Source of the DNA: Camelus ferus
Lineage: Eukaryota
Reading direction: 5' to 3'
Length of the DNA stretch: 64,000 nucleotides
Assembly: GCF_009834535.1 (NCBI RefSeq)
Contig: NC_045696.1
Coordinates: 72,852,001 to 72,916,000, forward strand
Of the stretch, positions 1-64,000 are shown in pieces. Made by a program: the position numbers and the translations under genes. A model generated the notes under the pieces. It was not told the origin of the DNA. It worked only from the letters and a program-made list of their open reading frames with translations, and searched no databases. Every line of letters starts with the position of its first letter. Position 1 is the stretch's first letter.

Positions 1-20
1 TCTATACAGATTTGGTTCAA

Positions 21-98
21 TTTTTTTTAAAGGATTTTTTAAAATTATTTATTTATTTTGGGGGCAGGAGGTCATTAGGTCTATTTATTTATTATCAG

Positions 99-134
<36 letters not shown>

Positions 135-205
135 TACATCGAGGTCCTGGGGATTGAACCCAGGAGACTAAGCATGTGCTCTACCACTGAGCTATACCCT
201 CCCCC
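21..205 (-). mobile_element. tRNA-derived SINE, Vic-1 (camelid) type, with a (CAA)n/A-rich tail
   Basis: Minus strand reads GGGGGAGGGTATAGCTCAGTGGTAGAGCACATGCTTAG...GGGTTCAATCCCCAG (A and B boxes); degenerate TSD agatttggttcaat/agattcagctcaat. Confidence 0.8.
98..133. repeat. (GTT)n microsatellite in SINE tail
   Basis: About 12 tandem GTT units. Confidence 0.95.
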
Positions 206-1487
206 TAGATTCAGCTCAATCTTTATCTACCTTCTACATCTAAAATGAACAGTTTTATAATGTTTGACCTATGACCAGAAAAATAAGCTAATACACTTTA
301 AAAATATTTTCAAAAGCAAAGATGAAAAAAATGGATTTTATAGGGCAGTCTTTAGTTAACTTGGTGATTTGCACATAGCACTTTTTCAGTAACACCTTGT
401 CTTTGAAACCAATTCTAGTTTTTACTAAGCTCATTTTTTTTCTCTTTGGTGCCTGCTGTTTGAAGTACTGCTCTGTCTCCAAGGGTGACTTTTCAGAGGC
501 TTCTGGGTAAAAGTTTTGGCCAAGACGGGTGTATGTTCTAGGGGGAATGGGCACGTATACACTGAAAGCCAAAGGAAAGAGTGCAAACAGCATGATGGGT
601 CACTGTCAATGGATGTTTAGTTGTCGAAAAAAATGAGTCAGAGTTTCCACCTCACAGGAGAACACCAACAGCCACTCCTTAATGTCTCCATCACCAAGAT
701 TCTTAATGTCTTTGTGGCTTGGTGTGACAGGAAAAGCCCTCAACAAAGTAATGAGGCCTTGAGTCTCCCAGCCCACAGCACAGAGCCTCCCTTCCTTTCC
801 CAGGTTCCCAGTGCCCCAGGGGTCTCATCCTCATCCGCCACTAAAACTGCTTCAAAGAAAAAGCCAGAGGGACACGGTCACACTAAGATGATATTATAAG
901 TGAATAAGAGAGCTTCAACATGATACCTGCCAGGATTGTTTGCCTTCTTATAGAAACCCAAGCATTATTTTTTAAAATATTCCAACAATAAGATTGTTGT
1001 TGGAGACAACAGAAACACAGGAAGAGGGCTTTCCCAGTGCTCCTGAATGCACACGGAAGCCCCCATACTGAGATGGCCCCCATGTTCCTCCAACTAACGA
1101 GGTAAAATTGTTCTTCATCTGCTAGGAAGCTCCAATTCTTATTAAAGAAACCAGGACAGTGCAAGAAATACTAGGGAAGACCAGCGGGGTTACACTGAAT
1201 CTTAAGAGATGCATTCTCTATAAATAAACCACTGTAGATATGGACTGAGCCTGGAAGGGCCATGGTAGCAATGCGTGCTTAGGATGGTGGAAGGAGGGAA
1301 GTACTCTATCAATTCAGAAAATCAGAGGACAATTTCATTACATGGAATCACTATTAAGCAAATAAAATGGTTTGAGGGAAAGAAAAAATAGAGAGAGAGA
1401 TGGCCCTGAGAACCCATTACAAAGAGCACAGGACAGGGACTTAAGGAAACCTGTGGGTTTGGTTACAGCTCGGCCATGTACAAACAC

Positions 1488-1608
1488 AGGGACTTAACAG
1501 GTCACTTCTCTTGTCTGGGTCCCAGTTTCCTCATTTGTGAAATAAAGGTCTTGTACTAGATGACTTTAAGTTCACATCCATCTCCAACATCCTGGAATTC
1601 TGTGATTA
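1488..1608 (+). mobile_element. MIR SINE fragment
   Basis: Core cagtttcctcatttgtgaaat...tagatgactttaag. Confidence 0.7.
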
Positions 1609-1987
1609 CAACAGGCCCTTCTAAGTGGACCACATTATCATCTGGACTTAAAAGAGGTTGCAAGCTTGCCACAGTACCATAAAGGAGGACTTCTTGGCAA
1701 ATCCAGAATGGAAAGTCTCTCCTATGCCTAGAACCTCCCCACCCTGTCAACTCCCCTCCCTCTTAAGGTGAAGAAACATGGCTCAAGGAAAATTTTAGCT
1801 CCAGTTCCATACATGTGTTGATCAGTTGCTTGACTTCTCATAAGACTCTCCCATTCGTTCTCAGTTTTTTTTTTTAATCTATAAAACTACACTCTACACT
1901 GATGACAGGGTGATTTTTGTTTTTAACATGGAAAGCTAATCATGCCAACTTCTGCTCGATCATCTACAAGAGTTTCTCATCACCTAC

Positions 1988-2558
1988 TGTAGCAAACACT
2001 GCTGATTGCCAACTCTGCAACCCCTTCTCGCTACTTTCTATCAGAAGTCCAACTTTGTTCCAGTCTTCTCTACCTGGCCATGTACTTCAGAAGTCGATTG
2101 TTCCCCTCCAGGGGGCCAGTCAAGATCAGCGTGAGCCAGCCATGTTGGTTGCATTCCCCTTGCTAGTGAATGGTTTAGGACGGGGCATGTCATGCGATTT
2201 TGACCACTGAGATGTGAGGGTGAGTCTGCCGGGGGTGCTTCATAAGAAGGTTTTTCCTCACTCATTAAAAAGACACACATCAAGACAGAAGACAAACAGC
2301 CTCTCCTTCTGTTCAGTCATCTTGTGATCAGAAGAAAGACTAGTCTGAGGATAAACCATCATACCAAGGATGGCAGAGCAGAAAAGTGGAAAGAACCTAG
2401 GTCCTTAACGATAGAGTTGAGCCACTGAATTCAGCCATCTTGAAATTTCCCTGTCTTTGAGCATATTATATATGCTGATAAATTTTCTTTAGTGTTTAAG
2501 CCCTTTGTGTTGTGTGTTGAGGATTTCTGTTCCTTGCAGCTGAACACATACTAATACA
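1988..2558 (+). mobile_element. MaLR solo LTR (MLT1J/K-like)
   Basis: tg...ca termini, 3' end gtttaagcc...ttctgttccttgcagctgaacacatactaataca; near-perfect 5-bp TSD cctac/tctac; interrupts an L2. Confidence 0.7.
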
Positions 2559-2559
2559 T

Positions 2560-2960
2560 CTACATTGTAAAAGAAACAGACATTTTCGTTCTTCATGTTC
2601 TAACCCCCTCATCTCCATCACCATACATGAGGCTCTCTAACCACCTTAACCTTTGCCAAAAATACCCTCCCTCAAATTGTCCAATCTAGTAAATACCACT
2701 ACTCATCCTTCAAGTTCCAACAAAAGTACCTTCTCCTTTTTGAAACCTAGGCTAATCTCCTCGGGCAGACTGACGCCCTAATTTCCTACAGCATTTCTTG
2801 CATGCCTCCATTATGTTGTAACCACTGGCATGCCTGTCAACCACACTAGACTGTGAACTTCTTGAGCGCAGGGCCTCAAGGGCCTGTTTCTCTTGTATGA
2901 CCAGCCCCTGAGCATATGCCCGATTCATGGCACACAGTCACTATCTGCTGAATGACATAA
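2560..2960 (+). mobile_element. L2 3' fragment
   Basis: tagactgtgaacttcttgag...gctgaatga L2 terminus. Confidence 0.6.
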
Positions 2961-3989
2961 TACCTGACTATCACTCTAGGAACACTGCTCACCCCTAATT
3001 TGGAAAGTTTAATTCCTTTTGATCTCAGGGTAGGCCTTGCCCAGCGGGCTGACTCATATTTAGAGTCTGAACGATTGCAATGTCTGAGACAACAGGAAGA
3101 GAAATGAGCCTGACTCCACTGGAGCAGTATCAGGATCCTGTCCTCCAGCTCTGCTCCAAAATGAAGACATGCTCAGGCACCCTGGGGGCCATGGGTATCC
3201 ATCCTGAGACCACCAGAGCAGGCTTAGTTTTCAGAGTGACCTGAACTCTCAAAACAGAAACGTGAAACAAGAAGATTTCAGGCCACAAGTCCAAAGTCTA
3301 GATCTGTTCAGCTTAAGCTCGTTTATAGGTTGAGAACCTACCCAGCCAAGATTAGACATCATCTTCCGCAGCAGTCTGCACTCTGCTCCTCCTCCCACAG
3401 CCCCCAACACACAGCACACACATGTCCGAACACCTAGGAAATGCATTCACCTTCTTTCTGGAAATACACACCACTTGTTCTGGTGGCTCTGGTGAGTAAC
3501 CGTGTAAAAGCCCACATCTGCCCAGATGTGAAACAAAAGACACACACATACCTCCCCCTCCCCCATGGTGCAAATGATAAGCCATTGAGAACTGGAACTG
3601 AATGATTCCAGCATTTTCCTATTCAGGCCACTCTTTTGGAAATGTAGTCACGTTTAGTGTGACAGGGGGTGAACAATTACACTAGGGTTGAGATGACTCA
3701 TTTAAATAGCATAATTCAAATATCTTATTCATCTTGCAATATAATCAAACTCCTGAGGGGCTGCTACACTCCTTGCAGGAAAAAAAAAGTGACAAAGGGG
3801 AAAAATGCAGATATTACAGGGCCTGGTTGGCAAGTACAGAGGCTGAAGGGAGGCAGGGTGAGTGGGCCCCAGCGGACCTCCCAGAGCAAACAGGCAAGTC
3901 CCCCTCTACTCTTCCCAGACTCCCAGGGCCCCACTGGCCACTCACTCTGTCTGTCTGTCTGAAAAACACATGAATGCTAGGCCGGGGTC

Positions 3990-4320
3990 ACTCCATCATC
4001 CAAATGGGCCGAGTACCTACTATGTACTAGCAAGGGGGATGCAAAGACAGGACAAAGTTTCTCCTCCTGAAGGAGCTCCCACAATAATAGGGAAGACGGA
4101 CAAAACAGTGTGACCAGTGCTAGAACAGAGACGTAGAAAAGACACTCCTGAGGAAACAGGGAATTCTACTTGAGAATGCAATGCAGGCCTCCCAGGACAC
4201 GTGTCTAAAATGCCTTGAAAGATGAGCAGAATTCTCTAGATGAGTAAGGAAGGGTATCCTGGGCCTGCTCAAGGCTCAGAGACAATGTGTTGTTTCAAGC
4301 AGTAGGGAGCTGGCAGTGGT
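3990..4320 (-). mobile_element. L2 fragment
   Basis: gagtacctactatgtactag...aaggagctcccacaa antisense L2 3' motif. Confidence 0.55.
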
Positions 4321-5659
4321 CTGAGTGGGTGGGTTGCAAGCACATGGGGTGGAGGGCTGGCTTTTACGTCTGTGCCCAGCCTTGAGCTGCCTCTCCAGCC
4401 TCATTTTCTCCCACTGCTTTCTCTTGACTTATAGCCTGGCACGTCCCTAAGTCCAGTCCCCGTGCCTTTCCTGGCCTTCCTCCCTGAACGTGTGCCCTGC
4501 TCTCTACCCTGAGTTCCCTCATCCTGTTCCCCTGCTCTTCCTGGACCCTTTATCTCTCTGTGAAGCCTCCCCACATCCCTGAGCAGAACGAGGTGCCTGC
4601 CCCCTGCACTTCCCACATGGCCACTTGGACAGACTGTGTCTCCACCTCACCAAGGCATAGACACAGTCCCTGCCTTCAGGGAGCTTGGGAACCCAAAGCC
4701 CTAAAACACAAAGCAAAATTCACAAGCCACAAGTGCAATTCCAGGGGCCCAGATGATCACTGAATGAGAGAGGCTCCAAAGACAGAAGGCCACAGCCTAA
4801 GAGAGCTTCACTCTTGGCCACGCCCCTCATCTCTTCTGATTCCAGAGTCCCACGCTGCATTGTCTCAATCCATGACCCCAATTTTGTTTCATGTCTTTAA
4901 TCCTCCATTGTAAGAATTACTCCATTATTCGCCTATCCCACGACCAACTGTCTTGGGAGACGGCACAACGGTGAGGGACTTCGGGCCTACCCAGGCCAGA
5001 ATCCCAGCTGCAGCAATGTGATGACTTGCTGTGAAAACTTCAGATGATGACACAGCACTGTTCCAAGACACAGCAAGCCCCCAAAAAGCCACAACTCTTA
5101 TAGCTGTTGCTCAGCCTCGGGGTCATCCATCGCTACACTCATCTCCAAGCTTCACATCTAGTGTTCTGAGTTCCTCCCGTTTTCTCCCTTCCCTTTCCTT
5201 CCCCACCCTGGCCCTTATCCCTCAACAAGAGCAACAGAACCTACACAGCTCTGAGACTTCACAAGCGTCATGAAGGAGGTGGCATCAAAAGACACTATCA
5301 CTTAGCCCTGTGGGGCTGGCAAGATGAGGGCCAGCCAACAAGCAGGAAATGATGAACAAAGACGGAAGCAGGAACGCATGTACCTTGCTCAAGCAGGGGA
5401 CCTTAGGGTCTCTGGCTGGGTTGTGGGATCCATGCCAGAGATGTTAGAGGTCAGGATGGGCAGACCCGGGGACCCTCAGCTGTGGCTTGGGGGAAATCAA
5501 AGCATGGGTTTTGTGTGTTTGTGTGTTGGGCGTTTGGGGGGTTGGGGGACTGGGAGGTGGAAGCAGGTTATATAGTGACTGTATGCAGGATGTATTGAGA
5601 AGGGAAGAGACCAAAGGCAGAGCCTGTTCCTCAGGGGTAACCCTCCTGTCATGCAAAGC

Positions 5660-5960
5660 ACCCTGGTCACAAATTCAGAAGACCTGGGCTCCAGTATCCG
5701 CAACAGTAACACAGGTGGCCTTGGGACTTCAGCTGACTCATTTGTAAAATGAGAGGCTTAACTTGTGTGGAGCTATCCAAGTTCAAATACCAGCCTGGCC
5801 ACGCATCAGAACAGGAGGTCAGGGAAGACCCCTGATGTGTTGGTATCTTCATTTCCCTCATCTGTAAAATTATGACAAGAGCAAAACACTTCTCTTGCGG
5901 TGCTGCTGCTGAGACACAGTGCCGACAACAACACCAAGCACATAGTAGGCATTTAAAACA
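5660..5960 (+). mobile_element. MIR SINE fragments
   Basis: ttccctcatctgtaaaat core and cacatagtaggcattta tail. Confidence 0.65.
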
Positions 5961-7359
5961 CGGGAGAAAAAGAAAAACGGTGGCTGTCAAAAGTCCTTCC
6001 AGCTTTAAAAAAAAAAAAAAAAAAAAAAGAGTCCTTCCTATGGCAGAAATGACCATTCAGCAAAAAAAACCAACCTGGGCTAGTCCGCAATACAGCATGA
6101 AAATTTCTCTCTGATTCATTTTTCAAAAATTTGATTTGAGTATATACTGAAACTTTCCAGATACACGTTGTCTTCAGAAAGTGTCACTGTATTATTACAA
6201 GATAAAAAAAGCAATTGTAAAAGTCCTGAAAGCAACGAAACTCAAGCAAGCCTTTGATTTCTAACTCAGACTTAACCTGGGTTTCAAAGAGGAAGGGCTA
6301 CCAAACAGGTCTGCAGACACACCTCCTGTTCTCTTGTGTGACTCGTGGAGACCCTGGAAAGCACACAGACCACAGAGCTGTGACCAAGCATTAGCCAGCG
6401 TCAACCCAACCTCAGCTGTTCCCCAGTTGTGTCTGTGACAGATCAGGGTGGACCCCTCCCAAAACCTGGTGACCAAAAACTTACGACCTATTTCAAGACT
6501 CTGGCTAACGAGGCCCTGATTTAGTTCTCAAAAGAAATCCCAGGATGTCTAACCCTCCCAACCCGCTTCACACTTGCCTACTGTTAGGAAAACGGTCAAC
6601 ACATTGCACGGGGGTTTCTACATGTCTGTCTACCCAGAAGACTGAATATAAGGACATGTCTCCTTCACCTGTCTCTCCCCGGTGCCTCCTGTGTGTCGGT
6701 CACCACCCCTACTGTGCATTCAAGCCCTGTAATCCAGGACTGCCTGACACCAAAGTGCATGCTCTTGTGATTACACCTACTGCCTCCCAAAGCACTGAAG
6801 AGAAAGATACCTGGAGTAAGGGATGAATGAGAATTCAGGTCCCATGCCATGCTTTCCACCCAGAATTCCTTTTCCTCTCGTCATTGAGACTCCTCAAGTC
6901 TCCCCTGGAATCCCCACTGCATTCTCACTAGCTCTGGCCACTCTGCCTTTTGCAGTTCTTACGGGCTCCATACATCCTGAAGAGGAATTGCTGCCTCTTT
7001 TCACTCTTAAGGGGGCTGCCGCCCTGAGTCGCTCCTCTCTGGCTCTGTCCTTTGCTCTTGTGTATGCTTGTCGACTCAGAAAGGTCCCGGCTTCCCAAGC
7101 CTCCTTCTCCACACCCTCCTTTCCCACAGAGCAGGGCCCAAGTGGGAGATTCTTGCCAGACTGCTCATCACAGTCATCCACAGAGGTGAGAAAAATGACA
7201 GGTGGCCACGTGGGAACATTGTTTTCTGGAAGGAAACGGATCCCAAGGAACTGTTTGTCTCTGGGAAGAAAGAAGGACTGAGGGTGAGGTGGGAGGGGCA
7301 CAGAGATCTTCTTTTCTGTGCTGTGAATTTTCACTATGGGCGTGCATGTCACAATTTTT

Positions 7360-7505
7360 TTTAAGAAATGGAAAAATCCAGGTGCTCAAGGCCTGCTCCC
7401 AGAGATGATTATCTAGTCTATCTGGGAGGGGACCTTGGCATCTGTATTCTATTTTATACTCTGGGTGATTTTGATGCAAAGGCAAAGTTGGGACTCATGG
7501 TACTG
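7360..7505. mobile_element. MER5A-like hAT DNA transposon fragment
   Basis: gggtgattttgatgca and aggcctgctcccagagatgatt motifs. Confidence 0.5.
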
Positions 7506-7704
7506 GGGAAGTAGTGTGTGTGTGGTTTGTAGGAGTGAATATCTGATTGTGTGTGGCAGGGTGGGGGCAGAATTCCACAGGTTAAAAAAAAATGTTCCTC
7601 CTCTCCAGGATGCCTTGTGTAGAAGTTTCCCCTGCCTTCTCCTCCCAGGAGCCAGATCAGACCTTGGGCTCAGTCATCTGCCCCCAAGGGAAAGCTCCCC
7701 GCTG

Positions 7705-7885
7705 GAGCACAGGCAGTGAATGGTGACGCGTGGACTCGGGAGCCAGGCAGCCCAGGTTCAAGTCCTGGCCCTCACTGTGTGCCTTTGGGGCACTTTTGCC
7801 TCTGTTTCCTCATGGAGGACTGTGTGAAGAGGACATGGATCACTGTGTCCGAGCACTTAGAGCCAGGCCTCGTGTGGGAGAAGCA
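7705..7885 (+). mobile_element. MIR SINE
   Basis: ccaggttcaagtcctggc...ctctgtttcctcat. Confidence 0.65.
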
Positions 7886-8223
7886 CAGAGGGATCGCGGG
7901 CGATTAGCACAGACAGGGAAAGCAGGGGACACCCTCATCATGCGTAAAGCTGGAGTCAGGTCGTCCCCTTCCTCTGTGCCCTGCAGAGCCCTCCTCCATC
8001 CCCATGGAAGCCCGTGCAGTGCATTACTGGTTTACGTCTCTGTCTGCATTGCTGGGGTGTTTGCCCTCTAAGGGAGGCACTGCGTCTCATTTCATTTTCT
8101 GTTGTCCCTGCACAGAAAGCCGTGGCCTTTGTGCACCTGTAAAGCATGTCAAGGAAGGAGTCACTGCGTTAAAAAGCCCAGCCCGCCTTGCAGGCAGCGC
8201 CGAAGCAAAGGAGAATAAGTTAC

Positions 8224-8489
8224 CATGAGGAGTAGGGATGGAAATTCCCGGAGTAGAGAGCCAGTCCCCACGGCGGCAGCCACTCGGATTTCCCCAGGTG
8301 GCCGCCACCGTGCCTCTGTCTCCCCTTCTCCTGGGCATACTAACTCTCAAGTGTTTCTTACAGAATGCAAGGGCTAAATTTTAGCTCTCTACTATCTCTT
8401 TTGAAACACTGAGTAGGGACAAACAATCACAGACACACACTTCTATAGTTCCCCTTTCCAGAAGCATTCAGCTGCCACCTGTTCTAATT
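8224..8489 (-). other. Candidate 266-nt 5'UTR exon
   Basis: Acceptor atttctgtgttttctactcag|; donor ATG|gtaact; separated from the previous exon by a 117-nt intron. Confidence 0.5.
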
Positions 8490-8606
8490 CTGAGTAGAAA
8501 ACACAGAAATGGTCTTTCATATGGTCCAGCTGGGGCATCTCTTTCTTCCAGACCCAGTCATGCTGGACGATCTCATCCTCTTCCTCCATGGACTCATGGC
8601 ACTCAC

Positions 8607-8751
8607 CTCCCTGAGTATTTGTCACCTTAGGCTGAAATTCGGTCTCTCCTCCTAGACGAGGCCTCCTGGGCAATGACTCTTTTCTTCTCCTGTGTGACAC
8701 ACTTCCAGGTTTCAATACATTTCTGTCAGCAACTGACATTCTCTGAAACCT
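8607..8751 (-). other. Candidate 145-nt 5'UTR exon
   Basis: Acceptor ctcatttgctttctgtag|; donor GAG|gtgagt. Confidence 0.6.
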
Positions 8752-9852
8752 CTACAGAAAGCAAATGAGGTGTTAACCTGGTGCGTGGCCCCCATACCAA
8801 CTGGGTGGGGTGGGGTGGAGGTGGAAGGCAGGCTTATCTCTAAGGGAAGCGGTTTTTTTTAGCAGAGTCTGCAGATTCTTGAAAGAGCAGAATATGTCAT
8901 GTCCTGGTTCTGAAATCCTAGGTAATTCACTTCATCAGCAGCGTGGCCCTTTGTTTTTTATTAAACTGCACAGGAATAACCTTGCCATGTTATTGCTACT
9001 ATTAATAATGTGCAGACTTTATCACATCACAATTTGTGTTATGAAAATTGAGTGCCAACGCAGGGGAAAACTGATAGAAGGAAACTACGTCGCTCTGTTG
9101 ATAAGGGAGTGACTTCCTTCGGACCTAAGCTAGCCTCCCTCTGGGCCTGGGAATAAACTGCAACCTCAGCCCCTGCGCCACAAACCCACCCCCATCAAAG
9201 GAATTAGTGGGGACTTTCTGCCCAGCGCTGCCCAGCCATCCTGAAGACCTGTTCCATCGGCACAATGGCTGGTGATTTGCATTCAGAGCAACCAGCAGTC
9301 CTTTCAAAAGACAGGGACACAGTCCAAGCCACACAGTTTTCGGCTTTTATACGGACATCTTCCCATAGTTTCCACTTCAGTCTTCCAAACCACACTTGTA
9401 AGTAGGGCGCCATCCTCACTTCTGTGATCTGATCCTGTGTGAACTAGAAATTCTTCTAAACAAAGGGTGGGCAGGGGCGGGGCGATGGTGAGAGGCTCAC
9501 TGCAGACCCCACCTTGGGCTGCCCAGGGGTTCCCCACGAGGATTTTCACCACCTCCTCCTACAGCGGCGCTCCGTGAGTGCACACACGCAGTGGGAAGGA
9601 GAAGGCGTCCATCCACAGTTCATTACACAGGGTGGCTGGGCGCACCCTCCGCGGGAACGGGGCTCCACGGTCCAGCGACCCGTGGGAGGACCCGAGGGGA
9701 GACCTCCTCGAGGCTCTCTTGTGCGCACAAAACCCAAATGCGGGCTGAAACCAATAAGGAGCTGGTTTAACTTTCTGAAACCACTTCTTATTCTTTCTGG
9801 GAAAACCCTACCCAATGACCCAAACTGATTTTCCTCATTTCCAATGCAAATG

Positions 9853-9895
9853 CACACGCACGGGCGCGCGAGCACACACACACACACACACACAG
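9853..9895. repeat. (CA)n/(CG)n alternating purine-pyrimidine tract
   Basis: cacacgcacgggcgcgcgagcacacacacacacacacacaca. Confidence 0.9.
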
Positions 9896-10260
9896 ACAGT
9901 GGAGGAATTTTGTGAGGTAAATGGTGGCGTCGTCAACGTCCAAGTTCAGCACCACTTTTTAACTTTCCATCACCGGGCCTTATCTTTCCAGAAAACAGAT
10001 GAAAGGTCTGAGGGGGGGAGGTGATCACAGAGATGGGACTGGCTTTTATTAAAAGAGTGTTTTCCCAGACCTTAACTAAACCTCATCCACTTTTGTCAGT
10101 CAGGGCCGACAGTTGAGAGCAATATTAGAGGAGGTAATTGCATGTATCAGTCAACAGCTTTTGTCCCACGGCCGCTGAGAATTACAGTAAAACGGGCACA
10201 GGAAAACAGCGCACTGGATTAAAGGCAAAAAAGATCTTTCTCCAGTTTCTCCCTACTCAC

Positions 10261-10276
10261 CAGCTGTTATGTTCGG
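10261..10276 (-). other. Candidate 16-nt microexon, or 3' end of a short first exon
   Basis: gcttctgtctctgcag|CCGAACATAACAGCTG|gtgagt. Confidence 0.45.
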
Positions 10277-10548
10277 CTGCAGAGACAGAAGCAGCAATAA
10301 TATCTGGGGGAAATCTAGCCTACCACAGTCTGGGCTTTTTTTCCTCCTCCTGTTTTCCCTCTGCCTTGAAAGTGATTAATCTTTGACTTTTAAAGAGAAA
10401 CTTTCAAAAAGCATTCTGTCTCACCATAGCAGCTATTAACTGCATATGCATTTTTCTCCCAGTAAAATGTATGAACACATATAAACCTGGACCTTCTACC
10501 ATTTCTTAGGCTGCCTATAAAAACAGCTACCTCAGAGCCTTTGATGTC

Positions 10549-10688
10549 ACTTGGTAACAGGTCCCAGTAGTTGCTTAAGTAAACAGTTGGCAAGACATAC
10601 ATACATTTTAGGTACATTTGATTGTAGATCACACCAAGCCAAACGCATGCTGATGAAGCTGTAGCACTGGGGTCTGAAATTCACCCAG
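10549..10688 (+). ncRNA. Candidate first exon of a divergent/antisense lncRNA
   Basis: TATAAAAA 33 nt upstream of Inr-like TCACTT (A at 10549); consensus donor CAG|gtgagt at 10688. Confidence 0.35.
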
Positions 10689-11589
10689 GTGAGTGGGCAG
10701 CCTGTCCCTGTGCACCTGGCACAAATCCCCACAAGATAAGTGTAATTGTCACCAGGTCCCTGGGGCTCCAGACACCACAGACTGGCTCCCTTAACCCAAT
10801 GTTAAAGGAACGCCCTTTCTCTCAGCCATGAGAAAGTAACTAAGACTGCCCAAAAAGCTGCGGGAGCCTTTGGATTTGAAAGCTTCAAGGAGGTGCATTC
10901 TTAGGACTAAGTCGAGGGCACCTTGGAGGGAGAGTTGGCTGACCCGGAAAGAACAGCGACCAACTCCAGGGTGACTGCAGGAACCAGCAAACGGTGGGTT
11001 TCTGAGTGAGTGAGTGAAACAAGAGGCAGGGGTGAGTCTGGCCAGCTCTCCTGTGACGCTGACAGAGGTCAGCTGGGACATTGATGCAGTGGGGCAAAGT
11101 AAGTCAGTTGTTATTCACGAGTTTGAGCCTTAACTACGTGAAACCCTAAGGTACACCAGGATGGTCAAGTCTGACTTTCCGATGCAGGAGTGAACAGTTA
11201 TTTCCATTTCACAGATCAAGAAATGGAGGTTTTGAGAGAAAAGGTAACTCAGTCAGGTTAATATAACCAATGAATACTGTAGATAGGATTCAAATTCAGC
11301 TCTGGCTCCTCCAGAGCCTTGCTCATGCCATCACAACCATCTCACCTTTGGGGTGGTACCTGCCCAGCAGGACTTGATTGTGGACACCAGGGATCTAGGG
11401 AGCTATAGGAGAAACCTGCAGAAGTCTCCTAGGACATCAAATTTACTCAAATATTGGTGGGTGTCAAATGGAACAGGAGTAGGGTGGTGGGGGATTAAGT
11501 AATTGATGAGTATTTCAAAACACAGTTTTTCATGTTAAATTCAATGGCTATATTAGAGAGCCAGATACAATATTTTTATCTTTTTGAGG

Positions 11590-12370
11590 ACACAGAATAG
11601 GTAATGAATTAATATGATTCAAAACTCAAACACTACAAAATGGTACAAAGTGGAAACCTTCTCTCTCATTTATCCCCCAAGCTCCAAATTCAAATTCTCC
11701 TCTCAACAGGCAAACTATTGCATATATACATACATAGTCTTTTTTTTTCCTTTTTTAGACACAAATGCTAGCCCACTAGACATGCTTTTCCACCCTTTGC
11801 TCTTTTACATTTAACCAAAAATCTTGGGGTTCACATCTGTAAGCGAAGTACTCCCTCATTCTTGTTTATATTTGTTAGTGTTTCATTAAATTGATGCATC
11901 ATTATTTATTTAACCAGTCCTATTACTGGACTTTCTGGATGTCCTGAAAACCTTACTACTATAAACAATGCCTCAGCGAGTAATCTTTCCAACGTTTGAG
12001 AAGATGCCTGTTGGCTGCACTGCTACGAGTCTGACACTACCAGGTCAGAAGGCGTATGCATTTAATTTTGATAGATACTAACAAATTTCTCTCTAGAAGC
12101 TGTATCAATTGGCAGAGAGCCACTTCTCAGTGTTGTCAAACTTTTTTACATTTGCCAGTCTGATAGGTGAAAAATAAAATTTCACTGTCATTGTAATTTG
12201 CATTTCTCTTCCTATGAGTGGGGCTGAGAAGCTTTTCATGTGCTTAAGATCAATCTCTCATTTTCTGCAAACTGTCCATATCATTTGCTCCTTTTTTCTA
12301 GAGTTTTCGGCCTTTTAAATGGGCTTGTAGAGTATGGAGATGAGACCTTTGTCTGAGACTTGAGTGGCAC
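11590..12370 (-). mobile_element. Ancient L1 (L1ME-like) fragment
   Basis: Antisense ORF2-end motifs: gccagtctgataggtgaaaa...aatttgcatttctct...gaagcttttcatgtgctta. Confidence 0.7.
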
Positions 12371-12606
12371 CGTTTCTCTAGGCCTGACAATCTGCCTTCA
12401 CTGAGAACCCCAGCCCCACAGCGGTGGCACTGGCACTAGCAGCCTGACCACCCCCGTGCTGACCCATCCGCACCTGAACTCTCGTGAAACCTGCTCTCTG
12501 CCTGGCCAAGCTTCCTTCCACAGCCTGGGTTCGGCCCCCATGGCTTGCTTTCCTCCAGGAGACAGCTAAGTTACCCTGCTCTGGCTACTCTACCTGCAGG
12601 TTCCTC

Positions 12607-12645
12607 TGAGGAGGTGAGGAGGTGAGGAGGTGAGGAGGTGAGGAG
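12607..12645. repeat. (TGAGGAGG)n tandem repeat, ~4.9 copies
   Basis: Perfect 8-mer tandem array. Confidence 0.95.
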
Positions 12646-12754
12646 AGAAGTGAGAACTGGTGCATATTCTCAGCACCAAACCCTGACCCAGGATTCATAC
12701 ACATCACTAAGTCTCATCCACTAAGCACTCCCAGTATCCCGTACAGGGGCTTGA

Positions 12755-12965
12755 TAATAATGATCACTGCCATGTACTGAACATTGACCGTGGGCCAAGC
12801 AGCAGCCAACACACTTTCCATATATTAGGTCATTTCATCCTCAGAATATCTCATGAAGGTATAATTATCATCAGAAGACAACACCAGTGACAGAAATGTT
12901 AAATAATTTGCAAGGGGGTCATAAGAGCAGTATGAAGCCAGGACTGCAAGTCAGGCATTCTGGAC
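12755..12965 (-). mobile_element. MIR SINE
   Basis: catgtactgaacattgacc...catttcatcctcagaa antisense MIR. Confidence 0.6.
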
Positions 12966-13557
12966 CATCTATCAGCCTAACCAGACTCTGATCTTCAGCA
13001 GGTATCCTGGCCGCCACTCAGGTCACATAGATCACGTGCATGTACACACATATGCACACACTATAATAAAGAAAAAACTTTTACTAACATTGTATGAGAT
13101 TGAGGAAAACATATTGTCCTAGCACCAACATGATATGAGGTCTTGTGGGGTTATATAACCCATGACACTGAAAATTAAAGATACTTTAGGCCTTAGCTTG
13201 CCTAAGTTTTAACTGAAAGCCAAATAAGTTGCACGTAAGTCTGGGAATGATCCAACATTTCAAAGAATAAAGGAAGTAATATCTAGGAAAAGACAGCTAG
13301 AGAGTTGTGACATGGGCTGGTCCCGTGGGCCCTGGAAGCAATGCTTTGTTACCTAACCTTACACCACTCACATCCCAGGCAGAAATACATCCCAGCCCTC
13401 AGCACAGGCCTGTGACAAACCTTACTACAGCCAGTGACTTAGGGACCCCTACTTGCGCATGAAATCTCCATAGCCTAGGCCTATAAAATCAAACTTCCCC
13501 AATTCAAACCCACATCTCAAAGTCGAATATGCAGGGACAGATGCTAGAATAACTCAC

Positions 13558-13742
13558 CCAGCCGTGTGTCTGCCATGAGAGACGAGGCGGGCTCAGGTCT
13601 GCCCTCCACTCCCTTCTCAGTCCCTGGATGGCCACAAACGAAAACATCATCAGGCTGCATCTGCATCTGCATCGCATCCACGCAGAGCAAAAAGATGGCT
13701 TCCACACTGCGCCATCTACCTTGAAGAGCTGTGGCTAAAGGG
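13558..13742 (-). other. Candidate 185-nt non-coding exon
   Basis: Acceptor ctctgactttgcag| with a branch-point-like ctgac; donor TGG|gtgagt. Confidence 0.35.
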
Positions 13743-16180
13743 CTGCAAAGTCAGAGTCCATCCTTGTGACTGGGTGATTCTCTGCAGGGACCAGTCAAAC
13801 ATAACTTTCTGGCACTAGTTTTGTAAGGGATTCCAGCCAGCGTCTATTTTTAAGTCCAAAGTCAGATTTTGAATACTCTGGGTCTAATAATCCAGATGGT
13901 GATCAAATTCAGTTTTTAGTTCCTTCTACCCAGCATTCCTTTTTCATCAGTTGACTCACTCATTTCTTGGGCTGAAGGACCTGCCATTATTTATCACCCC
14001 CCAAACATATCCTGAGTCCCTACTGTTCTTTGGGACCAGAGGTAAAAAGACAAAAAAGAAAAAAAAAAAAAGTTCGTACCTGTAAGGTGCTATTAAGGTA
14101 GGAATTTAAAAAAAAAAACAAAAACCTTTCAAGGGCAGTTACAAGGTTAAAGAATTTCTGCTTGGATGGCGTTAAGCACAAATGCCTTAAAGGGTACACA
14201 CGATGGCCCTCAGGGCTGAAACGAGACAAGATGGCAAAGAACACCCAGAGCGAGTGATGACTGAGCTCAGCACTGCCAGAGCTAGAGGCAGTGGGGAGAA
14301 TCATCCAAGTAGAGATGCTGCAGGAGCAAAGGCCCGGCGGTGAGAACACATCGCCCACCTGAGAGGCCACAGTAGTTAAGCGCGGCTGCGACGTGGAGGG
14401 CTAAGGCTGAGAGAGAAGGAGCGCTCCCAGTGAGCAGCCAGGCTGTGAAAGGCCCGGGATGCTCCGCCAAACGTGTCTTTGACCCTGACCCTGACCCTGG
14501 TGATGAGGACACAGAAATACACTAAGCAGAACACGATCTGACCAACTTCAGGCTTTAGAGAGGTCTCCCTGAGAACAGAGTAAAAGTAGCTAAAAGTAAT
14601 AAACAGGAGACGTTTGACTACCTCCCTCTGGTCTCCCTTTGCCAGCCTTTTCCTTGCCATCTTCTCCCTGACCTCTTCCACAGCAAGACTGCTCGGGGGT
14701 GGCAGTCCTGACAGAGTGTGAATGACTGATAAGACTTAGTCGGTTGGTGTTTTGATAAGATACAAAATCTTAAGCAAAGAAATAAGGATGTAGAATTTGG
14801 AAAAGTCAAATTAAATTGGTGGGATAAGTATCTGGGTGGGAGACACCCCACTGGAATTTCCAAAATCACATTGAATGACATCCACCGCTGCCCTCATTGG
14901 GACAAAATCACACACCGCACACCAGCAAAGTCACGTATATGCAAGATTATTCATTGCAGCAATATTTAGAATACCCATAAGATTGAGAACAACTTAAATG
15001 TTTATCAGTTTGGAACTGTTTAAATAAATCATGGCATACATATAAAATGCAATACCATGAAGCTATTTTTTTTTTTAAAAAAAGGGCTAGGGAAATATTA
15101 TCTACTAAGTAAAAAGAGCATTAAGACACAGTATTAAGTGGAAGATGCAGAACAGTGAGTATGTTACACTACCACTTTCCCACAAAAGATACTGGGAGCA
15201 GAGGGAAGGGAAATATACATGTGTTTGTTGTACTGGGCATAAAACTTCTCTGGAGAGAGACTCAAGAAAATGATGATGTCTGGTTGCCAGTGGGAAGAGG
15301 AAATGGGTGGCTGGGGAGGCAGACTTCACTCTATCCCCCTTTGTTCCTTTTGAATCATGTAAATGTCGCCCCTGTCCTGGAATAGCTCTCAGCCAAAACA
15401 GATAAACACATGTACAATGGGTGAGTGATCCGCAGCACTATCTAATAGGCCAGAGCACAGAGGCAAGGAAGGGGTTAAACAGAGCCTTGGTCTGGGGCCC
15501 GCGAAAGTCCACCTGAGAGAGCGCCTATTCCCAGTATTTCAGCCCAGTCCCCCAGGCCCCCATACTGCAGGAGGATTTAGATCATGATGTGGCACCCAGG
15601 GGGCTCTTCCCCAGCCCTCTAACCTTACAGGCGTGGCCACTGAGAAACTGAGGGGCCGCAAGGTGAAGGCACTTGCCTCAAGCCACGTGGGTGGGCAGCA
15701 GTGTCCCAAGCCTGAACCCACCACGGTGTCCCTTCCCCTGGCACAAGCCCAGTGACCCTGGCAGTGCTCTGGGCTGGCTGCAACACAGTTTGGCTGTAGA
15801 GACTCCACTTGCCCATCTTCTCTGGAGGCCCTGAACCACCTGTGTGTCCAGAAACCATTGAGATGTCGCCTCCTCCCTCCCAGCGACTTCAGAGGAAGTG
15901 CTCAGCAATCGCTGAGTTCCCTCGGTCCTTGCGACCTCAGGCCACCATCCCTGTCATGGAACTTTCAGTTTGGTTCTGGCCCCTTTGTGGAGTTAACAAA
16001 CGGAAACCTCAGCATTTCGTGCTTACTCTTGCTGTAAAGGAAACAAAATAAAAATCCATCAACCTGCCACGCATCCTGGCTCGCTTTGGCCTTCAACTTC
16101 TCCATGGCAATAGAGCAATTTGTTCTCATTTGCAAATCCCTGCCCCCCCTGCCCACAGCAGTGAGCACAGCCTTCATTAC

Positions 16181-16340
16181 CTGAAGGCTTTAGAACGGGG
16201 CTGAGCCTGAAGCAGCTGGACTCCTCAGGGATTTCAGAGCCCTGACTTGCTAACACTTCTTTAGTTTTTCCACTGAACTGCTCTTTCCGTCCGGGACCTT
16301 TCATTTGCTCCCGCAACTCCACACACTTAACCGTGGAGCT
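16181..16340 (-). other. Candidate alternative first exon downstream of a MEF2/TATA-like promoter
   Basis: Donor CAG|gtaatg at 16181/16180; start inferred ~30 nt downstream of GAATAAAG (16372-16365). Confidence 0.45.
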
Positions 16341-16364
16341 CCCCTCTGCCCTCCTCCTCAGCCT

Positions 16365-16453
16365 CTTTATTCTTCCTGCTCCCTCCTCTGCACTTTAGAG
16401 CCGAAGCCCCGGCCTAAAAATAGCTCCCCCGATCCTGCCTGGTCTTTCATCTG
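16365..16453 (-). promoter_or_regulatory. Muscle-type promoter module: MEF2 site, TATA-like element, E-box
   Basis: Perfect MEF2 consensus CTAAAAATAG at 16414-16423; AATAAA on the minus strand at 16371-16366; E-box CATCTG at 16448-16453. Confidence 0.5.
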
Positions 16454-17149
16454 CGGTGCTGTTCCTTTTTCCCTTTCACTTCTAGGTGCCTTTGGAATAT
16501 GAGGGAAAGAAATCGCACTTCAGCAAATTTAATAATAACATAGCAATAATGTCAATAACAAAAGTGCCAAATATTTATTGAGCACTTACTTTGTACCCGG
16601 GACTGAGCTAAATACCTACATGCGTGCCCTCAGAACAAACACCTTTTCTGTTTTGCAAGCTATTTTTGTCTCCGATCATAAATGGTCTGTGGAAACATAG
16701 ACTATGATTGGTTTCATCACAGTCCACTCTCTGAGATGACAATTATCAATTGTGCTGCCATCTGACTGCTTTGAAGCAGCCCTTAACTGCCTGAGAGCCA
16801 GACTCAAGAACAAACTGACTATACGATGCTTACACTGTAGCCAGCAACGGGCAGATGGAGGACCACCTCCCCGCCCACCCCACAGTGCCACGGAACAACA
16901 CAGCTTCAATTTTATTCTTAGGCTACTAAACTCAAGTTCAACATCTCTCACCATGACCAAATCAATCTCGCTTGAAATGCCACCTTAATTTGAAGCTAGA
17001 CAACACAACAATGCAGCAGCCACAGTATTAGAAGTTTGGAAGAGAGACAGACATGCAAGTGAGCCCTGAAAATCTCTCACCGCTACCTATAAAGTTCCTC
17101 TTAAACTTACCTGCTTGGGATGGGGACATTTGATAGCATCTTCATTATC

Positions 17150-18356
17150 AGGAAATTCCACACCCTCTCCAGCATTTATCGTTTGTGGACATTTTAATGA
17201 CAGCCATTCTGACCACTGTGAGGTGATACCTTATAGCTTTGATCTGCGTTTCTCTGATAATTAGTGATATTGCGCACCTTTTCATGTGCCTGCCTATTGG
17301 CCATCTGTATATCTTCATTGGAGAAATGCCGGATTAGGTCTTCTGCTCATTTTTTGATTGAATTGTTTGGATTTTTTTGTTATTGACTTGTATAAGCTGT
17401 TTATATATTCTGGAAGTTAAGCCCTTGTTAGTAGCATCGTTAGCAAATATTTTCTCCCAGTTCGTAGGTTATCTTTTTGTTTTGTTTATGGTTTCCTTTG
17501 CTGTGCCAAAGCTCATAAGTTTAATTAGGCAAATGCTGGAGAGGGTGTGGAGAAAAGGGAACCCTTCTATACTGTTAATGGAAATGTAATTTGGTGCAGC
17601 CACTACGGAAAATAGAGTTACATATGCTCCAATAACTCTACTCCTTGGCATATATCTGGAGAAAACTTCAATTTGAAAAGATACATGCACCCCAATGTTC
17701 ATAGCAGCACTATTTACAATAGCCAAAACATGGAAGCACCCTAAATGTCCATCAACAGAAGATTGGATAAAGGAGATGTGGTACATATATATACAATGAA
17801 AGACTACTCAGCCATAAAAAAGAATGAAATAATGCCATTTGCAGCAATAAGTATGGATCTAAATATTATCAGACTAAGTGAAATAAGTCAAACAGAGAAA
17901 GACAAATATCACATATAGCTTATATGTGGAATCTAAAAAAAAAATGAGACAAATGAACTTATTTACAAACCAGAATCAGACTCACAGACATAAAATACAA
18001 ACTTATAGTTACCAAAGGGGAAAGACAGAGGGTGGGAAAAGATGGATAAATTAGGAGTTTGGGATTAACAGACACAAACTACTCTTATGCAGTAGATAAA
18101 CAACAAGGTCCTACACTATAGCACAGGAAACTGTATTCAATATCTTGTAATAACCTATAATGAAAAAGAGAATGAAAAAGAATATGTATATATATTTATA
18201 TATATGACAATCACCATGCTGTACACCAGAAAGTAATGCAACATTGTAAATCAACTATATTTCAATAGAGATGCTCATTAGCTTAATTCACTTTATAATT
18301 CTATTTGTAATAAAAACTGAAAACCTACAAAAATTTAAATATTAAGGAAATTCCAC
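17150..18356 (+). mobile_element. 5'-truncated, 5'-inverted L1 insertion with TSDs and a probable 3' transduction
   Basis: Antisense L1 segment 17158-17529, sense segment 17530-~18266 (ORF2 C-terminus plus 3'UTR), TSD aggaaattccac at 17150-17161 and 18345-18356. Confidence 0.9.
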
Positions 18357-21300
18357 TAGAAATAAAGATGAAGTAACTCATGGAGCTTGTGGTACTGTAT
18401 ATTCTAAGCACATCATTATCACTTTTTAAAAAGGCTAGGTTGCTGAATATTTTTATCTTAGTCATTCTATTAATATAGCATCTGAACCTTGTCTCCCTTC
18501 CCCAAATTTTTCTCTTGTCTAATCAGTCTTCCTTCCACATGATGCCATAGTGGTAGTTCTAATAAAAATATCTGAATAGAAATAGTAAACAAATATGTAA
18601 TCACAAATCTATTTTGCCCACTAACATATCTCAATATCAATAAGTGTTCAATAAATATGTGTTTTTAACAAATAAATGAATTAATTAATCATCAAGAAAA
18701 GCATAATAAAACGGGAAACTTATTGTTGCCTATAAATCTACATTTTTTGGTTTTGTGGTTTTTTGGTTTTTTTGTTTTTTTTTTAAATAATTCTTCCCCA
18801 ATGCTGACAGGAATGTGGGAACAAAGCTCCTCTTTTTTTGACAAGAGGGATTTTGACAACATAATTTTTTTCACAAGCCTTCACATCCTTTCATTCCTAA
18901 GAATTAACTCTAATAACTTATCAATGAGTAGGAAGAAAAGGCATATAGAAAGAGTTTCCAAAATTTGAAAATATTTAAAGTTCAGCAATAATAAAATGTG
19001 AAGTAAATGGTGGTACAACCACTCAGTGAAATAGTATATAGCTATCAAAATGATTATTAAATTGATAGATAACATAACAGGTGAAAAAATAACAAAACTG
19101 GCACTGTGATAATACCTATGTAAAATACACAGAAACTCATGCAGAAAACACTAGCAAGAGGAACTAGATTTAAATTTTGTCTGCCCAGTTAATAAATCAT
19201 GTAAATTTAGGTGGGTCAATCTCTGTGGTTGAATTTCCTCACATTAACTCTAATGTGATGGTAATGATAAAATAAGTGACTTTTGAGGGGTGCAGTAGGG
19301 AAGTGAACGAGTGCTGGGACGGAAGAGGATGAGCACCTGACAGATGTGCTGCCTACAGCGTCACCACAAGGGTGATGGAAGGATGGTGCTTCACCTCTGT
19401 CTCCTGCATCCTCAGTGATGTGCTGATGGTAGACACGTCCTGCTGTGCTCGCCTCGTCTTTCTCCCCCTCCTCTGGGAGGAAGGCCTGGATCTGCATCAC
19501 TTCCATCCACGGCGCTCCTGTCCTACTGCTCGGTGGTGCTTTCGTGCAGCCTGGAGCTCATCATTACCTTTTCTATGTACATACTGATGCCTGAGCCCCT
19601 CAACATGGCTCTCAGGAGAGGGGCATGTGGGGTCCCTCTTCATGGACCCTTCAGCACACAACCAAATGCACTACCACAAGTTATTTCGATTTTTAAAATA
19701 CATTGATTTGGCAATCATACCGACAGGAGAAGTATGTAAATTGTCCATCATTCAATCAACAGTAGCTCTTATTCCATTTCTTCCTTTTAATCATATTTTA
19801 TCTCATAGTCACATAAGAGCTAAGAAACAAATCCTGGTTTTCCTTGGTTTGTATTTAACATCCACTTAGTTTTATAACTTGCTGAGTTGTAGATAGCCTT
19901 GTTCCCAAGATTAACTAATTCTGTAACTTTCTGGTGCCGAAATAAATGTAATAACTGAGATCAATGGTAATTAATTCCCAGGAAAAAAGATGTACCAAGG
20001 AGAAAGCCAGAGATAGGCCATTATGACTTCTACGAAAGAACCCTTTGGAAGGCAGGATTACCTTCAATTTGAATTATGCTCCCAATTCAAAGGTAAGTGG
20101 TTCGACTCAAAGTTTTTTTGTACCCACTACTTCCCTAGGGCAAGAGTCCTGCAAGCAAATACCTTTCATGGTGCCAGCTCCTTTTGTGTTTTTCACAATT
20201 AGCTTATCTCCAATTATATAAACACGTACATGATGACAATCTTTGGTTATGGAGGTATTACAGGAAAATAGAGGTTACTTTAACTTTGAGAGTTGGTTTG
20301 AGGACAAACCAGATTAAAGCTTATATGGATACACAAAATAATAGACTAATGCTATTGTCTGCTTCCTTTGAATTATTTTATTAGAAGGAACATATTAATT
20401 ATAATGAAAGCAAACTTGGACTCTGTGGGTTTCTGAAGAAAATTCCTTTGTAGCATCACGGCAGGATTTCCCACCATTTTTCTCTTTCTGATGAAATTAA
20501 CTCCCCATGGCTGGTCAGCAGGATAATCTAATTTTAGCCAATCAGCTTGGGAGCTGCCGTTGACCTCACAAAGGGAGAGGAAAATATCTGCAGTCATAGC
20601 AACCACTCGCTCAGCTCTGATCATCTCTGGACCCTTCCGCCTAATGACAGACACCGGTTTGCTTCTTAGATGATTAATCTTTTCCCCTGTGCACCTCCTT
20701 GAATACATTAGCCAAACAAGTCTGATAAATTTGTTTATCCCAAGACAATCATTAGAAAATTACCTGCAAAAGTAATTCTCACTAGAGCAGTTTGTGAATG
20801 GAAAGCCATATGGCAGATGAGAAGAGAAATAAGCAATAAAATCTCTTGCTGTATGTCGCAACAGGTCAGGAACGTTTCCCCCTTTAAACTTTGTCATTTT
20901 ACACTAGATCACAATAGCACAGCAGCCTAAAGGCCATTTCACAAGAGCAGAACTTTTATCCAGTTAATAGTTATTCCTCCTACCAGCTCTGCACACCTAC
21001 TGTGTGTGAGGCTCTAGGGACACACCACTGAATATGAGCTGTCTGTGCCTTCTCACAGCCCAGTGGGAGGAGACAGATGTGTACGTCGATAATTACAGCA
21101 CACCATCAGGGCCATGGGAGAGAATGCGGAGAGCTCCGAGAGCCCTGGAAGGGAGTGGATAATTTTTTCCCAGAACCAACAAAGGATGTCACTGCAATGA
21201 CATTCGGAGTAGAAAAAAAAAAAAATGAGCAGAACTTCTCCAACACAGGAGAATATTCTAGGCAAAGAGAACAGCTTTGAAAAGATGTGGACTTATGGAC

Positions 21301-22869
21301 ACTTGTGATAGACTCTCGGGCAGCAAAAGATCTGGAGCAGCTGGGTACTGACCACTTCTCCTTCCAGGAAATGAAACTGGAAATGTGCGTTGGGACTAGG
21401 CTGACAGTACTTTGTAGGATGGCATGAACACATTTTCAGGGCTTCAAGAAGACTAGGCAATGGGCATGGACAGGAAGGGGCCAATTTGGAAGCTCTTTCT
21501 GAGACCGAATTAAGAGAATGTAATTGGTGTTGTATCCTTAGTGATGCTCATTTGTGGAAAGATTGGGAAGACAATGAACATGTGTTGCAGCCACGCAGCT
21601 AATATGGACCAATTCCACGTGCAGCCACTGGACCCACTACTAAAGGGTCAGTTCCATGAGTGGAAGAGAGGACAGGGTCCCTGTGGGATTGAGAGGTTTA
21701 AAGTGAGAGAATGTATTTCAAGCAGCTGATGAGACAACTGTGTGGTCAGAAAGGGAGGTGTAGCCTAATTGACCCTAAAGGCTTTTACAAACCAACATTA
21801 CACAAACCTCACCAGAACAAGGGGCCAGGCACCAGAAGCCTGGACCAGCAGCCAAGGCAGTCTGAGTGCAGATAAGGACTCCAGCAGTGGTCGGACAACC
21901 AGGCCCAAGCAGAGGTTCCGGAGCAATTCTTGGGTTCCATTAAGACGGCTTCAGAAACAGACTAGCATGAAAGCGGGGCCCATCACTGATAATGTTCTCC
22001 AGACCCACTCGGCAGGAAACGTGCTCCAGGCTCAGACAGAGGCCCTGGGCCAGAGGATTTCCACATCTGTCTAGGGGTCCCAGCTCTAACCTCCAGTTCT
22101 CTTTCATCTTCCAAGAAGAGTATCACCCACCACAAACTCACTCCACAAAAGCCTAAGAAAGGAGCCAGTCATTAAGCTGAAGAGTTGGTATTTTCCAAAT
22201 TTTCAGCAGTAAGCATGTTGAATTTTGTAATATAAACATATTTTTAATAAAAATTATGATATAAATGACCTCAGATGCTGTGTCTAAAATAGCAAATACA
22301 CAGCAAGTTGGACATAATCATCACAAGTGCTTACTAAGCCCCTGCTCAGTACCAGGCCTGTGCCGAGCCCTCCATGGACCCTGAGTCATTTATTTTCTCA
22401 CAGCGACCCCATAAAAAAAGGGGTTCTATGAATTTCTCTGTTTTCTTGGTGAGAAAACAGTTGGAAGTGTATACTTTTAAGAAACTTATAAATGCAATTG
22501 TAGTTTCAGATAATCTCTTCTGTAAAACAAAACAAAACAAAAAACCACAAACAGTCAATTTAACATTTTAAAGAGAATATTGCCTGGGGACTATTATTGT
22601 TTCTACTGAAAAATTTTTAAAAAGGAAATTCTGTTTGACCATATTCTGAGCGCCTGTGCGCCCAGCTCTGGAATGCAAGGAGAAGCAGGCGATCTGATAG
22701 AGGAGGCACACGAGCACCTGCGGGTAAGACGGTGTGATACATGCCTTAGGAAGGGGCTGTGCTGAACGGCACAGAGCGCAGAGGAGGCAGCAGTCAGCCC
22801 GTGGGCACCTTGTCTGAGCAAGAGCTGTTATAGCGACTGGCTCCACTCACTGAAGGCCAGGCTCCACGC

Positions 22870-23085
22870 TGGAGGCTTGAGAAACGTACACACTTCATTT
22901 GTCTCCCATGACAACCTGGGGGTGGGGATGGGGTCTCACCATTTTCCCCTGCCACTTTATAGATGTGGAAGATAGAGGTCAGAGGTAGGGAGTTTACCCA
23001 AAGTCCCACAATTATTACATAATAGCTCTAGGATTTGAGCCCAGGTCTGTGTGATCCTGAAAACTGGCCATTTTTCACTGCATTG
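22870..23085 (-). mobile_element. MIR SINE
   Basis: ctttatagatgtggaagatagaggtcagag...ggatttgagcccaggtctgt. Confidence 0.7.
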
Positions 23086-23496
23086 TCAATCACAAAAATA
23101 CAGTCTGCTCCCATGTCACAGGTTTCAGTTCTTCACGACAACAAGACAAGCAACCTGCATTCAGAAGCAAATTCCCACATTCACACGGTGAAGGGTTCTT
23201 CCCTAAATTTCTTTCACTTATTCCCCAGTTTCCTTATTTTATTTATTCCCCCCACACAAGCGCACCGAGAGACAGTATTTGCCAGAGGACCACAGCACAG
23301 AACGTTGCTTCAAGAAAGGACCTGTGTTTCAATTCCAAAAGACCCAAGCTGCATATTCAATTTTTCTTTGGATCACTCCAGAACCTAGAGTTTTGCTGGA
23401 GACACCATTCTTTCTGTCTTTCACTTTTTTCAGTACTCAAAATCCATAGTCTATCTTTTATTGAGCCCTCCATCAATAATAATAGGGCCTCTGAAA

Positions 23497-24387
23497 TGCA
23501 GGTGGCCAAAGGCACATGAGAAGGTGCTCAACATTGCTAGTCATCAGGGAAATGCAAATCAATGAGATATCACCTCACACCTGTCAGAATGGCCATCATC
23601 AAAAAGTCTACAAATGATAAATGCTGGAGAGGGTGTGGAGAAAACAGAACCCTCCTACACTGTTGGTGGGAATGCAGTTTGGTGCAGCCATTAGGGAAAA
23701 CAGTATGGAGATTCTTCAAAGACCTAAATGATCCAGCAATCCCACTCCTAGGTATATATATCCGAAAGAAACCAGAAACACTAATTCAAAAAGATATATA
23801 CACCCCAACGTTCATAGCTGCATTATTTACAATTGCCAAGATATGGAAGCAAATTACCAGTCCATCAACAGATGCCTGGATAAAGATGTGGTGCATATAC
23901 GTACAGTGGAATACTACTCAGCCATAAAAAATAATGAAATGTTGCCATTTGCAACAACACGAATGGATTTGGAGGGCATTATGCTAAGTGAAATAAGTCA
24001 GACAGAAAAAGAAAAATACTGTATGATACCACTTACATGTGGAATCTAAAAAATACAGCAAAGTAGTGAATATAACAACAACAACAACAAAAAAAAGCAG
24101 ACTCACAGATACAGACAACAAACTAGTAGTTACCAGTAAGGAGAGGAGAGGGTGGAGGAGCAAGAGAGGGGTGGGGATTTAAGAGGTATAGACTACTATG
24201 TGCAAAATCAATAAGCTACAAGGATCTATTGTACAAGACAGGGAATTTAGCCAATATTTTATAACTATAAATGGAGTATAACCTTTAAAAGTTGTGAATC
24301 ACTATATTGTATGCCTGTAATTCATATATTATTGTACAGCAACTAAACTTCAATAAAAGAAGAAAAGCCAAAAAAAAAAAAAAAAAG
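23497..24387 (+). mobile_element. 5'-truncated L1 (ORF2 C-terminus, 3'UTR, poly-A)
   Basis: Translates [16 protein letters not shown]...CWRGCGE...LLHCWWEC (L1 ORF2 cysteine-rich region) with frameshifts; AATAAA followed by an A-tail. Confidence 0.95.
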
Positions 24388-25152
24388 ACGTCCTCCATTC
24401 TCTTCCCCTCTGAAACCCACAAGATTAGAACTTTTGCCCTTAAACCTACCTCTGTAAAGGTAATGCAATGTGTCTTAAACTCAAGGAGACAAGAAGCCAT
24501 AAGGCCCCACATGAGGATAGGAGGTCTCATCATTTAACCAAGAACTGCCAGAAACCCAGAGGAACGTGAGGCCCCCCAGAATTAGCCCTCTCCGCCAACC
24601 TCTTCCATTGACTTTCTTGAATTAGTTAGCTAGAGGGAGAGGATGGCTAGGATCTGGGCAGAAAGCCTGAATGTCTTACTGGCAGGTGTGCATCCCCACC
24701 CTCTTGTTCATCCAGAAATATCCACGGGGAAAATCACAAGGCCCCATGGGGCATGGGAACCACGGGGATGTAGATGTTCCAAGGGAGCAGAGCTAGCAGA
24801 TGGAAGACTTTTTATTCCAAGGCCAAGTCCATCTGGATTAAACAAATGACCTCAACAGTGGTTGGGGTACCTGGACAGAGTGTTGATCACCCAGGACAAG
24901 AGGGTTGGCTGACAGCCTCTGGCAAGCATGCTGAGGTCCAGAAATGACAACCATTCCGAGCAGTGAACTAGACAAAAAACCAGGGGCCAGGACAGAAATC
25001 CAGACAAATCACACTAGTATCTCTATCACAGTCTCTTGTCTGCTGTTCTCTCAGCTCTAAGGTTTCCTCTAAATCATGTTGCAAACCATTGACAGAATTG
25101 TGTTATGCCCCTGCTCAAGAACCTGCTATAGCTCCCTGCTCCCTCCTATTAC

Positions 25153-25281
25153 TATGGTAATCATACTTGCTGGTTTGCTTGATAGTCCTGGCTTACACTT
25201 ATCCTTGTGTAATAACTAATGGCATCTCCTGTTATCCTCAAAAGTGTTCCTATTTGGATAATTAATTATGTGATCACTGTA
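25153..25281 (+). mobile_element. MER81-like hAT-Blackjack MITE
   Basis: tatggtaatcata...aaaagtgttcctatttggataattaattatgtgatcactgta resembles the MER81 consensus and TIRs. Confidence 0.6.
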
Positions 25282-25523
25282 CCTTCTGCCTACTTCAAGT
25301 CCCTCTGCCCAACTTGTTGCTTATTTTATGCTCAGTAGTTCTCAAATCATTTCGTGTTCATGGTAGCCCATTTAAGGGATTAAACTGGATCCACCATTAT
25401 GACTTGGTTTCCCCTTCAGCACTGAGAAGAGCTATTTACTGCCCTGATTATGCCAAGCTGTGGTTCTTAAACATTCCAGTATGTTACACATTTAGCAAGT
25501 TACATGTTCCAGTATGCACAAAC

Positions 25524-25524
25524 T

Positions 25525-25571
<47 letters not shown>

Positions 25572-25715
25572 TATTTATTGAAGTATAGTCAGTTTACAAT
25601 GTTGTGTCAATTTCTGGTGTATAGCATAATGTTTCAGTCCTACATGAACATACATATATTCTTTCTCAAATTCTTTTTCACCATAAGTTACTTCAATGGA
25701 TCGAATATAGTTCCC
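25524..25715 (-). mobile_element. Short L1 3' end with (TAAA)n tail
   Basis: (TTTA)n then ttgaagtatagtcagtttacaatgttgtgtcaatttctggtgta. Confidence 0.85.
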
Positions 25716-26020
25716 TTAGGCAGGGTTTGGTTTATTGGGAGAGTGCTCTCAGGTGAGAGCATATGGGGAGGGAGAAGTGAAGAGAGAATGTGAGCTCAGC
25801 TCCAGACGAGCTGCAGTCTGACCCCCCATGGAGATGCTCTGGAGCACAAAGGACATTACCAAGTGAGTCAGCTTGAGCAAGGGGGCTGGCCTTTTATACC
25901 CCATGCATAGTGGTCACCAGCCAAGGTCTGGAGGGGTGTATCCTCCTAGGGAGTAAATGCAGCTGAGAGGTGGGTACGCCAGCTGATAGAGTGTGCTATC
26001 GTGGGCACCAACAGCATCCA
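25716..26020 (-). mobile_element. ERVL LTR fragment (LTR16-like)
   Basis: ggctggccttttataccccatgcat motif (reverse of LTR TATA region). Confidence 0.5.
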
Positions 26021-27521
26021 TCAATTTGTGATATCCACGTGGACCCACATATGTCCCACTATGCTTGGACAACCTCATGAAGACTTTGGAGGCTTATGCA
26101 TTTAATATGTGTGATTGAAGATGAGTCATTTAATTTTTCTAAACCTCAGTTCCTTTAGCTGCAAAATGAGGTTGGCAATATTTAACATTGTAGGTTATTC
26201 TCAGGATTTAGAAATAACACATTCCTAATTGTGATAGTACACGTGATGGAATTGCACATCATTTTTTCAAAGCCAGACTTCTCTAGGTGCATTATGCATT
26301 CATTAGTGTGCTGGTTCTTCCACTAACATGTCTTTGCTCATGCCATCTCTCTTCTCAACACTCCCCCCAAGAAAGTGGTGCCTAGCACGTGTGCACAAAA
26401 CACACATACTCAGCCTTCCCCTCAAACTACACCCACCCCAAAGTAACTTCCACTGTATCCTCTATTTAAATCATCCTGTGTCCAAATCCTTCCCACCTCC
26501 TCTCTTAGCTTCATCTGCTTCCCCAGACTCACACTGTTCTTGCCCTTCTCTGAAATCCCTTTTCATTCTTTCCATAGAGTTTAACATTTCACTGACTTCT
26601 CATTGCTTAGTATTTGCTTGGTCTCTTCCAGCCAGATTTTAAATGTCTACTCTTTCATCCTCACTCTAGAATGTGGGCCTCCCAGGCTAGGCATCTAGTG
26701 GAGTGGAGACTCAATATATACTTTTGATTCAATTAAGAATGATTTCTTGATCAGGAGAACAGTGAAATACCTTGGTTGAGCATTTCAGTTCTCAGGATTC
26801 TCAAAGCCAGCAAAATCCTTCCCTGTTATCCAGAGGAGCTTGGCTGACAACCTGGATCGATAGTGCATGTAAAATGAATGATAATGGCTTCCCTTGTAAT
26901 TTAGCTCACAGATGAATCTTAGGTGAGATTTTTCTATTGGGTTCTAACCGTTTCTGAAAATTGGCGCCCTAGGAGGTGCAAAGTGGAATGCCCAACACAG
27001 CTCTGATTATCAACTGCAGCCCATGCATGCATGACAATAACGGAAGGGCGAGGCTGTGCTCAGCAACCTGAACTCTTTAATTAAATCAAACCTTAAGTAT
27101 TTAACAAGTACGGGTATATCCTAATTTATGAAATAGGTATGTTTCTAGAAAGGTGATGCAGATTGTAATTTGGGGGGAGAGGAGATCAAATTATATTTGA
27201 AATTTCTCAGAACACTCTCTGATTGATGGCATTTGCTACTGGGAATGTTTTCTGTAAATAATTATCCACTTATTTATTTAGTTAGTTTTAACAAAGAGTT
27301 TTTGATCTTTTCAAACCAGGAAATACCTATTTTTTTTCTCTCAGACTTTTAGAGAAATAAATAAAAATGAAAAGTTACTATAATTCAACGCTGCTTTCTT
27401 GACATCTTTTCCCCTAGCACAAAATGGGTTATTTTACTTGTTCATTTTAAAGTACCACCCACTTTTACATCATAATCTTCATTTTACAGGTAAGGAAACA
27501 AAAATTCCAAGGGTTAAACAG

Positions 27522-27894
27522 TGTATCCGCTTGCCAGCAGCACTGCCACAAAGGACCACAGGCTGGGTGGCTTCAACAACAGAAAGTTATTTTCTCACAG
27601 TTCTGGAGGCTGGAAGTCTGAGAGTGAGGGGTTGGCAGGGTTGGTGTCTTCTGAGGCCACTCTCTTTGGCTTGCAGATGGCGTTCTTCCTGGGTCCTCAC
27701 GCGGCCTTCCCTCTGTGTCTGTGTGCTCTAGTCTCTTCCTCTGAGGACATCAGCCATATTGGGTTAGGGCCCAACCTAATGACCTCATTTAGCCTTAAAT
27801 ATCTCTTTAAAGTTCTTATCTCCAAACATAGTCACATTTTGAGGTACTGGGGGTTAGGACTACAATTTAGGGGGACACAATTCGGCCCACAACA
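27522..27894 (-). mobile_element. MLT1A-C-like MaLR solo LTR nested in a MIR
   Basis: ttctcacagttctggaggctggaagtctgag...ggggacacaattcggcccacaaca; MIR halves on both flanks. Confidence 0.85.
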
Positions 27895-28529
27895 CAAAAC
27901 TAATGAGTGAAGAGCTTGGGCTAGAGCCCAGCACCCCAAAGGCCTAAGCCAAGGCTCTCCTCCACTGTACCTTTCCGTCTATGTGCATTCCTAGCTCTTG
28001 TTTGTGGAATTATTTCAAGAGTAAGGTATCAGGTAAATATAAGGTTTCATTTACATTCCTGTGTTCCGTCTACAGTATTTCTGCTATAATGCAACATAAG
28101 CATAGCTGAAGAAAACTTTGCCTTCTGCAAAATTGCACATGAAAAAATAACAGAGCTGTGGGGAATATAGGGCTAGGCAGTGCACTCAAGAGCTGTAGAG
28201 CGCTAATAAAACCATAACAGTCTTTAAAAAAAAAAAACCTTAGCAGTTAAATCTCTACAGGCATTAGTACCTAGCTTCACATGCCTCCCTCATCTGCAGC
28301 CTTAAACCTCAGAGCTTGGGAGTCAGCTTTCTTCAAGATGCACATATCAAATAACATTTGCTTCTAACAGAGACCACTTTCATCAAAATTTAACAATCGG
28401 GTCTGGAGTGCAAGTCTTCATAAAGATGGTATCCTCATACACTCCCTAATTTTGTTTGTGAGCTGCAAAGGTATCCTGATTGGTAAAGTGCACACATGCT
28501 TCTATCTCCAAAAACTAATAAGATGATAA

Positions 28530-28790
28530 TTATCATTCTAACAGCTACCATTTACAGAGCATATACTAGGTGGCGGGCCCTGGGCTAAGTCCCTCAAACA
28601 TCCCTCAATCCTCCTGACAACTCTGAAAAGGAGCTATTTTTATCCTCATTTTTCAGCCAAGGAAACTGAGGCTCACAGAACTTGTGGGACTTCTTTGAAA
28701 ACATACAGACACCCAACAGTGTGACCAGGATTTGTCCCTGGATCTTACGATAGCATTCAAAACCCTCTGCCTGTTCCGTACTTCACAGAT
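28530..28790 (-). mobile_element. MIR SINE
   Basis: cctcatttttcagccaaggaaactgaggctca. Confidence 0.75.
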
Positions 28791-29059
28791 AAACTGGCCT
28801 GTTAAATTTAGGTCCAACCATTCAACCAGCCACCAGTTTTAGTTAACTGTAAGAATCATCACCACCCTCACTAACTGGCTCCCAAAAGTGAACACTAATC
28901 ACAGTGTGCTTTAGGAACATCATAACGGGTGGTGACTTTTTTTTTCTCGTGAGACAAAAGATATTGCTGCTGAGGTAGTCCGTCAACGTTCCAAATAAAC
29001 TCTTGCCATGCCGGCACCCAACCCCTCCTGTATGTGTTGATTTTGTTTTGTTTAACTAA

Positions 29060-30120
29060 ATTCAAAACTTAATAGTAATCTCTGCTAATTTTCATCATGT
29101 CAGTTTAAACCCATTATTCTAGTCATTGATTTTCTACACTTGTCATCTTTTCTGTTAACTCTCCCTCACAATCTGGACCTCTCTGCAAATTTGATGACTA
29201 TTATATATGCCCCCATTTAAGTCATTAATGAAGACATCAAACAGAACTAGATTAAGTAAGGACCCTTCCTTTTTCTGAAGAATCCCTCTCTGTGGTCACA
29301 AAGGCATGCTGTTAATCCGTCCAGCTCTCCTGCCATCCAGATTTTCATGAGAGACTATCATCTTGCTGAGAATAAGACACAGCTTATTGACCCAGTTGGT
29401 TTTTCAAAATCAATATCAATAACATTTAATAGCTCTGGGGTGGTTTGTTTGGTACTTAGAAATCATTAGATTTATAATTTGTTTTCAATTATTGCCCAGG
29501 ATCAGCATTAAAATTTATTAGTCCAACTGTTTCTCCTTTTGTTAACAGCAAGAGCATATGTTCATTTCCTACCTACTGGCCCTGCTCACATAGTTGGCAA
29601 CTTCTCATTAAGTTTTATCAGCAGTGGATTGGTGGTCACATCTGTAGACTCTGTAAGCATCCTGCACGTCATTCAAAAATGGAGGGAGGAATCTATTTGA
29701 AGGCATGGACTTATTCAGATATAAAATTCTTATTCTATCCTAGTTAAATGTACTCTGTGTAGAATGTTTATTTACATTGTAGAGCCTGGAGACCATGCAC
29801 TTCAACAGAGATGAAAGAAATTGAATATATATGTCTTCTTTCCACTCTGTTATTATTATATTTTCTTTCCTAAATTTGTACATCTTCTTCTTCTTGCTCT
29901 GAATGCCCTTTTTTGTGGTCTTTGGTGTTTCATGCAGCCTATTGGATATTAAAATTAACCTTTCTCACACCCTTTAAACAGGCTTGTGCCATTCTTTTGC
30001 ATGAATGTGGCCATTCTTCCAGGGCTCTTTAACATTTGAGCTCATTAAAGAACTCCCTGGGCAATCACATCTCTCTCTTTAGCCATCTCCCCTAATATTT
30101 TGGATGACTCCTTCAAGATT
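29060..30120 (-). mobile_element. L3/CR1 LINE remnant
   Basis: tctgcaaatttgatgac...aagtcattaatgaagacatcaaacagaactag, an antisense CR1 RT motif. Confidence 0.55.
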
Positions 30121-31799
30121 CTGGGGCAAAATCTTGTTTTTGTCTCAAACCACATTGCATATAAAATATCAATTTGCCTCACAGGTTTATGAATGTTTGG
30201 AAACTATTGTAACACATACACTGGAATTTTCATGTTTTCTTAATTTATGGAATAGTTTACATAAAAGCTGAATTTTTGAAGAGCTTATAAGATCTCATCA
30301 GTAACTGAATTTGGATCTTATTTTTTAAATATTTTCATGTTACTAACACATTGCTTTCTTATGAGACACCTATAATTGATCTATTAAATACATTATTCTT
30401 TGTAGTTATTTTTAATTTAGTAAATCTAAGATATTAACTTTACCACATTTACATAAAGAAAGAATAATCCAGTTTAAAATTTTGCGTTGTTTTAACAAAC
30501 ACTATACTGATGAAGTAGTACATTATTAGTTTCAGTCACATTTTCAACTCAAAATGTTTCAAACTCTAAAATTTGGGGGGCTTGGCAAAAGCCAGAATCT
30601 GTTTTGTCAATATATCTAGCCTTAATTTTTAAACCCATGTGAACTCTAAAAAGGATTTTATTCATCTATTTTTCATTAATTTATCCTGAACTCCTCAAAA
30701 TATAACATTAGAAGAACTACTTGATGTCTCCAGAATTTAAATTTTTAAGTCATTTTCTAGGAGTTACAGTAAACAAGAGTCAACTCCCAAATGTCTAAAA
30801 TTTATTTCAAAATGTATAATTCTAAAGATGAAAACTTAAATTGCTTACTTAGAGAGACTGGTGAGGTTAAGAACTGACAGATAAACAATGGGTTTTATGA
30901 CTCTTCAGAAGACTGAAGCAGTATTTGCTAAGAGAAGTTCATGTCTATAAACAAAAGCAACTAACTCATACCATGCTTCTGACTACGTCTCCCCATTAAG
31001 TTGACATGGATGTCGTAATGCAGAAAGATTAGGCTGAAGCATGCTGGGCCTCAGAAATAAAACCCAGCTAACTAAAGTGGTAGAGAAAAGGTACAGTGGG
31101 AACTAAAGCTGACCCTTGGCTTCGTAGATGTCCTGTCCTTGGTCATCTGTGAGTTCTTGCTGCCCAGCATACTGCTTGACCCATATAAGACCTTCATATT
31201 CTTCACAGAAATGTACTAACAGATAAATGAATGGATAGATGAACTCTATAGCCCACTGGACTTGTAACTATGAAAAGACAGAAGTGTTTCTGGACCTAGG
31301 TGAGGCTGAGCTTACAGAAGATGGGCATTGTGGAGGCTGGCAGGAGGTACGAAGTGTCCAAATGAAGGATGACTAGTGGTGTTTAAGAACAAATTTGGAA
31401 GGAAAAAAATTCCCTGATTTGCAACCTTAGTCTATTTCCTTAGTGTAAACACTCCCACTGTGGCCAAAGTGGCACCACTGAATGTGGAGTTGGGAAGAGA
31501 TGCACACGGTCAGCGCTCCCTGAGACGGTGTGAGCAGCTTCAGAGCACCAGTGAGCTAGTCAGGACGTCCTCAGTATCCAGTACTTACATGGGTTACAAC
31601 TCCTTTTCTTTGCATGTGTGTGCATATGATTTTATTCAAATAAAATGTGAGATTAAATGCTTTAATCTCCAACTATGCAGAAATATAATCATTTAAGTTG
31701 ACATAATAGGGGCATATTTATTGACATGGAAATATATTCCATATCATTATTTATTGTGGGGGAGATGTGAAAGCAGTTAATGTGGCCTAGCACTCTATT

Positions 31800-32460
31800 G
31801 AAAATATAAATACATAATCAAATCCACACCCAGAACGGTTCAGAGTAAAATGGTGGGATCTCAAAGAAAAAGATCAAATATCAAAAGCAATCAAGGAAAA
31901 TAGACATCTTCCCTGCAAAGACCTATATAGACTTCTTAGCAGCAGCAAAAGAGACCAGAATAAATCATTGAATAATATCCTCAAAGTGTTAAAAGAAAAT
32001 AGCTGTCAATCTAGACTTCTATGACCAACTAAACTGCCATTTGAAAATGAAAGACAAATAAGGATTAGAGAGATCATAATATGTAGAAATCATCACTGAA
32101 AGAAATTCTAAAGGAATTGGAAAGAACTAATAAAAAAAGAAGTTAATACAGATGGAAGAAGCAAGATGCAAAAAAGTAAACTAAAAGCATGTAAATTGGT
32201 GTTAAAATTTCAAGAGTAACTACTAAAAATCTAGAAATAGATTCTAAAACTTTTAACCCAGTTAAGCATTCAGAAAATGCAATCAATCCAAAAGGCAAGA
32301 AATGAGAAAACAAAGAAACATACAAAGCACAGTATATAGAATATACAAATACCAGAAATAAATTTAAGTAAATTAATAGTTCCAATAAATGTAATTAATC
32401 AGTTATCAAATTGGGGGAAAAATTCAGCTATATGCTACTTACAAGAGGCACATGAAAACA
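31800..32460 (+). mobile_element. Ancient L1 ORF1/inter-ORF fragment
   Basis: agacttcttagcagcagcaa...tcaaagtgttaaaagaaaatagctgtcaatctagacttctatgacca. Confidence 0.65.
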
Positions 32461-34675
32461 AATTGCTGTTGGGAACAATTTTAAAATACATGTAAGGCTT
32501 AATACTGAGGCTGAAGTTGCTACAGTTTTGCATGCCAGACACTGACATTCTAAGTAAACTCATCTCCACTAGACTGTAACCCCTAGGAGGGCAGGCCCTT
32601 TGGCTTCTTCACAGCATGTCCCTCATGCTGAACACAAAGTATGGCAAAATATTTATTGAACTAATAAAGTAATGTATAAATTTTCCTGGTATACTTGTAT
32701 TTTTTATTGAAAGCATCTAGTCTTTAGCATCTAAAAAAAATTGTTTCTTTTTTTAAAATAAGCAGTCCATAAGTGAGGACAAAGATGAAAAGAAGGAAAG
32801 GTGATTGTTGAAGGTACATCAAAATGTCCAAAAGTCCAATCCAATGTGGAGTGAATGTTTACCTAATAAAAGTTATCTGCCTGATGAAGTTTGGTGTCTA
32901 AATGTGCACATGAGAGTTGTTTGGATCACCTGGGACAGTATGTACTTAATCAAGCCCCAACAAGACCAGGAGTAGAATGAGAAAAGAGCCCAGAACACAC
33001 AGGAAATCTGACTCATGGGAAGTCATGCCCATCAATAGCCTCTTTACCTCCTTGGCCAACGTTGCCCCACCACCTTTCAGCCCCTTCGCTAACTCCTGCC
33101 ACTCTCTCCTGCCATTCACTATTACACCCAAAGTGTCACACCTTGCTTGGTTCTGTCTCTTCATTTCCCCTCCACCTCATCTACAACCTTTTCATCCCTA
33201 TATGCAGGCTTGGCTTCCTCCTCCTGTTCTGGGAAACTTAGGCGTGAGCAATTCCAGGAGCTCTCTTCTCAATGTTCTGTCTACAAGCCAACAGCAAGTT
33301 TTGATTGATTTCAAGACCACACAGCAGTCTTCTCATTTTTGTCTCTTTGCCAAAGTTATCAACTACAGGTAAACATACACACGTGGGCATATGTGTGAGT
33401 GTAGATGCCTATACATACAGAACACACATACATGTGTACAAACACACCTCCACTTTGTATACCCAGGTAATGGAAGCTGATAATAAAACATTTCTCTAGT
33501 ATCAAATGTCTAAAAATCTTAAAGGACCATTTTTTTATGGCACAGCATTGTGATCATTATTATTCACATAGGTGACCCTAAGACATTACAAGACATTAAT
33601 GTCCTTTATGATATAGCAAAGATAAATCATTTCCAGACAATTTTAGTGATCAATGGATTTGAATGAATTTGAACCAGGTCAAAATTGGCAACTCCTGCCT
33701 GAAGGATGCTAACCTGGCTAACTCCATCTAGGCACAGGCTTCATGATCAAATGTCATGTTTCCTGAGGACTAACGTTACTCTTCTCAATGACACTTAAAA
33801 AGGATCTTTAACCCATGTCTAAAATGGACTTTGTTTAAAAAATAAATAAAAATAACCCTTGTAAAATTAATTTAAGTTCTCTTGTGTAACTGTGCGTGTA
33901 TTTTCTATGCATCCATCTATGATTGGCTGTCTGTAAAGATTAAGAGCTGCCTAGCACAGACCAAGTGCCATACGAGGGTTCACTATTAGGACACAGAAAG
34001 AGTATCTCAGGCAAGACTCACAGTGCTCTTTGGGTAACACGGCTCTTGCCAACGTCTGAGTTTCCTCCTCCTGTTGCCTGGCCCTTTCTTCTTTCCAGGT
34101 ATTTGATCTGCACTGATCTTGTCTTCTGTGTCCACACTGAAATGTTAACTGGAAAATCAAAAAGCACGCACTATTCTAGGCAGATATTCAAAATTTAATT
34201 AATACAACATTAAGATTTTTTAACCTTATTTATAAAAATTTACTGCATTTCTTTTCCCTGCAATCCATGTAATGTGAATTTCTGCACCCAGAATGAGCTC
34301 GTTTGTCACCTGCCGTAACCCTCCCCAAACTTCTCATGAAGACTTCCTCAGGACACCCTTGCAAGCCCGTAATGAGCCCCTACTGGCAGTGGAAACGTTA
34401 TTTACAGACATTGGCAGGTTCAGAAAGGAAAGAAGAGCTTCTTGGAAAAGTGCTTTTCCTATTTCTCTTATTCCCAAATCATGCAACTCAAAGATATAAT
34501 TTGCTATCAGCAAGAGGGGGAAGGGGAAAATGCCAATTTAATTGTTACATATGTGCTATAAGTTGAACTACTGTTAAGTATTTCTGTTGATCTTTGCATC
34601 TCAAGATAATAATTGGTTCACAATAAATGATTATTTTATAAACAAATGAAAATCAATAAAGTAGATTTCACTCAC

Positions 34676-34788
34676 CAACAGATCTCATCTTGTATCATTC
34701 GAACACAAATGGAAGTTTATTGCATGCACCACAGTTGCTTTATACTGCTTCATGAAGAGAGAAACAAACATCATAAGGTATTCACCAT
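34676..34788 (-). other. Candidate 113-nt non-coding exon
   Basis: Acceptor cccttacttgtttcag|; donor TTG|gtgagt; stops in all three frames; lies in a repeat-poor block. Confidence 0.45.
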
Positions 34789-35427
34789 CTGAAACAAGTA
34801 AGGGCACTGATGTGTCCCTGACAAGATCAGTTATGAAACTGAATGGTTCAGAGACTGACAGTCACACTACGCTTCACTCCAGCATGATTGGAGCCTACTG
34901 TTAAAATTGTTTTACTCGCACCTAAATCAGAGAGACTTTCCCTCTGACAGCAGGTGCTACACTTCCCAGGACAAATCAAGACCTCACCTGGCGACATCTC
35001 ACCATCATTTAGTTAACTACTCCTTCGATAGATACTGCCCAAAATAAGGTATTTCCTTTCTTTTTCTAACTAGACCAGTAGACAAAAACATGACTTTTGA
35101 AATTAGCAAATAAAAATCACAGCGTATTTTCATTAGAGAGAAAATGCCATACAATGTGCAGCAAATGCTTTCTTAAAGCATATTCTAGCCAGAAAAGTTG
35201 AAACGGAGACTTCTGAGGAAGACAACGTAGTAAGTCTGGTTTTGGTCCTGCCTTCCTTTTATTAAAATATGAGTTTATGTCTTCAAAATGTAAAAAGAAA
35301 GCTGAGCAGATTAAGGTATGAAAAGGAGCATGTTCAGCCTCGTATGGCATAAGCAATGACCTCTTAAAAAAGTGATGAAGTCTGGGTTTTTTTACCAAGA
35401 AATCAGAGCTTGGAAATCTTTCAGTCA

Positions 35428-35720
35428 GTCAAAGATTCCAGACCAACAGCCTCAGGCTGAATCTGGTCCAGAGCCACAAGCATACTTGTATATATGAGAT
35501 ATTAATGTTTAGAAATCATGGATTTTGTGTAAGCATCTAGATTTCTAGTTTCTCCCAAAACCTGGGTTCTGGGATCCTCTGACTTGGAGGTTCCCCTGTC
35601 TCGGTGGGAGGTTGGAACCGGAGAAGCCGTGGCAACTCCTGTTATCCTCATTTGCACACTTTTCCTTCAAGCTGCTGTGGAATTAACTAGATTGAGTCCA
35701 ACTTGTCGTTCCTGCCAATC
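35428..35720. mobile_element. MER102-like hAT-Charlie fragment
   Basis: ggctgaatctggtcca and atctagatttctagtttctc motifs. Confidence 0.4.
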
Positions 35721-37089
35721 CTGAGACTCAGACCAGGGACAGGCTAAAATCCAGACACAGAGAATGTAATTCTGCCATTTTGAATGTTTGTTTATCCATT
35801 TCACCATTGGTAAGAGCATACAACAAATCTCTAATGCCAAAAGCTGTTCTTAGCCTAAATGGCCTCATTTTAATCTGTTTTTGTATTTGAACAATATTCA
35901 GATTGAAACAGCATTTGTTTCTTAGTTTGGTCTGCTAGCAAACCTCACAGGTTGTAAGTTCTTTGAGAGGAGGAAACTCTTAAGCCAGGCCTTCATCTTA
36001 CACCATTCACAGCCCCGCAAGTCGATGAATACTTCATAGTAAGAGAGGTGGGCTGAGTCTCTGAAGGCAAGAGTCAAAATGGGAGTAAAACAACGGTTCC
36101 CTTCATTTTTGAATATAAGTAAACGACGTGTCAGGGCATTGTTTAAGAACATAGCAAAGGGAGCTCAAAGCATTGAGGTCAGTCCCTAAATTACTCAAAT
36201 TACATTGCTGTTTCACAAAATAGGTTTCAGAGCCCAAGTTACCCTGGTTACTGCCTCCGTTCATTTCACAGGGCTACATTACATCAACCATCAACTTTGG
36301 ATGGAAATATTTTAAAAATAAGGAATGAAATGTTTCTTCACCATAATTGCTTTTCCTTTTTCTTTAAGAGATAAAAATTACTGATACTTTTCATTTAAAA
36401 GAAAAAGCCAACTTTCAGTCAGCTTAAGTGTTTTAAGAACCAAACCATTTAAATGTAAAGCTGAAATTGCTTTACAGTACTTCATGAAGACAGAAACAAA
36501 AATCATAAGTATTCAGAACCTGAAACAAATTCTTTTTATGAACCAAATGCACGGAATCAAATATTTTTCCAAAGCAATAAAATATAACTTTCCTTGGGGT
36601 GTTTGGGATATTTCCTCCAAACTTCTGATTGATAAGCTTTGCAAGAGAAAGACTGCTTTCTGAGGCGGTAAATCGCCTGCTGACAGAGTCTCCACAAAGC
36701 TTCAGTGTTTGATACCAAGCTGCTGGGTTGCGAGCACAAAGACATCAATTACCCCAAAATAGATTGGGGCAGAGTCCAGTCCGCTTATTAGTTCTTTAAG
36801 CTATGTCCACAGGGGACAGAGAGAAAGAGAGATTTGGCAATCAGCTGGTTAATTTGATCACTGCAGACAACTGCACTGTATAATTTAGGTCGGAAACATA
36901 CCCTGACCTGGTATTCCTAATTTGGAACATTCATCAAATTAATCAAATAATTGCCAATTCTCGATTTCACTATACCCTGGTAAACAGGGTCCCAGTGACA
37001 ATGATCAAGTTTTCACTTACAATTATAAACAAAATGTGACGTGACATTATCTGGGCGTCTGCACTTTTAGATGGTGTTCCATTTTCTAC

Positions 37090-40000
37090 ATAGCCCTTCC
37101 AAACCACCTTCATTCTCCCCAGCATATCAGCCTATTTCCCCTCATCCTACCCTTTCCTGCCAAGATGATCTCACCTCCTGGCATGTGAGGAAAATGGAGG
37201 CCGTAGATTCCCCTCTCTCAACACATAAACACTCTTTGTAGCTGCACTCTCCTTAACTTCTGTCCCAACCAGGAGCACTGTCTCTCCTCTGCTATAGAAC
37301 TATCTCTGAGCACATTCTCCAGATCTCATCAATGCTGCTTCTCAGGGAACTTGTTCCCTCTCATCTTCAGCCTTTCTCTTTATACTGGTTCAGTCAATGA
37401 ACAAATGAACCCTCTCTCAGGTGAAAAAGGCATCTTTGTTCTGTTTAAATTAGTATGGCTTAAATTAGTAGGTGTTTTCTGAAAAACAATTTGGCAATGG
37501 GTTATCTAAGTGCCTTAAAAATGTTCAGATCTTTTGACTAGATAAATCTCTCCTCTAGGAATCAGTTCGAGGAAAATAGTACAAAATATGGACCAAGCTT
37601 AATTTCAAAAATATTTATGGCAGCATTGTTACGAGGGGAAATAGGAAAAGAAAAACTAAGTATTTAATATCAACCATTAAGAGTAACTTTTCTGAAGAGC
37701 TTTCAATAGTTAGGGGAATTATCAAGTGAGAAAGTTATATAAACAGATTGAAAGCTCGTCCGTAAGGCCTAGCAAGTGAGTGCAGTACCTGCTACCAGAG
37801 GATGAAGTGACGTCCCTCTGCCAATGACACTGTTCGAACATCAGGAGGCGATGTGCCTGTCTGCCTCACTGTCCCAGCCTTCGGCAACTGACACAGTGCA
37901 TGTGGCGGACAACTAATAAATATTTATTGAGTGAATGAGTGAGAAGTTTTATTTCTGTCTAATCAAATTACTCCATATGGAGAAACACCCAGGGAGCAGT
38001 GAGGGAGGAGAGGGGTCTGCCCAATTAGATCAGCCAAATCGACCCTGGTGATTAACACAGGGACACACGCTGGAGCCAGTTCTCTGTACAGGGGAAAGAG
38101 CCTGCAGTCACTCATTTGGTCTCTTCTCAACTGAGTTAAACTACACTGGAGGAGACTGGACAGGAACAGCAAAAAAAAAAAAAAAAAAAAAATGGCAGCA
38201 GATGCTTGAATTAGAGTGGTGGGGTTATGAATCATCTTTTTGGCTTTTTAATACCTTCCTGTACTGCCCTAATATTCTGCAGTGAACGTGTACTCTACAT
38301 TTAATTTGAAAAAAAGTTTAAAAGTAAAACCCTGCATTGGCTCTCCATGCCCTGACATACCCTTATAGCTACGTGCTTCTTCTCTAGGAAGCACCTTCTA
38401 CATCCCTGGCCTCCCCTTTCCCACCCTTAGGGTCACCTCTTGACCCACCAGTGCACTGAAATTGGCATTGCCATGATCACCAGAGATCTCCCAGTTGGTA
38501 TATCCAATAGTTACCTCTCTATCCTCATCTTGCTGGACATTTTGGCAGCAGTTCACACTGTCTGACCCCTACACCATCTGCTTGAAACCCTTTGTTCCTT
38601 GGGATCCCAGGACAACTGCTCCTGTCTTTTGTCCTCCACTTGTCACTCACTCTTCTCCTGTCTCCCACACACTAAGTGATAGTCATCTGGGACCCTGTTC
38701 ATTCTTCTTCTCGCTGTAGATTATCTTTAGGTGATATCTCATTACACCTTGACTTCAGCCACCCTGGGTGATGATAACTCTCCAAACTTACTTCTCTAGA
38801 CTATCTAAGCATTGGCTGATATATAAATATAATGAAAGCCTAATCTTTGGCTGAGATCACTGATGCTTGTTGCATCAAAAATCAAGGCCCTTTGAGACAC
38901 CTCACTGCTCCAATACATATTAACAGTCACCATGGCTTTCAGATGTTTATTAAGTAAACGTTTCCCTGAATACTGCCTGTTTTTTCAATTTATTTGTTCA
39001 TCCAGCATTCGTTATGTCCCCATGGGTAAAAAAATGAATTAAACTCATCTGTGCCCTCAAAGGCCCACAGTCTAGTGAGAGAACAGACAAATCAGTTGTA
39101 CGGGTGAGTTCAGTGATTTGGGTCCACGTAAGATGCTACGGGAATAAAGAGCAGCTGGGTGAGTCAAGAGGAGTCTGTCGGTACAGGGTCCTGAAGGACA
39201 AAGGTCTTGGATTCAGGCGATGGTGGTAGGAGTGAGGAGGAGGAGACGGTGGGCTTGTGGATTTTCTGAATAATACTGGGGCAATGGTCAAATAGGACTC
39301 CCAGGATTCTGGCTTAAGTGACTAAATAAGTGGCCATAACCCCTCCCACCATCACTACTGCCAACCAAGTCAAAGAAGAGAAGTGGAGAAGCAACTATAA
39401 GCAGTAATGAGTATGTCAGTTTGGAGCGAGGTGAGTGTCAGATGTGAAATCCAATCTCTATGCACGTGGATTGTTTTCATTTATTGAATAAAAAAAGCAC
39501 CAAGCCAAACAGCGTGGATACTTTCTATTGTTTGTGTTAAGAAGGGGAGAACTTATATTCTTATTCGTCATTAAGTGCAAGTAAAATTGTATTTGCTAAG
39601 ACGTGCATAACGAATCTCTAGAAGGGTATGTAAGAAACTAAGAGCAGTGGCTGCCCTTGGAAAAGTGAGAAACAGGGACAGGAAAGAGATTGTCCAAGCT
39701 ACTCCTCTTCATGCTCTCAGAGCTTGAGCCATAAATGAATCATCTGTTCAAAACGTATTTTAAAGGGCATATAGGGGGAAAGAGGTCCCACAGAACAAAG
39801 TCGGAAAATCACAATGGGATGAGGAGGTCACCATTGACTTCGGCGAGAGCAGCATGAGCATGAGGTGTGGGCAGAGGGAGCCGTGGGGTCCGGAATGGGA
39901 GGCGTGGGAGCCCTCTTGCCTGGATTAAGAGGTGAACGAAAGGAGGTAAAAAGGAGACAGCAGGGACAGAACACTCCTCTAAGAAGTGCTGGGGAGAAGT

Positions 40001-40600
40001 GAGGGGGGAAGAGGGAGAGAGATTCAAAGCTGAAAGAGGGTGCCAGATTACCACTCAGGTCTCCTCAGCAGGGTCGCAACACAGCCTCCCCGGCTCCTCA
40101 ATCTGAACTTCAGCCTGTTGCCACAGCAACCCCAGCGTCCTGACTCTCCTGCTCACCGCAGGAAGCGGCACAATACAGCCAATGTCAAATGAGTGGCCAC
40201 TTCCAACATCCCCCCTCTCTCTTTCGGGCTCTGGCACCCTTCCTCACCTGGCTAAGACCCGGCCAGACAGCCCACCTCTAGGAAACCTCCCCTGCAGCCT
40301 CTGCTCCGCACTCCGGTAACGCCCAGGGCCGCCTCTCACAAGGTGTTGCTTACTGGTTCAGCCTTATCTGATCTCCTTCATTTAGTCATTTGGCACATAT
40401 TAAATGCCTATGGCATGCCATAGTGAGTGCCAGACACTGTGCAACGTACTAGAAATAAAAAATGAGTGACCAACGTGGTTCTGCCCTGAGTGCTCTTACT
40501 GTCTAGTAAGGAAAACAGAAATGAAACCAAAATTAGCTACCCACAAACGTGGTAAATGCCGGGAAGAAAAGGTAGAGGGTAATCCTGGAAGTGACTTGAG
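37090..40600. mobile_element. Mosaic of nested L2 and L1ME fragments
   Basis: L2 termini (aataaatatttattgagtgaatga ~37915; cattcgttatg ~39005; tcatttagtcatttggcacatatt ~40380) alternating with L1ME 3' pieces. Confidence 0.55.
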
Positions 40601-41077
40601 GGCAAGAACATAGGGTTTTTTTCAACTGAAGTAAACAGTAAACATTTAAACATTTAATTGAAAAATCAAAATACAATCAGGTTTCCACATATCTAAACAA
40701 ATTTGTATTTGTACTAAATAGCTAAGTAAACCCAGGGCAAACAGCAATTAATAAAATATCATATCACATAGAAAGAGGAGAAGGAAAGTATTCACTGAAA
40801 GAAGAAAACGCATGAGTATCACTCACTTCTTGCTGCCAATGTCAATCCTTCTTCTAATCGATCATTTTTCTACACTACTGCATAAAATCAGCTAAAAGCT
40901 TGACTGAAGCCTGAAAGGTGTTTTTGGTCACACAGAAATACCCAGGTGTTCTATCGCTTGGGGGTGGCTCGGGTTCTCTTAGCTCTTTCACTGGTTGAAG
41001 TCACTGTTGGAAGTATATTTGCCCTGCTGACCTCTGACCCTTTAAGATAATCTGGACACGCACACTTGTCCGCTTAC

Positions 41078-41233
41078 CTGCCTGGAGCCCAGGCTGTGTC
41101 CACTTGGTCTCCTGGTGTTTCAGTTCCCCTCTCCCTCCTGGCCTTTGGCTCTGACTTGCTTCTGGACCACCATGGGGAGGTCCCCAGCACGGTCACAGCT
41201 TCCTCGGAACCCAACCACCAGATTCAAATGTTT
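41078..41233 (-). other. Candidate 156-nt non-coding exon
   Basis: Acceptor tacttcag|; strong donor CAG|gtaagc; no recognisable coding content. Confidence 0.3.
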
Positions 41234-43559
41234 CTGAAGTATTTTAAAGCGGAGGGCAAGACCTCTGAATGTTTGCTGGCTTGTGAGCAATGAGGGGCTC
41301 CTGTCCAGGCTAATAAGCTCAGTATGTCAGAAGGTAAGACTAATTAGACCAAGATTACAAATCTTTTCCAAAACAAGTCAGTCAGCTTTGACCTTGCCTA
41401 AGGGACTAAAAACTTTGAAAGTTTCTCTATACCTTCTCTTTGTCTCCCATCTGAGGTAAATTTGCATTGAGGGATATAAAATGTCCCTCCAGGAGCCAGG
41501 TGACTAGAAGAAATGGGTGGAAGAAAGATATTTTTACTGTGAGAACTTTTTAATTGTCAAATCATGTGAATCTATTACATATTCCCAAAAACAAAAATCC
41601 ATTTTAAAAATAAAACTCAAAGTGAACTTGATCACCTCAGTGCTGGTGTTAGAACCCGGAACTTAGAGGGTCAGGAGCTCTGAGTCCTCCGTCACTACTT
41701 GCCCTGCCTCCCCCGTCTCTCTATGCTTCCTCTTGGCCCTAGCCTCCCTATTCCCCACCCTGTTTCCCTGTCTCCTTTTACCCATGTGTTCACTGCTCTC
41801 CATAGGCTGGTAAGTTCCTAGTGCCTAGCACAGTTGTTTTGCACTTAAACTGCACATATTTTTCTTAATAAATGCTATAATCTTTTAAAACTACTTTACA
41901 GATACAGGCAATATATAGCTTTAGTCCTGGCCAGATGTCTTGCAAAGACATCCTTTGGTCCCAAAGCCAACAGTGTGAGAATACAGGGACAGGGCAGCAC
42001 AAATCACGAAATCATTAATTCTGAAACAACATACACTGGCCTCTCCCATGTGCGTGACCATGAAGTCTGTTCCATCTCCTTAGATTATATTTAAATCCCC
42101 CCTTTTAACAAACATTGATTCATTAATTCAATAAAGATTAAAGGGTCATTTTTGTGGCACAGTGCTGAGCTGACACTAGGGATACAAAGTCAAACAAGAC
42201 ACGGTCTGTGTCAGGGTCAGGGAGTTCTGGGAAGCTGGTGGGCTGGTTCTGTTCCTGGGTGTCTATTGGCCTGAGGCTATGTGCCTGGAGAATTTGTGTT
42301 TTCTCTCCAGGGGAGAGTAATAGTCTTGTAAGGGACTGGAGAGGAAAAATGGGGGAAAACAGGCAGAGACACTGAAAAGTCAGCATGATTTCAGTCCACC
42401 CCTCCTTCACTCAGCCTAAGGCACTGGTTTAGACCTACTATGATGAGGGAGATTTTGGAGTGAGAATCTGAAGAACATTCTCTCATGAGAGTCACTCACT
42501 GGGCCATTCAAAGCACAGGCAGTGCAGCTGGGGGCCCAGGGGACAAAGCGCCATCCCCCACCCAGCTCTGCCACAGACTAGGCACCTCTTTGGAGCCCTG
42601 AAAGCTCAGCAACGACCCCGGTGCCAGTGAAGCAGTGTTGTCATGGGGACCTGCAGCCAGGCCAAGGGCAAGGGGACAACGGGTTACCAGGCTGGGAAAG
42701 CGTGCGTGAACTGGTTCCCACTCTGGAAACTGAAGGAGGTAGTGCAGGGAGTTGGGGGTCCTACAATCATGTGAGGGGCCGTAAAGAGTCATGATTTGAC
42801 CCACAACCTGAAGAAGACCTCATTTATTATTAGCCTCATACTCAAAGCTAAGAAAGTTCAGGTTTATTTGGGTTACATTTAAATCGTGCTAAAAGCTACC
42901 TGCAGGGACTTTCTCAATTTGACCCTATTTCTGCCCTAGCACCACTGGATTAAAAAAAAAAGTTTGACTTCTTAAACTATAATCTCCTTGAGGACAAGGA
43001 CTCTATCTGACCTCTGGATCCATAATTCCTACTACAATGGCTGTGCTGGACGGTCTCCAATGACACTGGTAGCTTCAACTCCACAGGAAAAATACTGCAT
43101 ATTTACATTTAAAAGCTAGCAAATAACCATTCTTCGTATTCAAAAGGACAATCTGTTTCTTAGTTGACTTTTGTTAGTAAAAATTTTGAAAAAATTTAAA
43201 AACAAAAGGCCAGGTCAAAGGATTTTTAAAACCAAGGGGAATATTTACATACAATAGTAAAAACAAAATGGAGTGGAAAAAAAATCTCTGCCTTAGGAAT
43301 AAAAGCAATAAAAGGCCCTGTCCTAAATGAAAAGGCTCCCCCATGAGTACTACACCCATCACTGTCATCATTCTGCCTTTTCCCCGGGACCAGAGAACCA
43401 CGAGAGTTAAAGGGAAAATTTGAGATCATCTTATCCAATTCTCTCATTTTATAATGTCCAAAGGTCCTTACAGCTTTAAACTCTAGGGCTCTGAAAATTT
43501 ATGATTCTGTAAATTAACAAATTGATTTCTGTAAAGGTTTTGTAGCATTTGCATGAAAG

Positions 43560-43908
43560 GTAGTCAGTTTGGGCTGCCAGAAGAGAATACTGTAAATACT
43601 GGGAGGCCTCTCCACAATGTGAAATTTACTTCTCACAGTTTGAGAGACTGGAAGCCTGAGATCAGGGTGCCCGGGTGGTCAGTTCTGGTGTGGGCACTCT
43701 TCCAGGTTGCAGACAGCTGACTTCTTGTTGTATCCTCACTTGGTGCAAAGAGAGGGGAAGAGAGCTCTCCCAGGTGGCTTTTATAAGGACACTAATCACA
43801 CTCATGAGAGTTCGACCCTTTTGATACAATTACCTCCCAAAGCCCACAACTTCTAACAGCAGCACATTGAGGGTTAGGATTTCAACATATGAATTTCATT
43901 CCATTGCA
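43560..43908 (-). mobile_element. MLT1A-like MaLR solo LTR
   Basis: tttacttctcacagtttgagagactggaagcctgagatcagggtgcc...gatttcaacatatgaattt. Confidence 0.85.
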
Positions 43909-44379
43909 GGAACTATTGAAATAAAAATATTCATAAAAGCTTCTGAGGTTCATGTCTGAACAAAATCTTTTGAGTCTCAAAATACAGTTATTTCCATGGT
44001 ATCCTATAGCAACAGAATTGTAGTATCTCAAGGTATGAACATTTTAAATTTTAGTAGATATTGTCAAGAGTTCTCCAAAAAGGTTGTAACAATTTATGCA
44101 GCTGAAGGCAAGCTCTCATTTTATCTGTCCTGACCTATAGCTGGGAGGAAAGTTTTTTAAATGACATTAAGCTAGCAGGCAAAATCAAAAGTATCAAAAG
44201 TTGTAAGATAAACCATCCTCCTCTTTGACCGTCCCCCATCCTCACCCTAAGAGACATCCATGTGTCCAACAAAGACAACTTTGTCCACTGGCAAAGCAGT
44301 GCCTCAATGAGTTTCTAAAAGAACAATAGACAGACAGGGGAGAATGCTGAAATTCAGACCAAAAGCAGTCATTGGGAGT

Positions 44380-44840
44380 AAGACCTTGGAGATATACCAA
44401 AAACCATGAAAATTTTACAATCTACTCCATAAAAATACATGTATGCACAAAAATATATGGATAAAGAATGTCACTGAAACATAGTTTGTAACAATCCAAA
44501 AAAACTGCCTACATGTTTTTCAAATTCTTGATAGTGCACTGCAGCCATCAAAGGAATAGTAGTGTCAAGGAAAGATGCCTCTGACAGATGGTTAAGAAAA
44601 GCAAGTGACAGACAATTTGAAGAATACAATCCATTTGTTTCTAAAAATGACTGTGCAAGTGTGTTCGTGTGTGCACGTACATGGCTAGAAACGAAAGGGC
44701 CTAGAGAGACACATACCAAATTACTACCAGTGGTGACCTCTTGAAGAGATGTGGCAGGAATCGGGTGGGAACGTGGCATTGAACGGCTTTTACATTTTTA
44801 CTCTATACGCTTATGGAACCTTTTGTATATAATTTACTGG
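44380..44840 (+). mobile_element. L1ME-like 3' fragment
   Basis: aagaatgtcactgaaacatagtttgtaaca...ttactaccagtggtgacctct. Confidence 0.55.
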
Positions 44841-46479
44841 GATAAATATGTTACGACGAAGTATGTCCTGCTTCTGTCATTTTTTTCATAAAGTGTCATT
44901 AGACGAATTGCTAAGCTGCTTCCTATTCATGGAGTAAGAAGTCACGGGTACCAAGGAGGCTCTCCTTTTCCCCAAGAACATGGGCCAATGATTCCCACAA
45001 GGGCCGTCAGGCCAGCACCACAGTGCTCAGTGATTAAAACGTGCTTCTGAGCTGCCATTGACCATATAATCTAGCTCTCAATGGGATTCAAATATATCAC
45101 AGCTTGATTCAATTCCATTTTATAGGATATAATTTCACCCCAAGCCAGGAATCCAGGCCCCCTAGATAACAGATCTTTATTGGGCATCTGCCTCTGAGAG
45201 CCAGTGCCATGAGACAGATAGAATTAGTGCCCTAGAATTAGTGGAGATGACGGAAGTATTTTTTAAAGCATATATTGATTTCGAACTGGCAAAATACCTT
45301 CCCCACTAGAAAACAATCTAAACCCTGTATACAGTGGAAATTATCTCTCTTTAAAATGTTCAGTCAGAAAACTCTTACAGGCTGAAAACCACACCAAGGC
45401 TCACCAAAGTCCATGCTTTCCCAAGTCTCCTGGATCGTGACAGCCACTCACAGTGACTCCAAATGCAGAACCAGGCATTATCAACGGAGGCTAAGGAACG
45501 GGGCATGCCATGAGGATCAGCTGGTGGAGGGTGCTCTCAGGAAAGGCAGTACAAATCCACTAGCCTTTCCTCTCAGTTCAGATCCCCAAAATGCTCTAAA
45601 TGGAAAGGTCCTTTTTTTTTTTCTTTTTATAACTCATTTGCCCCCCAAACTAACCAGATCTGAATTTAAGTAGTAGAAAATCTGAACTGATTGAAGCTAT
45701 TTATGGTCTTTATTTCACATATTGTAAATATTTGCTATGTTTAAAAATATTAATAAGCCCATATGAGGAGATACTAGTAATCTTGACTCTGGAGAAATTA
45801 TATTCATGCAGAATAGTTATTGTTTTATCTTTCTAAGATTAAAAAAAAAAAAAAAAACCCTAGGCATTTTAAACCATTTCAAGCCCTGAGTGTCTCAAAT
45901 AAGGAAGGAGGACCTGTATATGCTTTGTTCCATTTGAAAGAAATGAGATTCAAGGTCTCCTAATAATGAAGAGCAATGTAGATCTTGTTAAAGGCTAATA
46001 ATAGCCTCAGTATCTAGAGGGGGAAAATGAGCTACTAGGAATAAAGAGAAGCAAGCAGAACTACGTCCATGTCAAAACCATTGGTAATAGGAAATGGCTC
46101 TCTACTGCTTTGGTTTTGAGAGATATTGCCCTACACTTGCTAAATGAAATACACACGAGAACATCCTATTTATGGCATAGGAAATAAGTATGACCTCCTC
46201 AAAAGAAACCTTTCCAGATTCTTCTAAATGAACACAATCTCACATTTGTCCTTGGGAAAAGATTTTGAGGGGTCAGTAATTAGGGACACTTTAGTTGATT
46301 CTGAGGGTGCACAATCTAGCCAACCTGTGAAAACTACCCTGAAAAGGTAGAAAAGACCTCCCGTGTAGACATGACGTCATGGACACAATGATTTCAGCCT
46401 AGACAGGCCTATAGAGAACATTAGCTTCATCTAACCTTTGAAATAACTTATCAAATCATCTTGTTTTTATAAAATCCCT

Positions 46480-48100
46480 GGAAGGAAACAAGAGAAGATC
46501 TTTGTGACCTTGGGTGAAGCAAAGATATCTTAGATAGGACACTCAAAACTTAATCCATAATAGAAAAAATTGACTCATTTAGACTTCATCAAAATTAAAT
46601 ACTTCATTCTTCAAAAGTCATCACTAAGAAAATGAAAAAATAAGTCAAAGTTTGGGAGAAAATATTTGTAATATTGTCATGTATATATAAATCATATGGA
46701 TAAATACACAAATATATATCTAAGGTTTATAGTCAGAATATATAAAGAACACTTACAATGATAAAAGGCAAATGGCCCAGTTTAAACAAAAGGACAAAAG
46801 ATTTAATTAAGCATTTTATGATAGAATACATGTGAATGAGCACATGAAAAAGTGTCCAACATCATTAGCTATTAGGAAAATGCAAGTTAAAATGACAGTG
46901 TGCTACCACTCTACAAACGTTAGCTGTAATAAAAAAGACTGACAACACCAAGTGTTAGTGAGGATGTGGAGAAACAGAAGCCTCACTCATTGCTGGTAGG
47001 AATGTAAAATGAAATAACCACTTTGGAAAATAATTTGGCAGTCTCTTTAAAAAGTTAAACATACACCTATCATAAGACCCAGTAATTCCAAGGTATTTAC
47101 CACAGAGAAAGAAAAATACATGTCCATACAAAAACTTAGACACAAATGTCCATAGTATCATTATTCATAACAGGTTGAAACTAAAAAACAGCCTCAAACT
47201 GGAAACAATCCAAATGAGCAAACAGAATGGGCACATCTAATGTAATGGAACACTACCCAGCAGTAGCTAACAGGTTCACCAACATGGTTGAACCTCAAAA
47301 AATGTTTTGCTAAGTAAAAGAAGCCAGACACAAAAGGTTACATATTATAATTCCATTTGTATGAAATTTCTAGATAAAGCAAAACTTTAGAGACAGAAAT
47401 CCTATCAGTGATCGCCTAGAGCTAGGGTGGATATATACCTCAAAGAGGAACAAAAGGGAACTCTGGGGGGTAACGTAAATGTTGTAAATCTCTTTGGTGG
47501 TGATGGCTACACAAGTGTATACATTTATTTGGAAATCGCCGAACCATTAAAAAAGATCACTAGCTTTGCTCATATTTGATGCTATCTCTTTTGGGAGACA
47601 TATTGATTAAGAATGTTTTATGAAGTATGGGTCAAAACAATCTGAGGTAGTGAAAATTGCTGCGTGGCTACAACTGAGGTGGTCCATAAATTTGTCATCC
47701 TGTGCTCACTGCAGCATTGTTTGCCAGAGAAAAAAACTAGAAATAACCTTGTGTTCATCAAAAGGGCAATTGTTAAACAAGATAAAGCACACCCATATCA
47801 TGAAAGGCCACGCAGATGTGGCTGTGAAAAAGAATGAGAAGATCCCCAAAATATGTTGTTAAGAGAAAAAAAAGAAAGCAAAGTTATAGAACAACAATGA
47901 GTAGTGGAATTATGTCTAACACATACCCACACGCACATACACACAAAGCTACATAGGCTTATCCCTGGGGAAGAATAAGACAATGTGGGCAGAAGGGGCC
48001 TTTTATTTTGTAATATGTTCTTCTGTAATATTGGAATTTAAACAATTTTTATCTCAAAGTATGTGCCATTTTTGCCATTTAAAAACACTGTTTAAATGTT
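46480..48100 (+). mobile_element. Old L1 (L1MB/MC-like) ORF2 end and 3'UTR plus an adjacent L1ME fragment
   Basis: gacttcatcaaaattaaa...gaggatgtggagaaacagaagcctcactcattgctggtaggaatgtaaaatg. Confidence 0.8.
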
Positions 48101-48249
48101 CCTATTGGCCCTTAAGTAAATATCACTTCTCAGTAATCCCTGCTGCGAGAGAAGCCATGTTTGCCTTAAAAGGAGACTAGAGTAAATTGCTTTGAAGTGT
48201 GTTGGAAAAAAACACATGGTAGAATTCTCTGTTTGCTGGCAGTCTGATG

Positions 48250-48450
48250 TCCTGGTAGCTTAATGGTAATGGTAATAGTGACACCAGTATTCTTTACACA
48301 CGTGGTTTCTACTGTGACGGCCCTGTGATGGAGTGCTGATGGGACCCTGAAGCTCAAGAGGTCAAGTCTCCTGTCCAAGGCCACGTGGGTACGCAGAATG
48401 GGGGTGAGGCCTCTAACTTTAAATCTGGCATTTTTATTCAGCTGCCTGTC
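48250..48450 (-). mobile_element. MIR SINE
   Basis: ctgaagctcaagaggtcaagt...gtccaaggccac. Confidence 0.55.
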
Positions 48451-49234
48451 TCATCAAGGATGATGATAAACATAATGGTGACCTCGAGGCACCACAGGAT
48501 CATAAAGGCCTTCTGAATCATCAAAGAAAGCTTTAGTTATATTTAGTGCAGTTTGAGTTTTAACCTTATGTTATTGTGTTATAATCCCTAGAAAGGCGTT
48601 CAGCACATATGGCACACACCATCACCCTAGTTAAAAGCACTGTAGTTGATTAACCAGGATGCCTCTGGCCATGCTGAAACATGGAGAACTTACTCTAAGC
48701 TGATCCTGTTCATGATTGAAGAGTCTTTACTTTTCTCTGAAAGAGGAGATATCTCTCTGCCCTGCCTCCCCTCAACCTCCACCCCAGAAAGCCCTCAATC
48801 CTCTCTTCCCCAAAGACCAGGTCAGCCCAGCCTTCCCACAGCCTCTAGGCTCCCCCCACCCCAGCTCCCTTCCTATGGCTGGGGCCCTGGTGACAGTCTC
48901 CTGGTCACCACACCCTCCCTCTGGCTGGGCATTCCCACAGCATGTGAATGGGAGCTCTCACAATGAGAGGGGAGTGAGTGAGTAAATGAAAGGAAGCCTG
49001 AGCTCAGGCTGAAGGCCTGTGGTCACATCGCTTTGAAGAAGAGCCAACAAGAAACTTCAAACTTCAGGGTGGGCTCCTTCATGACCACACGGGCTCCCCC
49101 AGCAAGGGGAATGCCACTTGGGGGTTGATCTGCTCAGCCCCACAGGCTAGAACAGACCTGCGTTTTCAATGTGGAGACGAGGCAAAGCTCTAAGACTGGA
49201 AATCAGGTAGCTCATACTAGAAATAAAGAGGCAG

Positions 49235-49450
49235 AACCGTGCACGGTAAGAGCCCATTTTGAAACCAGACAAACATGAGTTCAAAACCCACCTTGGATTA
49301 TAGTTAGATAATCTGGAGTAATCTCTGTGCTTTCAGTTCTTTTGACTGTACAATCAAGGTAGGGATGATACTTATCTTGATGGTGTGATTAAAGGTTAAT
49401 CTACAGAAAGCACCCGGTACCACTCCTGGCACATAACAGATGATTACTAA
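49235..49450 (+). mobile_element. MIR SINE
   Basis: ccagacaaacatgagttcaaaaccca...cctggcacataa. Confidence 0.6.
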
Positions 49451-50511
49451 AAGAGGGGTGACATTACTTCCATACTCTTATCCTGGTTCTGCCACAAAAA
49501 TGAAAAAACAAAATAGATGATTCCTCAAGATCCTTCTAGGTCTAAAACTTTATGATTCTGTTATAGAAATGAGCAATGGGCCACATGACGAGTACCATGA
49601 CAAGCCCCAGGACTCCATAGCTTAGGGATTCATTTTGAGGACTTATCCCAGGGCCCATTTCCAGGCCTCCAAGGCGCCACTGCTTCTGCTGCCCCGGGAG
49701 CCCTAGAGCAGACCCCGGATGCCACGTGGGTAAGTCACGACCCAGGTGCAAGGCCAGGTGTCCGCCGCGGATGGAATTCATTCGCCACAAGGATGAAATG
49801 AAAGAAGCACGATCTCTACCCGCATGTTATTTCTTCTTAAAGGCTCTTTTTTTTTTTTAACCCTCTATTGATAAAAATAACACATGCTCTTTGTGAGTTG
49901 GGAAGTGTGAAACAACAAAGAAGAACACGGTCAACTGCGATCTCACGTGCAGCTGTGGCTACTTCAGGTTACTTCAGCTCTTTCACCTACACACATGCCT
50001 CTTAAAGAAAGTGAGCTCATCGCTGCGTGTTCACCTTCACGTTTCATAACAGGTTAACCACCACCAATCCCCCCGCCAGCAGCTCTCTGCAGGGCTCCAA
50101 GCTTGTGGCCGGAGGGCACACCCTTCACTCAGGCCAACTCCTAAAAGCACTGAGGGGAAAAGAGTTCCAAGAAAACCAGTCGCCAATCCTCTTAAGGTCC
50201 CTGAACTCCACAACTTTCAGAAAGTCTAAGGTTGTTCCTAGGACACAATTCTCTGTTGGCTTTTGACAATCTCCCTGGAAGAGAGGCACATGGTGGAGAA
50301 GGGTTTAATTCCTCTCCGGCCCCTGGGGTTCTACATCTGACCATCAGGCAATGGATGCAAAAGGCTGAAGAGCTGTAAAGTGGGGATGAGAAGTTAGGTC
50401 CTTGGAGCAGCTAGAGCGGAAAAGCAAAGACCCTCCCAATACCTACAGCTCGTTTGGGGGCCCACTTGAAATGAGTCAGGGCAGGAGGTCCAGGTGACAG
50501 GCTACACTTAC

Positions 50512-50613
50512 CTCTGAAAGCCTTGATCTCACAGGAATGCACTCCCCTCAGCTGGGTGACCACAGGAAAATGCCCAGGAGAACGCAGTCGTGTGGTTCCT
50601 GGCTTCCTGTGGA
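50512..50613 (-). other. Candidate 102-nt non-coding exon (95 nt with alternative acceptor at 50606)
   Basis: ~135-nt pyrimidine tract ending ttttaag| (alternative ccacag|); donor GAG|gtaagt. Confidence 0.4.
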
Positions 50614-50616
50614 CTT

Positions 50617-50752
50617 AAAAAAAAAAGAAGAAGAAGAAGAGGAAAGAGGAGGAGGAGGAGGAGCAGGAGGAAGAAGACGAAGAAGAAGAAGAAGAAGAAG
50701 AGAAGGAGAGAAGGAGAGAAGAAAGGAAGGTAGGAAGGAAGGGAAAAAGAAT
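50617..50752. repeat. Purine-rich compound microsatellite An-(GAA)n-(GGA)n-(GGAA)n
   Basis: ~135 nt almost purely A/G on the + strand. Confidence 0.95.
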
Positions 50753-53159
50753 ATGAAATAAATGAACATAACTTGAAGTTTAATTTTGGCAGTGTCACTG
50801 ACGTTGATAAACTACTGGCCTGGAAACCCCAGAAGCCTGCTTAGGGCTGATCTTTAGTGTGGAGGGGAGTGGTAGAGTCGGAATGGTGGTAGTGGTATTT
50901 TTGATTAAAAAAAAAATAATACTGAAGAGTAACTTTCCTTTCAAAAGTGACATTTTGAACCAAACATGAAGCCAAAATTCAAAAATCCCCACCTAACAGC
51001 ATCCCTGATATTTGGCTGCTGAAACTCTAGATTCAGAAGCACAGCCAAGAAGTGGGTGCAGATGGGATCAGAGGTTTGCAGTAGGGTGCAGGCTTCTATC
51101 CTCCTGGCTCTTCAAGGGGACTGAAAGATTGGCAAAGAACAGTGAGTTCGTGTTGCACTGATAGCTAGCCGAGATAATTCAGGAGAAAAGAGACTTCTGG
51201 TACAGAACAGCGTGGCCACTCACGCAAGCTGCCTGGGAACAGTCAAGCCACATACCTGACCCCTTACTTCTTACCTCTTCACTTGATGTCAAAGGGCAAA
51301 GATGGCATTGGGAGAAAATTATTTTCACTGCGTAGTAAATACTTCTCCCAGGTTGAGTAGAAGCAGGGTTAGCCTGCCTATCGTATCAATTCTCCAGTGC
51401 ATGTTGTATTGATCCTCATTTTCCAGTGGGGACAGTGTGGGGGTGAGAGCACCTATCTGAAAATTCTCTTAACGTGGTAATTATTTTGTGTCTTATTATT
51501 TTGTATTTTGTATCTTCCATTTTACAGCAAACTTGTACCTATACTAAGAGCCAAAAGCAAACCAGGGTAAAGGTATTCATCTCCGGTAGTAAACTGTACA
51601 CTCCTATGAATTATACACATAACCACAGTGACAAAATTCATTTACTAACTGGAGTTTGCTACCTCAGACAGTTCATTCCCTTCAAGGGCTAGATACAAGT
51701 CTTCCTCCAAATCTGAAGGCTTGCCTTTCAACTTCAATTTTCAATTTGTTGCTGATGGCCTTTTGGTTTTCTCTCTTCTCTGAGGCCCAGTGTTGATCCT
51801 CCTCAGGGGCACCATCTAGGAGGGACAAGGTAAGGAGGTGGCTGTGATGGGGACAGAGGCTTCTGTATGAGTCTCTCCAGTGAGTCAGGGCCCCTCATAA
51901 TGGCTTCTAGAAAGCCAGAGAAGATGAAGATACTGAAAAACCCAAAGTAAGCACGTATGGTTGTAATGGTGGGAAACCAAAGGTACTTAAAGATGCTGAC
52001 AGACTCAAGGTGCATCTGAGTTCTTAGGAAGGTTTCTTGTCCCCAGTTATTTCTTCCTCCAACTTACCTAAATGTCTCTTTTTTAAAGCTTTTCTATTAA
52101 GCCTCCTCTAATCACCTTTCTAGAAATCCCTTCTTCCTCTGAATTCCTAGTGCTTTGATCATTGGTACAGTTTCAAAATGTCACTGTCCTGTATTGCTGG
52201 TCATTATGGCCCTTCTTTCACATGGATTATTCTCTCTTTAAAATTAAGAGCCTTCTCTTGATTCTGAAAATTCCCCACCATTCTCAGAGCAGTGCTGGTT
52301 AATGTGATGCTTAGTACCAACTCAGAGCCTCCCAGGGGAGTGCTGACCCACCTCCGACCTCCACTGACCCTGCTGGATCTGCTTTCACGCCCACCTGGAC
52401 TTCCTCACCACCTGCTCCTACTCTCCAGTCCTAGCACCTCTCTCTGCCCAACAGGGAAACGTTTTCTTTTCTGGTGTCCAACTCTCTTAAGTGGCTGAGA
52501 CCCCAAATGATATTCGTTTTGTCTTATTTTTCAGATTCATTCCATAATCCTCTCATTCACAGAGCACAGGGTCATCTCAGGGGATGAGGACCAAGTGGGT
52601 TCAAATGCCAGTCCTTGGAAACACCAGCCTTCCAGTGACAATCCCTCCTGCTGAGTCTAGTCTATCATGCAAAACTCCTCACTTTGGGCGACTTTTCTCC
52701 CAGGAATGTGATGTTCCTCAGCAGTGCCCTGACCAGTGAGCCCATCAGTTACAACTGTCAAAGTCTGAGTCTCAGCTGCCAAGAGCGTTCAGATTCTCTC
52801 CCATGATGCTCCTGGGCAGCAGGCCAACCCAGTGGCGAGATGCCAGCTGCGTGGCCCCAGCATTCAGCGGCAGTTAGGAGGGCTTTTGCCCCTGGAGCAC
52901 AGGGTGGACCCTGGTTGGGGCGGGGGTACTCCTCGGGCCAATGAGTTAGAATCTTGGTGCTGACATATCCCAAACCTTCCAACCAAGAAATGGAGAAACT
53001 CCTGATAATTAGGGTGGACAGGTTTTCAGTGAGGGTTCCTAAAGGCATGCTGTATAGGGCAATACTTGACACAACACTGTGTTGATAAAGAGGTTTGCTT
53101 CTTTTTAGAATTTGGTTTACTACTGGAGAGCTTTATTGAAAAGGTGCATTGGCCAAGTC

Positions 53160-53430
53160 TTTTTTTATTATTAAAAAAATTCTTTTATTTAAGTATAGTT
53201 GGTTTACAATTTTGTGTTAACTTCTGGTGTACGGAATAGTGAGTGATTCAGCTATATATATATATAAGGATATATATATATATCCTTTTCATATTCTTTT
53301 TTCATTGTAGGCTATTACTAGGTATTGAATATAGTTCCCTGTGCCATATATAGGACCTTGCTGTTCATCTATTTTATATAGAGTAGTTAGTGTCTGTAAA
53401 TCCCAAACTCCCAATTTACCCCTCCAATTC
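53160..53430 (-). mobile_element. Short L1 3' end
   Basis: aagtatagttggtttacaattttgtgttaacttctggtgtac...gaatatagttccctgtgcc...aggaccttgctgttcatcta. Confidence 0.85.
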
Positions 53431-54381
53431 TTTTTATCAGTTTTGTTTCTTTTTAATGTCTGTCTTCTTTGGGAGACAGTGCCAACTTTGACAACTTGTA
53501 TGCATTTGTGGTCGCCCACCCCTTGCAGGTTGCCTTGAACAGCTTGGTTTCTCCTCCCCGTAATGGGCTGTAAGCTCTAACAATAACCAGTCTCCCATTA
53601 TTATTGCTGAAGAATTCCTTCTTGTTGGTTTTATAATAATAATTTTTAAAAAAAATCTGTATTGTTCTGTTTGGCTCTTTTGAGATTCCTAGTATCTCAT
53701 TACATCAGGGGAGTCTTTGTTTCCTCAAGGTAAAAAAACAAAACACAGAAACCCACATATTACTGGCCTTTTTATTTAGCTGTCACAATACCAGCAGTGG
53801 GAGAGTCACTATGCAGAGGAAACAATAGTAACATGGATCACTTCACATTAAAATGGGGTACCTAATTATTGTTTTTAGGGGCAGTTAATGAGTGGTACTT
53901 GTAGGTGATTAAACACATTTGGGTTTGGAAGACCAATGGGGTGAGAAGAAAGCCACTCTGCTTAGTAACAGTGTGGAGAGAGGGAGTTTGAGCACTGCAT
54001 CTGCCTTGAGTCCCATCCCACCCCACCCACAGTGCCTTCTCACGGGTCTAACAATGGGCTGAGAATGCCTGGGAAACCACCCAGCCAACGGAGCCCATTC
54101 ACAAGGGACAACCTGAGTTTGCTGTGTATCATCACAGATTCGGCTTAGCCACCACTGAGAATAAAAAGGACTTAGTGTATTTATAGCTGGTGATGCTGAA
54201 TAGAAGGGCCCTGAAAATGCCAAAGTTCAGGAGTTCCTATCCTCGATCATGCATTGTACTAGGAGTCCCTACCCTGGATCATGTGTTATACCAGATACTG
54301 AGGATACAAAGATACATAATAACCCTCCCCAGCCCTCAGGTAACTCCACCTTGAAGCAAAGATAGACCCACATACACTACT

Positions 54382-54731
54382 TGCTATAGATTAAATGTTT
54401 GTGTCCCCCAAAATTCATATGTGGAATTCTAACCCTCAAGCTGATGGTATTAGGAGGTGGGACATTTGAGAGGTGATTAGGTCATGACTGTGGAACTTTC
54501 TGAATGGGATTGATGCCCTTATAAAAGAGCCCCAGAGAGCTGCCTTCCTCCCTCCCACCATGTGAGGATACAATGAAAAGTCTGCAGCCCAGGAGAGGCC
54601 CCTCACTCAACCATGCTGACACCCTGATCTCGGACTTCCGGCCTCCAGAACGGTGAGACATAAACGTTTGTTGTGTACAAGCCACCCAAGTCTATGGCAT
54701 TTTGTTACAGCAGCCCAAATGATCTAAGACA
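54382..54731 (+). mobile_element. MLT1A0-like MaLR solo LTR nested in an L2
   Basis: tgctatagattaaatgtttgtgtcccccaaaattcatatg...ttgttacagcagcccaaatgatctaagaca. Confidence 0.9.
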
Positions 54732-55019
54732 AACTCTTCACCAAAAAGGCACAATGACATATTAAAACAGAGCTATGACAAAGCATTATGGAAACACGAA
54801 GGTGAGAATGATTAATTCCGGCCAGTTAGGAGACACTGAAGGGGAGCGAGGAAAAGGCTCAGTAGGGAAAGGGGCATTTGAGCTAGGCTTTCAAAGAAGA
54901 GGAAGAGTTCAACAGGTAGAGGATGGACCCTCTGCCAGAGGAACCACAAATAAAATAGCAATGAGATATTAAAGTGTGCAAGAAACAGAGTCCATACTTA
55001 CAAAGCAGTTTCAACTCAC

Positions 55020-55081
55020 CCACGAAGCAGCACTATGTTTATGTGTTCTCAGAGATGCCCCTTTACTTATGGTTTAAGTTG
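55020..55081 (-). other. Candidate 62-nt non-coding exon
   Basis: Acceptor tttaacctatattatctttacag| with a branch-point-like tttaac; donor TGG|gtgagt. Confidence 0.3.
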
Positions 55082-58059
55082 CTGTAAAGATAATATAGGT
55101 TAAATACCTTTCTCTTATCCAGCCAGAGCTTGAAACTCCAGCTTGTACTGTATAAAAACTGCCTGCTCCCCAACTCTATGACCTAAGTCTTTTGCACAAA
55201 TAGTGGGCACTACTTTAAAAAGCAACTTTGGGAAACTTAAATGATAAAATGAAAAGAAAGCAGTTCAAAAATAGGATATTTCTTCATCGGAATCCACTAT
55301 TCAGCAGAGCCCCTTGGCCAATATTTCATTTACTCTCTCTGCCCAACCCTAAGCAGTAGGGCTACAAAGATGAATTCAATGTGGTCTCTCCCCTCTAGGA
55401 GCCCGCAAATAAGCAAACAAAAATAAAATGGCTGAAAACAAGACACGGGTTTGTTTTGTTGTTACTAAAGAGCTTGAACTGGTTAATGAGGGTGCTTTCA
55501 CCTGTCCAGGGCAACAGAAGAAAAACCTCTCAACTTTAGCCTTCATATCCTCAGTGCATCCTTTGCAATTGCTCCATGCCTTCTCACTGCACGAGTCTGC
55601 AATTCTAGGGTGACATAGGGTCACCCCATCTCACCAGAGTGTGTTTTAATTTTCGTAACAGTAAATGTATTTAAATTGTGTACATGGCAATGTTGTTCCT
55701 CTGTGATCTGGCAGTAAATGGTAGTCAGGTTATTTAAATGCCTTTACCCATATGTCAATTCCATAAGATGTTTTACCAGTTCTTTAAGTACAAAAAGTAT
55801 GAAAACTTTTAGTCCACACCATGCCAAACAAAACTGATTTGCTGATTCTTTTTGAATGCATTTGCTAATCATTTTAATACATTGTTAGATCCTTGTTGAA
55901 AACAGATTTAGTAGACTAGTAATTAATTATTAACAGGCTAGAAATATAATTACAAAGAAGGCAGACCAGGATTTAAAATATTGACTGTAGTACCCACAAA
56001 GAGAAAAAAAAAAAGATTACAAAACATTATGTTTAGATACGTGTCAATACACATCTTTCATGCATATTTACACGTACATTAATGAAGGAAAAGAACTGAA
56101 TGGAGAGCATAATATATCCCAAGAGGTAGAATGATGGAGTTTTTTTTTCCCTTTTACTTATCTGCATTTTATAATTTTTCTATTATGGATCTATATTGCT
56201 CATAAGAAAAATCATTTATATTTAAACAAAAAGAAATGTATGTTGATTTCCTAAGAAGGCACTATAAACATATCCATCAAGTTTTTTTGGTTTTTTTAAT
56301 GAAAATTTTAACCCAATAATCTTTCTTCCTTGGCTGACGGGAGGCAGGACTTTGTGAAATAGGTAAGATGATCCTCATGGTTCAGATGAAAAGAAGGAGG
56401 CTCAGAAAACTCCATTCACTTGTTATTCAAAAAATGCTCACAGCGCCCGAGAGCCAGACGTTCCCAGCGTGACCAGGTCTCCGTCTCTCCCCGCCAGGAT
56501 CCCACGGACTGGTCAGTCAGCATTCATGAATTGGTTCAAAGCTAAAGAAGCGACAGAGCCAGGACGTGAATCCAGGTTCTTCTGCTTTCGGGACTCAGAT
56601 TCTTTTCACTGGAGTCCTGCTGTTCCTACCCATGTGTTCAGGAACTAGTTGACAATTTTAGGGCCCCCAAGGCAGGCACGAAAGGAGGATGGCCGCACTT
56701 AGTCTTTCCTAACTTCAGCTCCTACTTTGCAATTACGACCCGCCGTCCCCAAACACAGGGTCTCCACCTCTCATCATGAGTAAAAATAAAAGAATTTATC
56801 ATATATCCACTTCCATCATGTTACTTCAGTGCTTAGAAATTTTTCAAGGATTCCTGGTTGCCTACAGGCTTGGTCATTCGAGGCCCCCCACTGCCTGTCC
56901 CGTGCTCCCCACTACCCTTCCCGCCGCGCCCTCTCATCTGCGAGTGCCTCGTCCATCAGTAAGTCCAATTCCTGGGCTATACCTCTTTATCGGCTCCATG
57001 GCTTTGGTCAGCTTGCTTAATATCATTAATTCTCATTTCCTCATTTCTAGAAGGGAATAATTGTAACTCATCAGAATTTATTAAGCGTTAAATAAAATGT
57101 TTCCTATGGAGCACTTAGCAAAGTGCCAGCCCACAGTAAAATGATCTGTCATGTGAATTGTTGCTATTATTATGGTTGTTACTGTTGTTAATCTCTCGCT
57201 TTTTGCTTTTCCATTTCCATACCATTGTTTATACTTTTTCTTTCCTCCTTCTCATAATTCAAACCTAAACCATTTAAACCCCAGATCCTACCTGAAAGCC
57301 CTACAGGGCAGTCCTAGCCCACAGCAAACACTCCCTCCTCTGCATCCTTCTGTACCGACCGCAGTGTTGTACTGACAGCGGCAGGTTAACTGGGTAGTTA
57401 TATTTCAGGCTCAGGTGTCAAAGGACCTAAATTCAAGTCCCTGCTGTACTGCTCACTAGCTGCAGACGAGTTATTTCACTCAGAGTTGTTCAGTCACATG
57501 GGGCTGACCTGGAGAGAGGCCACCAGGCTTGTGGCTGCACCCCTCGTCCCAGAGTCTGCTGGGCACTGTGGCTGGGCTGTCAGAGTCCTGCCGCCAGCCC
57601 TGCAGTGCATCACCTGCTCTTTTTGGGACTGGGCTGCCTAGATACACCGGGATAGCTAGATATTCAGAGGCTGGGAATCCTCAACCAAAACCGGCTACCA
57701 GTCCTTTGAAATCACATCATCAAAAGTCAATCAGTCACAAACTTGCAGTACAACCATATCGCAAAGCCCTAAGTTTAAAGTTATTGTATTATAATGAAGT
57801 GGCCATGGTCAGCTTTATGGCAACGACCTCCATTATATAATTACTTTAGAAGACAGTTTTGTGACCAAAGAAAGGAAGATTAGTCAAAAAGTAGTTTTGT
57901 CTGGAAAGGCCTCAGCCTCAAATGGGAATTGTTCATAGGCCCTACTAAGACCTGCCTCAAGTTTATGTCTTGCCTAAAGCCCCATGCACGTAGTAGGTAT
58001 ACAATATATGCTAGTAATTGATTTATCAATTAAAAGATGGGTTTTATTTAAAAAGAATA

Positions 58060-58580
58060 GGAAAATTGACATCTTTGACTCAGTAACTCTACTTGTTAGA
58101 AATTTCAGCTAGAAATAGATTCACACTTGTGTGGGAAAAAAAAAAAGTTTGTAACTGTAATTCAAAAAGAAAGAGACACTTCAGTGCCTATCAATAGAGG
58201 AATGAGTGAGTTGTGGTGACTCCACACTAAGGAATACTATGCAGAGACTCAAATATGTACTGACTTGGAAAAATCTCTAAGACATATTTTAAAGTAAAGG
58301 GGGGAAAAAAAGCAAATTAAAAAAAAAAAAGACATACTGCATTTCTATTTGTTTATTTTTTAAATTGCCAAAGAATTTATATTCCTATGTAAATGTGAAA
58401 GAAAAGTCAAAAGATACAGAGCAAGCTTCTGACAGTAGCCACGTACCTCTAAGATGGGGAAAGACAGCGTGTGCGGTCATGTCTGAGCCAGGGAGCTGGA
58501 GGGGCGGGGATGGGAGTATTCTGTGAATCTTTTACAATAGTACTATATTTGTGTATTGCCTATGTAATAAAAAAGACAAA
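58060..58580 (+). mobile_element. L1ME-like 3' fragment
   Basis: tttgactcagtaactctacttgttagaaatt...tgcctatcaatagaggaatga. Confidence 0.6.
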
Positions 58581-59103
58581 AAACAGACTGTTAAAGGGTA
58601 ATAAACAATTTAAATTTTGTTAGAAGTAATTTCCGAAATGATGCAGGCAAAAACATATTTGCCAAAGCATGACCAGCAAAGAAATTGATTATTTCAAATC
58701 TCTTATTTGCCTCTGTGTGTGTGTGTGTGGCTTAAAGGCTGGTTTCCCTGAGGTCATTATGTTTACACAGCCACTTCACTCTGCCTTATCTGAGAATAAA
58801 TTCCTCTGCTAATGTGTTTTTAAAAATTAGAAAGTTTCCTTACTTAAAAGCCACCAATCAACGGGATTGACATTAACAAGTGTGCTGAGTACAGCCTGAT
58901 TTAGGTGGAATGGCAGGCCCAGGAAATGAAAAATTTGCAACACACGGCATCTCAGAAGGTGAGAACAGTACTTCACAACAGAGTTCCCTTTATCTTTCCA
59001 AGAGAGAGCCTTTTAGGATAGAAGCTGTCTAATTCTTCCAGTTCATCCTGGTGAAGCCAGGCTGTGTTCACCTGCTCCCCTCAGAGTCCCCTTGAGGGCT
59101 CAC

Positions 59104-59342
59104 CTGCCGGCACGTCACCACAGCTCTGCCTGCAGTGGCTGAGAGGGCGAGGCCCCGGGGGCGCTGCTCCTCTTAGCCTGCGTGCTGCATCTTGCTCTGA
59201 GACCCGGAGGAGGCTTTGTGGGCTCACAACTTTCAGACAGACGAGCCGCTAAAGTCAACAGCAGGGGAGAAGACCACCAGGCCACACACCTAAAAGACAC
59301 CTACATTTCAAACACGAGCACATGTCAAGATGGTTTAAGACT
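59104..59342 (-). other. Candidate distal non-coding first exon
   Basis: Donor CAG|gtgagc at 59104/59103; Inr-like TCAGT around 59342; GC/CpG-enriched unique sequence. The start position is inferred. Confidence 0.55.
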
Positions 59343-62199
59343 GATTAACGTAGTCTCAGTGCCGTCAGAAGCCTCACTCCCCACCCCTAGACGAGTTTCT
59401 CTTTCTTCTTCCCCCTTCCTCAAAACACCAGTAATCAGACAGCAATTGTCCCAGAAATCTCAGAAATACAGGGGGGACGGTGGAGCATCCGGACTAGAAC
59501 GCTGCAGGACAGCAAGGAGAAACTCTGCCACAGACGGGAAAACGTGCCTCTTGTTCATAGCATATCTAGTAATAAAGATGGGGAAATGTGTTTCAGCTAG
59601 TAACATTATCAAAAGGACGGTTGAGCAGGTTATTTTTTGTTACAGGCTAGTTTTAGAAAGTGTTTTCATCTGTCAAATAAGTTCTAAACATCAAAATATG
59701 ATTTTGTTTGAGTCCGTAATTCATCAAGAGGTCAGTCACATGCATCATGGGGTTATACGGCTTGGGCTCCAGTGGAAGGGAAGGCTGGCAATTGTCTACA
59801 TAAATCAGGTTTTTCAATCTGAGTAAGGCCGACGGATTGATTAACGGACTTCTACTGATTTTAGACCTGCTTTTAATCTGTCTTGAAGTAGATTTTTCAG
59901 TGAAATACTATTTGCTTAATTGTCTATTGTCTGAAATCCACAGGAACACAGACTAGAGTGAGTGTATTTCGCTTTTCCTCTCTTTGGGATCTTTTTAGGG
60001 CAAAGAAAAGTCAGAGTAGGGAAGGGTTTGGCATGTAGCTCCTTCTGCCCCCACCCCCACCCCCATACAGGAGTCTCCATATAGTCCTTCTTGACTAAAC
60101 TTGGGGCTTTCTCACAACATTCATTCTTCCTATGAGAAATGGTAAGAGAACACGCTGGTCTTTTCCTGCAACAATTCTTACACCAAACCTCACTTTTAAG
60201 TGTAAGATCTGGAAAGAAACTGTGGACCTCAACATGAGAACACTGGGCTATCAGATTTCCATTTTGGTCTGTTTCTGGCTTGATTTGATTAAAGTCCACT
60301 CAGACTATACATCCAGCGTCTCATTTCTCATTCTTCTACCACTGTTTAATCCTTAATTTCCTCTTCTGCTGGAATGCTTCATGCTGAATGATTGGATTAA
60401 ACTCACAGCACTTCAGGATGTGCTGAAATCAGCTTGGTGGTCCAAGACTCCTTTAACTGATAAGTGGAGTTTCCACATTTCTCTGTATTAAATGTTGCCT
60501 CCTCCTTATTTTCTTTAGTTATTACAAGCTGTTTTCAAAGAAGACAGACTTTTGCAGAAAAAGGTCTGTCTCTTTTTCAGGGAGAGGGATCCTGGGAGAA
60601 CACCGCTTACTATTTTTTTTTCCCTCCAAAACAAGCATTGCATTTATTCTTTGTCTCCAGCTTTCACAGACTTTTTGTCTTTTCTCTCCTTTAGATCTGT
60701 GTATATTCACAACACCTGTCTCTCCGGGAAGTACATATCCCGTTTCTTCAGCTCACTAGAAGTAGACATATATATTATTTCCCTAAGGGTTAGAGAAAGC
60801 TATCAGAACTTGGCAACATATAAAGTAAATACCCACTAATTGCAATACATTCATTTAAATCAGGTCTTTATCCTCCTTAGGCATTGTCGTAGGTGGCTTC
60901 CTTTGAAGTCTTGTTGAATTTGTCCAAAATTACCTTGCCTGAGGCAGATGGCTGTTTGGAACATTTGTTCAGAACCGATCCCCAAAGCAGTAAATCTTAG
61001 CGTTGGTAACGGCTCACATGCCACAAAGAGGAAATGTCCTGGGTAGGGCAGGGATCCAGACTTAGATCCCCCCATTGTATGTGAAGAAAAGAAAGAGAAA
61101 GGGAGAGATAACTGCACAACTCTCAGGGATATGATGCTATTGTACGACTTTGATGATGTTATAAACCACAAACCCTATACGTTACTGAAATACATAACCC
61201 AAAGCCTGCCAGTGAACTGCTTTCCTCTTCTTCCTGCTGCACCCATCCATCCATGCGTGCATCTCTCATTTAACAATGATTTTGTTGGTGTTATTTGTTT
61301 ATTTGTTTGCTTGCTTGCTTTAAACACAAGTAGCTTATACACCCTCATTATTTTAAACAATCCTGGGAATTTTATTTTACCCATATGAGAAAACCATGCT
61401 CTATCGATAACAAGATATCGTAACTATCATAGACTCACATGGTCTCCACAAATACACTGATAACCTGATGCAAACAATCACGTTCCAAGATCTTCAGACA
61501 CAATCAAGCCTTTGTTCAGGCTGCGTTTCATACTTCTTCTACCGAGTACATAAAACGGCTATCAAGTTTTTCAGTCTGTTGCAAGGCTTTGCTTCTGTTA
61601 TATCAGAAACTCCTCTGCAGTAGGCAAAGGAGCAATCTGAACTTGGAGCAAATGACTCTTCTAGTTAATTGTCATGGAGACAGCCTTAAGTCATGGCCTT
61701 CTTGAGTAAGGGAGGGAATCCAAATCAGGTTGTGGAACACTTATACATTGCACAAGTTAAGAGCCATTTAAAAGCACATCAGGGGATGCACTGGGTAAGA
61801 ACAAGTCATTCAAGTGATGTTCCGGTAACATCTCCATCTTTGGGTGATGGTAAATGATGCAGCATGAATAAGAGTTAGGAACTTCATCACAGTATCAAGC
61901 TAAAGTTTGTGAGTTCAAATGAGGGAGTGAAGCAAGAAAGAAGGTGACAGGAGAACCAGTAAGCAAGTGATTTTACTCAATAAAAATGAGAAAATTCCCA
62001 GGATGATGGTGAAGGGAGATTGTAGAGGACAACAGTTGTGTAGCAGACCAGGGGAATTGTCTGTGCAGGTTACAGCTGGTGGCAGACTCTGGGAGAATGA
62101 ATCCAAGAATATGAAATTGATTGAGTACCTGTTGTGCTTAAATACATGAACAAAAGAGCTGGACAACTGGGGAGTATGTGAAGATAAATTAATATTAAA

Positions 62200-63262
62200 T
62201 ATCTAGAAAGCTAAACCAAACTAAAAAAAAAAAGGCAAGTAGAAAGCTATTATTATTAACGTCAGAGATAACAAACCGTTATAAAAGATGCTGTAAAAAG
62301 AAATGAATATCTTTACTTATTATTGTGTTGTGCTCTCCATGATACATTGTTAAGTTAGATGTTTCCATTTCTCTAAGAATACTCATTTGATTATATTAAA
62401 AATAAAACAAGGGAAAGATCAGTCATAAAATAAAAACTTATAAAGATTACTTATAGGGCAGAAGACATAATGGCTAGACATTTCTGAACATATATTGTTT
62501 TATAGACTTGACTTTGAAGCCAAGTTAACATTTTACATAATCACTAAGCAAAATTCAATTTTAAAATGCAATCTCTGAAAAACTCAAAAGTAAAATGAAA
62601 CAGATGAACCTCAGTGTATAAATGGCATAACCTTACAGAGAGGAACTATTCCAAATGACTTTCACAACACAGTTATGTGACTATATGTTTAGCAGGATAT
62701 AGTCTAAGGACAGCAGTTTTCACTAATTATATTATAGTAGCAATAGTAGTGTTGGTATTGTTAACCCCAAACTATTATATAGTTATATTTGTGTATCTGA
62801 AAACTGGAATTTTCAGTATGAATAAAAAGATAAATATGTAAGATCAGTGTGGTTAAGAAAAACTTCTGGATCTGAATTGCAAGTATCGGTATGAACCTGT
62901 ATATTTTATCTCAAAGATATATATATATATCTCCTGAAAAAAGGCCTAGACAGAATGACCAACCCAGTAGCAATAAGCACCACTAGTGTCCAGACAGTGC
63001 TCTCTAAATACCATTTCCCATTAAAATGAACCAGTGCTCTCTAGAGATTCTCAATTCCATGTCTGGGGTAGAAATTGTGTAAGATAATCCTGGAACATCT
63101 TGTCACACCAGAAAACAAAGACTCTATCAAAGATTACTGAGGTTGTATCAGAAGGACCCAGGAGCCAACCTGAAGAGGCTTCCACTGGCTGAAGAAGGGA
63201 TAAACTGAGCATCAATAAGGACAGTAACTGCACCAGATGGAAATAGATCAACAACGCTCTTG
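62200..63262 (+). mobile_element. L1MC-like 3' region
   Basis: aatgaccaacccagtagcaataagcacc...ccaggagccaacctgaagaggcttccactggc...aactgagcatcaataaggac. Confidence 0.75.
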
Positions 63263-63449
63263 GCACAGACCCATTAGTGGACTTTATTATTATGGTAATT
63301 CTTCAGAAGCTCATCTAGTGATCTCTTTCTCCCTTGAATGTCTTTGATGCTTACTGCCCATAAGATTCATTTGATAATGAACACCGTGCCACCTTATTTT
63401 ACTTCTAATCATAGTCTGCCTCTTGTGTGCCTTTTTAAAACTGACATAT

Positions 63450-63900
63450 CTTAAAGGAAAATCAATATATAAAAATATTTTTTAAAAATGCCAAAAAGTA
63501 TAAATAAAAGCAATTCTTCCTTTACACACACATTCCATACCTCCTACAATTATCCCCAGTCCATCTCCCCAAAAGTAACTTCTATCATATTTCTTGTAGG
63601 GCATTTTTTAAAAACTATGCTTGTCTAAGCATACACATACATTTATAGATATCCTTTTCCTCTAAAAACTTGTAAAAGTAAAATAATACCTATTATTTTG
63701 CTTTTCTTAATCTAAAATAATACACCTTGAGGCTCTTTATATCCTAATATATCCAGAGCGCCCTAATTCTTCTTAGTGGGTAAACAGTATCCCATTCTAT
63801 AGATGTCTCATAAAATGTGTATCTAGTTCTACACTGATGAAAAGCTAGGCTTGTTCATGTTTTAGGCTATCTTTTCTATGTGATGTTCCTATTTCACTTC
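63450..63900 (-). mobile_element. L1ME-like fragment
   Basis: aattcttcttagtgggtaaacagtatcccattctatagatgtctcataa antisense L1 3' motif. Confidence 0.6.
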
Positions 63901-64000
63901 ACACATGTTTATAACTTACTTGATTATGAGCTCTCTTTAGGGCATGAAGTCTGTTGCATGTTTCTTTACATTACACATTTCACACACTAGAAACTAATGC

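What the first reader, a model, noticed from the sequence alone, without database searches (positions are those of the whole stretch)
17111..18375. L1 inserted inside a candidate 50-nt exon, separating its splice sites by 1.2 kb
Seen: removing the L1 and one TSD copy gives, on the minus strand, cttcatctttatttctag|TGGAATTTCCTGATAATGAAGATGCTATCAAATGTCCCCATCCCAAGCAG|gtaagt. That is a good acceptor (18357-18356), a 50-nt exon and a perfect donor (17110). The TSD overlaps the exon start. Inference: a lineage-specific L1 may have removed or remodelled a UTR exon, and the orphan perfect donor could recruit a cryptic acceptor inside the L1 (exonisation).
Basis: partly seen in the sequence, partly recalled or inferred. 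Interest (0 to 1): 0.7.

Follow-up and report, generated by a model that had tools for sequence, protein, structure and literature searches.

The report
L1 insertion splits candidate lncRNA exon
An old jumping-gene fragment really does sit inside what looks like a small exon of the counterpart of the human non-coding RNA LINC01206 near SOX2; it most likely silenced that exon, an ordinary kind of event, but splicing there has not been observed.

Summary
A 1,195-bp insertion with a perfect 12-bp target-site duplication separates an acceptor (18357-18356) from a perfect donor (17110), the best minus-strand donor of 3,576 in the window. The insertion is a 5'-truncated, 5'-inverted (twin-primed) L1 with a 67-nt 3' tail matching unique DNA 20 Mb away (3' transduction; no source L1 there now). 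The host is no protein-coding gene: human anchors place the site inside the LINC01206-orthologous lncRNA unit, 200 kb downstream of SOX2, on its sense strand. Whether the 50-nt segment was ever spliced is untested: no cross-species alignment or RNA junction data was obtained. Only 0.36% of flanking DNA lies in an equally strong pseudo-exon, but dozens of chance cases are expected genome-wide. If it was real, skipping is likelier than exonisation: no usable acceptor lies within 424 nt of the donor. Bold reading: the segment keeps frame with neighbouring candidate exons and a reported human LINC01206 peptide, so the L1 may have broken a hidden small ORF; protein searches found no support. The scan's notes held no earlier report of this site. 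Ordinary mechanism, modest interest.

The parts
18356..18375 (-). Natural 3' splice site of the candidate exon: pyrimidine tract and AG at 18357-18356, intact
   Evidence: score 6.1, rank 49 of 4,631
18345..18356 (+). Target-site duplication copy next to the poly(A) end; covers the acceptor G and the first 11 exon bases
18329..18344 (+). Degenerate poly(A) tail remnant (boundaries approximate)
   Evidence: read from the sequence
18267..18333 (+). 67-nt non-L1 segment with AATAAA at 18309; probable 3' transduction, 58 of 67 identical to G000:C1:52567464-52567530 (-)
17531..18266 (+). Direct arm of the L1: end of ORF2 (broken in all three frames) and 3' UTR, antisense to the lncRNA; ends without its own AATAAA or A-tail
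17157..17530 (-). Inverted 5' arm of the L1 (ORF2 fragment, broken); 17157-17161 is a 5-nt microhomology shared with the TSD
17531..17551 (+). 21-nt stretch duplicated at the inversion point (inverted partner 17157-17177, 100%); on the minus strand it carries the nearest cryptic acceptor, first exon base 17535
17150..17161 (+). Target-site duplication copy at the L1 5' end; minus-strand nick context TTCCT/GA
17111..17160 (-). Complete 50-nt body of the candidate exon, now without an adjacent acceptor; 2 of 3 frames open
17105..17113 (-). Consensus 5' splice site CAG|GTAAGT, GT at 17110-17109
   Evidence: score 8.9, rank 1 of 3,576
60991..61009 (+). Orthology anchor: exact match to the human SOX2 enhancer e4 guide sequence
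53691..53710 (-). Orthology anchor: human e6 guide (promoter region of LINC01206), 2 mismatches
34114..34134 (-). Orthology anchor: human LINC01206 shRNA2 target, 3 mismatches, 14 nt after an acceptor (first exon base 34148)
3737..3763 (-). Orthology anchor: 8 of 9 residues of a reported human LINC01206 peptide, 8 nt after a strong acceptor (first exon base 3771)
50512..50613 (-). Candidate upstream exon (102 nt), best-scoring in the unit; one open frame, in phase with the 50-nt segment
   Evidence: prediction only
8607..8751 (-). Candidate downstream exon (145 nt); one open frame, in phase with the 50-nt segment and with the human peptide frame; ATG at its fifth codon
   Evidence: prediction only

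Best explanation
An L1 RNA that had read past its own end into 67 nt of flanking DNA was reverse-transcribed at an endonuclease nick 11 nt inside a small internal exon of the LINC01206-like lncRNA. A second priming event from the other target strand, through 5 nt of microhomology, inverted the 5' part. This anatomy is shown by sequence (about 0.95 on its own). Inferred: the 50-nt segment was a real cassette exon; the insertion stretched it to 1,245 nt and put an A-rich arm with no acceptor next to the donor, so exon definition fails and the exon is skipped. Because the host is a lncRNA the loss was tolerated, and both splice sites remain as fossils.
For: TSD, nick context, tail, inversion with a 21-nt duplication and microhomology. 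Tail segment matches one other locus. Site lies between LINC01206 anchors at 53.7, 34.1 and 3.8 kb, on the strand that the shRNA target and the peptide match. Two of those anchors sit just behind predicted acceptors, so exon starts of this lncRNA look conserved. Best donor of the window; 0.36% local null. No AG scoring above zero within 401 nt of the donor. [quoted passage not shown]
Against: No junction was observed in any species. No human, pig or cattle alignment was available. Strong donors are not enriched on the lncRNA strand in 5-53 kb (minus 18/10/5/1, plus 22/8/6/2 at scores 5/6/7/8). About 56 chance cases are expected genome-wide. Only 4 of 11 human oligos mapped colinearly at 3 mismatches or fewer, and none touches the 50-nt segment. 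The peptide anchor failed retention-time validation in its paper.
Confidence: 0.45

Rival explanations
1. Chance pseudo-exon: the L1 landed in lncRNA intron DNA that happened to hold a consensus donor 39 nt beyond the duplication and a fair acceptor; nothing was ever spliced here.
For: Five equally strong pairs occur in 200 kb of flanks, and the perfect donor 3 times. Thousands of such L1s give dozens of chance cases. No strand enrichment of donors. No protein relative.
Against: The site is inside a known lncRNA unit on its sense strand; its summed score (15.0) is beaten by only 1 of the 9 other candidate exons with distinct donors; 0 flanking pairs have both sites as strong.
Confidence: 0.37
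2. Exonisation: the donor is still used, with an acceptor from the antisense arm of the L1 (17535, 425 nt; 17932, 822 nt; 18154, 1,044 nt) or the natural one (1,245 nt), so L1 sequence is now part of the lncRNA.
For: Both natural sites are intact; the antisense arm has strong acceptors (scores 4.3, 7.9, 10.5); a lncRNA has no frame to protect. The 17535 acceptor lies in the perfectly kept 21-nt duplication.
Against: All options give exons of 425 nt or more, long for exon definition (recalled). No strong internal donor lies in the L1 (best 3.2). In NF1 exonic insertions element sequence was included in 2 of 13 cases. With about 5-9% change per lineage, two short motifs survive without selection fairly often (inference).
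Confidence: 0.13
3. Premature end: transcripts splice into the natural acceptor or an L1 acceptor and are polyadenylated inside the inverted arm, so the L1 made a new terminal exon and the donor is bypassed.
For: ATTAAA on the minus strand at 17525 and 17198; very strong acceptor at 18154.
Against: No AATAAA on the minus strand of the insertion; a strong downstream donor usually suppresses nearby cleavage (recalled); no RNA data.
Confidence: 0.05

Closest known systems
L1-endonuclease-dependent insertions into exons of NF1 (PMC3219598, passages read) and L1 insertions in or beside MET exon 14 (PMC12934576, abstract only)
   Same: An L1 inside a small internal exon, natural splice sites left intact, skipping or cryptic-site use as the expected result.
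   Different: Those are recent human disease events in coding genes with RNA proof; this is an old, decayed insertion in a lncRNA locus with no RNA proof.
5'-inverted L1 formed by twin priming (named and counted in PMC12350158, passages; the detailed model of Ostertag and Kazazian 2001 is recalled, not read)
   Same: Truncated L1 whose 5' part is inverted, TSD, microhomology between target end and L1, small duplication at the inversion point.
   Different: Nothing mechanistic; an old non-human copy.
L1 3' transduction (definition in PMC12350158, passages)
   Same: Unique DNA from another locus between the L1 end and the tail, with its own AATAAA.
   Different: No L1 end lies next to the matching locus today, and the L1's own signal and tail are absent at the junction, unlike the A-rich ends of 11 of 11 relatives shown.
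LINC01206 (ENSG00000242512): human lncRNA next to SOX2, promoter at e6-e8 (PMC8654995), nuclear in keratinocytes (PMC12266952), testis- and tumour-expressed with a non-canonical ORF (bioRxiv 10.64898/2026.05.18.725836), rich in exonic repeat pieces (PMC6360812); passages read
   Same: Position after SOX2, strand and four colinear sequence anchors plus a peptide match.
   Different: Expression and exon structure in this animal are not shown; it is not known whether a human isoform contains the 50-nt exon.

Membership tests
L1 insertion by target-primed reverse transcription | Target-site duplication | tested here: met
   12 of 12 identical
L1 insertion by target-primed reverse transcription | L1 3' end (ORF2 C-terminus and 3' UTR) in many genomic copies | tested here: met
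   15,590 first-look candidates, 40 scored, 77-84% identity; ORF2-like frames (the ORF2 label is recalled, no family search was run)
L1 insertion by target-primed reverse transcription | Poly(A) tail before the TSD | tested here: inconclusive
   Only a degenerate A-rich remnant
L1 insertion by target-primed reverse transcription | Pyrimidine/purine nick site like TTTT/AA (consensus recalled) | tested here: met
   TTCCT/GA on the minus strand; degenerate
Twin-primed 5' inversion | 5' arm inverted and contiguous in L1 with the 3' arm | tested here: met
   Both arms align to adjacent parts of one uninverted copy with 21 nt overlap (L025, L029)
Twin-primed 5' inversion | Microhomology between target end and internal L1 site | tested here: met
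   5 nt, 17157-17161
L1 3' transduction | Unique segment mapping to another locus | tested here: met
   58 of 67, E 5e-14, the only match besides itself
L1 3' transduction | Source L1 directly upstream of that locus | tested here: not met
   No L1 3' end adjacent; the nearest same-strand L1 3' end is about 9 kb away and 73% identical. The source may have been lost or never fixed.
Exon of LINC01206 orthologue | Inside the orthologous unit, sense strand | tested here: met
Exon of LINC01206 orthologue | Junction reads or annotation at the empty site in another mammal | not testable with these tools
   No mammalian relatives are held for this genome; no exon coordinates in the passages and supplements seen
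Exon of LINC01206 orthologue | Conserved AG and GT across mammals | not testable with these tools
   no orthologous DNA obtained
L1 exonisation | RNA junction into an L1 acceptor | not tested
   No reads were laid on the region
L1 exonisation | Usable acceptor at ordinary exon distance (under about 300 nt) from the donor | tested here: not met
   28 of 28 AGs within 401 nt score below zero; nearest usable gives 425 nt
Exon of a conserved protein-coding gene | Protein homologues in other species | tested here: not met
   48-aa downstream exon: 0 hits at E 0.001 among 1.84 billion representatives, 0 of 4 candidates at E 10; 44-aa frame holding the 50-nt segment: no candidate (weak test)

The most novel reading that the evidence does not exclude
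LINC01206 hides an old small protein-coding frame of about 100 codons or more that runs through the 102-nt, 50-nt and 145-nt exons into the exon with the reported human peptide. The L1 insertion removed the 50-nt exon, shifted the frame (skipping it hits a stop 8 codons into the next exon) and turned a testis microprotein gene into a lncRNA in this lineage, next to the SOX2 squamous enhancers.
Probability: 0.07. Interest if true: 0.65.

Novelty: new member of a known kind. Interest (0 to 1): 0.3.

Why it matters
As it most likely stands it is a clean fossil of known L1 mechanics (twin priming plus 3' transduction) and a possible natural exon knockout in a lncRNA beside the SOX2 squamous enhancers. 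That is useful as a marker and as a test of whether LINC01206's exon structure matters. It would matter more if the frame chain is real, because it would mean an overlooked mammalian microprotein gene, proposed in human as a tumour-antigen source, was lost here through one L1 insertion.

Tried and rejected
Coding host gene: ORF and splice scans of the window and 200 kb of flanks showed nothing recognisable; Rfam 0 matches. LPP as host rejected: LIM matches on this contig lie 5.3 Mb away. Human oligos: 4 of 11 mapped colinearly at 3 mismatches or fewer (e4, e6, shRNA2, one forward primer); the e8 guide had a 3-mismatch hit at a non-colinear place and was rejected; the e1 guide is expected outside the window; five others had 5 or more mismatches. 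The forward-primer hit at 5772-5792 looks MIR-derived (recalled) and its reverse partner did not map, so it is a weak anchor. Sequencing runs: 19 of 24 listed hold part of 8500-18450; the three best RNA holders (0.84, 0.83, 0.67) are one study and may be DNA carry-over. None was laid, so they are no evidence. Protein searches were negative. Paper searches found no text with DNA of the segment, only the one preprint for the peptide motifs, and among 6 listed for LINC01206 plus 'ortholog' no title on its evolution; one search listed general reviews only, none read. The scan's notes had nothing near, alike or by words. A sibling L1 with the same tail or a close relative was not found: best 84%, 85% and 83% among the 40 candidates scored in each of three searches. 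No ATG was found upstream of the frame chain at the three donors checked between 51.2 and 52.1 kb. PMC11785119 and PMC11204533 (passages) and bioRxiv 10.64898/2026.08.12.744478 and PMC10602899 (passages) gave context only. The supplements of the microprotein preprint, which should hold the LINC01206 ORF, are closed; one supplementary file of PMC6360812 was not searchable.

Full report
Observation. A 12-bp direct repeat lies at 17150-17161 and 18345-18356, 1,195 bp apart, and removal of the insertion brings the minus-strand AG at 18357-18356 to 50 nt from the GT at 17110. The repeat spans the acceptor's G and the first 11 exon bases, so the full 50-nt body is still contiguous at 17160-17111; what it lacks is an adjacent acceptor. 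With my own approximate weight matrices the donor is the best of 3,576 minus-strand GTs and the acceptor 49th of 4,631 AGs. In 200 kb of flanks 0.36% of bases lie in a pair of equal summed score and none in a pair with both sites as strong. That is unusual for one site but gives about 56 chance cases over the 15,590 first-look candidates of this L1 family (my arithmetic, and candidates are not copy numbers).

Anatomy of the insertion. The direct arm (17531-18266, plus strand) is the end of L1 ORF2 and the 3' UTR. The arm 17157-17530 is the adjoining upstream part of L1, inverted; both arms align to neighbouring parts of single uninverted copies with a 21-nt overlap. The last 5 nt of the target duplication match the L1 where the inverted arm ends, and the nick context is TTCCT/GA. 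These are the marks of target-primed reverse transcription with twin priming (class named in PMC12350158, passages; model details recalled). Between the L1 end and the tail remnant are 67 nt with an AATAAA that match one other locus, 20 Mb away on the same contig, at 58 of 67 bases. No L1 end lies beside that locus in the 40 kb examined, and this copy lacks the A-rich end seen in 11 of 11 relatives. The simplest reading is a 3' transduction from a source that had lost its own signal and is no longer in the genome; a template switch from a cellular RNA cannot be excluded.

Age. The best scored relatives are 83-85% identical in three searches of 40 scored candidates each. The three-point branch of this copy is 9.3% (7.5-10.7%) against 11 relatives, and the tail differs from its source by 13% (95% interval 6-24%). 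Against great age, the 12-bp and 16 further duplicated bases are 28 of 28 identical, which has probability 0.02 at 13% and 0.05 at 10% pairwise divergence. At 5e-9 per year (rate used in PMC8605555, passages) this is about 13-19 million years; at a slower recalled rate near 2.2e-9, 30-42 million. The split of Old and New World camelids is given as about 16.3 million years (PMC12337305, passages), so I cannot say whether the insertion is shared by both.

Host locus. No coding exon was recognisable within 100 kb. A SOXp match lies 200 kb upstream and a P4-ATPase match 670 kb downstream on the minus strand, with LIM matches 5.3 Mb away; by recalled human order these are SOX2, ATP11B and LPP. Published human oligos fix the place: the e4 guide matches exactly at 60991-61009, the e6 guide with 2 mismatches at 53691-53710 (0 of 100 shuffles), the LINC01206 shRNA2 target with 3 at 34114-34134, and a forward primer with 3 at 5772-5792 (weak, repeat-like). 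Seven of 11 oligos gave no colinear hit. e6-e8 flank the LINC01206 start site (PMC8654995, passages and supplement 1). A reported human LINC01206 peptide matches 8 of 9 residues at 3763 on the minus strand; in its paper it failed retention-time validation. So the site is inside the LINC01206-orthologous unit on its sense strand, not in a UTR of a coding gene.

Was it an exon? Not shown. For: position and strand, the splice scores, and the fact that two human exonic anchors lie just behind predicted acceptors here (34148, 3771). Against: no strand enrichment of strong donors in the unit, the genome-wide expectation of chance cases, and no cross-species or RNA data. I put a real ancestral exon at about 0.6.

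What happens now, if it was real? Skipping is likeliest. All 28 AGs within 401 nt upstream of the donor score below zero because the inverted arm is A-rich on this strand. Usable acceptors give exons of 425, 822, 1,044 or 1,245 nt, each with stops in all three frames, and the L1 offers no internal donor above 3.2. In NF1, 6 of 13 exonic insertions caused plain skipping and 2 of 13 put element sequence into the mRNA (PMC3219598, passages); L1 insertions also cause MET exon 14 skipping (PMC12934576, abstract). Exonisation and a premature end at ATTAAA (17525, 17198) remain possible.

The bold reading. The 102-nt candidate (50613-50512) and the 145-nt candidate (8751-8607) each have one open frame. 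These frames are in phase through the 50-nt segment and lead into the frame of the human peptide; without the 50 nt a stop falls at the eighth codon of the 145-nt exon. All three open in that one frame occurs in 0.3% of shuffles and 0.5% of flank slices. The caveats are heavy. The two exons first came from a scan that demanded an open frame. In the unfiltered scan they rank first and third of 9, and I left out the second (40502-40248, no open frame) and the 34148 exon. This genome has a stop two codons before the peptide, and no upstream ATG was found. The 145-nt exon has its own ATG at codon 5, which would explain the match to the peptide without the 50-nt segment; the two upstream frames are then open by chance in 7-9% of cases (products of the single rates). 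No homologue of the 48-aa exon exists among 1.84 billion representatives at E 0.001, nor in two word-based searches. The preprint reports that such ORFs are mostly young, with a median of 37 residues. I give it 0.07.

Novelty and verdict. Each mechanism is known. New member of a known kind; interest 0.3.

Noticed in passing
window 60991-61009 and 53691-53710: The window holds the orthologues of the human squamous-cancer SOX2 enhancers e4 (19 of 19 identical guide site) and e6; the cluster e4-e8 and the LINC01206 promoter should lie at about 50-61 kb.
   Followed up: partly
window 53159-53426: A second old L1 3' fragment of the same family sits between the e6 anchor and the presumed LINC01206 start site.
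   Followed up: no
L035:1501-1567 (G000:C1:52567464-52567530): Unique AT-rich source of the transduced tail, with no L1 beside it today; it has GATAAA where the insertion has AATAAA.
   Followed up: partly
window 8751-8607 and 3771-3733 (minus): A possible small ORF starting at the ATG in the 145-nt candidate exon would run in the frame of the human LINC01206 peptide; here a TAG interrupts it two codons into the last exon.
   Followed up: partly
window 50625-50723: An (AAG)n array of about 34 units forms, on the minus strand, a 100-nt pyrimidine tract directly upstream of the best candidate exon.
   Followed up: no
window 9001-10400 and 56001-57000: Raised CpG ratio (0.56, 0.59) in a repeat-poor gene desert; possible regulatory elements.
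   Followed up: no
window 23493-24366 and 25523-25716: Further old L1-like fragments, 81-90% identical at best to copies in the fetched loci.
   Followed up: no
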